Of a DNA stretch of 64,000 nucleotides, positions 1-64,000 are shown in pieces. Source of the stretch: a virus; IMG/VR virus record IMGVR_UViG_3300049846_002551, positions 29,937 to 93,936 of that record. One strand, written 5' to 3'. The notes below the pieces were generated by a model. It ran no database searches. It was not told where the DNA came from and saw nothing but the letters and a program-made list of their open reading frames with translations. How positions within the stretch are numbered: the first letter of the stretch is position 1; every line of letters begins with the position of its first letter. The position numbers were made by a program, and so were the translations under genes.

Positions 1-180
1 GGTACATACGACAGCACAACTCAGGACCCAACGCCTGGTGATAGCGGAAATGTTGGAACTCCTGAAAACGGCAACGTGGAGCTAACTATTCGAAACTCCG
101 AAGCGGCTACGGTGTTTACGGCTCCAGATGAGACTATTCCCAACCTCATCACCGTTCTTCCTGCGGGTACGAGTATCTAA
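1..180 (+). CDS. C-terminal end of probable major tail (tube) protein, partial
   Basis: Frame 1 open from window start (GTYDSTTQDPTPGDSGNVG...VLPAGTSI*) to TAA at 178-180; lies just upstream of chaperone and tape measure genes. Confidence 0.5.
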   Translation, partial: GTYDSTTQDPTPGDSGNVGTPENGNVELTIRNSEAATVFTAPDETIPNLITVLPAGTSI

Positions 181-206
181 CAAGTACAGTCCGTATTGTT
201 GACAGG

Positions 207-240
207 TAGGGTGCTTTGAAAAAGGCACCCTATTCTGGTT
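207..240 (+). terminator. Stem-loop, possible intrinsic terminator
   Basis: TAGGGTGCTTT-GAAA-AAGGCACCCTA followed by TTCTGGTT. Confidence 0.5.
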
Positions 241-257
241 ATGGCATACTAAGTTGT

Positions 258-989
258 ATGCGTAGTCCAACCCCAAAGGTTCAACCTCCTGAAAGACCGA
301 AGCATCGTAGTTTACGAGTGCTTTCGGCAAGTCGAGAAATTATTCCTTATTTCGTTCAGGGTGACTCTGATTATATTGATCGCACAATTGATGCTGGAAA
401 AATGTTCGAGTTATTTGAGGACCAATCAATTATTGCATTAGGTGTCGGTCACTTGCCTCTTAGGTCGTATTTGGATTTCGAAACGCAGTATGGTGAGTTG
501 CTTGATGCGTATGTAAACAAAATTCTTTGGGTTTTTTACGCTATGGGGCAAATAGCTAACGAGAATATTCCAGTAGATCAGAAACCTGAATTAAAAATCG
601 TAGACGGGGTTACGACTACTCCGTATGGTCCTATGTATGGATCACTACAAAAAAATGTTGCAGAAGCAATGGCATTCTTGTTAGTTCAGTTTGGTCGAAT
701 CGTTGGCACGAATGCAGATGGTACATATCAGTTCGAGTCTATGAATCAAAACGATATTTACGAGTTGTTAGATGTGGCGTCGTTGATGTCTGTGGATGAG
801 GGAAGTACAGGCCCCGCGTTTTTTGACCTAATAAACATTGCAGGGTTAACTCCTGTTGTGGAAGGCGATGAGTCAACGGAAAAGGATGATGGTCCAAAAA
901 ACTTAGTCTCTCTGATCAAAGGAGAGCCATCCACGACAGGCTCAAAGCGGCAAGGAAGCTCAAGAAGCAAGCCGAACAAGGCGACTTAA
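258..989 (+). CDS. Tail assembly chaperone (G form)
   Basis: Immediately upstream of tape measure; contains in-frame slippery heptamer A-AAA-AAC at 896-902; start moved from TTG 216 (inside hairpin) to ATG 258. Confidence 0.7.
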   Translation: MRSPTPKVQPPERPKHRSLRVLSASREIIPYFVQGDSDYIDRTIDAGKMFELFEDQSIIALGVGHLPLRSYLDFETQYGELLDAYVNKILWVFYAMGQIANENIPVDQKPELKIVDGVTTTPYGPMYGSLQKNVAEAMAFLLVQFGRIVGTNADGTYQFESMNQNDIYELLDVASLMSVDEGSTGPAFFDLINIAGLTPVVEGDESTEKDDGPKNLVSLIKGEPSTTGSKRQGSSRSKPNKAT

Positions 990-1165
990 CTGTAGATTCT
1001 CCATCTACGGATTGGGGGGAAATTGTTTACATCTTAGGGAAAGTCTACAAATGGACTTTTGACTACATGGTGGAAGAACGTATGTCCATTCTTTGGTTAT
1101 TTTACGATTGGGCTGTGTACGATATTCGGAATGATTTCTATCTTCGAGCGATCACGCTTATGTAA
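896..1165 (+). CDS. -1 frameshift extension of tail assembly chaperone (G-T form)
   Basis: -1 frame open from slippery site to TAA 1163-1165: KKLSLSDQRRAIHDRL...WGEIVYILGKVYKWTFDYMVEERMSILWLFYDW...ITLM*; not in the ORF track. Confidence 0.75.
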   Translation, partial: KKLSLSDQRRAIHDRLKAARKLKKQAEQGDLTVDSPSTDWGEIVYILGKVYKWTFDYMVEERMSILWLFYDWAVYDIRNDFYLRAITLM

Positions 1166-1228
1166 TTGTACTTAATTGGTATTGGTTAGAATTTCCTGTG
1201 TCTAGTAGGTATGACAAAATAGCGATTA

Positions 1229-4200
1229 ATGGATCAGATTCGCGGCGAAATAAAAATCACGTCTGACCTACGGGAGTTGGAGCGTGAATTAAGTGCGCTT
1301 TTTGCTCAATTCTCTAAGAAAGTTAAGCTTGGTGTTGATTTCTCTGAAACGCTTAAGGACATCGAGAAATTTACGTCTGCAATGACGACTCTCGATACGC
1401 GCATTAAAGACCTATCGCAGAATTTACGAAAGGCTCAGGCGGAAAATAAAAAGCTTGCTGATGCTTCTCAAAAGTATTTTACTCAACCTGTCAAGAATGC
1501 GCTTGCTACACTTTATGGTTCGCAGAAGGGTGAGAAAGGCACACTTGAAGAAGAGTTAATTCGTAAACATAAATCACGGTTATTGCGCGAAGCGCATGCG
1601 CTTGGGCAACAGATGTCGGAAGCACATGCGGCAGGAATGGCGAAAGGGTTAGCACAAAAAGATATCCATCAAGCAGTGTTGTTAGCTCTTGGTCCTCTAG
1701 CGGATACACGAGAGCAACAAGCGATTCAAGCTAAAGCGCAACAGTTTTTTAGAGGATTAAAACCTGGAAAAGAGTTTACTCAAGAAATGCGCGTTATGCT
1801 TCGCGTGTTGTTGGACGCTCGAAGCGGGATTCAATCAACGCAAAAAGAGTTGGATGCATTAGCGAATAGTGCAACTAAATCAGCTAAGGTTCAAAAAATT
1901 TCTCAGCAGTCGTTAGCGCAAGGGTACAAAGAACTTGCAAAAATTGCTGGAGACGCTAATCGAAATACGACGGCGTTGGCAACTGCACAAGCAAAACAAC
2001 TCGCTGATTACATGCAACGTGTGCGTCAGGCGACTCAGTTGGCACATAGAGCGGCCCAGCATGGTGCTTATGATCCTAATCTACAGCGAAGTGCGTCTGG
2101 TCAAATTAGACATTTGGGTGGAATGATTAGCTCGTTGCGTAGTGAACAGATTGGTGGAATGATGACTGCCGCACAGTCTGCTCATGCGGATCGGCAAATA
2201 CTTAAAGCAGAAGAACTAATTAGAAAATGGCAGAACGATATCATGCCGTCGATTGCCCACATTCGAAGTGTGAAGGGAAGTGAGCGCACTCGTCGAAGCG
2301 CACAGATGGGAATGTGGGATGTAGAAGGTCGTGTGACTTCTGCGTTTCAACAAGCGAAAGAGATGGCGCGTGAAAACATTTTTGATGTTAATCCTACCGC
2401 TCTTCGTGCATTGATTCAGGATTTAGTTAAGAAACGTGCGGTTTATCGTGGTCAAGCCACTCGTGCTTTAGGTAAAGGTGATGATGTTGCGGCCCAGCAA
2501 TATCAGATGTTGGCGACAGGTTTAACTTCTAAAATCGGTTCGCATGGAGAAACGCTATCGAATTTGGAATGGCAGTTGGCTAAAGCCGGAGCCGGAGCAA
2601 TGGGTGCACCGGGGGGTTTTGTGAATCTTCAGGCGCAGGGTTTGGCAACCGGAGTAGGTGGGCTTCGAGCCGCGTTAGATCGAGCAAAGATTAGCCAATT
2701 GGGTGGTGGCATTGCAGGGAGCGGAAGTTTTCAAGGAATTCGTGCTGAGTATGCAAGTTTAGAGCGGTATATCTTGGATGGTCAAAAAAGGCTTGCGGAT
2801 AAAAAGAAGAAGCTTTCTATTGAAGAACGAGCCGAATTAGACAAGGCTTTAAAAGAAGCTATTGCTTTACAAACTCGATATCAACAAGAGTTAGAGCGTT
2901 TGCGTGTTACGGATTACAATAATATTCAAAAGCATCGTAAAAATCGACGTGATGCGGTTACTCGTTCTGCAAAAGAAGAGTTAGAGATTCGTAAAAAGCA
3001 ACGTTTAGAAGAGAATCTTGAGATGGTGCGTGGTACGTCGGCTGACCCTACGTTGGTACGTAAGATGAATCGAGATCAGTTGTCACGACTTAATGAAGCT
3101 TTAAACGAGAGTAGATGGGCGAGACGAAGAGGTTATCAGGACGTTCCTGATGTGGCAGTTATTGATTCATTAAAACGTGAAATGCATTCACGTGAACGTG
3201 AACTCGGCAAACCTAATTTGTTTAGTAGGTTTTGGTACGGGCTAACAGGTATGCGTCCGATGGCGGGTGGAGCCGGAGGTGGAGGCGGTGGAGCGCATGC
3301 TTATGGAAATTTAAACGATACGCTATTTCATAACTTGAATAAGCGTGTTACCAATATTTCGCAGATGCTAGGCACTTCCCTTTACGGTATGGGATTATTT
3401 GGTGCTGGTAGTGCGCTTGCAAAAGGAACGATTGGCGCGGCGGCAGAAAAGGAGTCAATGGTTAATACCCTTGGTGGTTTGATTAACACCTTTGCTAAGT
3501 TTAGAGATGCGACTGGTAAGACTGTGGGGACGACAGAAAACTTTGTACGGGCTATCGAATTCAGCGGGAAAGTTTACGATGAAGTACGTGCTAAAGCGGC
3601 AGACTCAATTCTTACTACGAAAGAGATGTTTGATTACTTCATGTCTGGTGCGCCGCAACTTATGGCACGAGGCTTGAATACAAAACAATCGCTTGACATT
3701 GTTACCGCTATCGCGTCTCTTGGTAAGTCAATGGGCTTATCTTCAACTGCGGTGCAATCAGATATTCGTGACTTAGCGACTGGTCAAGTTACAGTTCGTT
3801 CGCAGGTGTTAAGAACAATGGGCTTTGACAAAACCGCGTTGGGAAAAGCGCGTCAACAAGGTCCAGAGGCGTTAGTCGCTTACTTTAATAAAATTATGGA
3901 TGGTTTTGCTCCCGCATTGAGGCGGTTGTCCACTCTTAATCAAACTGCGATTACTCGTTTAATGAACGCTTTACAACAGTTTGGGATTACGATTGGAGAA
4001 AAGATGGCTCCAAGGTTGATTCCGTTGTTGGCGCGTTTACAGGCAATGTTTGAAAAGTGGGCTACGGATGGAACTATAGATAAGTTTGCTAGTAGTTTTG
4101 GTCAAACAGTTGAAGCGTTTGCAAAATCACTTATGTGGTTTATGGAAACGCTTGGTCCTACATTTGCAGATATTCGTGTTTTGTTTGCAGGTTTCTTAAC

Positions 4201-7200
4201 TTTCATGACTGGAAAGTTTTTAGTAGGATTAGCTTTGCAAACTCAAGCGGTGCAAACTGTTTTGAATAACTGGGTGGTTTCTTTGGGTTCCGCATTTAAG
4301 AGTCTTGGGGCTGGATTTTTTGGGTTAACGGCAGTCATTGGCGCATTCGTACTTCGATTAATCGGTTATAAAAACGACTTGCAGGAAGAGGAAACTCAGC
4401 GAAATACGCTATTAGCAAGACGGTCTGGAAAAGATGGCTATACCGAGGAAGAGAAAAGAAAAATTGACGCTAATACTGCTGATTTGATTGCGAAGGCGTC
4501 TGCTAAAGGGATGTCTCCAGAGCAAATTAGTGCGTTAGTGTTTCAACGTCGAGGATATGTGTCGAGGGCAATAACTACTGCTGTAAATTCGGCTCAACCG
4601 GAATTAGGTGATTTTTTTAATTCTGGGGCTAATGCTGATACATTACGCATTGGTATGGAAGCGTCGATGGAAAATGTTGATCCTGAATTTGCTCGATCAA
4701 TAATGGCGGAAACTTACGCATCTGTACTACGAGACATGCGCGTTGGAATGTCATCGGAACTTTTAAAGTTACAAAAAACGAACCCCATGCAGTTTATTAA
4801 GCGGGTTTCCGCGCTGTATCCTGATGTTGTAGGTAAAGCGGGAGCGCGATTAGCATTAGCAAATAGTGTAGATTTCTTGGGTAGACCTCTTGATTTACAA
4901 GAAACATTTCCACGTGAAACCGCAGTAGCGGGATTAAAATATCAATCAGGTTTAGTGGCAGGACAGTTGTCTCGATTAGACGCGGCATTAGGTGTGACTC
5001 CGGATAGCTACCGTAAAGCCGTATTAGCCGCTCAGAAGTATGGTTTGACGGCCCAATCGTTAGGTTATGGTTTTCAAGTCGAACAACAGGGATTTGCAAA
5101 ACAATATTTGGATGCTCAAGGAAAACCTGACGAGTTAGTGAAGTTGGGTGGTGAGATAATTGAATCTCAGCAAAAGTATAAGCAGTCGTTAGCTGAGTTG
5201 CAGTCATCTTATGAAGAGCAGATTCGCACGATGCGTGAATCGATCATGGTTCAGAAAGACGAACTTCAAACGAGAAAAGAAAATCTAGATTTACAGAAAG
5301 CTGAATTTGATTTGAATCAACGTAAAGACCGTATCGACCGTATTGACCGTACATCTGCGGAAGGCCGGGCTACTTGGACCCGCGCTATGCGCTCGTTTAT
5401 TGTTGACCAGAATAAAGCGATAGATACTCGTACTGGAGTAGTTAATGCTCAAGCTAATCGACAAATCGGAATTTTGCAATCTCGCGGTGACTCTTGGGAG
5501 GTTGTGGCTAAACAAATGGGTGTTTCAAGTAAGGCCCCTGTAAGCTTAGAGTTTAATGCGAAAACCGTTGAGAATCTTCAGAAAATTGGGGAAGTATTCA
5601 ATGAGCATAAAGCTGTAATTGTGGAATGGTCCAAAGAGATGAAAACCTTTGGAGATGTTCTGGATAAAGCATCGAAAGTTAATGCAGATACTGCAACGGT
5701 AATTCAAGGAGTGGCGAATACGCTAGTTACGTTGCCTGGTTTTGGAAATGTAGCAGGACCACCGACTATCGGTGGTGGAGGTGTTGTTGGTGTTACAGGT
5801 GGGAGTGCGTTAACTCCCATGCCGAGAACCGCATCTAAAGGCGCATTCTTTGGTGGAGTTTGGGTTCCACCTGAATCACCGTCTAGTAATAAAGCGTCAC
5901 TTAAACAAATCGGAAGAAGCATAGCTTTGGAGTTTGGTATTGATCCTGATATATTTGAAAAACAAATTCAACAAGAATCGAGTTGGAATCCTAGGAGTAA
6001 AACGTGGTCTGGTGATAAGCGTGTTGGCTATGTTTATGGTTTAGGACAACTATCATCTAATGAAATGAAGGACGTTGGGGTAACTGATCCGTATGATCCG
6101 GTTCAGAATATGCGTGGACTTGCAACGTTGATGAAACGGTACTTGACTCAGTATGGTGGGGATTACGCGAAAGCTTTAATGCGACATTTTCAAGGTGGTC
6201 CTACACCTAAAGGTCCTTTGGGGAGAATGTATCTGGATCGCATTTTAGGTCCGGGGCATGCTGGGCCTCTAGCTCCTATGCGCGTGGACGCGGCGGCAAT
6301 TATGTCGAAAGGCTTCCTTAAGACAGAGGAAGCGGAGCGTAATCGAGAAGCTAAAATTGAAGCAGATCAACGTATCGTAGCGGCTGTTGCATTAATGGCA
6401 GATGAGGCTTTATCTCGTCGACAGGATTATCGTCAGGCGAGAATGGGGTGGATGTCTGGTGGTTTAGGTGAAGGTGAGAATCGCGGAGTATTTTTAATTC
6501 AGCAGAATTTGTCTCGATTAGCTTATGAGTATATGAACGGTGCTGGTGCCTATGGTCCGGGTGGGTCATTAGAGGCTTATGGTCTGCCTTCAAGAATGGG
6601 TTCAGCTAGACGTTACAATTTAGCTTATGAGTATTTCAATTTGCACCCAGGTGAAGCGGGTAGGTTGTCTCAAAATCCTGCGGAGTATCGAAAGGTTTTA
6701 GAAACGCTTGGATTTTTGCCAAGTGAAGTGAATCAGGGCATAACTCAAACTACGGCAGGTGGATTTGCAAAGTTAGGTCGCGCTATCGAAGAAGAGATTA
6801 ATGCGACGGTTGCTAAAATTAATCAAGCAAATGAAATGATTCGCGGAGCGTTGAGTGAATTCGGAAACGCAATAAGTAAGTATTCGGAACGTGCCGCAAT
6901 TCCATATCAAGAAGCGGCGCGTTTGGTTGGTGTTAACTTGTCCGATATTGCGGGGCAAACCGAACTAGACAAAATTGATAGACATCTCCTTTCTGTGAGG
7001 ATGTCCCAGATTGGTTTAACTTCACAAGCAAATACGCTTTTTGCTGGCGCGGTTCAGAGTGCGCGAACGGCGAAGCCTGGTGATATGTCTGCCATTAGTG
7101 CGTTGCTTGGGTTTAGTTTCCCAGGAATTGGTAGAGTGCTTTCTTCTGACCAGGTTAGTGGGTGGACTTCTAAGCTTGGGGGTATTACTGATCCAGATGC

Positions 7201-8521
7201 GTGGCAATCGGCTTTAAGCCAGTTGTTTATTGAAATGGCTCCGTCGTTCGGTGAAAAGTTTGCGAAGTTGCTTGCGGACCAGGTTGGTCCAATTGAAGTG
7301 GAACGACGTTTGAAAGAATTGTCCATTGAACGTGCGCGATCTTTAAGAGAAGATAAATTTGCTTATGATCGACAGGTTAATGAAGCGCAGATGCATCAAG
7401 AGGAATTGACTTATCAGAGACTTTTTGATCAAGTAAGTTCACCACAAACGAGTGTTAGGTTATGGACAGATACACATGGTTTGCAGATGGAATCCGTGTC
7501 TCGTCGTTATGAGTTGCTTGGGCAACAAGCGCAATTAGCGATGGGGGCTAAGATGCTTGCGGATAAGAAGGCGATTGTTGGGTACGTTCCAGCGATTGGT
7601 ATGTATGGAATGCCCATGCTTGGATCAGATGGCAAACCGTTAATGCGCCCGATTAGTTTGTATGAAAAGAACATCTCTGCGAACCCCAATTATTATGAAG
7701 ATTTTCAGAATTCGCTAATTAGTTCAGGAAGAGGTGCGCTGATGGGCGAACTTCAAGGCATGAATTTGGCGAGTATGCAGAATGCCCAAGCTTATCAATC
7801 CGTTGCGGGAAATCTATTTAGTATGTTGATAGGTAATCCGCTAGGTGTTATGAATGGGACAGCTTTTAACAATGAAGGAGTAGGGGGTTTGTTTAGTCCA
7901 CTAATGGATTTACAGAGTCAGCGTCAGAATGTTGCCGCGCAACTATTGATGACAGCGATGTTTAAGAATCCTTCGTTAGAGCAAGCGTTGAACGATCCTA
8001 CATTGCGACAGTTTCTAAAAGTAGTAAATCTTCCTGGCGGTGGAATGACACTCAAGTTTGACAAATGGGGAGCTATAAAATCTGGATTAGGAAATTTGGC
8101 TGGTGGTTTAGCTGGAAACTATGGTGGAACTTTGTTAGGGACTGCGCTATTTCCTGGACGTGATCCTAGTGCTATTAGTCTCGGTGCAAATATTGGAACT
8201 TCACTTGGCGGAACTTTCGCAAGTGCTTTAGGTATGGCGGGACCGTGGGGCATGGTAGCTGGAGGTTTATTAGGTGGATTAATCGGTGGTCTATTTGGTG
8301 GAAGTAAACCGAATCCTGCGGAAGAGCGCAGACGCGCTTTGGAAAAACAGCATCGAGAGCGAATGGAAGAATTACTTTCTAGAATCGACAAAAGCTTAAG
8401 ACCTCAAGCTGACTACTTCCGCACGATTAAGGGTGACGTATTATATGGAACATCGTCACGTTGGTACTCAGGTAGAGCCTACGCACAACTTGGACTTCAA
8501 GGCGCATTGGGTGGTCGTTAA
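1229..8521 (+). CDS. Tape measure protein with SLT lytic transglycosylase domain
   Basis: 2430 aa, helical Ala/Gln/Leu-rich, Gly-rich C-terminus; SLT motifs GIDPDIFEKQIQQESSWNP...GLGQL...DPVQNMRG...YGGDYAKAL. Confidence 0.9.
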   Translation: MDQIRGEIKITSDLRELERELSALFAQFSKKVKLGVDFSETLKDIEKFTSAMTTLDTRIKDLSQNLRKAQAENKKLADASQKYFTQPVKNALATLYGSQKGEKGTLEEELIRKHKSRLLREAHALGQQMSEAHAAGMAKGLAQKDIHQAVLLALGPLADTREQQAIQAKAQQFFRGLKPGKEFTQEMRVMLRVLLDARSGIQSTQKELDALANSATKSAKVQKISQQSLAQGYKELAKIAGDANRNTTALATAQAKQLADYMQRVRQATQLAHRAAQHGAYDPNLQRSASGQIRHLGGMISSLRSEQIGGMMTAAQSAHADRQILKAEELIRKWQNDIMPSIAHIRSVKGSERTRRSAQMGMWDVEGRVTSAFQQAKEMARENIFDVNPTALRALIQDLVKKRAVYRGQATRALGKGDDVAAQQYQMLATGLTSKIGSHGETLSNLEWQLAKAGAGAMGAPGGFVNLQAQGLATGVGGLRAALDRAKISQLGGGIAGSGSFQGIRAEYASLERYILDGQKRLADKKKKLSIEERAELDKALKEAIALQTRYQQELERLRVTDYNNIQKHRKNRRDAVTRSAKEELEIRKKQRLEENLEMVRGTSADPTLVRKMNRDQLSRLNEALNESRWARRRGYQDVPDVAVIDSLKREMHSRERELGKPNLFSRFWYGLTGMRPMAGGAGGGGGGAHAYGNLNDTLFHNLNKRVTNISQMLGTSLYGMGLFGAGSALAKGTIGAAAEKESMVNTLGGLINTFAKFRDATGKTVGTTENFVRAIEFSGKVYDEVRAKAADSILTTKEMFDYFMSGAPQLMARGLNTKQSLDIVTAIASLGKSMGLSSTAVQSDIRDLATGQVTVRSQVLRTMGFDKTALGKARQQGPEALVAYFNKIMDGFAPALRRLSTLNQTAITRLMNALQQFGITIGEKMAPRLIPLLARLQAMFEKWATDGTIDKFASSFGQTVEAFAKSLMWFMETLGPTFADIRVLFAGFLTFMTGKFLVGLALQTQAVQTVLNNWVVSLGSAFKSLGAGFFGLTAVIGAFVLRLIGYKNDLQEEETQRNTLLARRSGKDGYTEEEKRKIDANTADLIAKASAKGMSPEQISALVFQRRGYVSRAITTAVNSAQPELGDFFNSGANADTLRIGMEASMENVDPEFARSIMAETYASVLRDMRVGMSSELLKLQKTNPMQFIKRVSALYPDVVGKAGARLALANSVDFLGRPLDLQETFPRETAVAGLKYQSGLVAGQLSRLDAALGVTPDSYRKAVLAAQKYGLTAQSLGYGFQVEQQGFAKQYLDAQGKPDELVKLGGEIIESQQKYKQSLAELQSSYEEQIRTMRESIMVQKDELQTRKENLDLQKAEFDLNQRKDRIDRIDRTSAEGRATWTRAMRSFIVDQNKAIDTRTGVVNAQANRQIGILQSRGDSWEVVAKQMGVSSKAPVSLEFNAKTVENLQKIGEVFNEHKAVIVEWSKEMKTFGDVLDKASKVNADTATVIQGVANTLVTLPGFGNVAGPPTIGGGGVVGVTGGSALTPMPRTASKGAFFGGVWVPPESPSSNKASLKQIGRSIALEFGIDPDIFEKQIQQESSWNPRSKTWSGDKRVGYVYGLGQLSSNEMKDVGVTDPYDPVQNMRGLATLMKRYLTQYGGDYAKALMRHFQGGPTPKGPLGRMYLDRILGPGHAGPLAPMRVDAAAIMSKGFLKTEEAERNREAKIEADQRIVAAVALMADEALSRRQDYRQARMGWMSGGLGEGENRGVFLIQQNLSRLAYEYMNGAGAYGPGGSLEAYGLPSRMGSARRYNLAYEYFNLHPGEAGRLSQNPAEYRKVLETLGFLPSEVNQGITQTTAGGFAKLGRAIEEEINATVAKINQANEMIRGALSEFGNAISKYSERAAIPYQEAARLVGVNLSDIAGQTELDKIDRHLLSVRMSQIGLTSQANTLFAGAVQSARTAKPGDMSAISALLGFSFPGIGRVLSSDQVSGWTSKLGGITDPDAWQSALSQLFIEMAPSFGEKFAKLLADQVGPIEVERRLKELSIERARSLREDKFAYDRQVNEAQMHQEELTYQRLFDQVSSPQTSVRLWTDTHGLQMESVSRRYELLGQQAQLAMGAKMLADKKAIVGYVPAIGMYGMPMLGSDGKPLMRPISLYEKNISANPNYYEDFQNSLISSGRGALMGELQGMNLASMQNAQAYQSVAGNLFSMLIGNPLGVMNGTAFNNEGVGGLFSPLMDLQSQRQNVAAQLLMTAMFKNPSLEQALNDPTLRQFLKVVNLPGGGMTLKFDKWGAIKSGLGNLAGGLAGNYGGTLLGTALFPGRDPSAISLGANIGTSLGGTFASALGMAGPWGMVAGGLLGGLIGGLFGGSKPNPAEERRRALEKQHRERMEELLSRIDKSLRPQADYFRTIKGDVLYGTSSRWYSGRAYAQLGLQGALGGR

Positions 8522-11400
8522 TGGGCGATTTGAATTATGGAGATTTTAGTTTAATAGACGGGAGATTCATATTAGAAGATGTTGAATATGACTCGTTGCC
8601 CGATGGTTGGCAATGGCTAAGTGGTGAAGATGGGCTAAAAGGCGAGACAGTTAGGACGTTAACGCAAACACGAAAGAATATTGTACAACCTGCGCGTACA
8701 GGAAAGAATTGGTATAGCTATTCTGACGAAAGTTTTTCTGGTGATGCGGTTAACAAGTACGTTGATGCTCGTTACATTGTCAGTCAAGTTTGGTCGGTAT
8801 CATGGAATAACGCTTTCATGTCGTGGTGTATGCGCGATCATTTGATGACGCTGTACACTTTACAAAAGGGTTTCTGGTTACAATACGACGACGAAATGAG
8901 TCGAGATTGTGCGACTCTTCAAGCTATTGATAGTGACCGAACTCAGTTTGTCACACCTACTTATCCTATTGCATTTTATCGAAAGGGTGATCCAGACGGT
9001 CAGTACTCTTTAGATACTTGTTATTTTGAACTGAGGATTGATAACGTAATTGTGGATTGGAACGATAATCCATACAGAATTGATCCTGACATTGGGTTAG
9101 TGGTGTTTGAAAGTTCAATCAACGCGAATTCTATTGTGACGTTGAAATATTTATGGAGAGCGTATGTTCGAATTAAGGAATTAAATTTAGCGCAGTTAGT
9201 GATGGCGCAACATCTGTATGTAGGAACTGTTGTATTCGAACAGCTAAAGCCTCCGTTAAGCTTTGAAAGGTTCGATGAATTTTTAGTGGATGAGCCTTGC
9301 CGCGATTGCGAAAATGGTGATCGTAGAATTAATGATGTCGGGGAAGTTTGTAACGATTTCGTTGGGCCAGCGTTAGTGACACACGGCGATGAATCTTTAA
9401 TTGGGTGGGCAAACTTAGGAAACGCAAAGGTTTTAGATGGAGCTTATGCACAATGCACTTTGTTATTAGGGGAATTTTCAGAGCAGTTGATCGCTGAGGA
9501 GTTTAATTTAGCGCCACCAGCCGATGTTCAGTTACGGGTTTCTAAATTTAAAGTTATTATTCATCACGATGATATTAATGTTAACGTTAGGATGGTTTTT
9601 GCACGGCTGTTCTATAACGATCAACTTATAGGCCAGAATAAAGCAACAGGTGATAATGGGGTTGAAAAAACAGTTTCGTTTTACGTGACTTCAGATGAAC
9701 TGGAAGGCTATTCGTTTACGTGGGACGAGTTACAGAACGGTGCGATGGGTGTTTCTGTCAAGTATGAAGCTTTAGACGATACGGTAGTTTCGGTGGACTA
9801 TATTGAGTTGACTGCTTGTTACGATGATGGGGATGAGATTGGTCCGGACATTGGTGATTGCGGATGTGACAGCGACGAAGTTTCGGAAATTACTATTGTC
9901 AATTCTTTATTGAGTTGTACGCATCGAGAGGATGACATTTATATTACAGGATTCTCTATACCGACTAATCATTACGTGCATGGAGTGGAGATTACGAGTT
10001 TTATTGCGGGAGCAGACAAGGGGTGTTTAGAGCCTCCAACTGAAGTAGCGGAAGTTGACATGCGCCTAAAGTTGAATACGGCTCCGTCCTCTTATTCCAG
10101 TTGGTTTTCGAAAAGTGCTCAACCTGTGAGGGTTTGTGATCATGCCTATTTGAACTTCATCGATGCCACTAGCGATTATTCTTGGGGAGGTAAGAACGAC
10201 GACTGGGGTAAGCCTTTTGGTGTCTGGTCCCCTGCACTTGTAAATACTAATGGATTTCGTTTACAAACGGTGTGGGATACGGTTTGTGCCCCGGACGCTG
10301 GAGCTAACTGGAGTTATACTAAATCCTATGACGGCTCGGCAGTTGGAGTCGGAATTGTAGATGGTGGCTGTGACGCCGATTTTGATGACGCCTGGGGAAG
10401 TTCTGGTGAGAACACATCTAGGCAAATGTGTTGTGCTGGGGAAGTTCAAGGAACGCTAAGTTGCGAACAGTCTGGATCGATTACGCACGAGTTCACGTGG
10501 ATTGGTGGTGGTGATCCCCCACCGTTTCTGTATGTGAAGGTTTACGCTAAAGCCTATGCAGGAAATGGGTTATTTTCTTCAGACGCTGATCATTCTCAAA
10601 CAGCGGATAACGGAATAGGAAGCCCCTTTGTCATGGACGCGAGTGGGCAGTTTGGAGTTTCGGAAGAAACGAAACTCTTACAAGTACAGGTTCTGGATGG
10701 GGTGGCGTCGTTGACTCTTCAGATGTATGCATATGCTTCTCAAGGTGCACCGTTATATCCTGTAAACAATCCATGTTGCACAGTTTACGTTACCACTACT
10801 GCAACTATTGATTCACCTGATACTTGCATCTATCCATCGATTGAAGCGGTTTCGGTTAAGGTGCATCATTCACCTGTTTGTAGTGTGGATGCGCTTACGT
10901 ATCAAGAAGCGGCAGTTTCCGGATGGAATACCGTATTCAAAGGTGAGTCGGGGGGTTTGGCGATTAGTTCTGATGGTTCGATTGATGGTGCGTTTTCTTT
11001 GTTGGCGGAGCGTTTTGATGCACCAACGTTAGGGGCTAATAGCAGAATTGTCGGCTTTAGAGTTAGTGGCGAGTTTCGCGTTACACCTGCATATGTTCGT
11101 GTGGCGGATTTAACCTGGAAAGTTCATGTTGGGAGTTACGACTCTGGAAGAGCGGGACAAACTATTAACTATCCACAAATCAACGATTGGACAGAGTTTT
11201 CGTTAGGTGGTAACGGAGACTTTTGGGATTACGGAACTACATACGGAGAAACGGGTGTAACGTATCCCACCGCTACGGGTGCTCAATTAAACTCGTTTTT
11301 GAAACTAGAGTTGTTGGGAGATAATGATGCGAGTTATGCTTATGAGTTTAGAAGCCTAAAATTGAAGTTTTGGTATGTCGATGTTTGTGATGGAGTTTAA
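8521..11400 (+). CDS. Tail protein (distal-tail-like N-terminus plus acidic Cys-rich beta modules)
   Basis: Directly follows tape measure; acidic, beta-rich; N-domain paralogous to next gene. Confidence 0.6.
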   Translation: MGDLNYGDFSLIDGRFILEDVEYDSLPDGWQWLSGEDGLKGETVRTLTQTRKNIVQPARTGKNWYSYSDESFSGDAVNKYVDARYIVSQVWSVSWNNAFMSWCMRDHLMTLYTLQKGFWLQYDDEMSRDCATLQAIDSDRTQFVTPTYPIAFYRKGDPDGQYSLDTCYFELRIDNVIVDWNDNPYRIDPDIGLVVFESSINANSIVTLKYLWRAYVRIKELNLAQLVMAQHLYVGTVVFEQLKPPLSFERFDEFLVDEPCRDCENGDRRINDVGEVCNDFVGPALVTHGDESLIGWANLGNAKVLDGAYAQCTLLLGEFSEQLIAEEFNLAPPADVQLRVSKFKVIIHHDDINVNVRMVFARLFYNDQLIGQNKATGDNGVEKTVSFYVTSDELEGYSFTWDELQNGAMGVSVKYEALDDTVVSVDYIELTACYDDGDEIGPDIGDCGCDSDEVSEITIVNSLLSCTHREDDIYITGFSIPTNHYVHGVEITSFIAGADKGCLEPPTEVAEVDMRLKLNTAPSSYSSWFSKSAQPVRVCDHAYLNFIDATSDYSWGGKNDDWGKPFGVWSPALVNTNGFRLQTVWDTVCAPDAGANWSYTKSYDGSAVGVGIVDGGCDADFDDAWGSSGENTSRQMCCAGEVQGTLSCEQSGSITHEFTWIGGGDPPPFLYVKVYAKAYAGNGLFSSDADHSQTADNGIGSPFVMDASGQFGVSEETKLLQVQVLDGVASLTLQMYAYASQGAPLYPVNNPCCTVYVTTTATIDSPDTCIYPSIEAVSVKVHHSPVCSVDALTYQEAAVSGWNTVFKGESGGLAISSDGSIDGAFSLLAERFDAPTLGANSRIVGFRVSGEFRVTPAYVRVADLTWKVHVGSYDSGRAGQTINYPQINDWTEFSLGGNGDFWDYGTTYGETGVTYPTATGAQLNSFLKLELLGDNDASYAYEFRSLKLKFWYVDVCDGV

Positions 11401-11419
11401 AAAATTAAATCGGTGAAAC

Positions 11420-13009
11420 ATGTCTAGGCAAGATGGCTACTTTATTGTAGACGGGGTTTTTCATACCGATCTACCAGTGGCATTCAGTCAAGTGCTGGAC
11501 GACAATTTTGGTGTGCCTGATGCGGTTTATCATATTGCAGATGGGCAAAAGGTTGTGGCTGTTCAATCACCACAGCTTCTTGATTTAGATACCTATCAGG
11601 ATTATTTTCACAGAAGAAAGATACATGTGCAAGCATGGAAAGCTGATTGGGGTGAAGAGTCGTTGATGACTGTTTTGATGGCGGAACAATTACGCCAATT
11701 GTATAATACTCAACAGAATTTCTGGATTCAATACGATGATGAGATGGCACGATGCTGGGGAAGGTTAGTGGGTTTGAACGCGGATTTAGTGAATGGGCAT
11801 GCCGACCATGTGTACTTTACTCCGCATTACCCGATTTTTCCATTTGGGCACGAGCCACCAGACGATCCAGAAGCGAGTGACGCTTGGGAATCGATGCTGA
11901 TGGTTGGAAGAGAACTCTTAGATGTAGATGCGTATAGCGTTTATCCTGATTACGGAATGGTTGTCATTAATGCAGACGGTCGCCGTTATCATGATCGAAT
12001 TAAAGCACATCTCAAATACACTTGGAGGGGTTATGTTCGAGTTAAGGAGTTGATGTTAAGCCCTCATCAATTAGCGCAAACTTATTATACAGGAACCGTC
12101 GTATTTGAGCAGGTAGCGATTCCAATTAGTGGCGTGGACTTAACGTGGCGCGATGCACCTTACACTGGAGTGTGCACAGTATACGCTACAGTCAGAACCA
12201 GCACGTTTGCTAAGATTGCGATTGTTAGCAAAGCGGCGGGTAGTCGTTACGGCAAGATTATAGGTGGACATAACAACATCACGCCTATCCGTTTGGGTTC
12301 ACGGGTTCGAGCTATTAAAGACATCGTGGCTCACAAATACGGAAGGACGGTTGTGAGTGCGTTTTCTATGGGAGTACCTGGAAATGGGACAGTAACGGCA
12401 ATTGTTGCCGTTTCAGAAACAACTACAGGAACTACGATTGATTCATCAGGTACTGGGTGGTTTGGTTCTACGAACAGCAAGCCATTGGCAGAATTACTTG
12501 CGGATGGAGATGACCTCACTTATATTTATGGTTCTACGTTTAGTCAAAAGTTTAAGCTGACTTCGTTTAGTGATCCTTTAGTTAATAGTGGTCACACTTT
12601 GAATATTAAATGGAGAAGGGGTACGGGAGGCACGACAAAGCTTACGGTGTATTTGTTGCAGGGGACGGCAAAAATAATTGCGGCTGTCACTTTCACACGG
12701 AGTGTGGACGATGACGCGGTTGACACGTATACTTTGAGTGGAGCGCAAGCAGATTTGATTACGGATTACACTAACTTGTATGTAGAGTTCTATTCAGATA
12801 GGTTAGCGATTGTGCCAGCGTTTTTAATTGAGATTCCGATTCCTGGGGCTGGGGTTATTAAGACTCGATCTGTTACTGGTAATGTTGCTGTTCAGTCAAA
12901 GGTAACTGCTGTACGACCACCGATTAATGGATATCCTGAACTTTCTAGGGTAAAGATTGTGACATTAGCAAGCGGCATTTTGGGCTACTCTTGGTCTGGT
13001 AATGATTAA
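11420..13009 (+). CDS. Tail protein, paralog of preceding gene N-domain
   Basis: Shared blocks FWIQYDDEMAR/FWLQYDDEMSR and LKYTWRGYVRVKEL...GTVVFEQ. Confidence 0.6.
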   Translation: MSRQDGYFIVDGVFHTDLPVAFSQVLDDNFGVPDAVYHIADGQKVVAVQSPQLLDLDTYQDYFHRRKIHVQAWKADWGEESLMTVLMAEQLRQLYNTQQNFWIQYDDEMARCWGRLVGLNADLVNGHADHVYFTPHYPIFPFGHEPPDDPEASDAWESMLMVGRELLDVDAYSVYPDYGMVVINADGRRYHDRIKAHLKYTWRGYVRVKELMLSPHQLAQTYYTGTVVFEQVAIPISGVDLTWRDAPYTGVCTVYATVRTSTFAKIAIVSKAAGSRYGKIIGGHNNITPIRLGSRVRAIKDIVAHKYGRTVVSAFSMGVPGNGTVTAIVAVSETTTGTTIDSSGTGWFGSTNSKPLAELLADGDDLTYIYGSTFSQKFKLTSFSDPLVNSGHTLNIKWRRGTGGTTKLTVYLLQGTAKIIAAVTFTRSVDDDAVDTYTLSGAQADLITDYTNLYVEFYSDRLAIVPAFLIEIPIPGAGVIKTRSVTGNVAVQSKVTAVRPPINGYPELSRVKIVTLASGILGYSWSGND

Positions 13010-13011
13010 TA

Positions 13012-16000
13012 ATGGGTTTAAATATTGATAGCTTAATACGCGCTGGGGATGTAGAGATACAGCACCGGATTCGTAGGTACGACGTTAATTGGGGTCGTCC
13101 GCATTTTGCTGTTACTTATAAGCGACTGCTTCTTGCTAAGATGCCCATCGTTTACTGGTCGATGGAGCAGTCAGACTATGGTGGTTCCAGTTTTTATTCG
13201 CGGAATTGGGGGAGCGCAGGACGTGATCAAGATTTACATTATTTTCCGTCTGATGGAACGGGCTTGGTTTGGGATACAGGACAAGCAGACCCAACTGATT
13301 CTGAAGTGGATTTTGGTGGTGTGGGTTACGCGAATAGTATTGTTAGCTTAAGTAATTCTTACTTTGAGTTGGGTTACAGCATAGTGATGTGGATTAAGCC
13401 CAATAGAGTTTTAGATGCGGATGAGATTAACGGTTTGCTTTGCAAACAATTAAATGTTGGTGTTAGAGATGGGGGACTTTGCTCTATTGTCCTACAAGGC
13501 TATGAAGGAGTGAATCGCTTAGGGATTGTTTTCAATGACGATGAATCGATTTACTTGGATACGGCAGATGTTATATTTGAAGTTGATAAATGGTATTGCG
13601 TTGTGGTTACGGTTCAGCCTGGTGGAGATTTGACGTATCCTAATTTACCGATTTCTGCTGACAATCCGCGCTTATGGGTTGATACGAATCCTGTTTACGT
13701 TTATGTGAATGGTGTAAAGGTTTGGGATAATGACGCTGTAGTTTTAAACGAACCAGATTTTGACGTAACTAACTGCAATTGGATTGCAGGGGCTGTTCGA
13801 TTTAATGATGGAATAGGGTTTAATTTTGATGGTCACATGGATGAAGTTGGAGTTTTTCCAATCGTATTTAATCAACAAACTGCAACTCAAATATATGGAT
13901 TAGGTTTAGGGGCTACTTATCTTGAACCAGATGAGGATTTCGATAATGATGTTGTTGGGAGTTATGCCGATCAGAGACGGTACGGACAACTTATTCTTGC
14001 TGATAGCCCTACGAATTATTGGAAAATGGATGAAGTTTTGGATGGAGGTGGTGATGACTATAAGTACGTTCCCGATGCTCAATCAGGATTAGCGAATCGA
14101 AACTTAAGCGTGGCTCGTGGAGCCGGACAATGGAATGAAAACCGTATTGTTGAAAGCCCTATTCTTTCTGCAAATTACTTGTCGTCTGATCCGCCAGGTA
14201 AAGCCTTAAAAATGTCTGGTGATGATTATCCTGGATTCATCAGAGATTTTGAACAGTTGGAAGATACTGGAGAGCAAACGGTTGAGGTCTGGTTTAAGAA
14301 GGATGCATGGTCTAGCCACCCAGACGGCATTATTGGATTAACTGGATTCGATCATGGAAAAGGTTTTAATCTCGCTGTCAAAAGCGATGACCATTGGGGC
14401 GTAATTTTTTACATGTATTGGCACGGGTCTGATCACACCAAAAAGCTCTTCACCAGCGGAAAGATGATTTTTAAGCGAGATACTTGGTATCACGTAGTGT
14501 CTACGCTTAATAAAGACGGTGAAGCGCGTTTGTATGTTGACGGTCAGTTAGTGGACTCAGCTTCGTGGGGTAAAGATTGGAAGTATAAGTACGCGCCGAC
14601 TTCCAATCTATTTGTAGGTGGATGGGATGGTGATCCCAGAAATACACAACCTGTCTTTTATATCGACGATATTGCGCTGTATTCAAAAGCGTTATCTGCA
14701 AACCAAGTTTATACGCATTATTGGACTGGGAAACTTGGGCCTTATGCAAAGATTAATCTAACGGGGGGTGATCCGTTGCAGGAACCGTCACCTTTCATTA
14801 TTGGCGTTAATGAATACAGTGTTTTAGAAAACGAAGAAGATATCACAGAGTTTGTGGACTCTTATAATTTCGATGAGGATATTAAACAACTAGTTTCAAC
14901 TGCGTCGATGACTGTTTACGAAGATTGGAATGCGGGGCAGATTAACACCAAGTTAAACGCTAATACTTATGTGAAGATCGACCGAAGGTTTCGAAGCCAG
15001 TCTTTGGATTATGATTCGGGTTGGGTTTCGATGGGGCATTTTTTGGTTGAAGGGCCTATTGGAAGTAGTGTATCTGCGTCTGGTAGCCGCACCGCAATGG
15101 TGGCGTTGAAGGGGCTGAATAAACTTTTCACTTTGGATTTAGCGCACACCCCAATAGAACCTGATAGGCTGTTAGTTCGGAAACGAAAATTGGATGTAGT
15201 TACCTCAACGGTGGAGTACACGAAATATCATATGAGTCGGGATTCGGATAATCCGGACATTGATAATGTTTTCCAGAACTGGGCTGAGTTTCCTTCCACT
15301 AAAATTTGGGTTACCGATTTTAAAAATTATGATAAAAATGATTCGGATAAGGGTGGTATTAACGATCCGAAAGAAGTTATTCGCATCAAAGGTTCGGAAG
15401 GCGCGGTTCGAATTCTAGGTGGTGAGGGTGCCGTTACGATTGATAATACCTATCTTTTAGATAAAGTGAGTGATCGTGGTTTGGGTGATCCGTCGACAAT
15501 TATGGCGGAATTTTACCGATACGCGACTATCGAAGATAAGAAAGAAGCTGAAGTTTTGGACATGTTTGTTCTTCGAAATCGTTGGCAACTTACATTAGAG
15601 GATGCGGGGTTGTTGATTGATGGTAAATCAATTCTTGTTCGAACTGGAAATGCAAAAGGAAAATTATGGAAGCTTGTTTCAAACGGGACTGCACGTGAGA
15701 TTACTGCGAATGAGAAGATAGATGCTGATACTGTTTTAACAAACATCGGAACTGAAGATAACGATTGGGTTAAGGGGTCATCTTATGGTAGCGCACCACC
15801 ACCTCCAGGTGATGGAACTCAATACGCAATTCAAGCAGTAGGGGATCATACAATTGATAGTACGTTTAATATTGCAGACATTCCATTAACAGCATTTATA
15901 CCACGTACTTCTGTTGATTGGGATGACAATAGCAAGATAACTGGAATTAAGGTTAAGTTGTGGAGGCGGTGTAGGAATCCTTACGGTTTTACTGCGTCGA

Positions 16001-17805
16001 GAGACGCGGTGAAAGACCATATTATGCAGATTCGTGTGGGAAGTTTGTATACCGTATCGAACCCGTTAACGAGTTATTGGCCTACTACAACTATTGACTG
16101 GACGCTTGTGGAATATGGTGGCGATAATCAAACGCTTGGCGTGAATTGGACTTGGGGACAAATCAAAGATTCGTTAGAAGATGTCTCGTTCCAGTTTGCT
16201 GTTACGATTGATCGTGGACCTCTTCTAGATATAGTCGCCGAGTTTTATGAAGTTTCTATTGAATTAATCATTGAAGATTTGGGTGTTATTACACTTCATG
16301 ATATACATGGTTATCCGGTTAATCCAGAATATGAGGGGTTGGCTGTTGGCGATGTCGTTCAGATTGGTGATTACAACTCTGTGGAAGATGCTATTCGAAA
16401 GGTTGCTTATCGATGCGGGTTTCAAGAGAACGATTCAAGTAAGCCTTTCTACTTTGAATTAGATGCATGTCCAACTGCGTTGGCTCCATCGGTTCCGCCT
16501 ATTAGACCGAAGATTAGTGATCAAACGCATTGGGGAGAAATTGTTGAGCAACTATTGCAATACGCTCCACCGAACTATCGTTTATCGATTAACAGCGATG
16601 GGGTTCTTCGTGGTCAACTTGTTGGATTTTTAATTGGTGCGGCACCTAACCATCAACTGGTTGGTCGTTTGGATATTAATGAAGATCACGGTGACTACGG
16701 GATTGCTACACGCTTAGTGATTGAAGGAGAATCTACGGACACTTTTAATGTTGGATTAAACATTGCCGCAGGTGGTACATCAGCGGTTCGCGCTTACGTG
16801 CTAGATGGTTATGCAGACCCCTCGAAACATCCTGATAAAGATGATTATTTGGGAATCACTATTACGCAAGATCAAGCGGACGCTAAATGGCAACAAGTGT
16901 TCAATGGGAATCCAAAAACTCCAGTTCCGAGTGGAGGCAATAGTGCGTGGGTTACTCGATACGGTGTGATTTTAGCTCAGGAAGGTAAGCCAAAAGATGT
17001 TAAGCGTTGGAAATATGAGGATACAGCTTTATGCGCGATAGATATAGGAAGAGCGTCTACAGGTACACCGATTGAAATTGAAGCGTTGGAGTTTACGTGG
17101 TTTAACCATTATTTAGAAGGTAACACGATTTCTCAATCGTTAATCGTTCATTACATGACTGAAGCGGATTACGAAGCAGAGTTTGGTGCTGTTTTAAGTT
17201 CGTCTCCGGATCAAGATGACATGAGTTATTTCCCATCAGCGAATTCCAGAGCTTGGAAACTACTGGTCGATGAATTTGCGCTGGAAGAATCTACGACTAC
17301 AATTGAATCTGGAGAGTTTGAAGGTGGACTTCCGGTTGGGTGTCGTTTCTTAAAGTTTACTAACGGTCAATCGCATTATCGTTTCCCAATGGAAGCACCA
17401 AGTGATAAAGATGCTGGAGTGCGTGTAACGTTAGCTGAATGTAAGATTTGGACTAGTCGAAGAATTATTGCAACTGCTGAACTTGGAGTGAGCGGAATAT
17501 TTGGAACTGGTGATTATAAAGAGTTAGCAACGAGACTTCGACGAAGAACGGACTATTTGGAGAAGAATTTGTATTTGAATAATTTTGATAAAGCTAAATC
17601 ATTTGCTTTAGCGGAATTGCAAGAACGCTATGTTGATTTTACACCGATTGCGGTGACGGCATTTGCTCCGACAGTTGAAGTTGCCGACATAGTTTATTTG
17701 ATTCATCCGGAGACTCGAATCGGAAAAACTTATTTAGTGGTTGCGGCTTCCCATGATGTAAGTGGAGTTGGAAAATTCCAAGTCTTGAATTACGATATCA
17801 ACTAA
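13012..17805 (+). CDS. Large tail/host-recognition protein with two LamG (ConA-like) domains and hub-like C-terminus
   Basis: Two LamG signatures (WYCVVVTV...YVNG...FDGHMDEVGVF; WYHVVSTL...LYVDGQLV...IDDIALYSKALS); position in tail module. Confidence 0.75.
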   Translation: MGLNIDSLIRAGDVEIQHRIRRYDVNWGRPHFAVTYKRLLLAKMPIVYWSMEQSDYGGSSFYSRNWGSAGRDQDLHYFPSDGTGLVWDTGQADPTDSEVDFGGVGYANSIVSLSNSYFELGYSIVMWIKPNRVLDADEINGLLCKQLNVGVRDGGLCSIVLQGYEGVNRLGIVFNDDESIYLDTADVIFEVDKWYCVVVTVQPGGDLTYPNLPISADNPRLWVDTNPVYVYVNGVKVWDNDAVVLNEPDFDVTNCNWIAGAVRFNDGIGFNFDGHMDEVGVFPIVFNQQTATQIYGLGLGATYLEPDEDFDNDVVGSYADQRRYGQLILADSPTNYWKMDEVLDGGGDDYKYVPDAQSGLANRNLSVARGAGQWNENRIVESPILSANYLSSDPPGKALKMSGDDYPGFIRDFEQLEDTGEQTVEVWFKKDAWSSHPDGIIGLTGFDHGKGFNLAVKSDDHWGVIFYMYWHGSDHTKKLFTSGKMIFKRDTWYHVVSTLNKDGEARLYVDGQLVDSASWGKDWKYKYAPTSNLFVGGWDGDPRNTQPVFYIDDIALYSKALSANQVYTHYWTGKLGPYAKINLTGGDPLQEPSPFIIGVNEYSVLENEEDITEFVDSYNFDEDIKQLVSTASMTVYEDWNAGQINTKLNANTYVKIDRRFRSQSLDYDSGWVSMGHFLVEGPIGSSVSASGSRTAMVALKGLNKLFTLDLAHTPIEPDRLLVRKRKLDVVTSTVEYTKYHMSRDSDNPDIDNVFQNWAEFPSTKIWVTDFKNYDKNDSDKGGINDPKEVIRIKGSEGAVRILGGEGAVTIDNTYLLDKVSDRGLGDPSTIMAEFYRYATIEDKKEAEVLDMFVLRNRWQLTLEDAGLLIDGKSILVRTGNAKGKLWKLVSNGTAREITANEKIDADTVLTNIGTEDNDWVKGSSYGSAPPPPGDGTQYAIQAVGDHTIDSTFNIADIPLTAFIPRTSVDWDDNSKITGIKVKLWRRCRNPYGFTASRDAVKDHIMQIRVGSLYTVSNPLTSYWPTTTIDWTLVEYGGDNQTLGVNWTWGQIKDSLEDVSFQFAVTIDRGPLLDIVAEFYEVSIELIIEDLGVITLHDIHGYPVNPEYEGLAVGDVVQIGDYNSVEDAIRKVAYRCGFQENDSSKPFYFELDACPTALAPSVPPIRPKISDQTHWGEIVEQLLQYAPPNYRLSINSDGVLRGQLVGFLIGAAPNHQLVGRLDINEDHGDYGIATRLVIEGESTDTFNVGLNIAAGGTSAVRAYVLDGYADPSKHPDKDDYLGITITQDQADAKWQQVFNGNPKTPVPSGGNSAWVTRYGVILAQEGKPKDVKRWKYEDTALCAIDIGRASTGTPIEIEALEFTWFNHYLEGNTISQSLIVHYMTEADYEAEFGAVLSSSPDQDDMSYFPSANSRAWKLLVDEFALEESTTTIESGEFEGGLPVGCRFLKFTNGQSHYRFPMEAPSDKDAGVRVTLAECKIWTSRRIIATAELGVSGIFGTGDYKELATRLRRRTDYLEKNLYLNNFDKAKSFALAELQERYVDFTPIAVTAFAPTVEVADIVYLIHPETRIGKTYLVVAASHDVSGVGKFQVLNYDIN

Positions 17806-17815
17806 AGATGATACT

Positions 17816-18445
17816 ATGAGAATCGATGCTTTTGAATTGTCGGCGTATGAAATTGTGAGTCAAGCGGATGAGGTTGCAGAACAAATCATAGGCACGGTTA
17901 CGTTAGATGAACCTGCTCCGGAGGGTGGCGTCTTAGTACTCATTGGTTCAATTGATTCCGAATTGAAAGTGCCTAGAAGTGCGTTGGTTGAGCCTGGAGA
18001 AACGTCCGTTAATTTCTATATTGGATCAGGAGCGTTATTACCGCTTTACGTATACCATGTGTATGCTCAAGTTCAGGAGAGTGTGGCGCGTCAGAAAGTA
18101 GTTTTAAAACTTCCTGGTTTGGCGTCTGTTGCCTTTAGCCCGAATAAAGTGGAAGGTGGTGAAGTTTCTCGGTTAACGGTGAATTTAGATTCTCCTGCTC
18201 CGGCTACAGGTGCGCTTGTTTTGTTTACGGAGGTGATTGGCTATGATGGAGAGAACACTCCATTACTATTAGACTTGCCACCTAGTTTGTTTTTCGCGTC
18301 AGGAGACACGACTAATTATTGCGATGTAACCACTCGTGTTTGGGACGGTGGGCGTCGTCCACCACCCCGTGAAATTAACACAGCCGTCGACGCAATTTAT
18401 GGAACGAATACAAAACGTGCTATTCTTACGATTACAGACCCATGA
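17816..18445 (+). CDS. Two-repeat Ig-like protein, probable virion decoration or adhesin
   Basis: Repeats GTVTLDEPAPEGGVLV and LTVNLDSPAPATGALV resemble bacterial surface-protein repeats. Confidence 0.55.
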   Translation: MRIDAFELSAYEIVSQADEVAEQIIGTVTLDEPAPEGGVLVLIGSIDSELKVPRSALVEPGETSVNFYIGSGALLPLYVYHVYAQVQESVARQKVVLKLPGLASVAFSPNKVEGGEVSRLTVNLDSPAPATGALVLFTEVIGYDGENTPLLLDLPPSLFFASGDTTNYCDVTTRVWDGGRRPPPREINTAVDAIYGTNTKRAILTITDP

Positions 18446-18792
18446 TAGCGAGAAAACTTGACTCTGATTTCACGATTACAAAGCGGTTAATCAATCGCGT
18501 AGTAAAGAAAGCAATTAGCGATGAACTACCTGCTGGACGGTCTAATAAGTTTGTTCAGAATTACGTGTTTGGAGTAGGCGGAGGCGGAAGCAACTTCGGG
18601 GGTAACGGTCAATCGCAAGGCAAGACTACAGGCTTAGTATATGATCCTGCCGACCCTGGAGTAATCTCAGAGCAGACTCGCGCAAAAATTCAAGGCTTAA
18701 AAGGTGTGTATTTGCATGATAATCCAAGCGAGGATTCTATCAATATTGTCGCTGAAGCGGTGAACGATCCGTTTTTTTGGTTAGGAATTTAA
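18442..18792 (+). CDS. Hypothetical protein (probable virion)
   Basis: ATGA-coupled ORF in tail operon. Confidence 0.55.
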   Translation: MIARKLDSDFTITKRLINRVVKKAISDELPAGRSNKFVQNYVFGVGGGGSNFGGNGQSQGKTTGLVYDPADPGVISEQTRAKIQGLKGVYLHDNPSEDSINIVAEAVNDPFFWLGI

Positions 18793-18795
18793 ACT

Positions 18796-19140
18796 ATGCC
18801 ACAGTCATCAGTTGCTAGACGTTTAGCTCAAGGTGAAGTGCCCACTTCTCAAACAGTTGTGTATACAGTCGGAGATTCAGCACGAGCTATTTTATCCAGT
18901 ATTTCGTTTCATAACAGTAGTGGTGCGGACCGCTTAGTGAGTATGTGGATTGTGCCAAATGGTGGTTCTGCGGATTCGTCGAATAAATTTTTAGAGACAA
19001 TTTTATCTGATGAAGAGTCTTATCGAGAGAGTGGGTTAGGGCAAGTTTTAGAGCCTGGAGACACAATTATTCTGACAGAAGATAATGGCACATCTGATGT
19101 TGCGTATTATTTATGTGGGGCTGTTTTAACAGAGGTTTAG
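18796..19140 (+). CDS. Small beta-sandwich virion protein
   Basis: Pattern VYTV...ILSSISFHN...VSMWIVP...VLEPGDTI typical of small phage structural proteins. Confidence 0.55.
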   Translation: MPQSSVARRLAQGEVPTSQTVVYTVGDSARAILSSISFHNSSGADRLVSMWIVPNGGSADSSNKFLETILSDEESYRESGLGQVLEPGDTIILTEDNGTSDVAYYLCGAVLTEV

Positions 19141-19160
19141 TATCCGGTAGAATGTAGGAT

Positions 19161-22106
19161 ATGCGCGTTGATTCCACTTCTTTTGACCGAATTTGTACGT
19201 TCGGTCTGGTTATGATTGTTAAGAATGGTGCTCATTTACTTTATAGGATTTTAGACCAGATTGCTCCCTCAGATAAAGATGGCATAGGGTTTGATCAAGT
19301 TGTAATTTTGGATACAGGTTCTACGGACGGGACTGTTCAACTTTTAAAAGACAAATACCCTTGGGTTGAGGTGCATGAAGCGAAGTGGGAGTTTGATTTT
19401 TCAATCGCTAGAAATCAAGCATTGAAGTATGTGAATACGGATTTGTGGATGTGGTTAGATGCAGATGACACCTTTACTTCTGAGACGCTTAAGCGGTGGT
19501 TCGAGATTGCAAAGGAGTTATGGTCTAATCGAACGACACCGGGGCATCCTGTTTACGCTTTAATTCCATACATTTATGAGGTGGATAAAAACGATCTTCC
19601 TGTCGTGGTTCATTATCGAGAACGAATCATGTTGGGAACTGAAGGGTGGGAATGGCGAGAACCTTTGCATGAGGTTTGCTATTACAACTTACCTGACGGG
19701 CATTTTGTGGCTTATAATGATTGTCCAGTTGTGCATAGGCCCATAGGTACGGACAATGCGAAAGTTAACGGCGACCGAAACTGGAAAATCATGATGCGAA
19801 ACTATCTAACCGAAGATAAAAGTGATCGCACTCTCTACTACATGGGACGTATGGCGAATGCGCGGCACCAATGGGAATTCGCAATTCAAATTTCTCAACA
19901 ATTACTTTCGCGCTCTCCCGGAGGTTATTACGAATATGAGGCCGCAGTTGCATGCGGAGAAGCTTATGCTGAGTTGTTCAAGCGGGATGACATTGAGGCG
20001 TATAAAGCTAAGGCGATTGAATTTTTAACTATTGCCAAACGGTACGAACCAACGCGCAATGACGCTCGACAGAAACTTTGTGATTTGTATATCTTTAGTC
20101 GAGACACGAAGCTAGCGATCAAGGAGGCTGAAGGTTTGAATGAGGCTATGCCAGCTACGGTTGCGACTACGCTTCCAGCGTATTATGGGAAGTACAAGTA
20201 TTCGGTTTTAGCTTTAATCTATTTTAGACTGGTAGGCAATGTTTGGTTGGCTATGGGGAATCACTTTAAAGCGTTAGATTGCCCGAAACCTCATGCTTCG
20301 TCTTTGCAATTGGATTCTGCGATTCGTGCTTATTTGGATGATCATGACATCGGTGTTATTTACGCGGATGAAAAGTACGTGAACCAAGCGATGGGTTTGC
20401 GAAAGATTTTGTTACAACGTGGGACATTTAAAGAAGTACTTGTGTTTAACGATACACATTGTTTGTCTTTTGCATCTAAATATTATTTCCACTTTACGGA
20501 AAAACTCGATACTCTTTATAAGGAAGATGGGCATCCAAGGCTACGAAAGTTTTTGGTAACACCTCGTCCATTAGAGGAACACCCACTAGGTTATGAAAGC
20601 GTAATTTGCATGCCTGACACTCCAAGTATGCTAGAGGCGTCGCTTGATGAAGCGTTGTCTCCATGTACGTTGGTATCTGGTCAATATGAACCTTTATCGG
20701 AGATTTTCGAACAAACTATGCGATGTCGGTCTGAGCGGGTATGTATCTCGTTTGTAACCGATTTAAATGATTGTCTTATGCAATACGAGAAGTCTAATCC
20801 TACGCAGTTTGATAGACTTAAATTTGTAGTTAATCGGATAGGAGAATGCTTTGGTATTATCGGTTGGACAGAGAGTGTAACATCTCTATTTGTTGATGAG
20901 TTTGGAATTGTAAGAACTCACGCTTTAGACAATATTGATTTTGTGATAGCCGATGAATCCTTTGGGTTTGATCTTGACAAACCAGGCGTTAAGATTCGAG
21001 TGGAATCTGTTGGGCAACCTAAAAAAGTGATTCATATTGTGGCTCCAGGAATTGAAGATTGGGATGGAACTACGCCGCGTAAATGGGGCATAGGGGCTTC
21101 AGAGTCTTGTGTGGTTTATTTAGCGGAAGAACTGGTGAAGCGTGGTCATCAAGTTATAGTTTACAACACTACGTTTAAATCGCGGATTGTGGCGGGTGTT
21201 GGTTATATACACATGGCGCAATATCACGATACCGGGCAACTGTGTGATTTATACATTTCTTCTCGGATTCCGGAAGCTCTTACAGGTCGCAGAGGAAAAA
21301 TGCAGGTTCTATGGATGCATGATATTCCAGAATCGTACACTTATCGAATTACAAATGACCAAGTAATTGATCGATATGTGGCTGTTTCAGAATGGCAATT
21401 ACAACAAGCTATTAAATGTAATCTTAAAGCTAGCAAATGTGTGCATATTCCAAATGGAATTAAGCCGTGGAAAAGTTTTGGAAAGAGAAGAAACGATACT
21501 CGTGTAATTTGGTCGAGTCAACCAGAACGTGGGTTAGATAATTTACATCGTTTTTGGCAAAAGAAGCCTGATTTATTTAGCGATGTTTGGGTGATTTATG
21601 GGTTTTACAATTTGTTAGTTTACGGAAAAGCGCGTAATAACATGGAACTAACGGAAGAAGCGTTCTATGATACTTGTCGATACAAGTATGCGCTTCGGCA
21701 AATGAAAGCGCGGATAGTGGGAAGGATTCCTCACTATCAAGTTTCCCAGTTGGCGCAAGCGTCAGGCCGTTGGATTTATCCTTCGGTGTTTCCAGAGACA
21801 TTTTGTGTGGCGGGATTGGAGATGCTGTATAACGGAGTGCAGTGCTACTATACTAATAATGGCGCAACTTCAGAAATTTTAGGAAAGGCTGGACTACCTG
21901 ATGTGGCAGATGGTAGAGAGGTTCGACGAATCAATTTATCACATGCAGTAGATGGTCCGGCGTTTGAGTTTGATTTGGATGCTAATGATTGGGTTGATAT
22001 GCTGAGTACGCATTTATTGACTGGAACACGCGAGATAGGGTTTTCTAACACCGATTTTTACTGGTCACGCATCGCGGACCAATGGGAGGAATTAATCAAT
22101 GCTTGA
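19161..22106 (+). CDS. Multidomain glycosyltransferase (GT2 + TPR + GT-B/GT4-like)
   Basis: MIVKNG...DTGSTDGT...DFSIARNQAL...WLDADD...LHE; TPR-like helices; C-terminal GASES...LWMHD...IPNGI...SSQPERGL...YPSVFPETFCVAGLE. Confidence 0.85.
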   Translation: MRVDSTSFDRICTFGLVMIVKNGAHLLYRILDQIAPSDKDGIGFDQVVILDTGSTDGTVQLLKDKYPWVEVHEAKWEFDFSIARNQALKYVNTDLWMWLDADDTFTSETLKRWFEIAKELWSNRTTPGHPVYALIPYIYEVDKNDLPVVVHYRERIMLGTEGWEWREPLHEVCYYNLPDGHFVAYNDCPVVHRPIGTDNAKVNGDRNWKIMMRNYLTEDKSDRTLYYMGRMANARHQWEFAIQISQQLLSRSPGGYYEYEAAVACGEAYAELFKRDDIEAYKAKAIEFLTIAKRYEPTRNDARQKLCDLYIFSRDTKLAIKEAEGLNEAMPATVATTLPAYYGKYKYSVLALIYFRLVGNVWLAMGNHFKALDCPKPHASSLQLDSAIRAYLDDHDIGVIYADEKYVNQAMGLRKILLQRGTFKEVLVFNDTHCLSFASKYYFHFTEKLDTLYKEDGHPRLRKFLVTPRPLEEHPLGYESVICMPDTPSMLEASLDEALSPCTLVSGQYEPLSEIFEQTMRCRSERVCISFVTDLNDCLMQYEKSNPTQFDRLKFVVNRIGECFGIIGWTESVTSLFVDEFGIVRTHALDNIDFVIADESFGFDLDKPGVKIRVESVGQPKKVIHIVAPGIEDWDGTTPRKWGIGASESCVVYLAEELVKRGHQVIVYNTTFKSRIVAGVGYIHMAQYHDTGQLCDLYISSRIPEALTGRRGKMQVLWMHDIPESYTYRITNDQVIDRYVAVSEWQLQQAIKCNLKASKCVHIPNGIKPWKSFGKRRNDTRVIWSSQPERGLDNLHRFWQKKPDLFSDVWVIYGFYNLLVYGKARNNMELTEEAFYDTCRYKYALRQMKARIVGRIPHYQVSQLAQASGRWIYPSVFPETFCVAGLEMLYNGVQCYYTNNGATSEILGKAGLPDVADGREVRRINLSHAVDGPAFEFDLDANDWVDMLSTHLLTGTREIGFSNTDFYWSRIADQWEELINA

Positions 22107-22890
22107 TGGAGAACAACAAATGGAATGTAAGACACCGGAGGAAGTTTACGCTTCTTGGTTTAATCATATTCAAAGTATCCATGCTACGAATCCAAATCGT
22201 CATTCCAATCAAGCGAGTTATGACGCAACATTACGGGATAACTATCCTTGGGCTTTTTGGAATTTAAAACAAAACGACTTGCATTTGGTTTGTCACGATA
22301 TTGGTTGCGCGTATGGTACGTTGTCTTTGGGGGCTTACACTTTAGGTTACAAAGTTTATGCCGTCGATATTGTGGATGAGTATGTAAATGCGGAAGCACT
22401 CAGTTTTAGAGGTATACCATTTATTCAACACGATATTGAGAGTGGGCCTGTACCTGATGTTCCTGAAGCAGATGTTGTGTTGTTTACAGAAGTGTTAGAG
22501 CACCTAAATAGTAATCCAATTCGTGCTATTTGTAATGTTCGAAATATGATGAAACCAGGTGCGCTTTTGATTTTATCAACACCTCGTTTTGAAGATAGTC
22601 GTCATTATCGTGGTCGCTATCAAGTAGGGCTTGATCCAGTTGAGCGTTGGACCGATATTCCGCTTAAAAGTTCTGAAGAGTGGATTGATGCTCATACATA
22701 TCTTTATACCGAAGTAGAATTGCGGCAATTACTTGATCTATGTGGTTTTAAAATTCTACAAACAGGTAATCCTTGGGGAGGGTTAACGACTGGAATTACA
22801 GCGTATAAGACTATCGAAGTGGATACGTTGGTGACTGCTAGAGCGTATCAGTATGTGGAACTTATGCAAGAGAAAAGCGTGAAATCGTAA
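22099..22890 (+). CDS. Class I SAM-dependent methyltransferase
   Basis: DIGCAYG motif I; EVLEHL...KPGALLILSTP. Confidence 0.85.
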   Translation: MLDGEQQMECKTPEEVYASWFNHIQSIHATNPNRHSNQASYDATLRDNYPWAFWNLKQNDLHLVCHDIGCAYGTLSLGAYTLGYKVYAVDIVDEYVNAEALSFRGIPFIQHDIESGPVPDVPEADVVLFTEVLEHLNSNPIRAICNVRNMMKPGALLILSTPRFEDSRHYRGRYQVGLDPVERWTDIPLKSSEEWIDAHTYLYTEVELRQLLDLCGFKILQTGNPWGGLTTGITAYKTIEVDTLVTARAYQYVELMQEKSVKS

Positions 22891-23555
22891 TGGATGTTGT
22901 TGTGATCCCTTTTCGCAATGAGGAAAAAAACATTCCACTTACTCTCGAAAATATTCCATCCATCTATCCAATTATTATGGTAGATGGGGCTGGAGATAAA
23001 GCTTCCATTGATAAATCACGCTATGTGGCACAGAGTTCTCATCCGATGGTTGCGATAGTGGAGCAAGTTGGGGAAGGGTACGGTGGCGCAGTACTAACTG
23101 GAATTAAGTTTGCGTTGAAGATGAATGTTAAACCTTCCGATTACATTATTGTGATGGATGTTCAATCCCATAATTTTAGAGAAATGTTAGTGGCTTTACA
23201 TAACTACAAAGGTGAGGCTGATGTGATTGCAGGTAATCGTAAAGTTCAACATAAGTCTATTTTTCGCAAATGTCTTTCAAAGTTGGCGCGGATATTTTGT
23301 TTAAGCCCGATTCACGATTCTTCGAGCGGGTTTAGGGCGTACAAAAAACATGCGGCGCAAAGTATTGTAGATCGATATACGGGAAGGCGCATTCCGTCGT
23401 ATGCATTTAATATGGCGATTGCGCTTCACCCCAAAATTATGGATAAGACTTGGTGCGTTAAAGAATTTTCTATGACCTATGTAGGGGGAAAGACAGGTTT
23501 AAATTGGAAGGAAATTTGGAAAGTCTTTATTTGGAGAATTGGATGCTATCGATAA
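22890..23555 (+). CDS. GT2 glycosyltransferase (polyprenol-phosphate glycosyltransferase-like)
   Basis: VVIPFRNEE...VD...GYGGA...DSSSGFRAY. Confidence 0.75.
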   Translation: MDVVVIPFRNEEKNIPLTLENIPSIYPIIMVDGAGDKASIDKSRYVAQSSHPMVAIVEQVGEGYGGAVLTGIKFALKMNVKPSDYIIVMDVQSHNFREMLVALHNYKGEADVIAGNRKVQHKSIFRKCLSKLARIFCLSPIHDSSSGFRAYKKHAAQSIVDRYTGRRIPSYAFNMAIALHPKIMDKTWCVKEFSMTYVGGKTGLNWKEIWKVFIWRIGCYR

Positions 23556-24202
23556 TTATTCCAACGAAAGGCCGAAGTGACTCGTTAGTTCGGTGTTTAA
23601 CGGCGATTATTCATGAGACAGCCACCCCATTTGAAATTATTTTGGTGAACTATGACTATGATGGGTTGGTTGTGCATGACCTGCCTAATAGTCGAGTTTT
23701 GCATTATCCTGGTTGTAGTTACGCTTTCGGGATTAATCGTGGATGTGAAGTGGCAAGCGGCGATTATTTTACAGTTCCTGGAATTGCAAACGATATTGAA
23801 GTAACGAAGCATTGGGATGTTTCTTTAATTGAGGCTTTGCAGGATCAGCGTGTTGGTATGGCAGTTCCTGGAGTTCAAGAACGTAGCGTGGTCGACGGTC
23901 CGGTTTACGGCGCGTTTATAAGTCCGCCAGCTTTTAATCTGGATTGGAATCAAATGCCGGAATACGCAGGGTATGGAGTGGTTAGGCGCGACGTGTTTCA
24001 AAATGTGGGGTTGATGGATGAGAATTTTACACCTATCTATTTAGAAGATGTTGATTACGGGTTAAGGGTACTGACAGCAGGATACACCATTAAACCATGC
24101 CGAGAATCATTGATTATTCATCATCACGAACTCGAAGGACGCACTTACGTAAATCAAGCGAATAAGGAATACTTTTACAAGAAATGGAACATTCAGATTT
24201 AG
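23543..24202 (+). CDS. GT2 glycosyltransferase
   Basis: SIIIPT...NRG...VGLMDENF..YLEDVDYGLR; GGAG RBS before ATG 23543. Confidence 0.85.
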   Translation: MLSIIIPTKGRSDSLVRCLTAIIHETATPFEIILVNYDYDGLVVHDLPNSRVLHYPGCSYAFGINRGCEVASGDYFTVPGIANDIEVTKHWDVSLIEALQDQRVGMAVPGVQERSVVDGPVYGAFISPPAFNLDWNQMPEYAGYGVVRRDVFQNVGLMDENFTPIYLEDVDYGLRVLTAGYTIKPCRESLIIHHHELEGRTYVNQANKEYFYKKWNIQI

Positions 24203-25035
24203 CTGTACAGATTAACGCAAATGGCGGTCACAGAGGCGTAAGTGCAATTGTTTTAAACTGGAATGAATTGCATGTTGTAAAAGGGACGATTGAATTTTTA
24301 AACCAAGAGACTCTTATAGACGAGATTATTCTTGTCGACAACGGTTCACGTGACGGTTCTCCGGAATATTTCACTCATCTATCCAAGCGTCGAGAATATG
24401 TGGAGAGAGTTAGAACTGTTTTGTTGAATAAAAATTATGGGTCGTCTATTGGTAGAAATGTCGGGTTAGGGTTAGCGAGTAGAGAAAGTATCTTTTTAAT
24501 TGACGGAGATATCTTGTATGTTCCTGGCACTATTCCGTTTTATCAAAAGATTTTGGATTCGTATCCAGAGTGTGGGTGTGTTGGCTATAATGATTATGAA
24601 CGTGTACAAGCAACTGGAATGAATGGAACTGCAAATTACAAAGAAGCACAAACAGTTATGCAAAGTACGGTGCAATTGTCGAAGTGGTTTCCAATGGCTT
24701 GGACACAGTATGGTTTATTTCGCGGTGATTTGTTACGCAAACTGCAATTTGTAACTGAAGGTTGTTTTGGAGAGTGTGGTCATGGCTATGAGGACGATTG
24801 GTTGTATCATGCGATGGAACAAGAAGGCTACTACTCTATTGCGGTAAATGCCCCACTATACTATCATGATGGGCATTACTCGTTACGATTAATGCAAGAA
24901 ATGAATCTTTCAGATCGTGGAGAGGAACGGGCCAAATTATTTTATGCCAAATGGGGAGAGGGCAACGGTTGGCGTGAGCGTATGGGTACGATTCCTTATC
25001 AGGAAAAGAGGCCATTTCGTGTATATCCGTCCTAG
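24184..25035 (+). CDS. GT2 glycosyltransferase
   Basis: VSAIVLNWN...VDNGSRDGS...GRNVG...IDGD...GYEDD. Confidence 0.85.
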   Translation: MEHSDLAVQINANGGHRGVSAIVLNWNELHVVKGTIEFLNQETLIDEIILVDNGSRDGSPEYFTHLSKRREYVERVRTVLLNKNYGSSIGRNVGLGLASRESIFLIDGDILYVPGTIPFYQKILDSYPECGCVGYNDYERVQATGMNGTANYKEAQTVMQSTVQLSKWFPMAWTQYGLFRGDLLRKLQFVTEGCFGECGHGYEDDWLYHAMEQEGYYSIAVNAPLYYHDGHYSLRLMQEMNLSDRGEERAKLFYAKWGEGNGWRERMGTIPYQEKRPFRVYPS

Positions 25036-26425
25036 TTATAATCGGGGGGAAATTGTTGGTAATGTTCCAGCGAAGTTAGAGGCCCTACTCCAAAATGAAT
25101 TTGTTTGGTATGACATTAACGATTTAACCAATCCTGTTTATTTTTATTCCAATAAGGTGATGTACCTTGGGTTGATGTTTCAAGTCGCAGAATTCATAAC
25201 TGAATATGGTATCGAGTGCACAGTTAATCTCCCTAATTTGGACAAGCTTGATCGATATGATTGGAAGTTTATTGGCACTTATAGAGCTAAACAAAAAGAG
25301 GCTGTGAATGCGCTATACGCTTCACGTTATGGTGCATTAAAGGCTCCGCCTGGGTTTGGTAAAACTACAGTTGCATCGGCGTTAATTGCTAGAATTGGTT
25401 TGAAAACAGCGATTATTGTACAAGCGGGAGAACCGTTTGATCAGGCTTACAACACGATTCTTAAGATGACAAACATTAAGCATATAGGTCGAGTGTCTGG
25501 AGAATATAAGGATTTAGGAGATGTTACGGTCTACATGATTCAAACGTTGTCAAATGAGATTGCTGAGAATCCTAAAGGAGAAATTGCTACTGCTTTCGCG
25601 CAATCGCAAGTCGTGATTGTTGATGAACACCATCATTCAGCGGCGGATACTTATTTGCTAGCTTTAAATTTTGTAACTAATCCGCAATTTGTTTTTGGTT
25701 TTAGTGCAACCCCAGAAGATAGAGAGGACGGTTTGCAACCTTTTGTAAACGCTTATATAGGTCGTCCAGTATTTGAGGTTACATATGGTGAGCAGATTGC
25801 ACACGGGCATCTATGTCCTGTTACGGTTTATGTGATGCGAATGCCGGAAAGAGACTTCGGATACTCCAAAAATCGTAGTATTCCCGCGTTTCGGAAGAGG
25901 CAGTTATATCAAGAAGTTTATCAAGAGTATGTGGTTGAAAATCGAGAAAGGAATAACGAAGCGTTGTTTTTTACTCAAGATATGATTGATGAAGGACATT
26001 CGGTGGCAATTATTGTTTCGAGAATTCCACACGCTCACGAAATTCATAAGCTGTATCCGCAAGCTGTGGTTTTAACGAGCAGTACACCTAAAAGCGAAAG
26101 ACGGGATATTTTAGAAAAACTTCGTTCCAAAGAGATAATGTGCGTGGTAACCACTTTGTTTGATGAAGCAACCGATGTTCCTTCGTTGGGTGCTGTTTGC
26201 ATGCTTGCGGGTGGTAAAACGGAGATACGGTTGCGTCAGCGTATTCGTTCAACGCGAACATTTTCTGGACCGACAGCTAGAGGCCATTACAACAAAACTC
26301 GTGGATACGTATGGTATCCAATAGATCAAGCGGACTTTTTGCAGTCCCATTCTACGAAGTGCTTGAAAATTTTAAAGTCGATTGTACAGGAACATCCGGA
26401 GAACGAATTAGTATGGATACAATAG
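25019..26425 (+). CDS. SF2 DEAD/DEAH-like helicase (UvsW/Res-III-like)
   Basis: APPGFGKT Walker A, DEHHH, SATP; start likely GTG 25019 (ORF track 24917). Confidence 0.8.
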   Translation: MYIRPSYNRGEIVGNVPAKLEALLQNEFVWYDINDLTNPVYFYSNKVMYLGLMFQVAEFITEYGIECTVNLPNLDKLDRYDWKFIGTYRAKQKEAVNALYASRYGALKAPPGFGKTTVASALIARIGLKTAIIVQAGEPFDQAYNTILKMTNIKHIGRVSGEYKDLGDVTVYMIQTLSNEIAENPKGEIATAFAQSQVVIVDEHHHSAADTYLLALNFVTNPQFVFGFSATPEDREDGLQPFVNAYIGRPVFEVTYGEQIAHGHLCPVTVYVMRMPERDFGYSKNRSIPAFRKRQLYQEVYQEYVVENRERNNEALFFTQDMIDEGHSVAIIVSRIPHAHEIHKLYPQAVVLTSSTPKSERRDILEKLRSKEIMCVVTTLFDEATDVPSLGAVCMLAGGKTEIRLRQRIRSTRTFSGPTARGHYNKTRGYVWYPIDQADFLQSHSTKCLKILKSIVQEHPENELVWIQ

Positions 26426-26829
26426 GGTCACCTTTTTGGTTGTATATTCGTTTATTTGCGGATGCCATGAACATTGATTATTCGTTGTTTAAACGACGGT
26501 TCACGGATTTGCACATTAAGGAATTTAATGTTAGGATTAGTAACTGGAAAACCACTAATGGTTGGAGTAATAAAGAGGTATGTGGTTTAATATATTATTG
26601 CTATCTGCATAATCCTTTGGCTTCGGTGGATTTGAAATTGTATGGTCAGGCTGACAATATCGGTAAGTGTGTGAGTACCTATGCGAAATGGTTAAGAGCC
26701 AATCAAGAACGCATAGAAAAAGATGGGTTATTGAAAGCGATTTTTTCTACGAGTCCAAACACTACTTATTCTGAATTGAGTCGTGCCATGTCTTTGGATG
26801 AAGTGCACGAAATTTATGGCAAACATTGA
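26413..26829 (+). CDS. Hypothetical protein (possible replication initiator-associated)
   Basis: Coupled ORF between helicase and DnaC-like gene. Confidence 0.5.
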   Translation: MDTIGSPFWLYIRLFADAMNIDYSLFKRRFTDLHIKEFNVRISNWKTTNGWSNKEVCGLIYYCYLHNPLASVDLKLYGQADNIGKCVSTYAKWLRANQERIEKDGLLKAIFSTSPNTTYSELSRAMSLDEVHEIYGKH

Positions 26830-27610
26830 GCCGAATCAGTATATTCAATATGAGAAATGGTGCCGTAGCGATCATAAAAAATTAACGGCATTAGAGCAAG
26901 CGCGTGTTTTGCGTCTTAAAGAATTAGACGCGCTATGCAAAAAGTGTCGAATGTTTCCAGACGATCAAATGAAATGTGAGGGAACCAGGCAAGTGTTTCC
27001 AGTAAACGCGGAAAAAATTGACCCTAAGTTTTTTCGTTTAGAGATGCAATCTTGTCACAAGCTTGACGCTAAAGTTGATCATCAAATGTATTTGGAGCGT
27101 TTAAAGAGGGCTGGGATTTCAAAGAAGATGGCGACGGAATTACTACGCACTAATTCACCAAGATTGTCAACGGAAGTTACAAAGAAAGGTGGGCATCTGT
27201 ATTTTGATAAAAAGAAACTACATGATTTCACTTATGAAATACTATCGGACGGGTTAGACCTTAAGATTAAGGAATACATTATTGCTTTAGCGAACTGCGG
27301 GTTTCAAGGTGTGTACTTATTCACCGTCAATTTTTATCGTAGTTGGGTGCAAGGGTCTAGCCGGGTCGAGAACATTAAAACTATTCAAGGTCCTTTAATT
27401 GATTGTGATTGGTTAGTGGTTGAAGCCATTGACTATTCAACGGAAGCGACTTATTTCCGCGAAGCATTGTTTACGATTGTTAGGACGCGAGTCTCACAAT
27501 TGAAACCTACTACGATTATTCAGACGCGAAATACACCGCAGTTTCAAAGTGAGATGGAAAAGACGTTTTTTGCGGAGGTTATGAAGTGGCCCAAAATCAA
27601 TCTTACGTAA
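26816..27610 (+). CDS. Degenerate DnaC/IstB-like helicase loader
   Basis: Cys cluster at N-terminus; C-terminal DCDWLVVEAID...LFTIVRTRVSQLKPTTII; no intact Walker A. Confidence 0.55.
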   Translation: MANIEPNQYIQYEKWCRSDHKKLTALEQARVLRLKELDALCKKCRMFPDDQMKCEGTRQVFPVNAEKIDPKFFRLEMQSCHKLDAKVDHQMYLERLKRAGISKKMATELLRTNSPRLSTEVTKKGGHLYFDKKKLHDFTYEILSDGLDLKIKEYIIALANCGFQGVYLFTVNFYRSWVQGSSRVENIKTIQGPLIDCDWLVVEAIDYSTEATYFREALFTIVRTRVSQLKPTTIIQTRNTPQFQSEMEKTFFAEVMKWPKINLT

Positions 27611-27906
27611 TTACAATTGTGGGTTGTAGTCATTATTCTGAAGGCTGTTCCGCTATGTTAAACGATGATGACTGGATGGACGCGCTTACTTTCGAATGGG
27701 ATGTCCATAATGTACATGATGATACGGCTGTTATTGTAAAATATACAAAACACGTTATCGGTTTTGTTTCGAGAGCCACAAAAGATTTAGTTTGGAAAGC
27801 GGTGAAGGCAAAGCGCATGATTAATATTTTGGGTTTAGTGGAATGTGCTTTTGTGGATAAATCCCATACGCAACTTAAGTGGTTTTCGGTGGAGGTAAGT
27901 GAGTAG
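27586..27906 (+). CDS. HIRAN-domain protein
   Basis: IVGCSHY...NVHDDTAVIV...IGFVSR. Confidence 0.65.
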   Translation: MAQNQSYVITIVGCSHYSEGCSAMLNDDDWMDALTFEWDVHNVHDDTAVIVKYTKHVIGFVSRATKDLVWKAVKAKRMINILGLVECAFVDKSHTQLKWFSVEVSE

Positions 27907-29342
27907 TGGAGCCTATTTACGCTAAGTTTTTAAGCTACGTGATTGATATGAACGGTCAACTTGACCCTTTGTATGCACGAAAAATTTTCGCTAACACGGT
28001 TCTAACTTCGGAGTTCTTTTACGAGTATGACGCAAAAGCGAACACTTTTACTCCGACTGAAGCTTCGTTATTGTTTGATTTTTCAAAAGAACAATTTCAT
28101 CGGTATGATGCTCCTGCAACTGTTGATTCTATTGTTACGGAAGTGATGAAGCGTAGTGAGTTGTCTACGTTCGATAAAGAGCGAATCAACGAAGCTTTGA
28201 TTGTTATTTCTCAAGTGGGGGTAGTTCCTAATGATTTTGAATATAGTCTCGATTGCGTAATTGAAGCTTATACGGCTAATAAGACTATGCAAATTATGCA
28301 ACGTGGAACCGCGACTTTAAAAAATGATCCACGTGGTGGTGTTGAATATCTAGTTCAATCGTTAACACAGGTGCTTGCTTACCAGAGACTAGAGGAAACC
28401 GCGATTGAGCGCACGTTGACGCTGAGTACGTTTGCCGAATATCTGAAAGAGGAACTTCAAGAGAAAGGTTCGATCATGTCGGGTAGCGTGTCGTACCCTT
28501 ATTTAGATGCGAATAGGATTTTAGGTGGCATGGCTCCTGGAGAGTTAATCGTTATTGCAGGACCTTCAGGTTCTGGAAAAAGCTTTATAGGGCATGATAT
28601 TGCTTATTATGCGGCGTTGTCTTGCGGATTGAATACTGTTTGCGCTGATCGTGAAATGCTTCATCCTCAAAATGGTTTGAGGTTTTTATCTCGACAGACA
28701 CAAATACCTTCAAGAAAATTGCGTAATAAACGCAGTCGAACAGATGCGGAAAATCAGCTAATTGACGCCGCATTAGAAGAATATGTGAACATTATTTCCG
28801 AGCAAGACCCTCTTCTTTTTATTCCACCTAAACTTTGTGCTAACACATATATGATTCGTAGAGAGATTGATAAGCATTGGGGTACGCGAAAGCCAGATTT
28901 GATTATTGCAGATTATCTAACAGAGTTTGAGCCTACTATAAGACGAGAAGGGTGGGAAGAAGTTCGACAGGTGACGCATGATTTAAAACAACTCGGTTTA
29001 TATTATGCATGTCCTGTAGTAACGATGGCGCAGATTAATCAGCGGAAAGAAGTGCAGTATCGAACGATTAAACATATTTGCGATACATTGTTGATTATTG
29101 AAGAGGACGCTGATCAACCCTATGTTCCCCCTAAAGTGGATGAGTTTGTGGGTTCACCTGGTATTATCCATTGTACGGTTGATAAAGCGCGGAATGAAGC
29201 GCATAACGTCGGTTTCTCTTTGGAAATCGAGTTTGCGACGGCTTCTGTTCAAGCCGCTCCAGAGTATGGAAGAACTGCTATTGGCAGAGAATTGCAGAAA
29301 TCTCCATATGATCAGGATGAGGATGCAGACTTACAAGATTAA
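27906..29342 (+). CDS. dnaB: DnaB-like replicative helicase
   Basis: GELIVIAGPSGSGKS, IIADYL, MAQINQ, KARN. Confidence 0.9.
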   Translation: MEPIYAKFLSYVIDMNGQLDPLYARKIFANTVLTSEFFYEYDAKANTFTPTEASLLFDFSKEQFHRYDAPATVDSIVTEVMKRSELSTFDKERINEALIVISQVGVVPNDFEYSLDCVIEAYTANKTMQIMQRGTATLKNDPRGGVEYLVQSLTQVLAYQRLEETAIERTLTLSTFAEYLKEELQEKGSIMSGSVSYPYLDANRILGGMAPGELIVIAGPSGSGKSFIGHDIAYYAALSCGLNTVCADREMLHPQNGLRFLSRQTQIPSRKLRNKRSRTDAENQLIDAALEEYVNIISEQDPLLFIPPKLCANTYMIRREIDKHWGTRKPDLIIADYLTEFEPTIRREGWEEVRQVTHDLKQLGLYYACPVVTMAQINQRKEVQYRTIKHICDTLLIIEEDADQPYVPPKVDEFVGSPGIIHCTVDKARNEAHNVGFSLEIEFATASVQAAPEYGRTAIGRELQKSPYDQDEDADLQD

Positions 29343-29815
29343 TGTTTGATAAACGCGATATTGTAGAAGTGGCAGAGGAACTTGGAATCGAGTTGACTTA
29401 TCACGAACACACGGACAGACCTTACTATATGGGTTTCTGTCCGTTGCATGATAATGTTAAAACTCCTGCCTTTGTAATATTTCCACGCATACAACGTTTT
29501 TATTGCTACGGTTGTACACCTGAAGGTGGAGATGTTATAGATTTAATTCGAAAAAAAGAAGGGTTGAGTTTTAAACAAGCAGTACAACGAGTTACGATTG
29601 CACTTACAGCCGAAGATTCGTTTTTAAAGAGGTTGAAGCAGAACACTAATACTGTGGATTTAAACTATTTGCAGATTCGTGCTATGAAATTGAATGACGA
29701 GCCGCGCCGTTTAAACTTCAATACGGTTCAGCGTCTATATCAACAGTTTGATTTTTTAATCTCGGAAAACAGGTGGTTGGAAGCAGATCATCTTCTTAGG
29801 AAAGTTGGCGCATGA
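29342..29815 (+). CDS. Primase CHC2 zinc-binding domain (stand-alone)
   Basis: CPLHDNVKTPAF...FYCYGC...GDVIDL...GLSFKQAV. Confidence 0.85.
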   Translation: MFDKRDIVEVAEELGIELTYHEHTDRPYYMGFCPLHDNVKTPAFVIFPRIQRFYCYGCTPEGGDVIDLIRKKEGLSFKQAVQRVTIALTAEDSFLKRLKQNTNTVDLNYLQIRAMKLNDEPRRLNFNTVQRLYQQFDFLISENRWLEADHLLRKVGA

Positions 29816-31851
29816 TTCTAGAAAAAGAGTTAACAGGATTACCAGACGGGTGTCATTTAAACCCAATGCAGGAACTATTAGTTCCGCATATTAATGAGCA
29901 TTACAATATTGTTGTTGCGGCTCCTACTGCTTCGGGGAAAAGCCAAGCGATTACTATGTTTGGTTATAAGCACTTACGCAATAAGAAAAGGGTTTTGTAT
30001 ATTGGTATCATGAGAGCTTTAGCACAAGAGAAGTTTGACGATTGGCAATTACCAACTCACCCTTGGAGTAAGTATGCTAAGACTGTAATCAGCGGTGACT
30101 ACCGCATGGACACGGATAAACAAAAAGAAATTGATGCGGCTGAGATTATTTGTATTACCCCGGAATCTTTGGCGTCGCGTTTAAGGCATCCTCATTCACC
30201 ACGGAATCAATGGTTACATGAAGTCGGTATTTTGATTGTCGATGAATGCCATTTGCTTTCTGCGGATGATCGTGGAACCAACATGGAAGCCGCATTGATT
30301 GAGTTCACATATGAATTTCCGGACGTACAATTAATCGGGTTGTCTGCGACTCTTCCTAACGTTGATGAAATTGGTCACTGGTTTACAATTCTTAATAACA
30401 AGGAAACCTATGTTATTGAGAGCGAATATCGTCCTGTTGTTTTGGAGAAGCATTTTATGTCTTTCTCGAACACGGTTCGTGAAGCGATGGAAGAAGAGAA
30501 ATTAGCTATGATTGATCAGTTAGTTTGCGACGAGAAACCTGATCAGCAGTTTTTGATTTGTGTATGGCAGAAAACATGGGGAAAGAAGATTGAAGAGTAT
30601 CTTTCGAACAAAAAAGTGCCTGTAGCATTTCACAATGCGAATTACGATAAAGGTACGCGCAAAAACATTGAGCAATCTTTTAAAGACGGTAGAATTCGAG
30701 TACTGATTAGTACGTCTACTTTGTTTACAGGGGTTAATCTTCCTGCCAGGAACGTAATTATTACCGCAGTTGATATTGCACGAATGGATATTCCAGTTTA
30801 CGAGTTGCAACAGGCGATGGGAAGAGCAGGTCGCCCAAAATACGATACTGAAGGCGACGTTTACATTATGGTTCCTAGTCAACGCTTTAGCTATCATCAG
30901 CGGCGTATTTTGACAGGAGAACCTGTGCGTTCTGTATTGCACAAAGAAGAATGGTTGGCGATGCATTTTTTAGGTGCTCAATATCTTGGACGCATTGATA
31001 ATTTTGAAGGGTTTAATTTATGGTTTAACCGCACGTTAACACAATATCAAAACAATTTCCCGAAAGAAGTGAAAGAAAGCATGCTTTCCAATATTTTGGA
31101 TGATATGCGTATGCGTCGTATGATTATGTATGACGATTACACGAAGCATTTTCGTTTGGCACATAGAGGAAAAATTGCGGCGCAGATGTATATGGACCCC
31201 TATCACTTTAGTGATGCGCTGATCAATCTTTCGAAGTATTTTTCGCTTGTGAACCCGAACGATATGGATTTAGCTGTAGCGTTGGGTTCATGTCGAAAGT
31301 TTTCTGAGAACTCTATTTCGAATCGAGAAAAGTTGGCGATTCCAGATGAGGTTTTATTGCGGCAGGATGTTCTGAAAGCGTATATTAAGTCGATCAGCGT
31401 TATTTGGTATAGAATTAACGGAAAGCCTGTTCCGGAGCTTTTGTCAAATGTTAATTTTAAAATTTTTGATGATTTTCCGCGCTTGCATGCGGCAGTGGCA
31501 AGAGCAAATAACGAAGTTGAGCGTTGGAAGAGTATTACTCCGGAGAAACTTGATATTCTTTTTATGCGAGTTATTTTGAAATGTTCGGAAGAGCAAGCGG
31601 AGTTAGGGCTTAAAAAATTTACGAGCAACGAGCGCAAAAAGCTGTTAGCAGTTGGAATTTACTCGGTACGTGATGCAATGAATAATTTGGGTATGGTTCT
31701 AAAAGTTATTCCGCATATTCGATGTATAGAATTAGGGTTGATTAAAGCTGGAGCTAAACCGCCAACCGTGAATTCGGATGGTGTTGTAGAATACGCGGAA
31801 GTTTCCTCTAATCGTGGATTTGTTGGAAAGCGGGGTTTTGGAAAGCGATGA
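29812..31851 (+). CDS. Ski2/Hel308-like SF2 helicase
   Basis: APTASGKS, RALAQEK, TPE, DECH, LSATLPN, YRPVVL, FHNA, STSTL..GVNLPA, MGRAGRPKYD. Confidence 0.85.
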   Translation: MILEKELTGLPDGCHLNPMQELLVPHINEHYNIVVAAPTASGKSQAITMFGYKHLRNKKRVLYIGIMRALAQEKFDDWQLPTHPWSKYAKTVISGDYRMDTDKQKEIDAAEIICITPESLASRLRHPHSPRNQWLHEVGILIVDECHLLSADDRGTNMEAALIEFTYEFPDVQLIGLSATLPNVDEIGHWFTILNNKETYVIESEYRPVVLEKHFMSFSNTVREAMEEEKLAMIDQLVCDEKPDQQFLICVWQKTWGKKIEEYLSNKKVPVAFHNANYDKGTRKNIEQSFKDGRIRVLISTSTLFTGVNLPARNVIITAVDIARMDIPVYELQQAMGRAGRPKYDTEGDVYIMVPSQRFSYHQRRILTGEPVRSVLHKEEWLAMHFLGAQYLGRIDNFEGFNLWFNRTLTQYQNNFPKEVKESMLSNILDDMRMRRMIMYDDYTKHFRLAHRGKIAAQMYMDPYHFSDALINLSKYFSLVNPNDMDLAVALGSCRKFSENSISNREKLAIPDEVLLRQDVLKAYIKSISVIWYRINGKPVPELLSNVNFKIFDDFPRLHAAVARANNEVERWKSITPEKLDILFMRVILKCSEEQAELGLKKFTSNERKKLLAVGIYSVRDAMNNLGMVLKVIPHIRCIELGLIKAGAKPPTVNSDGVVEYAEVSSNRGFVGKRGFGKR

Positions 31852-32552
31852 GTCGTAAAAAGAATATGGACACCACAGAGACAGGTGGACTGCGAAGTAA
31901 GCGAACGACTGAAAGCTGGAGCGACATTTCTAATGCGCCATTACAGGCGGGAGATTTACTGAAAATTTTCAATGAGGCGACTGAAGTTAAGCGCACGTTT
32001 CAGATTCATTCAGTTGTGTCGAATGAAGATGGTACTTCTCGTCGCATTAATGCAACGGTAATTGACACTACGGATCATAACGAGCAGATTGGTTCTGTGG
32101 TGGATTTTGATTTGCCAAGAGCGCAACCTATTCTTGGAAGTCTGATTAAGACGGACGAGAAATTTGAACGTCTGGATATTGTTCAGGTTAATGACCTTAT
32201 GGCTGTTGAACTTTATAAATGGCTTATGTCGCGTAGTACTTCGAATTTTGGTGCTCCTTTCAAAGCTTGTGTCCAGTTTTTGGTTACTGGTGGATTTCTT
32301 TCGGCAGATATCGATTACAAAGTAGCCCAAAATCGATTAAGAGCGATGATTAAACAACGTGGGGAATTGTTCCATTCTGGTGGAGGTCGAATTTTCGGAA
32401 CAGGAATTGATTTGCAGTCAAGCACTAAGCAGGGTATGAAGTTGGGGCAAGGGATTGTTATGGTAAAACGAGTCAAGTTGTCCAAATTATTTATGGGATT
32501 TCGTTTAATGATTGAATCCGGTTTATTTGGAGATTTCATTATAGAGGAATAG
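31848..32552 (+). CDS. Hypothetical protein
   Basis: 234-aa coupled ORF. Confidence 0.6.
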   Translation: MSRKKNMDTTETGGLRSKRTTESWSDISNAPLQAGDLLKIFNEATEVKRTFQIHSVVSNEDGTSRRINATVIDTTDHNEQIGSVVDFDLPRAQPILGSLIKTDEKFERLDIVQVNDLMAVELYKWLMSRSTSNFGAPFKACVQFLVTGGFLSADIDYKVAQNRLRAMIKQRGELFHSGGGRIFGTGIDLQSSTKQGMKLGQGIVMVKRVKLSKLFMGFRLMIESGLFGDFIIEE

Positions 32553-35500
32553 ATGGTAAAACCGAGAGGAAAGTTAGATGCGCCTATTGTGATTGTAGGG
32601 GATGCACCTACAGATAGGGAAATGGAAGAAGGTCTTTCGTTTTCAGGACATTCGTATGACTTAATGTATGACTTACTAGGTCAAGCGGGGTTTGACATTG
32701 AAGATTGCGTGTTTGTGAATGCTGTCACTTTTCAAAAGTACACAAAGCGTGGTGCGCTTACTGAAAAAGAGATTCTTCCAGATGCGAAGAAGTATTTAAT
32801 CCCATTTATAGCTCAGTATCCACGGAAGATGGTTATTGCGATGGGCAACAACGCTCTTTGTGCCACAGGGGTTTCTAAAAAGCCACAAAAGGTTAATTCT
32901 TTTCGCTCAAAGGTTTCAGTATCCGAATTACTGGAGAAGCACGGCTGTACAGCGTTTATAACCGCTACATTGCATCCTTGGCTAGTGCTGAAGGAGCCGG
33001 ATTTAGATAAAGATTTAGTGACCGACCTAAGCTATGCGCGGAGAATCTACTTAGGGGAGCATTCAGAACAGGTTGGGATGGAGATTCGGGATATTGATAA
33101 GCCGCAGGATGTGAAGCACTTATGGAATGCGATTAGTAAGAATTCATCGTTAGCTTACGATTTTGAAACCTCTTCATTAGATCGTGATAATGCATTAGTT
33201 GTTACGTCGTCTTTTTGTAACGGGCTTAAAAATTCAAATGGAGAATACATCGTTTGGTTCTGGGGTGGATACGATAAATTGCAACCACGTTACCCCGATA
33301 CGCTTTTAAAGCAATTTGTTCGTGAATTCGATAGCCTTTTTATGGAGGCTGGAAATCTTTATGATTTGATTGCTTGGAACATGGCATATGACGATTGGGT
33401 TGCGGAACGTTGGGTTGGGCATGAACTTCCTGGTTCACAATTCGATGGCATGATCATGAAGTGGAGTGTTGATAATCGCAGACCACATGATTTAAAATCA
33501 TCTACAGCACGGTTTCTTGGTTACCCTAACTACGATAAAGCTGTCGATGAGTCTGTAAAAGCTATTGCCGCAAGACGTAATAAAATTCTAACGTCTACTG
33601 ATGATTTGTTTGTGCTGGAATATTTCGGGTACACACCGGAGAAAGCAAAAACTGGATACCGTTGGCCTAAAAAACTAGATAAAAAGCTAGCGGCATACGC
33701 AATGCAAGAGTTTGAAGAGTTGCGTTTGTACAATTGTTACGATGCCGTCTACACTTATTTGCTTTTTGAAAAATTAGGTGATCGTATTAATCGTGCGAAC
33801 TTAGGGTTTTCATGCGATTTTAGGCATCGAGTTGCGCGAGAGTTCTATAGAGCAGAGCAACGTGGCATGCTTTGTGACGTAAAGTTAAATCGTGAGTTTA
33901 GCAAGACTTTAGCAGATTTGGAAAAGAAATGTAAGATTGAAATTTCGAATCAAGTTGCGAGTATGGGTTTCGATTTACCAGATTTCAACTATCTTTCGGG
34001 GGACCAATTAGGGGAAATTTTGTATGGTAAGCCTGTGATGCTTCCTTTTATTGATAGAACACCATTGTATCGCAAACACGTGCGTTCGGAAATTGATCAA
34101 CGTTGCAATGATGTGGAAGCATCTTTATACGGGGACGTGGAGGATGTCGAAGAAGTCAGAAAAGCGGTGGAGGTTGGGCATGGCGTAGATACTGAAAAGT
34201 TGCAGACGATTCTTATACAAACGTATAAACAACGCTACGGGGACGATATCACTACTTATGGTGAACCGTATTACTTGCAAGGGATGTACAAGCCCATTGG
34301 TTACACAAAGACGGGTAAGCCCTCAACTGCTGGAGCGATTTTACAAACGCTATATCATGAATATGAAAATCCGTTTTTAGCTCTTGTGTTGATGGCTCGA
34401 CGTGCAAACAAATTAAAGTCTACGTTTATTGATGGAATTTACGAGAAACTTGATGCGTCTAACGTTCTTCGTCCGAGATACAATGTTATAGGCACCGAGA
34501 CTGGACGTGCAAGTTCAAGCAATCCAAATGGACAAAACTTTACTAAATATGTTCGTGGACAATTGATTGCTCGACCGGGTTATCAGTTCTTGGAGTTTGA
34601 CTTAAGTCAAGCAGAGATTCGTGGAATTGCCGCTGAGTCGGGAGATTTATTGCTTATTGAAGCCCTTGATGCGAGTGACATTCATACACGAATTGCTTCA
34701 ATTGTATTTAAACTTCCAGAGGCTGATGTTAATCCGGATACGCATAGACGATACGCTAAAGCTCAACCTCTAACAGCAAGAATCGCTACTCCATTTGGCT
34801 GGACTACGATGGGAAGGCTTAAAATAGGTGACTATGTGGTTTCCAGTGACGGGAAGCCTTGTAGGGTGACCGACATTTTTCCACAAGGGTTGCGCGAAGT
34901 TTATGAAGTACTTTTTGACGACGGGCAAGTGATTGAGTGTTCTGGGGATCATTTATGGACGGTAATTGACAGGTCAAGTCGCGTTCCCACATGCCGCTTA
35001 ATGGCTACTATCGATATGTTTTCGCATACATCGAAAGGACGAGGCTATCGATTTGCGGTGGAACGAACCAAACCCGTGGAATTTGCTCCTCAAACCGAAC
35101 CTTTGTTTATTAGTCCTTATACGATGGGTGTGTTATTAGGGGACGGTTCAATTCAACATTCCATGTTTACTGTCATTGATCAAGAGATAGTAAGACGTGT
35201 GGAAGAAGATGCTTCGAACTATGGGTGGAAACTAGAGCGTTACAAATACGAGAAACGAATACCTTGTTATCGATTAAAGAATGCGCTTAATTATAAACGG
35301 TCAATTTATGCAGAGTTTAAGCGTATTGACAGTTGTATTCGTTGGATTTCAAATGATAAGTATATTCCACGTCGTTACATGTTAGGGACTGTTGATGAAC
35401 GGTGGGCTTTACTACAAGGGTTAATGGATACGGATGGTACCGCCTCCAAATCATCTAATTTTAGCTATTGCTCAGTAAGTCAGCGGTTAGTTGAAGATGT

Positions 35501-36452
35501 TGCAGAACTGGTGCGGTCTTTAGGGGGCCGTGCGCGTATTCTTAGAAGTGAGAATCGAAATGGGCGTGTTTATTATCGAGTTGCCGTTATGGTGTCGAAA
35601 TGTCCGTTTTATTTAAAAAGAAAAGCTATTCGTTGGCGTCCATCGCGTACTACATGTACGTCTATTCGAGAAATTAATCGAAGTGATCGTTTTGTTGATA
35701 TGCAATGTATTATGGTGGATCACCCATCGCATTTATATTTAACGGAAGGCTATATCCCTACCCACAATACGATTGTGTTTGGAATTATTTATGGAATGTC
35801 TGCGTATTCGTTAGCGTTGGCGTTAAAGGTTACGCAGTCTGACGCTGAAAAATTTATTGAAGATTTCTTTAAAGCTTTTCCTGGTATGAAATCTTGGCTT
35901 GATAACCAAGTAAAGCTAGCGCATGAATCGCCTTACTACGTTTATACTCCGTGGGGGACGCGCAGATCAACGTTGAACGTTTTATCGGTAGACAGGCAAG
36001 TAGTATCACATACTGAGCGAACTGCAATGAATATGCCTATTCAAGGGGGGGCAGGTGAATTATGTTTTTGGGATATTTGTCAAGTTATGGATGAAGTGCG
36101 GCGACAGCAATTGGAAGTGTGGTTTTTGAATAACACGCATGACTCCGGCTTGTTTGAGATTGAAGAGTCGTTAGGATGGTATGAGAACGGTAAGGTTTGT
36201 GGTCCGGTAGCAGAAATTGTGAACTCCGTTATTTCTACGCCACCGCCTGTGTTCCCATTAAATAGGGTGAAATGGAAAGCAGACCTGAGTTTAAGCCGTT
36301 GCTGGTCCGCCACTCCAAACCTGAATAGGGCTCTTGATCCTAAGTTTGGAACAAACGATTCGATATTCAGATGGGATTTGATTCGAACAGATTTGCTAGA
36401 CTATGATGAGCAAGAAGAATTGAATGAAGTCATAGAGGTGATGTCACAATGA
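32553..36452 (+). CDS. polA: Family A DNA polymerase with N-terminal UDG-like domain, 3'-5' exonuclease and intein
   Basis: IVIVGDAP/TLHP (UDG-like); DFET, YNCYDA (exo); TGRASSSNPNGQN, DLSQAEIR, RYAK/TIVFGIIYG, NMPIQG, THDS. Confidence 0.92.
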   Translation: MVKPRGKLDAPIVIVGDAPTDREMEEGLSFSGHSYDLMYDLLGQAGFDIEDCVFVNAVTFQKYTKRGALTEKEILPDAKKYLIPFIAQYPRKMVIAMGNNALCATGVSKKPQKVNSFRSKVSVSELLEKHGCTAFITATLHPWLVLKEPDLDKDLVTDLSYARRIYLGEHSEQVGMEIRDIDKPQDVKHLWNAISKNSSLAYDFETSSLDRDNALVVTSSFCNGLKNSNGEYIVWFWGGYDKLQPRYPDTLLKQFVREFDSLFMEAGNLYDLIAWNMAYDDWVAERWVGHELPGSQFDGMIMKWSVDNRRPHDLKSSTARFLGYPNYDKAVDESVKAIAARRNKILTSTDDLFVLEYFGYTPEKAKTGYRWPKKLDKKLAAYAMQEFEELRLYNCYDAVYTYLLFEKLGDRINRANLGFSCDFRHRVAREFYRAEQRGMLCDVKLNREFSKTLADLEKKCKIEISNQVASMGFDLPDFNYLSGDQLGEILYGKPVMLPFIDRTPLYRKHVRSEIDQRCNDVEASLYGDVEDVEEVRKAVEVGHGVDTEKLQTILIQTYKQRYGDDITTYGEPYYLQGMYKPIGYTKTGKPSTAGAILQTLYHEYENPFLALVLMARRANKLKSTFIDGIYEKLDASNVLRPRYNVIGTETGRASSSNPNGQNFTKYVRGQLIARPGYQFLEFDLSQAEIRGIAAESGDLLLIEALDASDIHTRIASIVFKLPEADVNPDTHRRYAKAQPLTARIATPFGWTTMGRLKIGDYVVSSDGKPCRVTDIFPQGLREVYEVLFDDGQVIECSGDHLWTVIDRSSRVPTCRLMATIDMFSHTSKGRGYRFAVERTKPVEFAPQTEPLFISPYTMGVLLGDGSIQHSMFTVIDQEIVRRVEEDASNYGWKLERYKYEKRIPCYRLKNALNYKRSIYAEFKRIDSCIRWISNDKYIPRRYMLGTVDERWALLQGLMDTDGTASKSSNFSYCSVSQRLVEDVAELVRSLGGRARILRSENRNGRVYYRVAVMVSKCPFYLKRKAIRWRPSRTTCTSIREINRSDRFVDMQCIMVDHPSHLYLTEGYIPTHNTIVFGIIYGMSAYSLALALKVTQSDAEKFIEDFFKAFPGMKSWLDNQVKLAHESPYYVYTPWGTRRSTLNVLSVDRQVVSHTERTAMNMPIQGGAGELCFWDICQVMDEVRRQQLEVWFLNNTHDSGLFEIEESLGWYENGKVCGPVAEIVNSVISTPPPVFPLNRVKWKADLSLSRCWSATPNLNRALDPKFGTNDSIFRWDLIRTDLLDYDEQEELNEVIEVMSQ
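34761..35768 (+). mobile_element. Class 3 (Ala1) intein with LAGLIDADG homing endonuclease in PolA motif B
   Basis: AQPLTARIATPFGW...SGDHLWTV...MGVLLGDG...LLQGLMDTDG...MQCIMVD...PTHN/T; removal restores RYAK-TIVFGIIYG. Confidence 0.9.
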
Positions 36453-36691
36453 TTTATTGGTTGACTTGTATACAAACGATTCTGCTGTTTATTGCTGTTA
36501 TATGGTTGAGACGTGTGATTAAAAAATTAAAATTTTTGACACAGATTGAAGCTGGTATGTTCGTTAACTATCGCGGTGAGAAAAAATACGTGGTTGAGGT
36601 TTCAGGTCGTCGGGCTTTCGTTTGCCAAGGTGCCGGAAACTATAATGGACGATGGGTAAATATATCGGAATTAACAAGGCGGGATAATTAG
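36449..36691 (+). CDS. Small membrane-anchored hypothetical protein
   Basis: Hydrophobic N-terminus, coupled ORF with GAGGTG RBS. Confidence 0.55.
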   Translation: MIYWLTCIQTILLFIAVIWLRRVIKKLKFLTQIEAGMFVNYRGEKKYVVEVSGRRAFVCQGAGNYNGRWVNISELTRRDN

Positions 36692-36695
36692 GTAT

Positions 36696-37403
36696 ATGAA
36701 TGACAGAGAAAAAGCACGTTTAGAGTTTTGGAGTGAGTTCACTTCTAAGATTCGTATAATGCATTTCATTAGCGACATCACGGAGAAGAATCGCACTACA
36801 ACTCAAATCAGGCAACTTCAAGAAGCGCGAGATTACGTTTTGACCAACTTCGATAAGGGTGCTCGAATGATGGGAGAGCATTTGTTTTCAGAAATGCAGA
36901 TTCAACTAGATGAAGAGGCTCCTGGAAAATTTTCGTGGTTGCATGAACTTATCGCAGATGATAATTTGACTTCACCGAAGTTTCCTTCGGTGTTTACCCC
37001 TATTGTGGTACAAGAATTAATCGTCAAAATTTACGGTGCACAAACCACTATCGCTTCGACTCTTGAAGAAATCGAACCAGCCTATCGAAAGTGGTTAGAT
37101 TATGAAAATCGTGTTAAGTTGATTTACAAAGCCGCATGTGGTTTGGACAAAGAGTGGCAGACAGATGCGCTGTTCATGACAGCTTATCCGGAGGACATTT
37201 TTGTATTAATTCGAAGATTAGGCGAGTTTGTTGGGCAGTTTAAATTGCGGTTGGAGCAATTAACAAGAGCGTATGAAGCGTTGAGTCGAATCATCACCGT
37301 CATGGAGATGAATCCAACGTCTATGATGACTCGTAAAGAGGAACAAGAAACCACCGTAAAAAAACACTCGTTTGGCGGATCACGTGGTTTCGGAAAGCGT
37401 TAA
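36696..37403 (+). CDS. Helical hypothetical protein (possible recombination mediator)
   Basis: Coiled-coil C-half, located before SSB-like and RecA genes; function inferred from context only. Confidence 0.5.
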   Translation: MNDREKARLEFWSEFTSKIRIMHFISDITEKNRTTTQIRQLQEARDYVLTNFDKGARMMGEHLFSEMQIQLDEEAPGKFSWLHELIADDNLTSPKFPSVFTPIVVQELIVKIYGAQTTIASTLEEIEPAYRKWLDYENRVKLIYKAACGLDKEWQTDALFMTAYPEDIFVLIRRLGEFVGQFKLRLEQLTRAYEALSRIITVMEMNPTSMMTRKEEQETTVKKHSFGGSRGFGKR

Positions 37404-37474
37404 AAATTTGTGGTAAAACATAAACATAAATGTCATTGTGCGCCATAAGCACCTAGACATAAGGAGTAAATCGA

Positions 37475-38365
37475 ATGAGTACAGGTTATCGTAGACCTAA
37501 AGGCAAGAATGCTTTTGAGCAGTATGCCTCTGCTAGTCGTGAAGCACACCCACTTGAAGTGGATTATCGTAGTCTTAAAATTGGGGATAGCGTTAGACTG
37601 CGCTTTCTTGATTTAACTGAAGATTCAACTGTCGCGTTAGAAGCGCGAGAAGTTAAAATTCTCAATCCACAGAATCAAAGCTTTATGAATATCAAAGTAG
37701 AGATTCCATTGGGCGAGGATGGTAAGCCTCTTCCGGAAGTTAAAGAATTGGTGGACCACAATCAAACACCCGTTTTGGCTGGAAAATCTGTACGCATTTA
37801 CCGATGTCCAGTTTGGGTTTATCACATTGTCAAAGAAAAAGAGATTATTGACGTGGATGGTTTGCGCTATCTTGAATTCACACAAGGATTGCGCGACTCG
37901 TTAGAGGAATTGAGATCATTCCAAAACGGTGTCGGTGAATTCAATGAAGAAACAGGTCGACCTGACTATGATGTGGATTTGCGAATCATTAAAGGTGAAG
38001 GTTCTATCAGTAAGAACTATGTGTTTGATGTCGTTTATCTGGATGCCAAAACAAAAAAGCCTCACGAGAATTTTGGTGTTGAAGCGGAAGAAGTGTTGGA
38101 AGAAGTTATGGGTGAGATTGATAGTGCATGGGATGAGGTGCAAGACGCAATTCATACACGGACTACACTTGATGCGCTTACTAAAAGAGTCGCGCCACCA
38201 AAATCGAACGATAAGCAATCCGTTTCGTCTAGGCCATCGGCTGGACGTAGTTCACGTCACGCAGTTGAAGAGGAAGAGGAGCGAAAAGGTTCATCGGAAG
38301 ATGAAGAGGACCCGCCAAGTGGTGAGCCAACTCGTCCTTCTCGTCGTTACGGACGCCGAAACTAG
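37475..38365 (+). CDS. Putative single-stranded DNA-binding protein
   Basis: GDSVRLRFL...YDVDLRI..G...Y pattern and charged disordered tail like gp32-type SSBs; AAGGAG RBS; next to RecA. Confidence 0.6.
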   Translation: MSTGYRRPKGKNAFEQYASASREAHPLEVDYRSLKIGDSVRLRFLDLTEDSTVALEAREVKILNPQNQSFMNIKVEIPLGEDGKPLPEVKELVDHNQTPVLAGKSVRIYRCPVWVYHIVKEKEIIDVDGLRYLEFTQGLRDSLEELRSFQNGVGEFNEETGRPDYDVDLRIIKGEGSISKNYVFDVVYLDAKTKKPHENFGVEAEEVLEEVMGEIDSAWDEVQDAIHTRTTLDALTKRVAPPKSNDKQSVSSRPSAGRSSRHAVEEEEERKGSSEDEEDPPSGEPTRPSRRYGRRN

Positions 38366-38375
38366 CCTGTTCTTC

Positions 38376-38407
38376 AGTGGGGAAGGTGATGTATCTACTT
38401 CCCCACT
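38376..38407 (+). other. Intergenic stem-loop between SSB-like and recA genes
   Basis: AGTGGGGAAG...CTTCCCCACT 10-bp inverted repeat without immediate U-run. Confidence 0.5.
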
Positions 38408-38419
38408 TACGAGGTTTTT

Positions 38420-39553
38420 ATGCGTACTAATTCAGGAATTTCAAAAGCGTTTGATGCTTTGCAGAAAGCAGGTTTTGATGTTGACAATCGTGCGACAGGT
38501 GAAACTCCTCCTGTTATTCCTTTAGCATTTGATTACTTTAACGAGATGACGGTTTGTGGTGGCATTCCACGTCGACGTTACACTCAAATTTACGGGGAAC
38601 CACACCAAGGAAAAACGCTGTTAGCTATGCATATCGTTGCTATGGCGCAGAAGCAAGAACCAGATAGGCTTTGTGTTTACTTAGATACAGAGAACACGTT
38701 TGACAGAAGCTGGGCGGAAGCAAACGGAGTCGATTTCAATAAACTCTACTTGATTCAAGGGAATACTGCTGAGAAAGTTTTAAAAGATGCAGTTGAAGTT
38801 ATGAAAACCGGGGTGGTCGGTTTAGTTGTGATTGACACTATCGGACAAATGATTGAATCGAAAGGCAAGACTGCATCTTGGGAAGATTCGAAAGAGTTAC
38901 AGAGAAATGATGGTGGCACACGCCAAATTGGTGCTTTTCAAAAACTAGTTACACGTTTTTGTAGAACAGCTTCTGACTACATGATGGAACATAATATTGC
39001 AGTTGTTGGCGTAAATCAAACGTATACTCAAATTGGGGTGTTGTACGGTGATCCGTTAACTACTCCTGGTGGAAAATCGTGGAAATTCAATATCACAATG
39101 GATATTCATGTTCGACGTGTGGATTATCTTCGTGACACAAAGGACAGTCCAATTGTAGGGCTAAAAATGGCTGTGAACATCTTGAAAAACAAATTGGGTG
39201 GTCCCGCCAAAACCGATGACCACACGCATCTCTTATTTTATTTTGGGGAAGATGGAATTGATCGTGCAGTTACATATGGTTTAATTGATCGGGGTATTCG
39301 AGTGGGCTTGATTACGAATGTTCCGGGCAACGCTTGGTATGAATGGAACGAGAAAGGCCAGCGCATTCGGAAATGGCAAGGTAGAGCGCGAGTGATAGGG
39401 GAGTTGCTTTCTGATGCCGAGTTGCGTGATCAACTAAAAAAGTCAGTAGAAGAAAAGGAGAAAAGCAGTAGTGGACGGGCCGATTCTGGAATATCATCAA
39501 CGTCTACTAGAAAGTCCAAAAAGTCTGCGTTATTTGAAGAATCGGAGGATTAG
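38420..39553 (+). CDS. recA: RecA/UvsX recombinase
   Basis: GGIPRRR.TQIYGEPHQGKT, YLDTE, VVIDT, VNQ, TTPGG, KNK. Confidence 0.92.
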   Translation: MRTNSGISKAFDALQKAGFDVDNRATGETPPVIPLAFDYFNEMTVCGGIPRRRYTQIYGEPHQGKTLLAMHIVAMAQKQEPDRLCVYLDTENTFDRSWAEANGVDFNKLYLIQGNTAEKVLKDAVEVMKTGVVGLVVIDTIGQMIESKGKTASWEDSKELQRNDGGTRQIGAFQKLVTRFCRTASDYMMEHNIAVVGVNQTYTQIGVLYGDPLTTPGGKSWKFNITMDIHVRRVDYLRDTKDSPIVGLKMAVNILKNKLGGPAKTDDHTHLLFYFGEDGIDRAVTYGLIDRGIRVGLITNVPGNAWYEWNEKGQRIRKWQGRARVIGELLSDAELRDQLKKSVEEKEKSSSGRADSGISSTSTRKSKKSALFEESED

Positions 39554-40100
39554 TTTATCAGCGGCGAGAGTTTTTGGGTTAGGATATTTTGACGCAACAG
39601 AGGCTAGTCCGTTTTATGATAGGTTGATGATTCCTATTCATGACGCTTATGGAGAACTTGTTTCTTTTCAAGGTAGGGCACTATTTAATTATGAACACAG
39701 TGGTGCGCCAAAATATTATCATGCACCTTTTGAAAAGAGTACGGTTCTTTATGGGCTATGGGAAAATGCTTCATGGATGGTGGAAGAGTCCTACGCTGTT
39801 ATTGTCGAGGGACCATTAGACGTGATTGCCTTATGGGACGCAGGAGTTCCTGCAATCGCAACAATGGGAACTTCATTTTCTCAGGCTCAAGCGTATTTGT
39901 TTAGGCGTTACACGAAGAAAGCGGTGTTGTGGTTGGATGCAGATGTCGCAGGTGAAAAAGCACGAGAGGTTATTCGTAGAAGTCTTTCACCATTAGGCGT
40001 AGTGATCTCTGAAGTTTCGAAATACAGAGTTTACAAAGATGCAAGTGACGCATGGCAGAAAGCAGGACACGATGGGATCAAGAGAGAACTAAATGGATAA
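39471..40100 (+). CDS. Primase catalytic core/TOPRIM domain (stand-alone)
   Basis: YLKNR, RLMIPI, FQGR, PKY, VEGPLD, TMGT, LDADVAG, KDASD. Confidence 0.85.
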   Translation: MDGPILEYHQRLLESPKSLRYLKNRRISLSAARVFGLGYFDATEASPFYDRLMIPIHDAYGELVSFQGRALFNYEHSGAPKYYHAPFEKSTVLYGLWENASWMVEESYAVIVEGPLDVIALWDAGVPAIATMGTSFSQAQAYLFRRYTKKAVLWLDADVAGEKAREVIRRSLSPLGVVISEVSKYRVYKDASDAWQKAGHDGIKRELNG

Positions 40101-40503
40101 AACGATGAAAGATTCGGAATCTTATTGTGCAACTATTTACACAAAATACACGAGTATTCTACGGATTGTGGTTTCCATACAAGAATATGTTTTGCGAAAT
40201 TTTTCAGCAACAGGTTTGGTTACAGATTTTCCTGTAGTGGCATTTGATAGTTCAAGTACTCGACGTAAGAATGCTTGCGAAGTCTGTACATTTATAAAAC
40301 CACAGTTGATTATTGGACCTGAAGCTGAAGTAGACGACGCGATACAAATGTATGTGCGTTTGCTGGTTGAAGAGTACTGTTATAGGTATCGCTCCATTAC
40401 TAACATCCAGTTGGATGTAAGGGAGTTCGACATTAAAAATGATAAATGGCGCGATTACCTTAAAGGAATGATTCTTGGTTCAATATCAGGTATGGCACTT
40501 TAA
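40093..40503 (+). CDS. Hypothetical protein
   Basis: Coupled ORF. Confidence 0.55.
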   Translation: MDKTMKDSESYCATIYTKYTSILRIVVSIQEYVLRNFSATGLVTDFPVVAFDSSSTRRKNACEVCTFIKPQLIIGPEAEVDDAIQMYVRLLVEEYCYRYRSITNIQLDVREFDIKNDKWRDYLKGMILGSISGMAL

Positions 40504-41537
40504 TGAAAACACTTGCTAAAGTAGAACTAAAAAATTATCGCTCACATGAATATAGTGTGATTGAGTTTGGAATGTTGACTTCTATCATTGGAGAGAATGA
40601 TGCTGGGAAGAGCAACGTGTATAGAGCTATTAATATGGTGCTCCTTAATCTTCCGTTTTCAGAAGCACAGTTACGTTATGGAACGAAAGAAGGTTCGGTA
40701 AAGATTACGTTTAGCGATGGAAGCACAATTATTCGAATGCGGAAGGGTTCTAAACAATCGTGCCAGTTATTTGATACAGTTAAAACAACCACCTATGAGA
40801 CTATTAAGGATATCACTTCCATTGTTCAAGATTTTACAGGTTTCAAGCAAGTAATACTTGACAAGAATTCTAGACCGGAATCTATTCAATTAATTCCTCT
40901 GAATTCGCCGCAATCTTATTTAGTAGATGGTACGTCCACCGATGGAGTACTTCGGCGTGTTAATCGATTGATGTCTGGTGCAGGTATTGAAACTGCTCGA
41001 ATCTCATTGGAGAAAGAGTTACGAGTTTTAGAAAAATCTAACGCGAGTTTAGAGACGGAATTAGAAAAGCAACAAGCCATTGTGGATTACCTTTCTCGTG
41101 ATGAGTGGGAAGAGTTTGATGAATGTTTGAAATCCACTAACGAACGCTTACTCCAATTGGATAATTATGAAGAAGTTGTGGCTGTGATTACGGAGTTTGA
41201 ACCTTTTTTGAAACAAATTGACCATCTAGTTACGGCGCGAGATGTTTTTGCAGATAGTTTAAATGAAGTATACGCTTTAAAGGAAAAAATTGAAAAGCTT
41301 GAAGTAGTTACAAATTTGAATTCGTTGTTATTTAACGCGCAGAAAGTGATAGCTGAGAACTTAGGGTTGTTAGATAAGGAATACGAGCAAGACGACGAGT
41401 TGAAAAAACGATTGCAAGAAGTGCAGGACAAAATTAATAAAGCGACGGCAGAGCATTTAGCTCAAGTCGCTGAGGAAGAGCGCATTAAAGCGTTACAGGA
41501 TAAGAAAATTTGTCCAGAGTGTAAGAGGCCACTATGA
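40503..41537 (+). CDS. SbcC/Rad50-like ATPase, N-terminal half
   Basis: NYRSH, GENDAGKS Walker A, coiled coil, terminal CPEC zinc hook. Confidence 0.85.
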   Translation: MKTLAKVELKNYRSHEYSVIEFGMLTSIIGENDAGKSNVYRAINMVLLNLPFSEAQLRYGTKEGSVKITFSDGSTIIRMRKGSKQSCQLFDTVKTTTYETIKDITSIVQDFTGFKQVILDKNSRPESIQLIPLNSPQSYLVDGTSTDGVLRRVNRLMSGAGIETARISLEKELRVLEKSNASLETELEKQQAIVDYLSRDEWEEFDECLKSTNERLLQLDNYEEVVAVITEFEPFLKQIDHLVTARDVFADSLNEVYALKEKIEKLEVVTNLNSLLFNAQKVIAENLGLLDKEYEQDDELKKRLQEVQDKINKATAEHLAQVAEEERIKALQDKKICPECKRPL

Positions 41538-42484
41538 GTAAGTTGTCAATTGTTTCTTTTACAGACCCCCATATTCGGATGACAACTCCGCAAGCCAGAT
41601 GTGACACAAACTGGTTGGAGCAATGTTTAGGACAAGTAGAAGCTGTATTCAATTTTGCGAATCAAAAGCGCGCAAGGGCCGTCGTTTGTTCTGGAGATGT
41701 GGGGGATTCTCCGGCTTGGAGTGACTTAGCGATTGTTGGTCTGTATAAAATTTTAGAGCAATACAAACATATTCCATTTATTACGACGGTGGGACAGCAT
41801 GATGTACGGGGTCATCAGATCGCTGATTGGAGGCAGTCGTCTATTGGTTTATTGTCGCTGTTAAGTAATCTAGTAACCGTTTTAATTGGAGGGCAATCGA
41901 TTATTTTAGATAGAAAGCTGGAGATTTTTGGTTTCGGATTCAATGAACCAGAAACGTTAGCTTTTCTAGACGGCAAGTTTCCTTTTGATGTTAATAGCAA
42001 ATATTTTCGAATGGCTTTAGTACATGCTCAAGTGGGACCATCAGAATCGATGGGTTGGCAAGGAATTGAAAACCAAAAATTACAGGGATGTCAAGTAGCA
42101 AGCTTTGGGGATATTCATTGCGGGTTTGAACCTTATGAATTTCCTTCTGGAACAGTTGCTTATTCAACTGGGAGTCTAGTGCGGAGCAGTTTAACCGACA
42201 TGGGGCGAACTCCGATGTGTGCGGTAATTGAGATTCTTGAAAATCAAGAGTTCACGTTGGACTTCCATGAAATTCCGGATGGTGATGATAGTGTTGTGTT
42301 CTACAATAACGCTGTGGTAGATTCAAGTGTAGATACCGCGATTGAGTTTAAAAACATGGTGCAAAAAGCGCGAGAGCATCAAGACGAAACTCCTATTAAA
42401 CGACTACAGCGTGTTGGAGTTGACAATGGATTCACTCAAAAGCAAATTGATTTAGCCATTAATAAATTGGAGGATGTGGACTGA
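41534..42484 (+). CDS. SbcD/Mre11-like metallophosphoesterase nuclease
   Basis: DPH, SGDVGD, GQHD, VH, GDIH, GSL.R. Confidence 0.85.
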   Translation: MSKLSIVSFTDPHIRMTTPQARCDTNWLEQCLGQVEAVFNFANQKRARAVVCSGDVGDSPAWSDLAIVGLYKILEQYKHIPFITTVGQHDVRGHQIADWRQSSIGLLSLLSNLVTVLIGGQSIILDRKLEIFGFGFNEPETLAFLDGKFPFDVNSKYFRMALVHAQVGPSESMGWQGIENQKLQGCQVASFGDIHCGFEPYEFPSGTVAYSTGSLVRSSLTDMGRTPMCAVIEILENQEFTLDFHEIPDGDDSVVFYNNAVVDSSVDTAIEFKNMVQKAREHQDETPIKRLQRVGVDNGFTQKQIDLAINKLEDVD

Positions 42485-42777
42485 TGGATTTGAATGAATT
42501 GAAAGCAGAATATCGGAAACTAGAGGTAAATGCAAGAGATGTATCTCTAGCCATCGGTCAGCATGAAGCAAAATTAGATCATGCGTTAGAATCTTTAAAG
42601 TCGGCTATTCCAGATTTAGATATTTCTGATCCTAGGGCAATTAATTTTGACAAGTTGATGAAGGACACCATTAAAGAGCAAAATAAATTGTCAAGTCAAC
42701 TGGAATCGGAACTTGAAGTTTTAAGGGAGCGCATCGAAAAAGCCAATGATGGACTACAAAAGCTTATCGGAAATTAG
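42484..42777 (+). CDS. Coiled-coil protein (probable middle fragment of split SbcC)
   Basis: Heptad pattern; sits between SbcD and SbcC C-half. Confidence 0.55.
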   Translation: MDLNELKAEYRKLEVNARDVSLAIGQHEAKLDHALESLKSAIPDLDISDPRAINFDKLMKDTIKEQNKLSSQLESELEVLRERIEKANDGLQKLIGN

Positions 42778-43408
42778 TCATACGTTGTATGGCGAATTAA
42801 TCGCCCATGCGCGAATTAAGAGTAGCGAAACTTCTCGATTAAAAACGATAGAGTCTGTTGTTAATACGAATCGCACCGACATCGAAGATTACAAAGCGTC
42901 GATTAACCTATGTCGCGTTTGTATTCAAGAACAGGCGGCCTCGAAAGAGCACATAGAAAACATTATCACTACACTTCTTAATGGAGTAATGAGCGGTGTG
43001 CATACGCAGTACGCTTTTGCTGGGGATATTCCTTATTACGAATACAAATTAGAAGAAGTTATTGATGCGGTTGGAGCCGTGGTTGGATTAAAGCCAACAG
43101 TGTATAAAAACGGGGTTGCAGATGATCCGGATAGTTTTGGTGGGGGAGTACAAAACCTGATCAAGTTTGGGTCCAATCTTATTCATGTTCTATTAAATCC
43201 AACTATTTCTCCGGTGGTGATTCTCGATGAACCAATGACCAATCTCTCCCCAAAAGCTTGGAAATTCGTGGTGAGGTTTTTGGTGGATTTGCAAAAGGAT
43301 TTAGGTATTCAAGTGGTTGCCATAACCCATTCAGGGGCGCAGTTTCCGGATACTTGGATGGTTTGGCGTGAGGGCCAAACTTCCTATGTTAGGTATTTGG
43401 AAGAATAA
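42746..43408 (+). CDS. SbcC/Rad50-like ATPase, C-terminal half
   Basis: Signature-like FGGGVQ, Walker B VVILDEP, H-switch ITH. Confidence 0.8.
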   Translation: MMDYKSLSEISHTLYGELIAHARIKSSETSRLKTIESVVNTNRTDIEDYKASINLCRVCIQEQAASKEHIENIITTLLNGVMSGVHTQYAFAGDIPYYEYKLEEVIDAVGAVVGLKPTVYKNGVADDPDSFGGGVQNLIKFGSNLIHVLLNPTISPVVILDEPMTNLSPKAWKFVVRFLVDLQKDLGIQVVAITHSGAQFPDTWMVWREGQTSYVRYLEE

Positions 43409-43470
43409 ACTGTTTGATTTTTTAAAGTTGGCCCAGTCTAGTGTAAAATACGGGTAGGAATTAGAAATCT

Positions 43471-44133
43471 ATGCCAAATGCTGTAGCACGACTTGAGTGG
43501 CCTAGCGGCGTCTCGACTTTCGAAGCTTTGATTGCGATTGCCGGACGGGTAGAGCAACAATTAAACGGAAACGGGGACCCTGTTTATATAGGGTACGCGC
43601 CGAAAGCGGATTCTAGAACTGATGCGGATGGGTGGATTATCGAGTATCGAATTTACGATGCGTCGAATAAACTTTTGACTATTCATAGAAAAGCCGGATT
43701 CTCATGGAATTCTCGGACAGCGGTTATGGCACTGGTTCATTTGAAGGATATTGCTCCGGCAAATGCTCACGTTAGTATGGCTGGTAATGCAAGGGCTGTT
43801 CAATATGAACGCGGAGCCGGACTTGGGTCTTTAGTTTTGAATCAAATCGGAACTATCGCTTATAAGAAAGTCAAGGTTGCACGATTTTCTGCGGCATCTC
43901 AGATCAAACTTTTGCAAGGACGTTGTTTACCAAGTTCGCTGATTCGCGCCTACATGGGAGTTAATCAACTTTCTATGTCGGCAACTGTTAGTGATGCGGG
44001 GACAGTTCAATTAGGTGTCGGTGTGCTTGGTCAAATGGATGTACAGTCGACTGTTCGTTCTGGATCATACAAAGGTGGATTCGGTGTTGGAAGGATGGTA
44101 ATTTCGGCTACTGCTAACGGCATCCAGGTTTAA
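43471..44133 (+). CDS. Hypothetical protein, possibly structural
   Basis: VYIGYA...WII.YRIYD...W..R motif followed by Gly/Ala/Ser-rich beta repeats. Confidence 0.5.
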   Translation: MPNAVARLEWPSGVSTFEALIAIAGRVEQQLNGNGDPVYIGYAPKADSRTDADGWIIEYRIYDASNKLLTIHRKAGFSWNSRTAVMALVHLKDIAPANAHVSMAGNARAVQYERGAGLGSLVLNQIGTIAYKKVKVARFSAASQIKLLQGRCLPSSLIRAYMGVNQLSMSATVSDAGTVQLGVGVLGQMDVQSTVRSGSYKGGFGVGRMVISATANGIQV

Positions 44134-44157
44134 AATTCCATACGGTAGTATTACCTT

Positions 44158-44685
44158 ATGGCAAGTTCGAAAGCAACACCAAAGAAACGTCGGGTGTCAT
44201 TTAAAGGCGCACGGCAAAAGGGTACACGAGCAGAAACTGAGTTTGTTGAAATTATGCGTTCACTTGGGATTCCAAGTCAACGAGTTTTAGCCTCTGGTTC
44301 TTTTGTGGGAGCGAAAGCTGACGTAAAAGTGGGGGTGCGATTAAACCGAGATAACACATATCCGGCTCCAGATGAAAGTGCTTCTATTATGCGGGTCGAA
44401 GTCAAGAACCAGGCTACGAATCCAGAGGTGCCGTTTTCGGTTATAAACGCTATACCGACTCAAGGAATGGTGTTTGCACCTACACCAAAAGATGCGCCTG
44501 CATTGTATTGGAAATATCTAAATCAAGACGCTGTTAGCAAAGCTGTCATACTGCGTCGAGCGAAAGTTCCATCTAATGCCGTGGCAAGTAAAGATTGGAA
44601 TCAAGTATTCATGGTAGCGATGGGTTTAGATGATTTTGCGAAGTTGTTTAAAAAAGCTTACGGACATGAACTAGGTAGTGAATGA
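44158..44685 (+). CDS. Holliday junction resolvase (Hjc-like PD-(D/E)XK)
   Basis: RQKGTRAETEF...SG...ADV...EVKNQ. Confidence 0.7.
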   Translation: MASSKATPKKRRVSFKGARQKGTRAETEFVEIMRSLGIPSQRVLASGSFVGAKADVKVGVRLNRDNTYPAPDESASIMRVEVKNQATNPEVPFSVINAIPTQGMVFAPTPKDAPALYWKYLNQDAVSKAVILRRAKVPSNAVASKDWNQVFMVAMGLDDFAKLFKKAYGHELGSE

Positions 44686-44948
44686 AAGTAAAGAATCGGG
44701 CTTTAATTTTTGGACGCTTTGCTCCTGAAAAGAGGAAGTTCTTTTTAGATTTGCATCAACAAATTTTAGGTGCGAATATCCGTCGAGTGTCAATCCAAAA
44801 CACCCCAGGATTTAGGTTTAATGTATTAATCTGCGCGATTTGCAAGGAGTTCTATTGGTTGACAGACGTATATTCGAATCTAGATTACTGCCCGCGATGT
44901 GCCTCTAACGTTGCTACATTAAGGAGAATTAATGCTAACTGCGTCTGA
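44682..44948 (+). CDS. Zinc-ribbon protein
   Basis: CAIC...CPRC. Confidence 0.55.
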   Translation: MKVKNRALIFGRFAPEKRKFFLDLHQQILGANIRRVSIQNTPGFRFNVLICAICKEFYWLTDVYSNLDYCPRCASNVATLRRINANCV

Positions 44949-45579
44949 AATCAGAGAATTGCGCGAGAAGTATGTGGCATCTTTAGACCAAGAAAACGCT
45001 CCGGCTATTGCTACATTCTGTCAAGATAACGGTTATACCGATGATGCGGATATCAAAAAAGTTTTGCGCTTGGCTAAAAAAGAAAATTGGGAAGCGCATC
45101 GAGTTAAACGTCGTGCTAAGTTGGCTCTTGCGCTGGAAAAACGCGAAGATAAGCTTATAGCCAAACTTGCTGATGATATGATGCAGGTTAGAGAAGGCTT
45201 TATCAAGGATCAAATCAATGAAGTCAATGATTTGCTTCCGAAAATGATTGAAGAGCTTAGAGCGAGAATGGAGACAGGGTTTTTTGACGATAAGGCTTTG
45301 ATACAAGGCATTAAATTGATGATGGAATCTCGAAGTTCCTTAATGGCTTTAATCGATAAACAATACGGTTCCGATGCTAACGCTAATGTGGCGCAACAGG
45401 GCAATCTGTTTGATTTTTTAAACCGATTGGCTTTTCTAAGTCGACTGGTTGAAGTGAATGACGGAAAAATTTCATCGGTTACATTGGACCCTTCAAACTA
45501 CAAACATTTGAGTGAGCAGGATGACAAAGAACGCACCGCTCTTACGGAATTAGATTCGGAGGTGCTCAATGAGAAATGA
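44932..45579 (+). CDS. Probable terminase small subunit
   Basis: N-terminal HTH-like segment with ENW..HR, helical; directly upstream of and overlapping large terminase. Confidence 0.55.
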   Translation: MLTASEIRELREKYVASLDQENAPAIATFCQDNGYTDDADIKKVLRLAKKENWEAHRVKRRAKLALALEKREDKLIAKLADDMMQVREGFIKDQINEVNDLLPKMIEELRARMETGFFDDKALIQGIKLMMESRSSLMALIDKQYGSDANANVAQQGNLFDFLNRLAFLSRLVEVNDGKISSVTLDPSNYKHLSEQDDKERTALTELDSEVLNEK

Positions 45580-48274
45580 GATTGATTCTCAAATTCACGA
45601 ACGACTTATACAAAATAAAAAGCGCGAAGCATGGGATGCAGATAGCAAAACTGTTATCGAGCATGCGCTTATGATGGGTCTTGAAGATCGAGAAGAGCTA
45701 GTTCGTAAAGCTAGAGATTTAGCTTGTACTCAAGCACCACGAACACCGACAGAGCTATGGCATGCGATACACCTTTTATTCGGGTACAAGGTTCCTTTGA
45801 CTTCTACACATCCCGATTTTAATGCACCATTTGAATGGTTTAGCAAAGCATATTTTAATGTTACAGATGACTCGGTTGCATTAGCAAGTCGTGGTTCTGG
45901 AAAAACATTGTTAGGTTCAATTCTTACAGCTATTAAATCTATTTGGAATCCTGGTTATGAGGCTGTGCATGCTGGTGGCACACAGGTGCAAGCGCACGTG
46001 GCGTCATCTTATTTGAATACGTTCTATACGTTTCCGCATTTCAAACCTTTGTTCGATGGCAAACCTGCAAAGTTTTCTGCAAGCTGGAAGAACAATTCTC
46101 AATTCAAGATCGTGACTGGAAGTATGAAAGGTGTGTCTGGTCAGCATCCTATTTTATTGACGCTCGATGAGATCGAGTTTTGGGAAATTGAAGCTTTAAC
46201 ACAGACTTTTGAAGTTCCTGTAAATAAGCAAAATTATCGGCGCGTGTGGACGGCATTCTCTACTAGACAACGATGCTTACCTGGTTATACACGAATTTTA
46301 ACCGAAGATGGGCCAATGAAAATTTCCAAGGTGGTTCGTACTCGCTATGCTGGAAAAGTTAAATCTTTTAATAGTGTAACTCAAGTATGGGAATGGAAAC
46401 AAGTTATTGATTGGTACCACAATGGTTCGAGTAGCGAATGGTTTAAAATTTATCTTGAATATACAGGATTAGGTCGGGGTTGTGAATTAATTGCAACAAA
46501 AGAACATTATGTTTACTATGCTCCAGGCAAGAAAAAACCTCTTGATCAGTTTGTAGAAGGAGATTGTTTATGTTTGCCATCTTGGTGTCCAAGCGGTGAT
46601 CAACGTCAATTATTATTAGGAACGCTGTTAGGGGATGCCTGTCTTAGTGGTGGTTCTTTACGCGTGGAGCATTCTAGCAAACAAGTTAATTATTTACGTT
46701 GGTTTGGTAGAGCTTTTAAAGAAGAAGCGTTGCCAGAAGATTATAATGAGAAGCGGGATCATTATCTACAGCGTTTAAAAGTTTCTCCATATTTACATAG
46801 ATTACAAAAAGAATGGTATCCCGATAAAGTTAAACGAATTCCAGATTATGTATGGGAAGAGCTTGACGAAAGAGGACTTGCAGTTTGGTTAATGGATGAT
46901 GGTTCATATCGTAAAGCGGGTACTAATAACGGTGGTGACACTTGGCATATTTATTGTAATCATTTTAATTCTCATGAACGCGAACAAATGCAGAAATGGT
47001 TTAAATGTCGTGGAGTTTATTTAACATGGATGGAGATGCGTCCTGGACAATTTTATGCATATATTGGTGGAGCCTACGCTCGTCTTGTTACAGAGATGGT
47101 AAAAGCGTATATTGATGTGTCTACACACCTCGGTGTGCGACAAGGATGGAAACGATGGGTTGCTTCTGATTATGTAGAAACAGGGCATGAAGGTATTGAA
47201 CAGGTGCCTATTCGTAAAATTGAAGTGCTACAAACAAATCCACAAGGATGTTATGACATTGCCGTAGAAGGAAATCATAATTACTGTAATGGTTCAAATA
47301 TATTAGTTAGCAATTCTTATGGATGTATGAACTGGTTAGTCGATGAGGCACCAAAAAGAGGTTTTTCGTTTTTTCAGTGGTCTGTGTTTGAAGTTATGCA
47401 ACCATGTATTACGTGTGAAGCTTTGGATAAAGAGCCTTATGGAGATGATGAAGCGCGTGAGTGCGTTTGTCCCCTATGGGAAGCTTGTAGAGGTGAACGC
47501 GCTAAAAAATCAAGTGGGTGGCTTCCACTAAAAGATGCACGTGATAAGTGTATTCGGTTAGGTGGACCACGTGGGAGAGAATGGCAAACACAGGGCTTGT
47601 GTAATCGCCCATCTAGTCATGGATTAGTTCTTCACAATTTTGAGCATACTTACAGACCGGATGGGAACTACACGAAGTGGGAGTACAATCCGGAATTACC
47701 GTGGTACGCAGTGCATGATCCTGCGGAGGGCAAAAAGTCTGTTATATATTTTTTGCAAATTTATGATGGTATGACATTTGTGTTTGATGAGTTAGTTGAT
47801 CCGTTATGCCCGGATGTTACCACTGCAAAACAAGCTTTCTATGAGCATTGTTTGCGAATGAAGTACCCCGATCCTGAAAAGATAGTTGTAGACCCGCATC
47901 GAACGGACGCAGTTGCTACATGGAAGTTTGGATCAAAATCTGGAGTCGGTATTTTACACTCGTATAGTGCAGATGTCCCTGATATTTCTGAGGTTTCTGG
48001 CGTTACTCAGTTCTTAACTAAAACGATTGAATTGTTGCGTCAATCAATTTGTGATGGTCGTAATCATCGTAAGCTTTTTATCAATCCAGAATATTGTCCG
48101 CATGCGGTTCGCGGAATAAAAGAGTACCACTATCCAACTGATAAGGTTACTAATGACGTAAATTCAGATATACCACAAAAAGATTATTCGGATGAAGTTG
48201 ATCCCTTACGATATTGGGAGATGTATCGTGTTACGAAATTAAATCAAGGTGGTGGAAGAATTCTTGTTTTGTAG
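45569..48274 (+). CDS. terL: Terminase large subunit with intein
   Basis: ASRGSGKT, LTLDEIE, C-terminal RNaseH-like nuclease (VHDP...VFDE...DEVDPLRY). Confidence 0.85.
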   Translation: MRNEIDSQIHERLIQNKKREAWDADSKTVIEHALMMGLEDREELVRKARDLACTQAPRTPTELWHAIHLLFGYKVPLTSTHPDFNAPFEWFSKAYFNVTDDSVALASRGSGKTLLGSILTAIKSIWNPGYEAVHAGGTQVQAHVASSYLNTFYTFPHFKPLFDGKPAKFSASWKNNSQFKIVTGSMKGVSGQHPILLTLDEIEFWEIEALTQTFEVPVNKQNYRRVWTAFSTRQRCLPGYTRILTEDGPMKISKVVRTRYAGKVKSFNSVTQVWEWKQVIDWYHNGSSSEWFKIYLEYTGLGRGCELIATKEHYVYYAPGKKKPLDQFVEGDCLCLPSWCPSGDQRQLLLGTLLGDACLSGGSLRVEHSSKQVNYLRWFGRAFKEEALPEDYNEKRDHYLQRLKVSPYLHRLQKEWYPDKVKRIPDYVWEELDERGLAVWLMDDGSYRKAGTNNGGDTWHIYCNHFNSHEREQMQKWFKCRGVYLTWMEMRPGQFYAYIGGAYARLVTEMVKAYIDVSTHLGVRQGWKRWVASDYVETGHEGIEQVPIRKIEVLQTNPQGCYDIAVEGNHNYCNGSNILVSNSYGCMNWLVDEAPKRGFSFFQWSVFEVMQPCITCEALDKEPYGDDEARECVCPLWEACRGERAKKSSGWLPLKDARDKCIRLGGPRGREWQTQGLCNRPSSHGLVLHNFEHTYRPDGNYTKWEYNPELPWYAVHDPAEGKKSVIYFLQIYDGMTFVFDELVDPLCPDVTTAKQAFYEHCLRMKYPDPEKIVVDPHRTDAVATWKFGSKSGVGILHSYSADVPDISEVSGVTQFLTKTIELLRQSICDGRNHRKLFINPEYCPHAVRGIKEYHYPTDKVTNDVNSDIPQKDYSDEVDPLRYWEMYRVTKLNQGGGRILVL
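46274..47314 (+). mobile_element. Intein with LAGLIDADG homing endonuclease in terminase
   Basis: CLPGYTRILTEDG...TKEH...LLGTLLGDA...LAVWLMDDGS...YDIAVEGNHNY...VSN/S. Confidence 0.88.
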
Positions 48275-48384
48275 CACCTAAATATACTGGGAAATCTCCA
48301 GAAATTTTTCTAGTCCAATTTCCATGTGTAGACTGTCTATTACCTTTTAGACAGGGTATTTTTGAAGGAGTTCATTTCTACATC

Positions 48385-50271
48385 ATGGACATTGGTTCTC
48401 GTATTTTGTCGGACATGGTTCACTATGGTAAGTATGCCAAATACATTTACAATTTGCATCGACGCGAGTCTTATCTGGAAACACTTGAGCGGAACAAAGG
48501 GATGCATATTAGTCGATTTCCGCAACAGAAAGCACTAATTGAAGATGCGTATTCTTTAGTTGCCGAAAAGAAGATTTTACCTTCGATGCGTTCCATGCAA
48601 TTTGGTGGAAGTGCGATGTTTAAAAACCATGCACGTGGTTATAATTGTTGCTACTTACCGATTGAACATCACACCTCTTTTGCTGAAGCGATGTTTCTGT
48701 TATTGTGTGGAACTGGAGTAGGTTATTCGGTTCAACGCCATAACATAATGAACATTCCTCCGATCATGTCTCCCGGTCCATCACAACGTTATCTAATTGG
48801 AGATTCTATTGAAGGATGGGCGGATGCGGTGCGTCATTTAATGAAAGCATACTTACAAGGCGCACCACTCCCAAAGTTTGCTTATGACGACATTCGTCCA
48901 GCGGGTTCTGAGCTATCTTCTGGAGGTAAGGCTCCGGGTCCGGAGCCGCTTCGTAGAGTATTAGACCTGACGCGGGACTTGTTGGAATCTAAGCCTATTG
49001 GAAGTCGACTTACTTCATTAGATTGTCACGACATTTTGTGCTTATTATCAGAAGCAGTTTTAAGTGGTGGGATTAGGCGTTCGGCAATGATTGCGCTTTT
49101 TGATTACGATGATGCGCTTATGTTGAATTGCAAGAATCCAGAAAACTTTGAGTATCCAAGGGCCGATGGTTCTGGTGGAAAAAATGTTCAAAGAATGAGA
49201 GCTAACAATTCGGCAGTATTATTACGTTCTTTGCATAAGGAATACTTTGATAACATTTGGAAAACTGTGAGTGAGGCAGGATCAGGAGAGCCTGGAATTT
49301 TTTGGACTAACGATTTAGATTACGGAACAAATCCCTGTTGTGAGATTGCGCTTAGACCGTACTCTTTTTGTAACTTAACAGAAATTAACACTTCTAATTT
49401 GGAGGACCAGTCGGACTACGATCAACGGGCTTGGGCCGCATCGATTATTGGAACGTTGCAAGCGAGTTACACCGATTTTCATTACCTTCGACCAATTTGG
49501 CGACAAACAAGTGAAGAAGATGCGCTTTTAGGAATTGGCATGACTGGGATTGCAAGTGGCTGTGTTTTAGATTTAGACATGACGCAAGCGGCACGAGTTG
49601 CATGTGAAACTAACGAGTGGTTTTCAAAATCTATCGGTATCAATCAAGCAAAGCGTGTTACATGCGTTAAACCTTCTGGAACTACTTCACTAGTGTTGGG
49701 TTGTTCATCTGGAGTGCATGCTTGGCATGATTATTATTACATTCGAAGAGTTCGATTAGGAACTGATGAGCCGTTAGCACAATATCTCATGGTGCATCAT
49801 CCGGAAATTTTGGAGAATTCAATAGAGAAGCCTGAACGTGAAGTAATTGTTTCAGTTCCTGTTGAGGCTCCTGCCAAAGCAATTACTCGGCATCATGAGT
49901 CTCCGAACACTATTCTAGAACGAGTTAAAAAGATACACAAAGAGTGGATTACTCCGGGTCATCGAGAAGGTGCGAATCAACATAACGTTTCATGCACCGT
50001 TAGTATCAAATCTGGTGAATGGCGTGAGGTTGGGGATTGGATGTGGGAGAATAGAGCGCACTACACGGGTTTGTCGTGCTTTCCATTTTGGGGTTCAGAT
50101 AGTCTGCATGTTCAGGCCCCTTTTGAAACTATTACTGTTGACGATTACCGACAACGAGTTGCGGTTCTTAAAGATATTGATTTAACGAGTATCGTTGAAT
50201 CGACTAATGCGATTGAACATGAAGCGGAAAGTGCTTGTGCTGGTGGCGCATGTATGGTTACACGAATGTGA
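48385..50271 (+). CDS. nrdJ: Class II (B12-dependent) ribonucleotide reductase
   Basis: YNCC, GTGVGYSV, GGIRRSA, NPCCEI, CNLTEI, KPSGTTS, C-terminal CAGGAC; AAGGAG upstream of ATG 48385; no nrdB nearby. Confidence 0.9.
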   Translation: MDIGSRILSDMVHYGKYAKYIYNLHRRESYLETLERNKGMHISRFPQQKALIEDAYSLVAEKKILPSMRSMQFGGSAMFKNHARGYNCCYLPIEHHTSFAEAMFLLLCGTGVGYSVQRHNIMNIPPIMSPGPSQRYLIGDSIEGWADAVRHLMKAYLQGAPLPKFAYDDIRPAGSELSSGGKAPGPEPLRRVLDLTRDLLESKPIGSRLTSLDCHDILCLLSEAVLSGGIRRSAMIALFDYDDALMLNCKNPENFEYPRADGSGGKNVQRMRANNSAVLLRSLHKEYFDNIWKTVSEAGSGEPGIFWTNDLDYGTNPCCEIALRPYSFCNLTEINTSNLEDQSDYDQRAWAASIIGTLQASYTDFHYLRPIWRQTSEEDALLGIGMTGIASGCVLDLDMTQAARVACETNEWFSKSIGINQAKRVTCVKPSGTTSLVLGCSSGVHAWHDYYYIRRVRLGTDEPLAQYLMVHHPEILENSIEKPEREVIVSVPVEAPAKAITRHHESPNTILERVKKIHKEWITPGHREGANQHNVSCTVSIKSGEWREVGDWMWENRAHYTGLSCFPFWGSDSLHVQAPFETITVDDYRQRVAVLKDIDLTSIVESTNAIEHEAESACAGGACMVTRM

Positions 50272-50309
50272 AAATTACCTATCAGTAAATATTATGGGAT
50301 AATAGAAAC

Positions 50310-50534
50310 ATGAGCAAGGAATACCCAAACGCTTCGATTCCAAAATTAACTAAAACTGAAATGCGGGTAATGGAAAATATTGCTAAAGGTCTAACTTCTC
50401 AGCAAGTGGCAGATGCATTAGCTTTGAGTAAACGAACTGTGGATTTTCATTTGGGAAATATCTATAGTAAGTTCGACGTTTCGAATCGAGTGCAAGCGAC
50501 CAACAAAGCAAGAGCATTAGGGTTAATTGAGTAA
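50310..50534 (+). CDS. Stand-alone LuxR/GerE-type HTH regulator
   Basis: LTKTE...IAKGLTSQQVADAL.LSKRTVDFHLGNIYSKF.V.NRVQA. Confidence 0.9.
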   Translation: MSKEYPNASIPKLTKTEMRVMENIAKGLTSQQVADALALSKRTVDFHLGNIYSKFDVSNRVQATNKARALGLIE

Positions 50535-50779
50535 TGCAAGAAGTGATTGAAGCGTTGCGTAAGGATGAGCATGTTGTGCAAATCAACAATACGCCATATG
50601 ATGTTTTTATACATAGAGAGGATTGCTCGTCTGATGAAGAGAACAACGCACGGTTTACTGCCAAGCATGTGTATCAATTAGTCCTGAAACCTGTTGTAGG
50701 TGGTCAATCGTTTTCGTTTTATGGAGATACGAAAGAAGTTTGTTACGATCACCTCTTAGCATTTTTTACGGAGGTGTAA
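50534..50779 (+). CDS. Hypothetical protein
   Basis: TAATG-coupled ORF. Confidence 0.55.
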   Translation: MQEVIEALRKDEHVVQINNTPYDVFIHREDCSSDEENNARFTAKHVYQLVLKPVVGGQSFSFYGDTKEVCYDHLLAFFTEV

Positions 50780-50780
50780 T

Positions 50781-51056
50781 GTGCGAACTGCCCATCAACC
50801 TGATGAAAGTCAGCCCCTTAACCTCAGTTCGGATGCGCTTCAATACTTGGGTGCGTTAAAAGAGTGCCATGAAGCCTTGATTGAAACGCTAGATGTCACA
50901 GATGAGATAATCAAGTTGGTAAAAGACTTTTTGGAGGGAGATGCTATAGATTCTCAGGACGTGTTGTTGTTATGCGAACGTTATGAGGTCATGTCGGCTT
51001 CCACAAGACAAAATTTTGAAATTTCAAAGTCCCCCCTTGACAAAACTACCCTTTAG
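50781..51056 (+). CDS. Hypothetical protein
   Basis: GGAGG RBS, acidic helical ORF. Confidence 0.55.
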   Translation: MRTAHQPDESQPLNLSSDALQYLGALKECHEALIETLDVTDEIIKLVKDFLEGDAIDSQDVLLLCERYEVMSASTRQNFEISKSPLDKTTL

Positions 51057-51067
51057 GGTGGTACAAT
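51037..51067 (+). promoter_or_regulatory. TTGACA-AAACTAC promoter copy 1
   Basis: TTGACA-19 nt-TACAAT with extended TG. Confidence 0.75.
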
Positions 51068-51093
51068 GATTTTGTTATCGAGTGGAAACCAAT

Positions 51094-51192
51094 AAGAGAG
51101 GCGGCGCACAGCGATAACGCTAGATTCAATGTCTGGTGGGTTTTGAGTGCTTTTCAAGTGGGATGAATAGGCTGTGCGTTGACTCTCTTTTT
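51094..51192 (+). ncRNA. Candidate small RNA (long closing stem, U-tail)
   Basis: AAGAGAG-G-CGGCGCACAGC ... GCTGTGCGTTG-A-CTCTCTT-TTT just downstream of promoter; no ORF. Confidence 0.5.
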
Positions 51193-51248
51193 GTATGGTT
51201 TGCAAAAACATGGTAAAACTGTAGGGACGTTCGAAGTAGGAGAGAATA

Positions 51249-51440
51249 ATGCAATTTTATGATGTTCGCACTCGACAACATGTTGATATTCCCGACGAAA
51301 ACTGCGAAAAGGTAGTTTTTGCTAAAGGAACCAGTAAAGAACGATATGCCTTTAAAGGGGTAACTCCGGCAGGTAACAAGGTGATGAAGTTTTGCTCGAA
51401 AACGGATTACGACGCTTCGACTTTGAAAGAAGGCGCGTAA
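51249..51440 (+). CDS. Small basic beta-sheet protein resembling CC1-type chromatin proteins
   Basis: MQFYDVRTRQHV...RYAFKG.TP.G.KV.KF pattern; AGGAG RBS. Confidence 0.55.
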   Translation: MQFYDVRTRQHVDIPDENCEKVVFAKGTSKERYAFKGVTPAGNKVMKFCSKTDYDASTLKEGA

Positions 51441-51445
51441 GTAGG

Positions 51446-51467
51446 TTTGTACATTGACAATTGAATA
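51446..51467 (+). promoter_or_regulatory. rrn boxA-like antitermination/leader motif
   Basis: TTTGTACATTGACAATTGAATA resembles boxA-containing rRNA spacer sequences; directly precedes giant ncRNA. Confidence 0.4.
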
Positions 51468-51480
51468 ACAAGTTTACGAT

Positions 51481-52398
51481 TTGGTCAGAACTAAACGCTA
51501 GTCGTTTGTAGTACGACCAAAAACACGGTGGTATAGCATCGTTAGATAGGGCATCGAGAGATGTGGAAAGGGATCAGGTTCTTCATACCCCCCGCTACTC
51601 CTTAAAAAGAGTAGTCATCTATGCAAGCTCAGTTGCTGTAAGCTTCAGGACCGAAAGGTATTGGAACTATACTGGTAATTGTGAAATCGAAACGTTTTAA
51701 GAAGCACGGGGGTGACACTATCGACTTCTTGGAGCCATCGGAGTAGCGTCTGATAAAGGTTTCATGCAAAGCAATGACAGTTAAGCGACGAAGAGTAGTG
51801 TTAGTGCTTGAGTTCAGTCGTGAATAAAAGCGTTAATGCAGGTGAGCGTGGAGAGCTACGCAGAAAGCGTAGCTGGAAACGTTAAATCAGACGAGTAACG
51901 TATAACGACCGTGAAAGTTAATAAGCGGTGTGTCGTATTTCTATCTTCAAAAGAGACTGAAGCGGCGGCGCACACACATCGTTATGAAGTTGCATATAGC
52001 TCAATGGTAGAGCAACGCCATGCTAGGGCGTAGGTTGCTGGTTCAAGTCCAGTTAAGCTACAAAAAAACGCACAAGTTGTGCGCCACATGATGACGACAA
52101 TTGGCCTCTGTCCTTAATCTTAGAGATGTAAGGAGCAGGAAGTCTCGCAAGGATAACCTGTAGTGTGACGAGGAACGACATAAACTCTTAGCGGGGTTGA
52201 ATTGCTGATAATAAGGCAAGTGGCAAGTACAGATTGCACAGTAGTCTCATGGTGACTGGGAAAGCATGTCCAGTATAAAAAATGCGGTCAGGCAGTCGGA
52301 CCATTCGCAAGGATGGTGGATAAGTTGGCAACAAGTATTGCAAATACTTGGTACTCCAATATAAAGCGACTGAGTATCAGGAGTAGTCTCGTCCTGTG
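51481..52398 (+). ncRNA. GOLLD-like giant non-coding RNA
   Basis: No credible ORF, dense hairpins; contains motifs I recall from GOLLD 3' domains (CGTATT...TCAAAAG...GAAGCG; AGTCTCGCAAGGATAA; TTAGCGGGGTT); embedded tRNA-like domain; ends approximate. Confidence 0.75.
51990..52061 (+). tRNA. Pseudo-tRNA (anticodon GCT) embedded in GOLLD-like RNA
   Basis: D arm GCTC-AATGGTA-GAGC, AC arm ACGCC-ATGCTAG-GGCGT, T arm GCTGG-TTCAAGT-CCAGT; two acceptor mismatches, no CCA, short variable loop. Confidence 0.7.
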
Positions 52399-52404
52399 AG
52401 TAAT

Positions 52405-52517
52405 ATGTATTGATGGTTAACACCGTAGCTGAAAGGTAGCGGGAATGGTGTGCGGACCTACGGAGCAATCTAGGGTTCGCATTCCTCCAGGGTGTGAATC
52501 CCAAACCATCAGTACAT
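52405..52517 (+). ncRNA. Unnamed structured RNA A
   Basis: 14-bp closing stem ATGTATTGATGGTT/AACCATCAGTACAT; internal stems; GGAAT/ATTCC possible pseudoknot; T-loop-like GGG-TGTGAAT-CCC. Confidence 0.65.
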
Positions 52518-52587
52518 TTTCAAATTTTGAATTTTCAAAGCTAATTTCTAAAAACTCGAATATGAAAATGATCGAAAATTTTTTAAG

Positions 52588-52796
52588 GTCGTGCGCGTAT
52601 ATGGGTTTTTTGGCTGAAAACGAGTTAGTCTCTGGGGTCATTTTAAGGAGTCCATAGCACCTTACTTTGGGAGATGGTGACGCGATACCCATGTAACGTC
52701 ATCTGAGGAAACCAGCCTGAATAACCAAGCTAATGAACACGAGTCCCTAGCAACGCTGGTGAAAGAGAAAACGTGTGACACTCCGGAGAGACGGAG
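52588..52796 (+). ncRNA. Unnamed structured RNA B ending in GTGACA-stem-GAGAGA module
   Basis: TATATGGGT/ACCCATGTA and other stems; CTCCG-GAGAGA-CGGAG followed by ATTTT. Confidence 0.5.
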
Positions 52797-52800
52797 ATTT

Positions 52801-52959
52801 TGTTACTCCATATGTGAATTACCATTTGGTTACTCGAAAGGGTAAGTGTGGTTCCAGTACAACAGACCAAGAAGATGCTGGCGGAAGCGACGATTATGTA
52901 ATTGCGGTGACCCGAACCAAAAGCGTCGTGAACAGGTGACATCCCCGGAAAGACGGGGG
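52801..52959 (+). ncRNA. Unnamed structured RNA C ending in GTGACA-stem-GAAAGA module
   Basis: TGTTACT/GGTGACA closing stem; TTACTC-GAAA-GGGTAA hairpin; TCCCCG-GAAAGA-CGGGGG. Confidence 0.5.
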
Positions 52960-52963
52960 CCGA

Positions 52964-53178
52964 TTTAGTTATAGGGTCGTAATCCGACATTGCTGTTGCT
53001 CGGCGGCAAAATCATGAGCGAACTAAAGAAATGGTGAAACACGCAGTAGGTAGTCGCTACTGATATGATGTTAGCAATAACATTGAAAATCCCCCAGCCG
53101 GAGGGGTCAGACTTAAAAAGGAATAGCGCAATTCTTCCCTAACCCGGACTCTAACCTGAGATGACTGGCAAAGTGCCA
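52964..53178 (+). ncRNA. Unnamed structured RNA D
   Basis: TTTAGTT/AACTAAA, GTCG/CGAC, TTGCTGT/GCGGCAA, CAGTAG/CTACTG, TGTTA-GCAA-TAACA stems; no credible ORF. Confidence 0.45.
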
Positions 53179-53250
53179 ATCCCCGGAACAAGCGGTGCAA
53201 CGAAGAGATAGCTACTCGGATACGTCGAAAGTTCGTACTTGCCGGGGATT
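53178..53250 (+). ncRNA. Unnamed 73-nt structured RNA E abutting tRNA-Glu
   Basis: AATCCCCGG/CCGGGGATT 9-bp closing stem plus CAAG/CTTG. Confidence 0.5.
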
Positions 53251-53253
53251 TTT

Positions 53254-53328
53254 GGCCTCTTGGTCTATCGGTTATGATCTCCGGCTTTCTACCGGAAGAG
53301 ACGGGTTCGACTCCCGTAGAGGCTACCA
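53254..53328 (+). tRNA. tRNA-Glu(TTC)
   Basis: GGCCTCT/AGAGGCT acceptor, TCCGG-CTTTCTA-CCGGA anticodon arm, GGTTCGACTCC T arm, encoded CCA. Confidence 0.93.
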
Positions 53329-53355
53329 AAACTTTACTGGTGGTAGAATTCTTGT

Positions 53356-53916
53356 ATGGCTAATGATCAAAAACCGTGGCGTAACAAGATTCCCATTCCT
53401 TACAAAGGCATTAACACTAGATATTCCCCTGCCCGTGTTAGTACAATGAAAGCCGTATTCGGAAGTCCAGTTGGTAAATTGACCAATGACTGTAACGAAG
53501 ATGCTATATCTCCAAAGATTGCGAAACGGATTAAGACCAGAAAAATCGGCAAGTGGAAGTTTCGAGGTCTTGATCTGTTTCTTGATGTAATTGAACAAGT
53601 TTTTGCCGAGTATGCGGTGAAATATCCGGATGCCTACAACGATCTTCATCAAGAAGGCATGCTTTGTGTTCGTTTAGTTCGCGGCAGTAAGTCGCAACCA
53701 AGCAATCATTCTTGGGGTACGGCAGTTGACTTAGGGTTTGGAGATGCCGTTGACAGTCGAGGCGATGGCTTTTGTTTTAAAGGGATGCTCGACCTGTATG
53801 CTATCGCTAAAAAATATAAGCTTTTTTGGGGTGCATCCTTTAGCACCGAAGATGCAATGCATTTTGAGGCTTCAGAGCAGTTGGTTCGGGAGTGGTCGGA
53901 AACAGGCTTAATTTAA
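53356..53916 (+). CDS. M15-family peptidoglycan peptidase (endolysin)
   Basis: R...SNHSWGTAVD...WG..F...DAMHFE. Confidence 0.85.
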   Translation: MANDQKPWRNKIPIPYKGINTRYSPARVSTMKAVFGSPVGKLTNDCNEDAISPKIAKRIKTRKIGKWKFRGLDLFLDVIEQVFAEYAVKYPDAYNDLHQEGMLCVRLVRGSKSQPSNHSWGTAVDLGFGDAVDSRGDGFCFKGMLDLYAIAKKYKLFWGASFSTEDAMHFEASEQLVREWSETGLI

Positions 53917-53920
53917 GTAT

Positions 53921-53951
53921 TTGACAAAACTACTCTTAATGGTGGTATAGT
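53921..53951 (+). promoter_or_regulatory. TTGACA-AAACTAC promoter copy 2
   Basis: TTGACA-19 nt-TATAGT. Confidence 0.75.
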
Positions 53952-53971
53952 ACTTGTGTTGAGGTGATGTA

Positions 53972-54133
53972 ATGACAGTCCTGATTTTGTTGGTTTTGAT
54001 TCTGTTGGTTAAGAAACTGATTTATGCGGAGTCTATCACGCGGGGCATGTATATCCCGCGTGAAGCTACTTCCACTTATATTGATCCTGAAATTGTAAAA
54101 GCAGAAAAAGCTTTACGTAAACGTTTAGGGTGA
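53972..54133 (+). CDS. Small membrane-anchored protein (53 aa)
   Basis: GAGGTG RBS; MTVLILLVLILLVKKLIYAES...RKRLG*; below ORF-track length cutoff. Confidence 0.6.
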   Translation: MTVLILLVLILLVKKLIYAESITRGMYIPREATSTYIDPEIVKAEKALRKRLG

Positions 54134-54354
54134 TGAAGTCGGAAGAGCAACAACAAATCATTGTATTTGTTGTTTCTTTGCGAAATGTGGTTGAGATGAC
54201 TCAAGCGGAGTTTGCTGACACGTTAGGCGTTAGTCGGTCTTACATTTCTGCGCTGGAAAGCGGGTTTAGACCGATTAACGTTTCATTTCTAATTGCAGTC
54301 AGAAAGCGGTTTGGCATTTCCATTGATGCGCTTTTTGACGGATTGAATTTTTAA
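54133..54354 (+). CDS. XRE/Cro-type HTH regulator
   Basis: LR....MTQAEFADTLGVSRSYISALESG. Confidence 0.88.
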   Translation: MKSEEQQQIIVFVVSLRNVVEMTQAEFADTLGVSRSYISALESGFRPINVSFLIAVRKRFGISIDALFDGLNF

Positions 54355-54374
54355 ACATTTTTCTGATATATCGG

Positions 54375-54404
54375 TTGACAAAACTACTTTGTACCAGGTA
54401 TAAT
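54375..54404 (+). promoter_or_regulatory. TTGACA-AAACTAC promoter copy 3
   Basis: TTGACA-18 nt-TATAAT. Confidence 0.8.
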
Positions 54405-54446
54405 TGCGTTAGGGGTATAAACCCACGACTGGAGGAATTGTAACAA

Positions 54447-55859
54447 ATGAAAAGCGAATTGATTTATGACCGAAAATCGGATGGAATCCAATCATCGGAT
54501 TACTTAGGAGATGCGATGATTGATCCGATGGACATCTATGGTTTTCCAAACTTGAAAAAAGGCGATGATCCGGTCATTAAGGATCATCCGGAATTTCCGA
54601 ATCCAAGAACAGGTCCGCTTGATCGCACTCTCATTGATGAGATTAAAGAAGCAGGTCAACTGATTGAGCCTATTGCAATTTATTTTCATGAAGAAAAAGG
54701 AAAAGAAGTTGCCGTTCTAGTCAACGGAAAAACACGGTTGACAGCGGTTGCGGAAGCATGGGCCGAGGATGGAACAACAGATAAGTTTCGTTTGATACCT
54801 TATGTTGTTGTGACTGGTACACCTATGGAGATTCAATTTTTACAAGCGAAGATGAATCTCGAAGATTCAAGACGACCTTTATCGAATGTGGAAACTGCGG
54901 ACTTCTTATCAAAAATGGAAGAAGCGTATGGTTTGACCGAAGAACAACAGTTGGAATATTTGAAGAAGCCTGTTAATCAAGGAACGATTCGTTGGCTTCG
55001 AGAATCGAAAGCTGTTGCTGGAGATAGCATCGTGCGCGAAGCCTTAGAGGAAGGTGTGATCGATGCCACTACTGCAAAATCTTTGACTAAAATTGAAGAT
55101 GAACAAGAAAAGAAAGATGCGCTGAAGCAGGTTCAAGATAGTAAGTCGCAAGGCAAAACTGAGCGTCAAGCACGTCAAACCATCAAAGCGAAAACTAAAA
55201 CTGCAAAAGGCAGTAAAACGGGTGTATTGCGAACAGGAAATCGAACGACTCTTGGGTGGAAAGCAGGGTTGGAGCTTCTTCAAGAATATTACCCATACGC
55301 TAAAGTTGCATTTCAAAATAATCTCGATGTAGATAAGATCGATTGGAAGTCACGAGATGAACGTGAAGCTTTTCTCTTTGATCAAGAGGTTATGGCGCGA
55401 TTTGATATCGTGGTAAAATTTATGAAGTTGGACACGCTGACTATGCTTCAATTGTGCTCAACGATTGAAGAAATATTTGGGCCAGAAGAGTGCAAGGCGA
55501 TGAATGTTATCGACTGGATGCCAACACCAACTAAACGTGATATTGACGAAGGAGTTTCTGTGGGAACTAAGACACCAAAAACGAAACAAGACGCGGTAAA
55601 AAAACCCGTAACTAAAACAACGAAAACAAAACCAAAGGTTAAGAAGGAACCAAAGGTTAAGAAGGAACCAAAGGTTAAGAAGGAACCAAAGGTTAAGAAG
55701 GAACCAAAGGTTAAGAAGGAACCAAAGGTTAAGAAGGAACCAAAGGTTAAGAAGGAACCAAAGGTTAAGAAAATTGCGACTAAAACAACGACTAAGGCTC
55801 CAAAAAAGGAGAGTACGCCTAAACCGACAAAGAAAGCGCGACCACGTTCGCCTCTCTAG
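54447..55859 (+). CDS. ParB/Srx-domain protein with histone-H1-like Lys-rich tail
   Basis: NPR...LIDEIKEAGQLIEPI...LVNGKTRLTA; C-terminal PKVKKE repeats; GGAGG RBS. Confidence 0.75.
   Translation: MKSELIYDRKSDGIQSSDYLGDAMIDPMDIYGFPNLKKGDDPVIKDHPEFPNPRTGPLDRTLIDEIKEAGQLIEPIAIYFHEEKGKEVAVLVNGKTRLTAVAEAWAEDGTTDKFRLIPYVVVTGTPMEIQFLQAKMNLEDSRRPLSNVETADFLSKMEEAYGLTEEQQLEYLKKPVNQGTIRWLRESKAVAGDSIVREALEEGVIDATTAKSLTKIEDEQEKKDALKQVQDSKSQGKTERQARQTIKAKTKTAKGSKTGVLRTGNRTTLGWKAGLELLQEYYPYAKVAFQNNLDVDKIDWKSRDEREAFLFDQEVMARFDIVVKFMKLDTLTMLQLCSTIEEIFGPEECKAMNVIDWMPTPTKRDIDEGVSVGTKTPKTKQDAVKKPVTKTTKTKPKVKKEPKVKKEPKVKKEPKVKKEPKVKKEPKVKKEPKVKKEPKVKKIATKTTTKAPKKESTPKPTKKARPRSPL
55630..55771 (+). repeat. 18-bp perfect tandem repeat (CCAAAGGTTAAGAAGGAA x7.8) encoding PKVKKE
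   Basis: Seven identical units plus a partial eighth. Confidence 0.97.
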
Positions 55860-55879
55860 ATTTAAAATGTTACAATTCC

Positions 55880-55911
55880 AGGGATCGAGCAATTTTGCTC
55901 GGTCCCTTTTT
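55880..55911 (+). terminator. Intrinsic terminator
   Basis: AGGGATCGAGC-AATTTT-GCTCGGTCCCT-TTTT. Confidence 0.8.
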
Positions 55912-55930
55912 AATGCGGTATAGTTTGAGA

Positions 55931-56242
55931 ATGGCAGAGTTTTCAATGGACGGATTCCAGTCGCTGGAGTTAGGGATGTCTACTAAGTTTCGTCAAATGT
56001 GGTTTAAGCTTAAAAATCCCGATTCGAAAGAAGGAACTTTGCGCGTGGAATTTCATAACCGCAAACGTCCACAGAATCGTGGAGCTATTTACGATTACAA
56101 CGCCACAGAAGCCTTTGTAAAAGCGTTTGTGGAGCATGCTCAAAGAGTAGGCATCGAGTCAGTCGGTAGTATGTTTCACAAAGAGGTTATTGCAAAACCG
56201 GAAGAGCATCCGTTCACTTTAGTAGCGAAGGCGGTTGAATGA
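55931..56242 (+). CDS. KTSC-domain protein
   Basis: TLRVEF...GAIYDY...SVGSMFHKEV; leaderless ATG 6 nt after TATAGT. Confidence 0.6.
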   Translation: MAEFSMDGFQSLELGMSTKFRQMWFKLKNPDSKEGTLRVEFHNRKRPQNRGAIYDYNATEAFVKAFVEHAQRVGIESVGSMFHKEVIAKPEEHPFTLVAKAVE

Positions 56243-56487
56243 TTCTGGTTGAAATTCAGCCTAATGAAGAAAAACCTTTTTTTGCGATGGACTTTAACGG
56301 TACAGCGCGTTTTGATCTAATCACGATTGTGGATACGTTAGGAAACGCTGTGGCTACACTTGAGCGCGATAAAAGCGGTGTGCTGGTAGCGAAGATTATC
56401 GGGAAAGCCTATCTTGCTGAAAAGCAAGTTTCGGCTACGAAATCCCAAAAAAACAAAAAAGACCCCGATTGCGGTTGTAAGGGTTGA
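56239..56487 (+). CDS. Hypothetical protein
   Basis: ATGA-coupled ORF. Confidence 0.5.
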   Translation: MILVEIQPNEEKPFFAMDFNGTARFDLITIVDTLGNAVATLERDKSGVLVAKIIGKAYLAEKQVSATKSQKNKKDPDCGCKG

Positions 56488-56513
56488 CAAAACTACTCTA
56501 TGTATGCTATAAT
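56484..56513 (+). promoter_or_regulatory. TTGACA-AAACTAC promoter copy 4
   Basis: TTGACA-18 nt-TATAAT with extended TG. Confidence 0.8.
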
Positions 56514-56528
56514 AGCAATAGACAAGTT

Positions 56529-56843
56529 ATGTGTTATGATACGTATTCGTTTCGATTCACCTGTGCCAACGATTCACAGGCTAAGGCCGTTATCTATTTA
56601 GTGAAGGCCGACTTCCGGACGCCACAAGATTGTTTTTATGAGGGTGATGTGGTTCATTGGGAGACGCTTGAGTATAAGCGTAAAACCTGGGGTCGTGTAG
56701 CGGGTCCTATGGATTTCTGTGTTTGTGCTTCCACTTATGACTACTATGTAAATTTAGCGGAAGCTTGTAAAAAGGAGTTCATGTCGACTGTAGTCGAACA
56801 GCGAAGCCAGGATTTACTGGGCGGAACGGACTCAACCTCTTGA
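56529..56843 (+). CDS. Hypothetical protein
   Basis: ORF downstream of promoter 4; start moved to first ATG after -10. Confidence 0.5.
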   Translation: MCYDTYSFRFTCANDSQAKAVIYLVKADFRTPQDCFYEGDVVHWETLEYKRKTWGRVAGPMDFCVCASTYDYYVNLAEACKKEFMSTVVEQRSQDLLGGTDSTS

Positions 56844-56869
56844 CAAAACTACTTCGAGTGTGGTATAGT
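56840..56869 (+). promoter_or_regulatory. TTGACA-AAACTAC promoter copy 5
   Basis: TTGACA-18 nt-TATAGT; ATG 6 nt later. Confidence 0.8.
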
Positions 56870-56875
56870 TGACTT

Positions 56876-57775
56876 ATGACTGGACGAAGAATGGTTCACG
56901 CGCACCGTATGGTGCAATACTACATGAAGCAACCGATTCCGGACCGTGTTTTTGTCTCAAATCCTGATGGGAAAGGACGGGAATACATGCCGCTCTATGA
57001 TAAGGTTGTAGGCGTTAGTTCGAATCTCATGTCAAAAGTTGAATCTTTTCCTGTTTACTACTGGTCCGAAGAATCTCTGATTCAAGGTTCGGTTTGGAAT
57101 AGTGGAGTAGAAGCGTCCGAAGTGTATAAACGTATGGCACGAACAATCACTTCTCCGGGAGCTATCCATTTCTTTGATGTTCTTCAATCTGTGCATAACT
57201 CTGAGCTAGGTGTTATGAATTGCGTCGGGATGATTAGGTATGAAGCTCAATTGCTTACTATGCTTTATGTGTCAAAGGATTTCAATTGGGATAACTTATC
57301 ACACGGTATTGAAAACTACAACATCTACTTTTTGAGAGAAGATCAGTTTTCAAAGTTCTATTTCACTTGGGCGACGATGCTCGAAGCGTATGCAAAGACT
57401 CCGTTAGAGTGTGATACTAAGAAATTCTTGCTTACTCCTGCACGAGCAAAAGGTATTGATAACAAGACGCAAAAAAGCTACCGTAGAAACCCGGTTAACG
57501 TAGTATGCTTACGTAAACTTGTGTATGATAAAGAGGCACTTAGAGAGAAAGCGGCTTATGTGTTGCGCGAGGTTGGAAGTGGAAACACATTGCAAGTTCA
57601 ATTTGACGTAACAGGTCATTATCGACAACAATGGTATCCGTCTGAAGGTAAACATCGCACTATTTGGATTGAGTCTTACACGAAGGGGAAGGATAAGCCA
57701 CGAGTAATTCGACCAACGGTACATAAAGTAGTTGAACGTTCAAACATTGCCAAAACTACTTCTGGGACGGTATAA
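56876..57775 (+). CDS. Hypothetical phage protein
   Basis: C-terminal VTGHYRQQWYPS...HRTIWI..Y.KG motif recurrent in uncharacterised phage proteins. Confidence 0.6.
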   Translation: MTGRRMVHAHRMVQYYMKQPIPDRVFVSNPDGKGREYMPLYDKVVGVSSNLMSKVESFPVYYWSEESLIQGSVWNSGVEASEVYKRMARTITSPGAIHFFDVLQSVHNSELGVMNCVGMIRYEAQLLTMLYVSKDFNWDNLSHGIENYNIYFLREDQFSKFYFTWATMLEAYAKTPLECDTKKFLLTPARAKGIDNKTQKSYRRNPVNVVCLRKLVYDKEALREKAAYVLREVGSGNTLQVQFDVTGHYRQQWYPSEGKHRTIWIESYTKGKDKPRVIRPTVHKVVERSNIAKTTSGTV

Positions 57776-57776
57776 T
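57747..57776 (+). promoter_or_regulatory. TTGCCA-AAACTAC promoter copy 6
   Basis: TTGCCA-18 nt-TATAAT. Confidence 0.75.
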
Positions 57777-57784
57777 TAGTAAAG

Positions 57785-58135
57785 ATGCCACAGACAAAGT
57801 ATGGATACGATTTTTATCGCGATCACTTGATTCCTGCAACGGTGACTTTGAAGCGTGATTTAGCGATAATATCAACTGAGACTGCATGCGTTAAGAAGGT
57901 TAATTATCAACGGGAAAAACGTTTGATAGCATATGAGACTATGGAGTATCATGCGCTAATTGATGAAGCGGAGCGGACTGTAAGGCTGTTTGTTCCCATT
58001 GACGGTTTTATTGAAGAAGTTTCCATTCCGTTGCGATACGTGAAATCTAGAATTGATCGAACTGAACAGCCTATTGATTATCGTAAATGGGGCAACACTC
58101 GTAAGGTGTCATACAGTATCACGGAGATGTCATGA
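57785..58135 (+). CDS. Hypothetical protein
   Basis: ORF after promoter 6. Confidence 0.55.
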   Translation: MPQTKYGYDFYRDHLIPATVTLKRDLAIISTETACVKKVNYQREKRLIAYETMEYHALIDEAERTVRLFVPIDGFIEEVSIPLRYVKSRIDRTEQPIDYRKWGNTRKVSYSITEMS

Positions 58136-58464
58136 ACGTTACTGCTGATTTGATACTGGTTAGCTTTGGTGTCATCGTAACCTATTTAGTGGTGCGATCA
58201 CAGATTTTTCAAAATACCAGGGATTGGGTGGATGAAAAGTTCGCAGTTCCGGCTTACAAACTAGGAAAACCGATTCCAAAGTGGGTTCGAGTTTTGAAGT
58301 GTGACACTTGTTTCAGCTTCTATGCCACGTTACTGAGCCTGATCGTGTTTAAGGCGATGTGGAATTCGGTTATAAACGACGAGACGGTGCAGATTGCCGG
58401 GTACCAGGTCTTGCTTTTCACGTTTATTTGGCTACAGACCATTGCGGTACTGAGGTGCATCTAG
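58132..58464 (+). CDS. Membrane protein with C..C motif (DUF1360-like)
   Basis: Three hydrophobic segments; IFQNTR...VLKCDTCFSFY. Confidence 0.5.
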   Translation: MNVTADLILVSFGVIVTYLVVRSQIFQNTRDWVDEKFAVPAYKLGKPIPKWVRVLKCDTCFSFYATLLSLIVFKAMWNSVINDETVQIAGYQVLLFTFIWLQTIAVLRCI

Positions 58465-58466
58465 AG

Positions 58467-58652
58467 ATGAAAAGGTTAACGGAATGGATTTTGTTTATTG
58501 TTGCAGGTGTCGCCGCTTGTTTTATCTACGACCGGGCATCTTTGATAATTCAAACATTTAGTGGACGTTTTGGGATGTTTGTGCTAATTTTAGTTTTGCG
58601 CGGATTTATTACAGCTTTTTGGGAGGATCAATTTCAAAAGAACAATGGATAG
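58467..58652 (+). CDS. Small two-helix membrane protein
   Basis: GAGGTG RBS, two hydrophobic stretches. Confidence 0.5.
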   Translation: MKRLTEWILFIVAGVAACFIYDRASLIIQTFSGRFGMFVLILVLRGFITAFWEDQFQKNNG

Positions 58653-58944
58653 TCGAGAATTATTACCAATTGAACTGCCATTTAATGTTCGGCAAGCTAA
58701 TGCTGAAACTTTAGAGTTTTTGAAAAAGCTATCGGATTTAGGGGTAGAAGCCATCGTGATTCATTGTGATAAGCAATGGCAACTAGACGTTACTCTTGAG
58801 ACGCAGAGTTTCCGTACATCTGTTAGCTTTACACCAACGATAACTATCAATGAAGCCATTTTGTGTATGACGGCATTGGATCGTCAAATACAACATCAAT
58901 TAGAGTCAAAAGGAGATCATCACATTGAGACAAGTGAAGATTAA
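58645..58944 (+). CDS. Hypothetical protein
   Basis: Coupled ORF. Confidence 0.5.
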   Translation: MDSRELLPIELPFNVRQANAETLEFLKKLSDLGVEAIVIHCDKQWQLDVTLETQSFRTSVSFTPTITINEAILCMTALDRQIQHQLESKGDHHIETSED

Positions 58945-59299
58945 AACTAATGTACAAATGTTTCTTTCTAAGTTTTCTATTAAGAATGAAACATGGCAAC
59001 CACATCCGGTCTATAAGGAATTTTATGGTTCCGATAAAGGCCGCATTGCATCTGTACACCACAATCGAGCGCGATTGCTTAAAATTGGCGCGAAGGTGGA
59101 ATTAACTCGTGGTACGTATGGAGTTAACTACCAACGTAAGCAGTTTCTGCCACATCGATTTATTTGGGAGTGCTTTTACGGAGTAATTAAGGATACTAAG
59201 CAGATTGTATTCAAAGATGGTGATCGCACCAATTTGAAGTTAAGCAATCTTACGCTTATGACTCCAGCCCAGCGAATCGAATACACGCAAGAAGATTAA
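58925..59299 (+). CDS. NUMOD4/HNH endonuclease-like protein, probably degenerate
   Basis: WQPHP.Y..FYGSDKGRI...HRFIWECF...KDGDRTN..LSNL; expected catalytic His not seen. Confidence 0.65.
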   Translation: MRQVKIKTNVQMFLSKFSIKNETWQPHPVYKEFYGSDKGRIASVHHNRARLLKIGAKVELTRGTYGVNYQRKQFLPHRFIWECFYGVIKDTKQIVFKDGDRTNLKLSNLTLMTPAQRIEYTQED

Positions 59300-59300
59300 G

Positions 59301-59768
59301 ATGGTTGAAATCATCGGAGACTTCTGGAAAGAAGCACAAACTGGGAAATATCAAGTCATCGGTTGTACCACAAATGGTGAAGTCAAAACGAATGGGCGTC
59401 TAGTCATGGGCGCAGGGATTGCGCTTGAGTTCGCAGATCGATATCCGTGGTTACCTGAAATGTTGGGGATGCGCATGACTCAAAAAGGTACCAGCACTTC
59501 ACTCATAAAAGAGGTGGTGCCGTATATCCTGACATTTCAAACGAAACATCATTGGAAACAACCATCGAGATACAAATATATAGTTGATTCAGCAATTCGA
59601 ACAAAGATGCTATTAGAAGAAGAGGATAGCAAAGATTGGAAAATTTTGCTTCCTAGGCCCGGTTGTGGGTTAGGGGGTTTATCTTGGGAAGATGTGAAAC
59701 TGATTTTATCGAGGCATTTTGATAATCGGTTTCATATCATCAGTAGAGAGGGGGAACTATCTTGTTAA
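59301..59768 (+). CDS. Macro domain (ADP-ribose binding/hydrolase) protein
   Basis: TTN...VMGAGIA..F..RYP...FQTK.HW...LPRPGCGLGGLSW. Confidence 0.85.
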   Translation: MVEIIGDFWKEAQTGKYQVIGCTTNGEVKTNGRLVMGAGIALEFADRYPWLPEMLGMRMTQKGTSTSLIKEVVPYILTFQTKHHWKQPSRYKYIVDSAIRTKMLLEEEDSKDWKILLPRPGCGLGGLSWEDVKLILSRHFDNRFHIISREGELSC

Positions 59769-59992
59769 AAACTTGGTTGAAAGTGTTTTTCAAATTGGAC
59801 GGAAAACGTCGTTGCGTTTCTCGTTGGTTGGACTGTGAATTGTACACTTTGTATGAATATCGAGGAAGTTCAGGGGTTCGCTATCAATGGGAAAACGATG
59901 CTGGAACGGAAATAGGTCCATGTTATTCCGCAATCGAAATGGCAGAAGTTCATTTTGGGGGGAGTGGGTTCCGTGCAGATCGCAAAAATTAA
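59762..59992 (+). CDS. Hypothetical protein
   Basis: Coupled ORF with TTG start. Confidence 0.4.
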   Translation: MLKTWLKVFFKLDGKRRCVSRWLDCELYTLYEYRGSSGVRYQWENDAGTEIGPCYSAIEMAEVHFGGSGFRADRKN

Positions 59993-60755
59993 TGACGCCG
60001 TAATCGGAAAAAGTGCAATGATTGTTGGGCTAGACAACCCGATTCTAAATCTGGTTGGTCAACACATGGTAGATACAGGTCAAATGCACGAACAGAAGTT
60101 TCTGCACTGGTTTCGAAATAAAGTACGGCAGGAGTGCGATAATCAACAAGGCGTTCTTTTTGACATTGGAGCCAATATTGGAACGTTCAGCGTTTTTATG
60201 TGTCATGCTTTTCCGTATATCGAGATTTATGCGTTCGAACCGATTAAGGAATTGTTTGAAATTTTAACTGCAAATATTCGAACGTTGAATCTTATGTATC
60301 CGAATTGCCGTATTACGGCATTTAATAATGCGATTGGAAATGTGAATGAAACTTTAGCGATTGTGCAAGTTCACGGGAACCAAGCTCAGAGCCATATTCT
60401 ACCTGCGGGTACTAATCCGGAGAGTTTGATATATCCGCATTCTATTACTACGTGTGCGATGTTGCGGCTTGATGAAGTTGTATCAAAAATTGATTTAGAT
60501 CACAAACGTGTCTATGTTAAAATTGATGTAGAAGGGTTTGAAGCGTTTGTAATTCACGGGATGCCGTCGCTTTTGCTTAACTATAAACCTGTGTTGTTGA
60601 TAGAAAACAATTCTATTGGTGATGTTGAAGTGTGTTTTCGTTTGCTGACGGAATTAAAGTTGGATGATTCGGAATATCGCGCATATCGAATTACAAACGT
60701 GATTCGCGTGGATGACAACAGCGAAAATTATATGGTTGTGTATGAAGCAATTTAG
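59955..60755 (+). CDS. FkbM-family methyltransferase
   Basis: FDIGANIG, AFEP, KIDVEGFE, P.LLIE; exact start uncertain. Confidence 0.88.
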   Translation: MGGVGSVQIAKINDAVIGKSAMIVGLDNPILNLVGQHMVDTGQMHEQKFLHWFRNKVRQECDNQQGVLFDIGANIGTFSVFMCHAFPYIEIYAFEPIKELFEILTANIRTLNLMYPNCRITAFNNAIGNVNETLAIVQVHGNQAQSHILPAGTNPESLIYPHSITTCAMLRLDEVVSKIDLDHKRVYVKIDVEGFEAFVIHGMPSLLLNYKPVLLIENNSIGDVEVCFRLLTELKLDDSEYRAYRITNVIRVDDNSENYMVVYEAI

Positions 60756-61709
60756 CTACTTCGCCATTTCTTGCAAAATCACTGTTCGCATTGATTGAAC
60801 AGGCCAACAAGTGTACACATTGTTTCCGCCAGATGCGGCGTAACCCGAATCACTCCAAAGTGGCGCGGTTCCGTTCAAATTCTTCCAATACCATGCAAGG
60901 CTTGGGTCAATGGGTGTATGAAGCAATGCTCTTGTTACGTTTGCGTTTCGAATCATAGTGAAAATGTTACGTAACGATGCAACAGGATTACTTACTGTTT
61001 TTCGAACGCCGAATTCTAAAACGGTATCGGTGATTGATCCGTACATGCTGGTAACTCGTGGACCATTGCCTTCATCGTAAACAAAACATCCGTTACCAAT
61101 GATTGATGTTCCAAGAATCAGTTCAGCCGCTTGTTTAAACTCTACAAACGGATTACCTGGTGCAATTGGGCCGAGCCTTTCAATTTTAGCCTTTCCTGCT
61201 GGAGTCAATCTTGCCCAATTCATTGGAACGGAAAGATTCGTCCATGCATCGGTATGGAAGGCCATTAGGTCAACTCCAATTGCGCCTTTAAACGAGATTC
61301 CTGTAAACGTCGATTTAGTTTTAGTACAATCTTGTAGTAGCCAATCCCATCCGTTTTTATGCTTTGTGCGGATAATCGCTGAAATCAAATCCTTTCGAGC
61401 CATGACAGCATAGTTGTCTCTGTCGCTTAAATATTGACTCCAAATTGAAGAACTTACTGCGTTTTCTACTCCTACATTACTATCCACAATAGGATGAATG
61501 ACTTGAACTCCGTGCGCGTTGCACCAACGATAGAGTCGTTTTTGATAGTCTAAGCCCTGCAATTGAGGAAACCAATCGAATTCGTCGTCCCCCACGGCAT
61601 AATAGATAGCGCGTCCTTTAGCGGTGTAAAGTGCTCCCATCTGTGCTTCGAAAAGCGCATCATCTCGGTCAAGCATCGTGGTTCGAAGGTTAAAGCCCCA
61701 GTTAGTCAT
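60756..61709 (-). CDS. Hypothetical protein, only credible minus-strand gene
   Basis: 317-aa ORF filling a gap with no long + strand ORF; own -10 (TATGAT) 8 nt upstream of ATG. Confidence 0.7.
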   Translation of the reverse strand: MTNWGFNLRTTMLDRDDALFEAQMGALYTAKGRAIYYAVGDDEFDWFPQLQGLDYQKRLYRWCNAHGVQVIHPIVDSNVGVENAVSSSIWSQYLSDRDNYAVMARKDLISAIIRTKHKNGWDWLLQDCTKTKSTFTGISFKGAIGVDLMAFHTDAWTNLSVPMNWARLTPAGKAKIERLGPIAPGNPFVEFKQAAELILGTSIIGNGCFVYDEGNGPRVTSMYGSITDTVLEFGVRKTVSNPVASLRNIFTMIRNANVTRALLHTPIDPSLAWYWKNLNGTAPLWSDSGYAASGGNNVYTCWPVQSMRTVILQEMAK

Positions 61710-61752
61710 GGTATAGAATCATACCGTATGGATTAAAAAATCAAAACCTATC

Positions 61753-61782
61753 TTGACAAAACTACTCCGATGCAGGTATGAT
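61753..61782 (+). promoter_or_regulatory. TTGACA-AAACTAC promoter copy 7
   Basis: TTGACA-18 nt-TATGAT; ATG 6 nt later. Confidence 0.8.
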
Positions 61783-61788
61783 GATTAC

Positions 61789-62076
61789 ATGTTGATTGAA
61801 AACTTAAAGAAGTGGTGGATTTTATGGATTTGGGTTATGCTTCTTTTTTTAGTGCTATTTTTCGGGTTGCGTGGTTCAACGGTCCCAAAATTCGAATACA
61901 AGATTACGGCTCCTGAAGATTACGAATTGGAAATGAAATGCAACGAGATGGGGGCAGATGGTTGGGAGATGGTTACAGCCCGTCGAGCTACGCATGAAGA
62001 ACCGTACATTCCTGGTGTGCAATCACGCCATGACGAGGCTAGCTACGAAATTATTTGGAAACGCGAAGTACGCTGA
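61789..62076 (+). CDS. Membrane-anchored DUF4177-like protein
   Basis: TM helix then FEYKI...NEMGADGWEMV...IIWKRE. Confidence 0.7.
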   Translation: MLIENLKKWWILWIWVMLLFLVLFFGLRGSTVPKFEYKITAPEDYELEMKCNEMGADGWEMVTARRATHEEPYIPGVQSRHDEASYEIIWKREVR

Positions 62077-62136
62077 TTTTGTGTTTGTTAACGTGTATAA
62101 TTAACTTGAAACATCAGTTTTATAAGGAGGATACCG

Positions 62137-62676
62137 ATGAAGATTCGATGTGTTGGATTGTGTTGCTGGTTGCTGTTGTTTGCAGTTAGTTATTCTGTAA
62201 ACTTATACCAACATCAAAAACTTTCAAAACCATTAGCTACTCGTGGTGGTTTACAGCGAAAATCAAGTTTTCCTGCTCATTTGTCTGTGTATACGGAACG
62301 AGAAAACGGGAAAAGTACAAAATCAGGAATTCCGTTTGATGATGACAAGCGCACGGTTGCTGTACACCTTTCACGGATCAGTTGGCTATATAAATATGTT
62401 GCAGTTGAATATCAAGGGCATATTTATGGATTAACCCCTGAAGATTCGCTTCAAGTAACCGACACTTTTGCCAGTAGATATTACGAACGCAAGTTGGGTT
62501 CGTTATACATTTTACGGTTGGATTGTTCGAAAGCGGCAAAGCGTTTAATTACAGGCAACTCTTCGGGAGTGACATTAAATGTACGTGTTTGGTTGCTTCC
62601 ATCTAAACCGAAGAAAAACAAGTTAGTGAGTCTGACAGAGATTCACGCCACGGAGCTAGATATCGGGAGACTGTAA
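62137..62676 (+). CDS. Secreted or anchored RlpA-like (DPBB) protein, possible lytic transglycosylase
   Basis: Signal/TM N-terminus; SVY...G.STKSGIPFD....VA...VTD...LDCS..A. Confidence 0.55.
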   Translation: MKIRCVGLCCWLLLFAVSYSVNLYQHQKLSKPLATRGGLQRKSSFPAHLSVYTERENGKSTKSGIPFDDDKRTVAVHLSRISWLYKYVAVEYQGHIYGLTPEDSLQVTDTFASRYYERKLGSLYILRLDCSKAAKRLITGNSSGVTLNVRVWLLPSKPKKNKLVSLTEIHATELDIGRL

Positions 62677-62752
62677 CTCCACATACAGCGGTATCGAACG
62701 AACAGTCCCTGAAACCTGTTCGTGCTATGGGAGACTGTTAGGAGAGACTAAC
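62677..62752 (+). ncRNA. Structured element ending in GAGACT-stem-GAGAGA module
   Basis: CTCC-CATA/TATGGGAG and CGAACAG/CTGTTCG stems; GTTAG-GAGAGA-CTAAC. Confidence 0.45.
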
Positions 62753-62754
62753 AC

Positions 62755-62785
62755 TTGACAAAACTACTCCTGATTGTGGTATTAT
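62755..62785 (+). promoter_or_regulatory. TTGACA-AAACTAC promoter copy 8
   Basis: TTGACA-19 nt-TATTAT; ATG 6 nt later. Confidence 0.8.
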
Positions 62786-62791
62786 TACTGC

Positions 62792-63514
62792 ATGCTCGAC
62801 TTCAAAATCACGCTTAGATGTGCAGACGCGATAGAGTTTCTACAGTCGTTAAAGAAAAATTCAGTGGATATGGTGCTAACTGACCCCCCGTATTGGACTT
62901 TAGACAAACATCGAAATGTGGGAACTACGACTCGTTTAGGTGGTAATGCCAATAAAGCGAAACAAACAGGGTGGTTCAAAACAATTAATCAGGAATACAT
63001 GATGCAAATGCTCGATGAAATTTATCGTGTCCTAAAACCGAATTGTCATGCGTATGTAATGTCCGATGGACAGACATTACGCCACATTTTGAATCATGCT
63101 GATAACAGTAAAACCCCTTTTAAGAATTACAAGCCAATTGTTTGGGATAAAGTGAACCAAGGAATGGGTTACCATTATCGATGCCGACATGAGTTTTTCG
63201 TAATGCTTGATAAGGGTAAAAATCGAAGGTTGAACAGTTTGTCTGTTCCAGATGTTTGGGCTGTTCCGATGATTAAAGGCGGATATTCAACTGAGAAGCC
63301 CGTTTCACTCATGGAGATTCCAATCCTAAACAGCACAGAACCATTAGAACTAGTAGTGGACCCATTTATGGGTGGTGGAAGTGTAGCGATGGCATGCGCC
63401 AAAAATTGCAGGAATTTTTTGGGTTGTGATGTTAGTATGGAAGCAGTGGAGCTTACGCGAAATCGATTGGTTGCGGATTACCGAAAACATGTGGTCGGGT
63501 CACTAGGAGTTTAA
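62792..63514 (+). CDS. N6-adenine/N4-cytosine DNA methyltransferase (beta class)
   Basis: TDPPY precedes TEKP and DPFMGGGS. Confidence 0.9.
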   Translation: MLDFKITLRCADAIEFLQSLKKNSVDMVLTDPPYWTLDKHRNVGTTTRLGGNANKAKQTGWFKTINQEYMMQMLDEIYRVLKPNCHAYVMSDGQTLRHILNHADNSKTPFKNYKPIVWDKVNQGMGYHYRCRHEFFVMLDKGKNRRLNSLSVPDVWAVPMIKGGYSTEKPVSLMEIPILNSTEPLELVVDPFMGGGSVAMACAKNCRNFLGCDVSMEAVELTRNRLVADYRKHVVGSLGV

Positions 63515-63519
63515 AAGAG

Positions 63520-63831
63520 ATGTCATATCGAAATGCGAGTGGTGTAACAATTCACGTTGGGAGAAGTTATAGACTAGCGGATGGATTTGTGGGTCTGGTT
63601 ACAGCGATGACAATTACCATCACGATACACGAAAGTGGGTTGCCGAGCTACCGTCACAAAAAGACGTGTTTGGTCACGCTTCTCGGTGTTGAGAAACGAG
63701 AAGCCTTGCTTGCGTTAAAAGAAGATAGACTCCCATACGTGGGAGAGCGTACTGTTTTAGCTGATGAGATTTGTGCACTTAACGTGAAAAGCAGGCATAA
63801 TGAAGGAACTGCGTTTGATATAAACCTATGA
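63520..63831 (+). CDS. Hypothetical protein
   Basis: ORF with upstream AGGAG. Confidence 0.5.
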   Translation: MSYRNASGVTIHVGRSYRLADGFVGLVTAMTITITIHESGLPSYRHKKTCLVTLLGVEKREALLALKEDRLPYVGERTVLADEICALNVKSRHNEGTAFDINL

Positions 63832-64000
63832 TGAAATATCGATTGAAAATTACAGGTGCTGGAGTTGGGACCATTTTGGAATCTACCGACACTATTGATA
63901 ATTTAAAAAAAGTTTTGACGGCAGGGAATGTAACAGTCGAAACTTGGATTAATACTAATATTCGGACACAAGTGGTCTTTACGTTAGAAGGGTTTTGGTT
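63828..64000 (+). CDS. Hypothetical protein, partial
   Basis: ATGA-coupled ORF (MMKYRLKITGAGVG...) open to window end. Confidence 0.4.
   Translation, partial: MMKYRLKITGAGVGTILESTDTIDNLKKVLTAGNVTVETWINTNIRTQVVFTLEGFW

Follow-up and report, generated by a model that had tools for sequence, protein, structure and literature searches.

Here we describe a non-coding RNA island in the genome of an uncultured freshwater phage, at positions 51441-53355 of the 64,000-nt window (the whole stretch of DNA analysed), which is part of a 93,936-base IMG/VR contig. The island carries a divergent, ∼915-nt GOLLD RNA with a tRNA-like element in its linker, together with a small two-hairpin RNA motif that occurs twice. 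GOLLD islands are already known, and what is new in this respect is a divergent member with a tRNA-like insert in the linker; the small motif is the more useful result, being an RNA element of 25-60 nt in which loop and flank are fixed and the stems covary freely, and which is found in hundreds of phage contigs. The anatomy of the region is probably that of a leader hairpin, a 63-aa ORF (ORF63), GOLLD with its linker tRNA-like element, a structured element that we call A, filler sequence carrying the motifs, a tRNA-Glu and an endolysin-type gene. Our best guess is that the motif acts in cis as a signal by which transcripts get through, or out of, long untranslated RNA. As the best overall explanation, this anatomy combined with an antitermination-type mechanism has, as a compromise, about an even chance of being right, whereas the antitermination-type mechanism taken by itself is a tentative proposal to which we give distinctly less than that.

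The first-pass annotation of this DNA had pointed to ∼1.9 kb (51441-53355) with no credible ORF, and the wider contig bears this out. Its longest tract free of ORFs of at least 100 aa on both strands is 50272-53322 (3051 nt), compared with 530 nt for the runner-up, and a PHROG search of the small ORFs within it gave no matches. The G+C content of the island is 48%, against 42% for the genome. Every stranded feature described below lies on the plus strand. The unit starts with a promoter at 51037-51067 (-35 TTGACA followed by AAACTAC, a 19-nt spacer and -10 TACAAT) that belongs to a phage-specific family: TTGMCAAAACTAC occurs eight times in the window, where 0.29 occurrences are expected, and ten times in the contig, each time with a -10 of the type GGTAyAaT after it. 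Members of the family are located at 51037 and 53921, the latter just past the M15 peptidase gene, with none in between; since they flank the tract, the layout is compatible with one transcription unit and fits the single RNA operon proposed earlier. As read from this promoter layout only, a single transcript from 51037 would span the whole island, and the GOLLD RNA and the tRNA would be excised from it.

DNA contigs from two freshwater studies contain fragments of the island that are identical in sequence, which therefore offer no usable variation and are uninformative on constraint either way. A search of 50,697 GenBank phages with the island gave matches confined to its tRNA parts, blastn found nothing, and synteny searches via the M15 peptidase, the 63-aa ORF or an RNR-like protein led only to distant phages, all without the island. 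Scanning the island against Rfam 15 (E ≤10) returned only GOLLD, two tRNAs and a Hairpin-meta2 hit attributable to chance (12.5 bits, cut-off 210), so that beyond GOLLD and the two tRNAs no family accounts for the remainder, as the first-pass annotation had anticipated.

Downstream of the promoter lies a leader hairpin (51090-51198) with 23-nt arms at 51090-51112 and 51171-51193 (inverted repeat I2, 83% complementary) followed by UUUUU; its fold reaches -39.9 kcal/mol (z -4.28), with the opposite strand also at z -4.17. A further sRNA had been suggested upstream of the tract, and the long hairpin (51094-51200, z -4.3) and the U run behind it agree with that suggestion, the element being terminator-like, attenuator-like or akin to a short leader RNA. 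It is followed by ORF63 (51249-51440), an orphan with an AGGAGA ribosome site that matches nothing in Pfam or PHROG and only itself among 5.8 billion proteins. Its AlphaFold2 model consists of five short strands at pLDDT 60. The earlier description of this tiny protein as nucleic-acid-binding-like found no support, and neither did the specific candidate of a "CC1-like" nucleic-acid binder, the model being of low confidence and without a fold match at E 0.001. At the other end of the tract, a tRNA-Glu (UUC) with encoded CCA (53254-53328) forms a cloverleaf with a standard anticodon loop and scores 51.2 bits with RF00005, above the gathering value of 29; ARAGORN likewise calls it Glu(ttc). The last gene before the next promoter encodes an M15-family, endolysin-type peptidase (53356-53916; PF13539, E 9.5e-10), with homologs at 56-69% identity in Logan and JGI data.

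The GOLLD assignment rests on a match to RF02032 at 51923-52395, which covers the last 5' hairpin, the linker and the conserved 3' domain and aligns from end to end (model positions 1-416 of 416) with 120.6 bits and E 2.3e-32 by cmscan of 4.5 kb, or E 1.1e-34 when the contig was searched. Rfam sets the gathering cut-off for RF02032 at 150 bits, a threshold at which the island RNA gives no hit, and we therefore call it a divergent GOLLD-type RNA and not a curated member of the family; for comparison, the GOLLD RNA of another locus (L211) scores 308 bits. The cmscan alignment shows the 10-bp pseudoknot of the 3' domain paired, along with almost all of its helices, and flags few positions as non-canonical. 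The segment ahead of the match (51481-51922) is assigned by position as the presumed variable 5' domain: no sequence homolog of it was found, and the fold of 51475-51925 has a z-score of -3.54. The proposal of an island with a GOLLD-type RNA and a terminal tRNA is borne out, and of the giant RNA drawn at 51481-52398 the GOLLD-like nature stands, although the Rfam match covers only its 3' part and a second tRNA-type element lies inside it.

That element (51989-52062, 74 nt, anticodon GCU) scores 51.7 bits with RF00005 and is called Ser(gct) by ARAGORN. It is best termed tRNA-like, because its acceptor stem has two mismatches and it lacks the long variable arm expected for Ser. Its 3' end lies ∼334 nt ahead of the GOLLD 3' end, and a tRNA is positioned 325-344 nt ahead of that end in 12 of 72 other phage GOLLD loci in IMG/VR. 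The linker element of one locus (L181) shares the GCU type, and its anticodon and T stems carry compensatory changes. None of the five nearest records contains GOLLD, and a stricter pattern for the GOLLD 3' end, derived from a second GOLLD in the source sample, made no finds.

Downstream of GOLLD, the first-pass annotation had drawn five discrete structured companion RNAs (A to E) as self-closing domains, a description that applies to A and fails for the other four. Element A (52405-52517) is a 113-nt, cloverleaf-shaped four-way junction whose closing stem has 14 bp; two of its arms are GNRA-capped, and a third, of 3 bp, bears a 7-nt T-loop-like loop. Its fold of -48.5 kcal/mol compares with -30.1 for shuffles (z -5.35 on the plus strand, -1.07 on the minus strand), and among the five it is the only one that folds far better than shuffled sequence. 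A single-sequence model of it (R1) found no relative in 88 sources, including 72 GOLLD loci and 15 RNR loci. An AT-rich linker (52518-52587, 80% A+T) separates A from the body of B (52588-52736), which, like the body of C (52801-52927), is unique non-coding sequence; that of B has no structural support. D and E (52964-53250) are unexplained non-coding sequence, with neither a homolog nor an Rfam match. Z-scores are +0.40 for B as a whole, -0.93 for C, -0.90 for D, -1.36 for E, and +0.13 for B to E folded as a single piece. A 9-bp GC-rich stem and a U run close E, the U run ending 3 nt ahead of the tRNA. A search of ∼4.2 Mb of phage loci yielded no homologs of A to E except for a short module at the 3' ends of B and C, and a paralogous relationship between B and C beyond this module was rejected (local alignment z 0.9). 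We infer that B to E are variable filler carrying a portable motif and not four new RNA families. Given that B, D and E show neither a fold signal nor conservation, part of the tract may lack function.

The shared 3' module is the two-hairpin motif, which consists of a hairpin P1, the sequence GAC-A, a 5-bp hairpin P2 with a GARAGA loop, and a following A. Model R2, built from 119 instances that all come from other phages, hits the window at three copies only. Copy 1 is canonical (52737-52797, 3' end of B; 41.4 bits, E 7.5e-6), with P1 at 52737-41/52772-76, GAC-A at 52777-80, P2 at 52781-85/52792-96 around a GAGAGA loop and A at 52797; its minimum free energy fold contains both hairpins. Copy 2, a variant (52928-52962, 3' end of C; 19.2 bits, E 0.067), is spaced 161 nt from copy 1 and has GUGAC-A at 52936-41, a 6-bp P2 (52942-47/52954-59) with a GAAAGA loop and, in place of a local P1, a long-range candidate only. 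Copy 3 is a GAGAC variant well outside the island (62677-62753; 24.0 bits, E 0.0095; fold z -2.17), where it occupies the gap from a stop codon at 62676 to a promoter at 62755, and its closing helix ends one base later than a P1 on the GU of GUGAC. The tail of copy 1 is AUUUUG, and copies 2 and 3 have no U tract.

The motif was found, with fully covarying stems, at over 170 loci of IMG/VR, and it also occurs in cultured phages and in assemblies from many bacterial phyla. A first scan gave at least 117 IMG/VR stretches, with all five stem pairs formed in 83 of 116 matches (chance ∼0.7%), and a second, with the tail unconstrained, gave all stem pairs in 96 of 119 (chance ∼2%); among prokaryote assemblies from many phyla, 18 of 27 matches were fully paired. 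A 5-bp Watson-Crick P1 ending exactly on the GU of GUGAC is present in 45 of 120 instances, compared with 5.5 expected (z 17.7). G-U pairs fill 40 of 605 stem cells and the sense orientation prevails by 48 to 8, both of which point to an RNA element. The closing pair of P2 is G-C in 94-96% of cases where the pattern left it free, while the stem varies freely between a fixed loop and a fixed 5' flank, but the GUGAC and GARAGA columns were preset by the search patterns and their invariance in these sets is therefore no evidence of conservation. The base after P2 is most often A (61 of 89 unique instances, 67% of 66 non-redundant ones). In the tail-unconstrained scan, just 10 of 89 instances have a T-rich tail after P2, and a reading of the motif as an intrinsic terminator was accordingly rejected. 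Pairing of GUGAC with an upstream GUCAC was also discarded, the word being present in 12.5% of upstream regions and unenriched (rank 49 of 60 permutations).

Cultured carriers include phages of E. coli, Ralstonia, Cronobacter, Klebsiella, Stenotrophomonas, cyanobacteria and Bacteroides, among them coliphage mEp390, Ralstonia phages GP4 and Eline, Cronobacter phage CS01 and Planktothrix phage Pag-Yong1. The motif is almost never annotated in its carriers. Rfam scans of 18 motif loci (E ≤0.1) gave tRNA-type hits only and no motif family, and a word search of the literature found nothing relevant to it.

The median ORF-free span beside the motif is 309 nt upstream and 202 nt downstream. A tRNA lies within 300 nt of 30 of 120 instances, where 6.6 would be expected, and all 39 of the tRNAs near motifs are on the same strand as the motif. 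Coliphage mEp390 carries two copies in a gene-poor leader of roughly 700 nt, ∼190 and ∼400 nt past a promoter-like site of the sigma-70 type, which we read as pL (unannotated in the record). Control of one gene family in cis was considered and set aside, as the neighbouring genes are heterogeneous and the motif keeps no sharply defined distance to start codons. Tails that are not U-rich, ORF-free flanks, enrichment of co-oriented tRNAs and the leader copies of mEp390 are what lead us to propose a role in leaders. The motif would most likely act in cis on the nascent transcript, where it would keep RNA polymerase elongating across untranslated, Rho-prone RNA over 2 kb long, in a manner like nut or put in logic but not in sequence; alternatively, it might tag the transcript for processing beside tRNAs. 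Against an elongation role, both island copies are downstream of GOLLD and do not head the untranslated tract, and the position of copy 3, at a gene end and 2 nt before a promoter, suits a role at 3' ends or in processing better than it suits a nut-like site.

An alternative, put forward in the first-pass annotation, is an operon that is processed into discrete, stable small RNAs, in which case the motif would serve as a 3'-terminal module for stability or processing. RNase P at the tRNAs, or other nucleases at the A/U linkers, would then free each body together with its motif for a job in trans. The motif ends 4-6 nt ahead of a tRNA 5' end in seven cases and 10-13 nt ahead in two more, six of these nine tRNAs being tRNA-Met, and the shared orientation of all 39 neighbouring tRNAs agrees with such processing. 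Tandem motif units are spaced 70-570 nt apart in other phages, a range that includes the spacing seen here; the sequence upstream of the motif is enriched in GNRA-type CGAAAG hairpins and in T-arm words; and copy 3 occupies the 3' end of a transcription unit. However, the bodies are wholly unconserved between phages, those of B and C belong to segments that fold no better than shuffles, and 90 of the 120 motif copies are not near a tRNA. On balance we consider this reading rather doubtful.

Less probable still, and in our view unlikely, is that P2 serves as a binding hairpin for a small, fast-evolving phage protein, after the manner of N and boxB or of a coat protein and its operator, so that the RNA would not be self-acting and the loop and GAC-A flank would be what the protein reads. 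The boxB-like shape and the one to three copies per genome would fit such a partner, as would the leader position past a promoter-like site in mEp390 and a freely varying stem set between a near-constant closing G-C pair, a loop and a 5' flank, the last two held fixed by the search patterns. Set against this, the flanking genes have no protein family in common, no N-like protein was identified, the motif has no boxA-like sequence and a loop of six bases where boxB has five, and the hosts of the carriers span so many phyla that a protein family this common should have been noticed already.

The repeat structure of the region bears on a last alternative. A 19-nt repeat, AAATTTTGAAWTTTCAAAG (D3), is present at 51011-51029, abutting the promoter, and at 52522-52540, within the AT-rich linker, with 18 of 19 positions identical and no other copies in the contig; a degenerate copy of the promoter's TTGACAAAACTAC box lies after the second. 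That the bodies of B and C, together with D and E, are decaying spacer of no function of their own, left over from a larger cluster of tRNAs or ncRNAs or from insertion of a GOLLD cassette, would suit their z-score as a single fold, the failure of every homolog search, a direct repeat that brackets promoter, ORF63, GOLLD and A as a cassette insertion or duplication might, and a degenerate box where such an event would leave one, but phage genomes are compact, this tract is by far the largest non-coding one of the contig and its G+C content stands above that of the genome, which makes this reading very improbable.

Returning to the proposed cis-acting signal, its widest form is that the motif represents an undescribed, portable class of phage RNA that spans many host phyla and acts, put-like, on a universal host machine, for which elongating RNA polymerase is the foremost candidate; we regard this as possible but doubtful. 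If the motif were a general signal for antitermination or processing, it would explain how phages express untranslated RNAs that run to kilobases, GOLLD and ROOL among them, and if it were put-like, phages from cyanophages to coliphages would use it to drive transcription through GOLLD/tRNA islands and early leaders. The presence of the motif in tractable phages, including the lambdoid coliphage mEp390, makes its function testable by ordinary methods.

Among known systems, GOLLD is the closest to the large RNA of the island. A 14-mer nanocage has been resolved by cryo-EM for the GOLLD RNA env-38, and a tRNA is "sometimes" found in the linker (Kretsch et al. 2025, PMC12286853). The island RNA resembles RF02032 in aligning over the full model with the 3'-domain helices and pseudoknot retained, in a total size of ∼900 nt, in a 5' domain that is variable and structured, and in its phage setting next to a tRNA with a tRNA-type insert in the linker. 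It differs in falling below the 150-bit cut-off, in a 5' domain without a detectable sequence relative, and in a linker tRNA with a degenerate acceptor stem and a Ser-type anticodon but no long arm.

Phage tRNA islands, such as the neighbourhoods of ROOL and GOLLD and the tRNA region of T4, carry co-transcribed stable RNAs. The present island likewise interleaves tRNA and structured non-coding RNAs, all oriented alike, where the tRNAs probably punctuate processing, but it has only one true tRNA and mostly unique sequence, and its recurrent unit is a motif of 25-60 nt instead of tRNA-sized genes. For the motif itself, one point of reference is boxB of lambda, which acts with N and Nus factors and has a 5-bp GC-rich stem and a purine-rich, GNRA-like pentaloop, GAARA, with boxA 8 nt upstream. 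Alike are the 5-bp GC-rich stem of variable sequence, the fixed, purine-rich, GNRA-like loop and, in mEp390, the leader position past a presumed early promoter, whereas the motif has a hexaloop (GARAGA), a directly adjacent GUGAC-A flank and an abutting P1 hairpin.

The other point of reference is HK022, in which putL and putR are protein-independent processive antiterminators of ∼70 nt with two long stems and a triplex; for the sigma-bound put complex, a restriction of some contacts between RNA polymerase and sigma70 to gamma-proteobacteria has been suggested (PMC9378689). The motif, by comparison, measures 25-60 nt and occurs in phages of many phyla. Model R2 found no copy in HK022 24000-31000, a segment that should contain the immunity region and in which pL, pR and put are unannotated (best score 12.1 bits, with the hairpin missing). 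The likeness to put lies in a two-hairpin RNA placed in early leaders after phage promoters, at one to three copies per genome, and in what such an RNA would account for, namely the passage of polymerase across long untranslated or terminator-rich DNA.

The first-pass annotation had reported a long stretch without credible genes, and this was borne out: positions 50272-53322 (3051 nt) form the contig's longest tract lacking an ORF of at least 100 aa on both strands, the runner-up measuring 530 nt, and the small ORFs inside it gave no PHROG match. The window, in which the + strand carries almost all ORFs, was taken from a 93,936-base IMG/VR virus record with a CheckV completeness of 81%. Its DNA is present in a freshwater-sediment sequencing run, the probable source, and a second freshwater study holds identical fragments; no close relative of the phage was found in the collections searched, and proteins encoded near the island reach identities of 50-69% at best. 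Upstream of the tract, a 901-aa ORF (45569-48274) with a LAGLIDADG endonuclease and a weak intein-splicing signal is followed and overlapped by a 685-aa ORF (48214-50271) with a ribonucleotide-reductase barrel domain, a pair that looks like an intein-bearing or split ribonucleotide reductase.

At the head of the non-coding RNA island in this tract, at 51037, lies a member of a promoter family, TTGACAAAACTAC with a GGTAyAaT-type -10, built of TTGACA, an invariant AAACTAC directly after it, an 18-19-nt spacer and the -10 box. Ten copies occur in the contig, two upstream of the window and eight within it (0.29 expected), at 51037, 53921, 54375, 56484, 56840, 57747, 61753 and 62755; the conserved spacer heptamer suggests that it is read by a phage or host factor. 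The family may be regulated by a 74-aa GerE/LuxR-type helix-turn-helix protein (E 3e-19), which is encoded at 50310-50534, shortly before the island. From 51037 the order is a leader hairpin with a U run, an orphan 63-aa ORF (51249-51440), a GOLLD RNA with a tRNA-like insert, element A, an AT-rich linker, segment B ending in copy 1 of a two-hairpin motif, segment C ending in copy 2, segments D and E, tRNA-Glu and an M15 peptidase gene. The next family promoter, at 53921, lies directly after the peptidase gene with none between, and in the tract itself a generic sigma-70 scan gave no good site. The island would then be transcribed as one RNA, with GOLLD and the tRNA released by excision.

Searched against Rfam, as the first-pass annotation had proposed, the island yields only two tRNAs at gathering thresholds; E-value thresholds add, at 51923-52395, a match to GOLLD, the RNA type that the annotation had recognised. 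All 416 positions of model RF02032 are aligned, with pseudoknot and helices kept, at 120.6 bits (E 2.3e-32), below the gathering cut-off of 150 bits. The preceding 450 nt fold with a z of -3.5, as expected for the variable 5' domain of GOLLD. The GOLLD linker contains a tRNA-type cloverleaf (51989-52062) with anticodon GCU, two acceptor-stem mismatches and no long arm of the kind typical of Ser tRNAs, about 334 nt from the GOLLD 3' end. In 12 of 72 IMG/VR loci fetched by a GOLLD 3'-domain pattern, a tRNA on the same strand ends 325-344 nt ahead of the GOLLD 3' end; GOLLD with a linker tRNA is a recurrent subtype. GOLLD is reported to assemble into a 14-mer cage with the linker facing the interior, and phage tRNAs to occur sometimes in that linker (Kretsch et al. 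2025, PMC12286853).

The most similar island found, one of these loci (IMGVR_UViG_3300025608_000097, - strand, about 5590-6370), runs from GOLLD with a tRNA-like insert through a self-closing element whose T arm is canonical, then a second long hairpin, to tRNA-Asp and tRNA-Glu. Its insert is of the same GCU type: the D arm and the loop of the anticodon arm are near-identical, and the anticodon and T stems differ by compensatory changes. Short contigs of the probable source run carry another GOLLD (63 nt, 11 differences from window 52305-52367) and a relative of the 3' module of B (37 nt, 4 differences from 52758-52794), so that related elements co-occur in the source sediment.

Five companion RNAs had been proposed after GOLLD, of which only A shows a clear folding signal. 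A (52405-52517) folds at -48.5 kcal/mol, with a z of -5.35 against shuffles on the + strand only, into a cloverleaf-shaped four-way junction: the closing stem has 14 bp, two arms carry GNRA caps, and a short arm beside the 3' strand ends in a 7-nt T-loop-like loop. Relatives of A were found neither by covariance model in the 72 GOLLD loci and 15 other loci nor by blastn in 4.2 Mb. The self-closing element described above occupies the same place after GOLLD but differs in sequence and has a canonical T arm; we regard the likeness as an analogy. A 19-nt direct repeat with a palindromic core, AAATTTTGAAWTTTCAAAG, occurs in the contig only at 51011-51029 and 52522-52540, flanking promoter, 63-aa ORF, GOLLD and A on both sides, with a degenerate TTGACAAAACTAC box after its second copy. 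This arrangement suggests an insertion or duplication of the GOLLD cassette at a promoter; the repeats may be the scar of that event, or a pair of operator sites.

The reading of the remaining segments (B-E, 52588-53250) as four more families of structured RNA did not hold up. These segments fold no better than shuffles (z +0.40, -0.93, -0.90 and -1.36; +0.13 as one piece), phage sequence searches found no homologs, and comparison rejected them as mutual paralogs. The start of E (53170-53200) shares the 10-nt word ATCCCCGGAA with the second hairpin of the second motif copy and looks like a degenerate fourth one, a match that lacks statistical significance.

What B and C do contain is the motif, whose second hairpin, P2, occurs in the contig at 52781-96, 52942-59 and 62736-53, all on the + strand. 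Two IMG/VR scans supply the pairing evidence. GTGAC-N6-GARAGA-N5-ATTTT matched at least 117 stretches, and among the matches listed all five stem positions are complementary in 83 of 116 (chance about 0.7%); with the tail unconstrained, GGTGAC-N5-GGAGAGAC gave a fully paired stem in 96 of the 119 matches listed (chance about 2%). In the filtered alignment, where 100% pairing is by construction and the evidence lies in these unfiltered fractions, double changes are frequent at each stem pair, and G-U accounts for 40 of 605 cells. Columns left unforced are also conserved: A after GUGAC (74-77%), a G-C closing pair (94-96%) and A after P2 (67%). A first hairpin, P1, scored as five Watson-Crick pairs with the 3' strand ending precisely on the GU of GUGAC and the partner strand at most 40 nt away, is present in 45 of 120 non-redundant instances (5.5 expected, z 17.7), with nothing comparable in neighbouring registers; the unit is therefore P1, GAC-A, P2(GARAGA), A. 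A covariance model built from other phages only (R2) finds exactly the three window copies at E <0.1 (41.4, 24.0 and 19.2 bits), and the MFE fold of copy 1 has both hairpins. A terminator class was ruled out, since the tail is U-rich in just 10 of 89 instances of the second scan. Eighteen motif loci gave no Rfam match.

The motif forms hairpins on the sense strand and is a conserved element of non-coding regions and tRNA leaders. It follows the local coding strand in 48 cases and opposes it in 8, at median distances of 309 nt from the nearest upstream and 202 nt from the nearest downstream ORF of at least 100 aa, with no fixed spacing to start codons. Among cultured phages, it recurs without annotation in those of Ralstonia, Cronobacter, Klebsiella, Stenotrophomonas, Pseudomonas, Rhodobacter, Bacteroides, Planktothrix, Microcystis and Synechococcus as well as in E. 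coli phage mEp390. It is rare in 596 Gb of prokaryote assemblies: 27 matches, 18 of them fully paired (Cyanobacteria, Proteobacteria, Bacteroidota, Planctomycetota, Gemmatimonadota, a Mycobacterium MAG, Spirochaetota and Dependentiae). A single GWGAC-flanked hairpin of this kind turned up in 2 Mb of unrelated phage loci; it belongs to a GOLLD/tRNA island (IMGVR_UViG_3300027741_000376, regions 2100-3000 and 8626-10376). There the motif lies 7 nt ahead of a tRNA, small self-closing elements and a 120-nt tRNA carrying an insert are interspersed in the tRNA cluster, and a 308-bit GOLLD adjoins a phage-encoded tmRNA on the opposite strand.

Our best guess, a tentative one, is that the motif is a cis-acting signal on nascent RNA that keeps the polymerase elongating through long, untranslated, Rho-prone RNA. 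It is possible, if somewhat doubtful, that it is instead a processing or stability module delimiting released small RNAs. A tRNA lies within 300 nt of 30 of 120 copies (6.6 expected), all 39 such tRNAs being co-oriented with the motif, which ends 4-6 nt before the tRNA 5' end in seven copies and 10-13 nt before it in two more; six of these nine tRNAs are tRNA-Met. Several phages, like the island, carry two or three motifs in tandem, 70-570 nt apart. A site for a phage protein seems unlikely; motif-flanking genes have no gene family in common. That most of B-E, at 48% G+C against 42% for the genome, is non-functional filler is harder still to credit.

In mEp390 (NC_019721) a TTGACA...TACATT promoter-like site, presumably pL although the record has no such annotation, is followed about 190 and 400 nt downstream by two copies of the motif (R2 E about 8e-4 each). 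Both copies lie within a gene-poor leader of about 700 nt past the repressor gene (region 1560-2300), part of which is conserved, and nearly always unannotated, in about 100 enterobacterial temperate-phage records. The first copy falls within gp36, annotated as a "hypothetical protein" but perhaps a spurious ORF. Identity with put was rejected, as R2 found no copy in HK022 (NC_002166) 24000-31000, where pL/putL and pR/putR should lie, although neither is annotated there. At HK022 3909-3931 (- strand), close to an IS903 insertion, the ACGGUGUGACACC flank of an mEp390 copy is kept and the hairpin is gone; this may be a motif remnant. The positions of the copies here, two after GOLLD and one (62677-62753) at a gene end just before a promoter, argue against a simple nut/put analogy. 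The case for an elongation signal rests on the mEp390 leader position, the long ORF-free tracts, a host range calling for a universal partner, and a shape like that of lambda boxB.

What the first reader, a model, noticed from the sequence alone, without database searches (positions are those of the whole stretch)
51481..52398. GOLLD-like RNA in a phage of an apparently unusual host group
Seen: ~920 nt with AGTCTCGCAAGGATAA (52141), TTAGCGGGGTT and CGTATTTCTATCTTCAAAAGAGACTGAAGCG, which match my recollection of the GOLLD 3' domain. The 5' half (51481-51925) is hairpin-rich and could be a divergent variant. If the host is Armatimonadota this would be an unusual setting for the family.
Basis: partly seen in the sequence, partly recalled or inferred. 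Interest (0 to 1): 0.7.

Follow-up and report, generated by a model that had tools for sequence, protein, structure and literature searches.

The report
Divergent GOLLD RNA in freshwater phage
A gene-free stretch of about 0.9 kb in an uncultured freshwater-sediment phage encodes a diverged but genuine member of the GOLLD family of giant, cage-forming phage RNAs, with the usual tRNA-like insert. It is a new member of a known class, and no test supports the proposed unusual host.

Summary
All three quoted motifs are at the stated places. The Rfam GOLLD model (RF02032) matches 51923-52395 (+) over its full length at 120.6 bits, E 1.8e-32. This is below Rfam's gathering score of 150, so a default scan reports nothing.

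The 5' half is not a new kind of domain. A profile built only from the 5' regions of other GOLLD loci hits the window once, at 51545-51830 (E 1.5e-24), and four helices there covary across 19 phage loci.

A tRNA-like element (anticodon GCU, 51989-52062) sits in the variable linker. Ten other environmental GOLLDs have a linker tRNA at the same distance from the 3' domain.

The nearest relative is the GOLLD of a complete 479-kb phage (L194), which is also below the Rfam cut-off at 112.9 bits.

GOLLD is already published for phages of Caulobacter, Rhizobiales, roseobacters, Vibrio, Mycobacterium and Streptococcus, so the setting is ordinary. The Armatimonadota host idea rested on recollection. 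The one test I could run pointed weakly to Lentisphaeria MAGs instead, so the host stays unknown.

Earlier notes of this scan report GOLLDs with linker tRNAs in other phages.

Verdict: new member of a known kind, modest interest.

The parts
51037..51072 (+). Nearest upstream copy of the phage's own promoter motif (TTGACAAAACTAC, then TACAAT). It is the likely start of the transcription unit that contains the GOLLD RNA.
   Evidence: The motif occurs 8 times in the window, all on the + strand, against 0.29 expected by chance. The next copy downstream is at 53921. Its use as a promoter is inferred.
51481..51543 (+). 5' leader of the RNA, with a hairpin at 51481-51520. The true 5' end is uncertain and lies somewhere between 51441 and 51544.
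   Evidence: MFE fold. Partial alignment with the start of the L194 GOLLD. No sigma-70-type promoter was called here. TTGACA at 51454 and TACGAT at 51475 are only 15 nt apart.
51544..51831 (+). Conserved core of the GOLLD 5' domain. It holds a GNRA hairpin (51551-51555 with 51560-51564, loop GAGA), helix 51570-51574 with 51588-51593, hairpin 51594-51600 with 51609-51615, long-range helix 51627-51630 with 51793-51796, and hairpin 51806-51814 with 51823-51831.
   Evidence: A profile of 33 other GOLLD 5' regions, without this window or L194, hits only here at E 1.5e-24 and 82 bits. Pair counts: 88.7% of cells paired against 71.7% in shuffles and 36-44% when slid, and 18 of 22 pairs changed on both sides.
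51832..51922 (+). Rest of the 5' domain, including a perfect hairpin around 51853-51876.
   Evidence: MFE and centroid fold. Alignable with L194 near its 3' end (GTGAAA.GTAATA block). Not otherwise tested.
51923..51985 (+). Long hairpin that ends the 5' region (Rfam model positions 1-62), with the A-rich loop UCAAAAG.
   Evidence: Rfam alignment. The same loop is present in L002, phiCbK, the Mesorhizobium phage and PegLeg. Kretsch et al. describe conserved A's in L14 making the inter-chain A-minor bridge B6. The assignment of this loop to L14 is my inference.
51986..52085 (+). Variable linker. It holds a tRNA-like element at 51989-52062 (anticodon GCU, short variable arm, U-U and A-A mismatches in the acceptor stem) and then a hairpin at 52067-52085.
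   Evidence: tRNA model 51.7 bits. ARAGORN call. A linker tRNA lies 149-166 nt before CTCGCAAGG in 10 other environmental GOLLD loci, and 155 nt here. [quoted passage not shown]
52086..52395 (+). Universally conserved GOLLD 3' domain (Rfam model positions about 150-416).
   Evidence: Rfam alignment with the conserved CUCGCAAGG, AGUAGUC, GUGGAUAAG and GUAGUCUC blocks and nearly all helices intact. The same blocks occur in other GOLLDs.
52405..52541 (+). Cloverleaf-shaped element (14-bp closing stem and three arms, one with a T-loop-like UGUGAAU), followed by a U-rich tract. It may mark the 3' end of the GOLLD RNA by processing or termination.
   Evidence: Fold z-score -4.6, with no shuffle out of 200 as stable. 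No Rfam or ARAGORN match. In several other GOLLD loci a tRNA starts 7-25 nt after the GOLLD 3' end. L194 has an intrinsic terminator there instead. The role is inferred.

Best explanation
Positions about 51481-52395 (+) encode one large non-coding RNA of roughly 915 nt that is a diverged member of the GOLLD family. It has the family's layout. There is a 5' domain of about 440 nt whose 290-nt core is shared with other GOLLDs, then a long hairpin with an A-rich loop, then a variable linker carrying a tRNA-like element, then the conserved 3' domain. It lies in a mostly non-coding unit of about 2.8 kb between the ribonucleotide-reductase/small-regulator genes and an M15 peptidase (likely endolysin) gene, next to tRNA-Glu. 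It is probably read from the phage promoter at 51037.

By homology with the solved env-38 GOLLD, the most likely mode of action is as follows. During infection the RNA folds into two separate domains and self-assembles, without protein, into a closed 14-chain cage. The 5' domains form the caps, the 3' domains form the rings, and the linker with its tRNA-like element points into the interior.

Shown here: family membership, conserved structure of both domains, and linker-tRNA placement. Inferred: transcript ends, cage assembly, and timing of expression. The biological role of the cage is unknown for the whole family.
For: The full-length RF02032 match scores 120.6 bits, E 1.8e-32, and is unique in the 93.9-kb record. 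About 89 of 98 model pairs are standard.

Published GOLLDs scored the same way give 141.9-256 bits. Most of those with a tRNA in the linker score in the lower part of that range (141.9-193.5), and the Erythrobacter phage member is also below 150.

5' domain: iterative nhmmer from this RNA plus L194 collects collinear 5' cores of more than 20 GOLLD loci, including the Mesorhizobium, Erythrobacter and Phaeobacter phages. A leave-out profile hits 51545-51830 only, at E 1.5e-24. Covariation beats both shuffled and slid controls.

Linker tRNA: it is at the family-typical distance, and the feature is known in the literature.

Context: the record is a phage (replication genes, RNR, peptidase), tRNA-Glu is nearby, and there are no ORFs in the stretch.

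Nearest relative: L194 shares a 20-nt 5' block, the 3'-end signature and the linker tRNA. Many helix positions differ between the two while pairing is kept.
Against: The score is below Rfam's curated gathering score (120.6 against 150), so the standard annotation gives no hit.

I have no transcript data. No RNA run holds the sequence, so the ends, processing and expression are all inferred.

No canonical promoter lies directly upstream, and there is no clean terminator directly downstream.

The region around model positions 140-165 (consensus AAAGCAAAAGU) and one helix of the 5' core (51570-51574 with 51588-51593, only 3 of 5 pairs here) fit the consensus poorly.

Cage formation has been shown for a single family member (env-38), not for this one.
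Confidence: 0.88

Rival explanations
1. Two-piece or processed RNA. The linker tRNA-like element is cut out by RNase P and RNase Z. The locus then yields a tRNA plus separate 5'-domain and 3'-domain RNAs, which may or may not re-associate, and the GOLLD body serves mainly as a tRNA precursor scaffold.
For: The linker element scores as a tRNA at 51.7 bits, with intact D, anticodon and T arms. Half of the environmental GOLLDs carry a tRNA at this spot, and tRNAs often abut the 3' end. [quoted passage not shown]
Against: The acceptor stem has U-U and A-A mismatches. The GCU anticodon comes without the long variable arm that bacterial seryl-tRNA synthetase needs (established knowledge), so a decoding role is doubtful. 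L194's counterpart also has an imperfect acceptor stem. About half of the environmental GOLLDs in my set, and all of the Streptococcus-type ones, have no linker tRNA at all, so the body has a role of its own.
Confidence: 0.2
2. Decaying relic. This is a former GOLLD gene that no longer works, which would explain the sub-threshold score.
For: The score is 30 bits under the Rfam cut-off. Some consensus blocks are altered.
Against: About 91% of model pairs are still standard. The 5' core retains all conserved blocks and helices. Most published GOLLDs with a linker tRNA also score in the lower part of the range, 141.9-193.5 bits. The equally low-scoring L194 GOLLD sits in a complete 479-kb phage as a tidy unit with its own promoter-like box and terminator.
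Confidence: 0.05
3. A separate, undescribed RNA family that only shares a few motifs with GOLLD.
For: blastn finds no GOLLD by sequence alone. Signature motifs are shared only with L194 in IMG/VR.
Against: Both halves match GOLLD-derived models end to end and in the right order. The linker tRNA is at the family distance.
Confidence: 0.03

Closest known systems
GOLLD RNA (Rfam RF02032; Weinberg et al. 2009; env-38 cryo-EM structure, Kretsch et al. 2025, PMC12286853)
   Same: The order of parts is the same: 5' domain, A-rich-loop hairpin, variable linker, conserved 3' domain. It matches the full model. It has a conserved 5' core, and the tRNA-like element in its linker is a feature published for part of the family. 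Its length is about 0.9 kb, it is phage-encoded, and it lies next to tRNAs.
   Different: It scores 120.6 bits, below the 150-bit cut-off. The sequence is so diverged that blastn finds nothing. The block just after the linker departs from consensus. The GNRA loop of the 5' core is GAGA where most relatives have GCAA or GAAA. Assembly and expression are untested.
GOLLD of the 478,840-bp phage IMGVR_UViG_3300044957_000763 (locus L194, 5850-6318)
   Same: It is the nearest relative found. It shares the 5' block GAAAGGGAYCAGGTTCTTCA, the 3' signature (GTGGAYAAG.TGGCAA ... GTAGTCTCG.CCTG) and a tRNA-like element at the same linker position. It is also below the Rfam cut-off at 112.9 bits. The two group together in a rough tree.
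   Different: Identity is only about 46-48%. Its linker tRNA has anticodon UCA. It is a stand-alone unit with an extended -10 box and an intrinsic terminator. The flanking genes are unrelated to this window.
ROOL RNA (Rfam RF03087)
   Same: It is a large, ornate, phage-encoded RNA near tRNA islands that forms an RNA-only cage.
   Different: It has an unrelated sequence and fold. No ROOL match was found in the window at E up to 10 around the locus or at gathering score anywhere.

Membership tests
GOLLD (RF02032) | Statistically significant, full-length match to the family covariance model (conserved 3' domain plus the preceding hairpin) | tested here: met
   120.6 bits, E 1.8e-32, model positions 1-416 of 416. 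E 1.1e-34 in the whole record.
GOLLD (RF02032) | Rfam curated gathering score of 150 bits. This is an operational annotation cut-off, not a structural feature. | tested here: not met
   120.6 bits is below 150. The published alignment includes the Erythrobacter phage L02 member, which scores 141.9. L194 scores 112.9, and two further IMG/VR GOLLDs score 129-139. Published members with a tRNA in the linker score 141.9-193.5, so the insert probably costs score; this is my inference.
GOLLD (RF02032) | Helices of the 3' domain and of the closing helix are kept as base pairs | tested here: met
   About 9 non-standard pairs among roughly 98 model pairs, from the NC line of the alignment.
GOLLD (RF02032) | Hairpin with a conserved A-rich loop just before the linker | tested here: met
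   The loop UCAAAAG is at about 51946-51952 and is shared with other GOLLDs.
GOLLD (RF02032) | Large, less conserved 5' domain upstream of the modelled part | tested here: met
   Leave-out nhmmer profile: 51545-51830, E 1.5e-24. 22 pairs in 4 helices: 88.7% paired, no shuffle out of 500 as good, slid controls 36-44%.
GOLLD (RF02032) | Variable linker between the domains, in some members holding a tRNA | tested here: met
   tRNA-like element at 51989-52062, 155 nt before CTCGCAAGG. In 10 other loci the distance is 149-166 nt.
GOLLD (RF02032) | Encoded by a phage or prophage, typically beside tRNA genes | tested here: met
   The record is an IMG/VR virus record with phage replication and lysis genes. 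tRNA-Glu lies 860 nt downstream.
GOLLD (RF02032) | Self-assembly into a 14-chain RNA-only cage | not testable with these tools
   Shown only for env-38. It needs in vitro transcription and mass photometry or cryo-EM.
GOLLD (RF02032) | Expression as one long RNA that rises during lytic growth | not testable with these tools
   No RNA run holds the sequence. Only DNA contigs could be laid on it.

The most novel reading that the evidence does not exclude
This RNA and the L194 RNA represent a distinct deep branch of GOLLD that standard Rfam annotation misses. In this branch the linker element is a non-decoding tRNA mimic kept inside the cage as working cargo, for example as a decoy for a host tRNA-targeting defence. 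The cloverleaf at 52405-52520 replaces the flanking tRNA as the 3' processing signal. The host may belong to a phylum with no known GOLLD phages.
Probability: 0.12. Interest if true: 0.55.

Novelty: new member of a known kind. Interest (0 to 1): 0.3.

Why it matters
GOLLD is one of only a few natural RNAs known to build protein-free cages, and its function is still unknown. This locus adds a deeply diverged member from a freshwater-sediment phage unrelated to any cultured phage. It shows that the Rfam cut-off misses part of the family: two of the GOLLDs found here score 113-121 bits. It also shows that a core of about 290 nt in the 'less conserved' 5' domain is recognisable across environmental and alphaproteobacterial-phage GOLLDs. 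That helps anyone building a full-length family model or choosing diverse members for structural work. It does not by itself open the question of function.

Tried and rejected
- blastn of the locus against 50,697 cultured-phage records found only tRNA matches.
- blastn and nhmmer of single sequences against the first set of loci found nothing.
- The first IMG/VR pattern (CTCGCAAGG..AGTAGTC) was too loose. Only 1 of 48 records held a GOLLD.
- Three stricter patterns returned nothing or only L002.
- Phages with the closest RNR in IMG/VR (about 50% identity, L121-L135) have no GOLLD.
- Two metagenome scans, one for the 5' block and one for the 3' end of a related fragment, found nothing.
- The last two IMG/VR scans returned only L194.
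- Sequencing runs: the stretch is held by a freshwater-sediment metagenome (probably the source) and, in identical fragments, by a freshwater metagenome. No RNA holder is listed.
- Host: cluster members of related RNRs carry no organism names. Relatives cannot be drawn for a virus record. GOLLD was not found in two Lentisphaeria MAGs or in 151 sampled genomes of their phylum. The helicase's nearest cultured relatives are about 30% identical, namely a Microcystis phage and a huge uncultured phage.
- The sigma-70 scan found no promoter directly upstream.
- The Weinberg 2009 paper is not held.
- RNAalifold on a column-trimmed alignment gave no useful structure. The untrimmed alignment did.
- The stretch 52521-53253 as a whole is not unusually structured (z -1.1).

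Full report
**What is there**

The window is bases 29937-93936 of a 93,936-bp linear IMG/VR virus record that CheckV rates about 81% complete. Nearly all genes are on the + strand. They include helicases, a UvsX-like recombinase, a class II-type ribonucleotide reductase at 48214-50271, glycosyltransferases and DNA methylases.

Between the stop of a 63-aa ORF (51440) and an M15 peptidase gene (53356-53916) lie 1.9 kb with no credible ORF. This gap holds two tRNA-model hits. One has anticodon GCU at 51989-52062, and the other is tRNA-Glu(UUC) at 53254-53328.

**Check of the observation**

A default Rfam scan at gathering thresholds reports no GOLLD. With E-value reporting, RF02032 matches 51923-52395 (+) at 120.6 bits, E 1.8e-32, across all 416 model positions. 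This is the only such match in the record. By my count of the NC marks, roughly 9 of about 98 model pairs are non-standard.

To calibrate the score, I fetched ten GOLLD loci listed in the published alignment of Kretsch et al. (PMC12286853, supplementary file 6). These were phages of Caulobacter, Mesorhizobium, Ruegeria, Erythrobacter, Vibrio, Mycobacterium, Streptococcus and Phaeobacter. I scored them the same way and they give 141.9-256 bits. Members with a tRNA inside the linker score 141.9-193.5, mostly at the low end, and the Erythrobacter phage member is itself under the cut-off. The 150-bit threshold is therefore an annotation convenience, not a boundary of the family.

**The 5' half**

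The Rfam model covers only the last hairpin of the 5' region, the linker and the 3' domain.

A three-block pattern taken from conserved 3'-domain motifs recovered 77 IMG/VR loci. All 21 that I re-scored are GOLLDs. blastn found one of them, L194, sharing a 49-nt block with the 5' half of this RNA. L194 comes from a complete 478,840-bp phage with terminal repeats.

A pairwise alignment shows the two RNAs are collinear over their whole length at about 46% identity, including a tRNA-like element at the same linker position. Starting from these two 5' regions, iterative nhmmer drew in the collinear 5' cores of more than 20 other GOLLD loci. These include the cultured Mesorhizobium, Erythrobacter and Phaeobacter phages. 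The first 78 positions also match the Streptococcus-type GOLLDs weakly.

As an independent test, I rebuilt the profile from 33 distinct sequences without this window or L194 and searched both strands of the whole window. It hits once, at 51545-51830 (+), E 1.5e-24, covering the full profile.

RNAalifold on that alignment gives a GNRA hairpin, two further local helices, a long-range helix (51627-51630 with 51793-51796) and a terminal hairpin. Each shows several pair types, and this RNA conforms to them.

I then counted pairs on an independent MAFFT alignment of 19 loci (A1) for 22 pairs in four helices. The results were:
- 88.7% of cells are paired, against 71.7% in shuffles (0 of 500 as high).
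- Slid partners give 36-44%.
- 18 pairs carry changes on both sides.

The 5' half is therefore the ordinary GOLLD 5' domain, diverged in sequence. It is not a new architecture. One helix (51570-51574 with 51588-51593) is only partly formed here.

**The linker element**

The tRNA-like element has intact D, anticodon and T arms. It also has U-U and A-A mismatches in the acceptor stem, and a GCU anticodon on a body with a short variable arm. From established knowledge of seryl-tRNA synthetase identity rules, this makes it a doubtful serine tRNA.

It is typical of the family in one respect. Eleven of the 21 environmental (non-Streptococcus-type) GOLLD loci, this one included, have a tRNA call that starts 149-166 nt before the CTCGCAAGG block; here the distance is 155 nt. 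Several of those calls are odd, with anticodons CUA or UCA or with 2- or 4-nt anticodons. phiCbK, the Mesorhizobium phage, mycobacteriophage Rey and Phaeobacter phage MD18 also carry an annotated tRNA inside the GOLLD span. The published structure paper notes that tRNAs are sometimes present in the linker and that the linker points into the cage interior.

**Ends and expression**

These are inferred only. The phage's own promoter motif TTGACAAAACTAC occurs eight times (0.29 expected). The nearest copy upstream of the RNA is at 51037, and the next is at 53921. The RNA is therefore probably part of a largely non-coding unit that also holds the 63-aa ORF, tRNA-Glu and perhaps the peptidase gene. 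No sigma-70 site is called directly upstream.

Ten bases after the model's 3' end begins a cloverleaf-shaped element (52405-52520, z -4.6) followed by a U-rich tract. In several other loci a real tRNA starts 7-25 nt after the GOLLD end, and L194 has an intrinsic terminator there. The cloverleaf may therefore define the 3' end by processing or termination. No RNA sequencing run holds the locus.

**Mechanism**

For the family, the only experimentally supported property is RNA-only self-assembly. env-38 GOLLD forms a closed 14-chain cage with D7 symmetry, in which 5' domains form the caps, 3' domains form the rings, and the linker lies inside.

This RNA keeps both domains, the A-rich loop that I assign to the published inter-chain A-minor bridge, and the linker placement. 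I therefore take the same assembly as the most likely behaviour, at about 55-60%. Homology itself I hold at about 0.9. What the cage does is unknown for all members.

**Host and setting**

The Armatimonadota suggestion comes from a first-stage note that itself says it rests on recollection. The one scan of reference genomes that I could run used the 63-aa ORF next to the RNA. It found relatives only in uncultured Lentisphaeria MAGs from lakes, at 43-45% identity, which is weak evidence. No GOLLD was found in those MAGs or in 151 sampled genomes of their phylum. The helicase's closest cultured-phage relatives are only about 30% identical. The DNA occurs in a freshwater-sediment metagenome and a freshwater metagenome. 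The host is unknown. Published GOLLD hosts already span Proteobacteria, Actinobacteria and Firmicutes, so a further host group would be a modest extension.

**Relation to other GOLLDs**

Signature motifs of the 5' block and of the 3' end are shared in IMG/VR only with L194. A rough tree of the 3' domain puts the two together on long branches. The genes around L194 are unrelated to this window. A 259-nt contig in the source sample carries the 3' end of a further related GOLLD. Earlier notes of this scan describe GOLLDs with ordinary or permuted tRNA-like linkers in other phage genomes, so the kind of object has been met before in the scan.

**Verdict**

This is a genuine, deeply diverged GOLLD RNA with the standard two-domain layout and a linker tRNA mimic, in an uncultured freshwater phage. 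It is a new member of a known kind. The score below the Rfam cut-off and the recognisable 5' core are useful details for people who curate or study the family. The claim of an unusual host is unsupported.

Noticed in passing
window 52405-52541: A cloverleaf-shaped RNA element (14-bp closing stem and three arms, one with a T-loop-like UGUGAAU), followed by a U-rich tract, begins 10 nt after the GOLLD 3' end. Its fold z-score is -4.6. It has no Rfam or ARAGORN match. It sits where other GOLLD loci have a tRNA or a terminator.
   Followed up: partly
window 51989-52062; L194 5919-5991; loci L157, L160, L205: tRNA calls inside GOLLD linkers are often odd. Here the anticodon is GCU on a short-variable-arm body with two acceptor mismatches. 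L194 has UCA, L157 has CUA, and L160 and L205 have 4-nt or 2-nt anticodons. This suggests that many linker elements are suppressor or non-decoding tRNA mimics.
   Followed up: partly
window 51037, 53921, 54375, 56484, 56840, 57747, 61753, 62755: The 13-nt motif TTG(A/C)CAAAACTAC occurs eight times, all on the + strand, against 0.29 expected. It looks like a phage-specific promoter family with a conserved spacer word.
   Followed up: partly
window 45569-48274: A 901-aa ORF just upstream of the RNR gene, and overlapping it, carries a LAGLIDADG homing-endonuclease domain and a weak intein-splicing match. This suggests an intein-bearing or split nucleotide-metabolism gene.
   Followed up: no
window 51249-51440: The 63-aa ORF directly upstream of the GOLLD RNA has no Pfam family. 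Its only relatives in reference genomes are in uncultured Lentisphaeria MAGs from lakes (43-45% identity), two copies in one MAG.
   Followed up: partly
record of L183 (G060:C1:20212-20657 and 21539-22019): One IMG/VR phage fragment carries two GOLLD matches about 0.9 kb apart, at 164.4 and 129.1 bits. This is a tandem pair.
   Followed up: no
window 52305-52367 (sequencing run X1, a 259-nt contig): The source freshwater-sediment sample holds a second, related GOLLD 3' end, with 11 differences in 63 nt and then GGGGTAGTCTCGCCCTGT. It comes from another phage that could not be retrieved from any collection.
   Followed up: partly
window 53254-53328: tRNA-Glu(UUC) has the anticodon loop C-U-UUC-U-A, so position 37 is a pyrimidine. 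This can be seen in the tRNA model alignment.
   Followed up: no

Follow-up and report, generated by a model that had tools for sequence, protein, structure and literature searches.

The window, the whole 64,000-nt stretch of viral DNA that was analysed, carries three copies of a short hairpin motif, as seen in the list below. Copies 1 and 2 sit in a 1.9-kb untranslated RNA island between a GOLLD RNA and tRNA-Glu, where they separate structured segments within one transcription unit. No strong intrinsic terminator was found downstream of them within that unit. Copy 3 lies 53 nt past the stop codon of the ORF at 62137-62676. Its end stands 1 nt ahead of TTGACA (62755-60), the -35 element of the promoter that follows, and it occupies the very end of its transcription unit. 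The initial annotation had put the three hairpins at 52775-52796, 52936-52959 and 62731-62752, and they were found there when the sequence was re-read. The copies were assigned from the sequence and with two models, R1 and R2. R2 is a covariance model trained on 46 copies, all from other phages, without any sequence of the window.

51036..53916, + strand: transcription unit holding copies 1 and 2
51036, + strand: promoter CTTGACAAAACTAC, start of this unit
After the promoter at 51036, same unit, + strand: 63-aa ORF
51923-52395, + strand: GOLLD RNA 3' domain (Rfam match)
51989-52062, + strand: tRNA-like gene embedded in the GOLLD 3' domain
Between the GOLLD 3' domain and tRNA-Glu, + strand: further structured segments
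52734..52797, + strand: copy 1, complete module (sequence; R1 and R2; family rule [AG]AC + 3 bp ... 3 bp + GUGACA)
52734-52738, + strand: TGAAC of copy 1
52737-52741, + strand: 5' strand of helix P2 of copy 1, AC + ACG
52742-52771, + strand: 30-nt insert of copy 1
52772-52776, + strand: 3' strand of P2 of copy 1, CGT + GU
52775-52780, + strand: GUGACA of copy 1
52781-85 and 52792-96, + strand: hairpin P3 of copy 1, CTCCG/CGGAG, with loop GAGAGA at 52786-91 and A at 52797
52928..52959, + strand: copy 2 (sequence; R2)
52928-33, + strand: GTGAAC of copy 2, followed by AG and by GUGACA at 52936-41
52942-47 and 52954-59, + strand: P3 of copy 2, TCCCCG/CGGGGG, outer pair U.G, with loop GAAAGA at 52948-53
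53254-53328, + strand: tRNA-Glu
53356-53916, + strand: M15 peptidase gene
53920: next promoter after the peptidase gene
62665..62738, + strand: setting of copy 3 (sequence; fold)
62729..62753, + strand: copy 3, divergent variant (sequence; R2)
62731-36, + strand: GAGACU of copy 3
62737-41 and 62748-52, + strand: P3 of copy 3, GTTAG/CTAAC, with loop GAGAGA at 62742-47 and A at 62753

All three sites have G-W-G-A-C-W directly 5' of the stem (5 bp, 6 bp in some copies), a G-C closing pair and a GARAGA hexaloop. The P2 rule holds in copy 1 (GAAC ACG ... CGT GUGACA); canonical P2 is missing locally in copies 2 and 3. The minimum-energy fold of copy 2 predicts that 52801-52807 (UGUUACU) pairs with 52935-52941, enclosing ~125 nt, with a z-score of only -0.3, and the thermodynamic folds of the window units were unremarkable (z -0.3 to -1.05). 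T62736-A62753 is a possible sixth stem pair in copy 3. Around this copy, the 10-nt direct repeat GGGAGACTGT occurs at 62665-74, overlapping the stop codon, and at 62729-38, overlapping GAGACU and the start of P3, and a complement to both repeats, ACAGTCCC, lies at 62702-09. Such repeat/complement pairing was not a family-level feature when 205 homologues were compared with shuffles.

The full motif, G[AT]GAC[AT] with a stem of at least 5 bp and G-GARAGA-C, occurs three times on the + strand and never on the - strand of the whole 93,936-bp genome. Dinucleotide shuffles of the genome gave 0.0 full motifs per genome (0/400) and 0.09 per genome of the hairpin alone (400 shuffles). Only four GARAGA-loop hairpins with a stem of at least 4 bp exist in the genome, all on the + strand. 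The three sites were also the top three R2 matches genome-wide, with 38.7, 32.9 and 20.3 bits for copies 1, 2 and 3 (E 3e-8, 1e-6 and 2e-3). The next match scored 8 bits, and no further copy was found by the R2 search of the whole genome. Copy 1 scored 41 bits under R1. Copy 3 was the weakest R2 match of the three, and each of its deviations (GAGACA, GTGACT and inner-stem U-A/A-U pairs) was also seen in extra copies of other phages. Since none of the 400 shuffles held the full motif and a model trained elsewhere ranked these sites as its top three, they did not arise by chance. It is highly probable that they are members of a real, conserved RNA family.

Comparison across this family revealed a fold of ~45 nt at minimum with ~15 near-invariant unpaired nucleotides. 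P3 is a 5-bp hairpin with an invariant closing G-C and a GARAGA loop, and it directly follows the GUGACA junction. In P3, 98.8% and 98.2% of cells were paired and 72 and 49 double changes were counted; with the partner slid as a control, ~30-44% were paired. Extra copies show that the inner pairs covary, too (CCGG/CCGG, CUG/CAG), and the G18-C27 closing pair was invariant in 46/46 rows of alignment A4. The fully co-varying stems with a kept closing G-C and hexaloop, reported earlier from the three sites, were thus borne out by a family in which P3 is 98% paired. G.U outnumbers A.C 19 to 5 in the stems and 23/23 neighbouring tRNA genes are co-oriented and, therefore, the RNA strand is the strand read here.

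The GUGACA junction is near-invariant. Its G-U alone pairs (with A-C upstream, at the foot of P2), leaving GACA unpaired. The module ends 3' with A, then Y, then a U-rich, G-poor tail that is single-stranded in character, with U at +3 to +6 after the stem in only 36-41% across the family. RNase E prefers to cleave at RN|WUU, which the tail resembles. An intrinsic terminator was rejected, as only copy 1 has ATTTTGTT after the hairpin, copies 2 and 3 do not, and the stem is just 5 bp.

P2 consists of 5 bp, A-C-N-N-N with N'-N'-N'-G-U, around a variable insert of 7 to >100 nt. Purines close its base, often with GA facing GA, and a mismatch usually closes its top. An upstream [A/G]AC plus 3 bp pairing with the 3 nt before GUGACA was found in 112/205 cases, compared to 36.96 +/- 5.74 (maximum 56) in a shuffle control of the same 205 cases. 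The partner was searched for in these counts and, thus, the evidence for P2 is the shuffle control, not the pairing itself. The P2 region was too variable for MAFFT alignment, so P2 rests on counts and not on a P2+P3 covariance model, and ~45% of the family is without P2 within 110 nt. The initial annotation had proposed that the GAC segment pairs with or near the 5' start of its element. This did not hold as a family feature, since upstream complementarity to GUGACA did not exceed the shuffled level among 205 homologues. Neither GUGACA(+4) nor the loop and 3' strand paired with upstream sequence above shuffled controls in this set, and the lack of an enriched alternative pairing argues against a riboswitch- or attenuator-type structure.

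The base of P2 resembles a kink-turn in 36/112 copies: there the GA in GAAC can stand opposite the GA in GUGA beneath a Watson-Crick helix, an arrangement known from the non-canonical stem of a kink-turn. It differs in that a separate P3 hairpin after a CA linker replaces the continuous C helix. A kink-turn was rejected because the non-bulged strand enters a separate hairpin and because two thirds of the copies have NAAC or NGAC, so that the tandem G.A is not universal.

Contigs with an 18-base pattern numbered at least 113 for viruses and at least 120 for bacterial genomes, giving at least 233 loci. Ralstonia phage GP4, Planktothrix phage Pag-Yong1 and Rhodobacter phage RcCWillis are examples of cultured carriers. 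The bacterial genome matches span >15 phyla in prophage-like contexts, with Gram-positive and Gram-negative hosts, and carriers include phages of cyanobacteria, planctomycetes and spirochaetes. Several copies in tandem are common, with a spacing in arrays of 47-420 nt. The flanks are unrelated (~72 flank clusters among 100 sequences), as are the downstream genes. These settings and the covarying stems give good support to the earlier idea of a portable module on otherwise different RNAs for a ~22-nt core. That it serves as a 3'-end signal (processing, exonuclease blocking or antitermination), as was also suggested, may be so.

R2 had no matches in T4, T5, KVP40, HK022, P22 or HK97, and its sole match in lambda, 10.7 bits at 9203-9235, is not a nut site. 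Matches in Bxz1 were rejected as spurious since they lay within coding sequence and had the wrong loop. The exact pattern is absent from phage P1; a 12-bit variant there, GTGTGACA-GCCGG-GAAGAGT-CCGGC, in the unannotated trnI-ban spacer, was excluded as a member. No close relatives of this phage were found via the 470-aa neighbouring protein, and 15 loci found through an RNR-like protein (~50% identity) had neither the motif nor GOLLD. When the DNA of the RNA island was compared with cultured phages, the tRNA-like part alone matched. Natural variants of the stretch were not found, as two DNA runs gave identical contigs only.

In Rfam 15 (4227 models, among them GOLLD, ROOL, ribozymes and riboswitches), nothing matched the three sites or the motif copies of 26 further loci, whether by gathering score or by E<=10. 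A literature search by core sequence and keywords returned nothing relevant; large automatic catalogues of candidate viral RNAs were not covered by sequence (PMC10690425). From these comparisons, the motif appears new relative to the databases and literature searched, where it is uncatalogued and no named RNA family matches, and it may stand unnamed in the automatic catalogues. GOLLD and ROOL, large ornate RNAs found near tRNA genes of phages and prophages, share its genomic niche, and the GOLLD 3' domain lies 380 nt upstream in the window. However, the motif is outside the GOLLD match, its minimum is ~45 nt compared to 400-800 nt for GOLLD/ROOL, and neither was found in the 26 other loci (0/26, Rfam search). 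T4 species 1 and 2 (rnaC and rnaD) are small structured RNAs with no assigned function that are co-transcribed with tRNAs and bounded by processing sites. They resemble the motif as structured RNA in a phage tRNA cluster, but R2 has no match in T4, and the motif, unlike them, also occurs far from tRNA genes and before protein genes. The ncRNA arrays of UG27 reverse transcriptases are variable prophage units that keep their structure and the short motifs AUCN7UANAG and UUYA, next to a UG27 reverse transcriptase and two accessory ORFs (bioRxiv 10.64898/2026.09.22.753630). Our conserved elements AAC, GUGACA and GARAGA differ from these. A UG27 array was rejected, as the genome has no RVT_1 match or accessory ORFs and shows no enrichment of the UG27 pattern, which does not occur in the RNA island.

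Within the family, 23/102 copies were within 500 nt of a tRNA gene, and all 23 were on the same strand. In four loci the hairpin ends 4-6 nt before the tRNA 5' end. The remaining ~78% of copies are not near tRNA genes and are wedged between protein genes, where many hairpins end 19-27 nt before the start codons of unrelated genes. Neighbours include the anti-defence genes Acb2/Tad1, Tad2 and Lar, and the prophage contexts, with CI-like repressors and O/P-like replication genes, are early operons. No conserved partner protein was found, as no family occurred within 4 kb in more than 8 of ~100 loci. Comparative support was therefore absent for the LuxR, CC1-like and KTSC proteins that had been suggested as partners.

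We propose, at a probability of roughly 0.4, that the motif works in cis as a portable RNA module for boundaries, processing or end protection. It would act on the RNA strand, and its compact fold would either be read by a component common to all bacteria, such as a processing nuclease or RNA polymerase, or act by itself. Occurrence in >15 phyla with both Gram types and the lack of a conserved neighbouring protein point to such a universal partner or to autonomy. The module would fix or protect RNA ends where units meet, whether these are ncRNA segments, tRNAs or gene cassettes. Copies 1 and 2 would punctuate the RNA island, and copy 3 would close a transcription unit ending at the next promoter. 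This role is suggested by the hairpin ends near tRNA 5' ends and start codons, the tandem arrays, the promoter abutting copy 3, and the position of copies 1 and 2 between segments. Against it, simple end protection would not require an invariant loop and junction, the folds of the window units are unremarkable, and copies 2 and 3 lack canonical P2. A single nuclease partner is also not obvious, since RNase E is missing from many motif-carrying Bacillota. The positions suit the 3' end of an upstream unit and the 5' leader of a downstream unit alike, and the fixed distance to a downstream start codon or tRNA suits a 5' leader equally well. Orientation statistics based on ORFs could not split these two roles, being too noisy in high-GC loci.

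Another possible explanation, which we consider unlikely, is a processive antitermination or anti-Rho element acting on RNA polymerase in cis, like the HK022 put RNAs, so that transcription would cross long untranslated tRNA/ncRNA islands and early operons. HK022 put and lambda/P22 nut boxB are, like the motif, short cis-acting phage RNA signals in few copies per genome, with a 5-bp hairpin, a purine-rich loop and an adjoining conserved linear element in early operons of temperate phages. The motif's two adjacent hairpins, its purine-rich loop and its early-operon contexts agree with this. RNA polymerase is universally conserved, which would fit >15 phyla and no partner gene, and the peptidase gene is reached only through the 1.9 kb of untranslated RNA holding copies 1 and 2. 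However, the GARAGA hexaloop is near-invariant over these phyla, whereas boxB co-varies with the N protein of each phage, and the motif, in contrast to put and boxB, is often in tandem and next to tRNA genes. The R2 results in HK022, P22 and lambda speak against put/nut homology. In addition, copy 3 is at the very end of its unit, and the unit of copies 1 and 2 has no strong intrinsic terminator downstream of them.

It is also doubtful that phages of nearly all bacterial phyla share a new functional RNA class with the motif as its conserved core, either a self-cleaving ribozyme or aptamer, or a universal handle by which the variable P2 inserts (guides or decoys) would be shown to a conserved cellular machine. 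If this were true, the tandem arrays in tRNA clusters would be programmable RNA arrays and not passive punctuation.

A scaffold of free small RNAs, cut from tRNA-type precursors and acting in trans, seems rather improbable. Such RNAs would bind a host factor, a defence protein or a small signalling molecule as decoy, sponge or aptamer, or would be a handle that presents the P2 insert. Units bracketed by tRNAs in tRNA clusters would be freed by RNase P and RNase Z, tandem units that join a conserved core to a highly variable insert are reminiscent of arrays of guides or decoys, strongly conserved unpaired purines are typical of aptamers, and anti-defence genes are among the neighbours. Yet the ~78% of copies between protein genes have no evident release route, a known partner protein is absent, and switch-type alternative pairing shows no enrichment.

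It is quite improbable that the motif is a new ribozyme which would cleave itself and so divide polycistronic phage RNA at the borders of its units. In favour of it are a small fold with near-invariant unpaired nucleotides that does not depend on host phylum, and a location between such units in the accessory regions of phages, which are also home to hammerhead, twister, pistol and hatchet ribozymes. P2 is flanked by GA...GA like hammerhead stem II, but the hammerhead core (CUGANGA...GAAA) is absent and no Rfam ribozyme model matched, even below threshold.

A DNA-level element, that is, a sigma-70-type promoter or a single-stranded-DNA hairpin for recombination or transposition, is very improbable: GTGACA is one mismatch from TTGACA and resembles a -35 hexamer, the motif is ~20 nt upstream of start codons, and one record carries a predicted promoter annotation over it, but stem covariation has no promoter role, G.U exceeds A.C, the expected -10 positions are not TATAAT-like (second-position A in only 18-37%), and neither a recombinase nor a transposase is a recurrent neighbour (4 kb around the motif, ~100 loci).

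For the window, these data show that the 1.9-kb RNA island is modular. The wide conservation without a partner gene suggests autonomous activity or contact with a universal host machine, and either would be new phage RNA biology. The motif could possibly serve as a compact, host-independent tool, such as an insulator, processing site, stabiliser or antiterminator. Some of the spacers that lack annotation, both in the tRNA clusters of phages and between accessory gene cassettes (homing endonucleases and anti-defence genes, for example), would be accounted for by the motif as well.

Three copies of the motif, a P2 helix followed by a GUGACA junction and a P3 hairpin in which a G-C pair closes a GARAGA loop, were examined in the window:

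52734-52797, + strand: copy 1
52928-52959, + strand: copy 2
62729-62753, + strand: copy 3

The three GARAGA hairpin strings reported by the initial annotation were present where it had placed them. Throughout the 93,936-bp virus record, only four GARAGA-loop hairpins with a stem of at least 4 bp were found, all on the + strand, which carries nearly all of the genes. When the full motif was defined as G[AT]GAC[AT], a stem of at least 5 bp and a G-C pair closing GARAGA, it occurred three times on the + strand of the record and not at all on the - strand. The initial annotation had staked its proposal on the pattern being rarer in shuffled sequence, and this held: the full motif was absent from 400 dinucleotide-preserving genome shuffles, and the GARAGA hairpin by itself averaged 0.09 occurrences in each shuffled genome. 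The triple occurrence in this genome is genuine and chance is excluded. R2, a covariance model built from 46 copies in other phages with no window sequence included, ranked copies 1, 2 and 3 as its top three matches in both the window and the whole genome (38.7, 32.9 and 20.3 bits), with the next-best match in the genome at 8 bits.

The P3 hairpin was analyzed in 96 distinct pattern-defined copies, where 98.8% of cells at the two free outer pairs were paired, with 72 double changes. Sliding the 3' partner as a control dropped pairing to 21-44%. Divergent extra copies in the same loci, found with the covariance model, showed that the inner pairs covary as well (GCCGG/CCGGC, CCUG/CAGG, CCAG/CUGG) and that GAGACA, GUGACU, AUGACA and CUGACA are tolerated in place of GUGACA, while the closing G-C pair and GARAGA were invariant even there. 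Among 384 outer-pair cells from 192 unique copies, there were 19 G.U vs 5 A.C and, therefore, the RNA is the strand read here. P3 is followed by A in 64% of copies, then by a G-poor, U-enriched tail. Upstream complementarity to GUGACA or the loop was not above chance, indicating that GACA and GARAGA are kept for tertiary or intermolecular contacts and not for an alternative helix.

P2 was recognized from the three bases 5' of GUGACA, which pair with the three after an upstream AAC/GAC in 112 of 205 unique copies, compared to 37 +/- 5.7 (maximum 56) in 200 trials with shuffled upstream sequence. The upstream A-C adds pairs with the G-U of GUGACA, making P2 a 5-bp helix. In 36 of the 112 P2 copies the upstream word is GAAC, thus placing GA opposite the GA of GUGA. 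The helix extends past the three variable pairs by a fourth in only 25% of copies; A.A, G.A and G.G are common at that position. The length of the P2 insert varies between 7 and more than 100 nt, and the smallest complete units, at the compared loci L101, L064, L068 and L093, span 47-78 nt, with a 47-nt one at L101:1165-1212. Together, these comparisons show that the motif folds compactly into two helices at the RNA level, in a strand-specific manner, and that its unpaired purines are invariant.

Copy 1 follows the consensus: it carries GAAC, its P2 has a 3-bp core, and the insert is 30 nt long. Copy 2 has no local P2 because its GUGAAC sits only 2 bases 5' of GUGACA; its minimum-energy fold pairs 52801-52807 with 52935-52941, and the stability of this fold is not unusual. 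Copy 3, which has GAGACU, an A/U-rich stem and no canonical P2, is the weakest of the three, and each of its deviations was seen in independent copies. The following features surround it:

62665-62674 and 62729-62738: 10-nt direct repeat GGGAGACTGT; the first copy overlaps the stop codon of ORF 62137-62676
62702-62709: ACAGTCCC, between the two copies of the repeat

The second GGGAGACTGT copy overlaps GAGACU and the start of P3, and in folds ACAGUCCC at 62702-62709 is able to pair with either repeat copy. The repeat and its complementary segment may form an alternative structure coupled to translation or be the footprint of an insertion.

Copies 1 and 2 lie within one transcription unit, whereas copy 3 closes another, starting at 61752, and abuts the -35 element of the next promoter. 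The relevant features are:

from 51036: unit with the GOLLD 3' domain and its nested tRNA-like gene, further structured RNA, tRNA-Glu and an M15 peptidase gene; contains copies 1 and 2
51923-52395: 3' domain of GOLLD, a large phage RNA (120.6 bits, E 2e-32, below the Rfam gathering score of 150)
51989-52062: tRNA-like gene of 74 nt, anticodon GCT, lacking a long variable arm, nested in the GOLLD variable region
51036, 53920, 54374, 56483, 56839, 57746, 61752, 62754: promoter family (C)TTGACAAAACTAC, 18-19-bp spacer

The eight promoters have CTTGACAAAACTAC in common, and the family gave 9 matches at up to 2 mismatches vs 0.6 expected. Since the predicted start of the 62755 promoter is within a few bases of the ATG at 62802, the mRNA of the methyltransferase gene may lack a leader. 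The source of the phage is a freshwater sediment metagenome, in which a single contig joins 53949 to 62754 and omits 8.8 kb. The joint falls at two promoter-repeat copies: either it is an artefact of the assembly, or a deletion between the two copies gave rise to a variant.

Next, IMG/VR was scanned with the pattern GTGACA-N(2-5)-CCGGARAGACGG, which matched at least 113 contigs vs about 14 expected by chance (a rough estimate); nearly all matches listed had the same 2-nt spacing. The same pattern matched at least 120 contigs in GTDB, taken at one genome per species. Carriers among the GTDB matches listed were Pseudomonadota (all classes), Bacillota, Actinomycetota, Bacteroidota, Cyanobacteria, Planctomycetota, Verrucomicrobiota, Spirochaetota, Acidobacteriota, Myxococcota, Chloroflexota, Gemmatimonadota, Armatimonadota and others. 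In a sample of these loci, neighboring ORFs matched PHROG families typical of prophage early/replication regions, namely CI-like repressors, O-like and P-like replication proteins, methyltransferases and one invertase. Cultured carriers include Ralstonia phages (GP4 group), Planktothrix phage Pag-Yong1, Rhodobacter phage RcCWillis, Erwinia phage phiEt88, Bacteroides phage BS-TP2, Mannheimia phage 587AP2, Rhizobium/Sinorhizobium phages such as Sinorhizobium phage phiM9, and Stenotrophomonas phages, and in almost all of them the motif site is unannotated. The motif thus occurs beyond the window phage. Core flanks are unrelated (about 72 clusters among 100 sequences), and the motif is portable between unrelated contexts.

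Across loci, the motif is located at junctions between units. Among 102 unique viral copies, 23 have a tRNA gene within 500 nt, encoded on the strand of the motif in every case, and at four loci the hairpin ends 4-6 nt 5' of the mature tRNA 5' end. Viral and bacterial loci often hold several copies in tandem at a spacing of 47-420 nt; the maximum is four, at locus L233. Many copies end 19-27 nt upstream of a same-strand start codon. In two cultured phages the motif has these positions:

L130:1501-1527: motif in Ralstonia phage GP4, ending 22 nt before an HNH endonuclease gene
L132:1501-1528: motif in Planktothrix phage Pag-Yong1, ending 22 nt before an HNH endonuclease gene

Both motifs follow 200-700 nt of unannotated sequence, and the Pag-Yong1 gene is annotated 'Cas9/Csn1 family' (201 aa). 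The downstream genes are mutually unrelated; homing endonucleases (HNH, AP2, His-Me) are over-represented (about 5 of 49, plus those of GP4 and Pag-Yong1), and others encode Acb2/Tad1, Tad2, Lar, single-strand-binding proteins and a B-family polymerase. Of the protein families encoded within 4 kb, none was shared by more than 8 of about 100 loci. In one group of viral contigs (L046, also L016, L025 and L122) the motif is in a divergent promoter region; in L046 it lies at 68-93, and a P1-type immunity module (533-583, 665-748) with c4-a1b1 targets and a C4 antisense RNA (46 bits) follows about 450 nt downstream. A distantly related viral contig, reached via an RNR-like protein, carries a manA RNA (L007:1689-1957, 70 bits).

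No Rfam 15 family matched the motif in the window and 26 other loci at E up to 10, and no description was found in Rfam or the searchable literature. The family may already be in PMC10690425, without a name, as one of its roughly 10,000 automatic candidates. Phage P1 (NC_005856) has only a weak variant (12 bits), in its trnI-ban spacer:

71009-71294 (L133:1341-1626): unannotated 286-nt spacer with GAAC-CAGG...CCTGG and GTGTGACA-GCCGG-GAAGAGT-CCGGC, the latter with a 7-nt loop

By its sequence, this element looks like a distant variant of the motif. A UG27 array was rejected because the genome lacks a reverse transcriptase and the two sets of conserved motifs are different. The 5-bp stem, with a U tract only at copy 1, does not make a standard intrinsic terminator, nor does the motif qualify as a canonical k-turn.

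We favor, with a probability of roughly 0.4, a boundary module acting in cis to define or protect RNA ends, which would arise by host-nuclease processing or by protection of the 3' or 5' terminus. Such a role fits the copies next to tRNA genes, the way tandem copies punctuate the 1.9-kb untranslated stretch between GOLLD and tRNA-Glu, and the position of copy 3 at a transcription-unit end. A put-like antitermination or anti-Rho action on RNA polymerase is a doubtful alternative. R2 found no match in lambda, P22, HK022, HK97, T4, T5 or KVP40, and those in Bxz1 were spurious; the motif is therefore unrelated to nut, put and the stable RNAs of T4. We consider a released trans-acting scaffold, decoy or aptamer somewhat less probable still, and a new kind of self-cleaving ribozyme improbable. 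A DNA-level signal is very improbable, and its promoter version conflicts with the covarying stem and with the absence of a -10 element. Because the motif does not change from one phylum to another and lacks a partner gene, we infer that it is read by a universal bacterial component or is self-acting.
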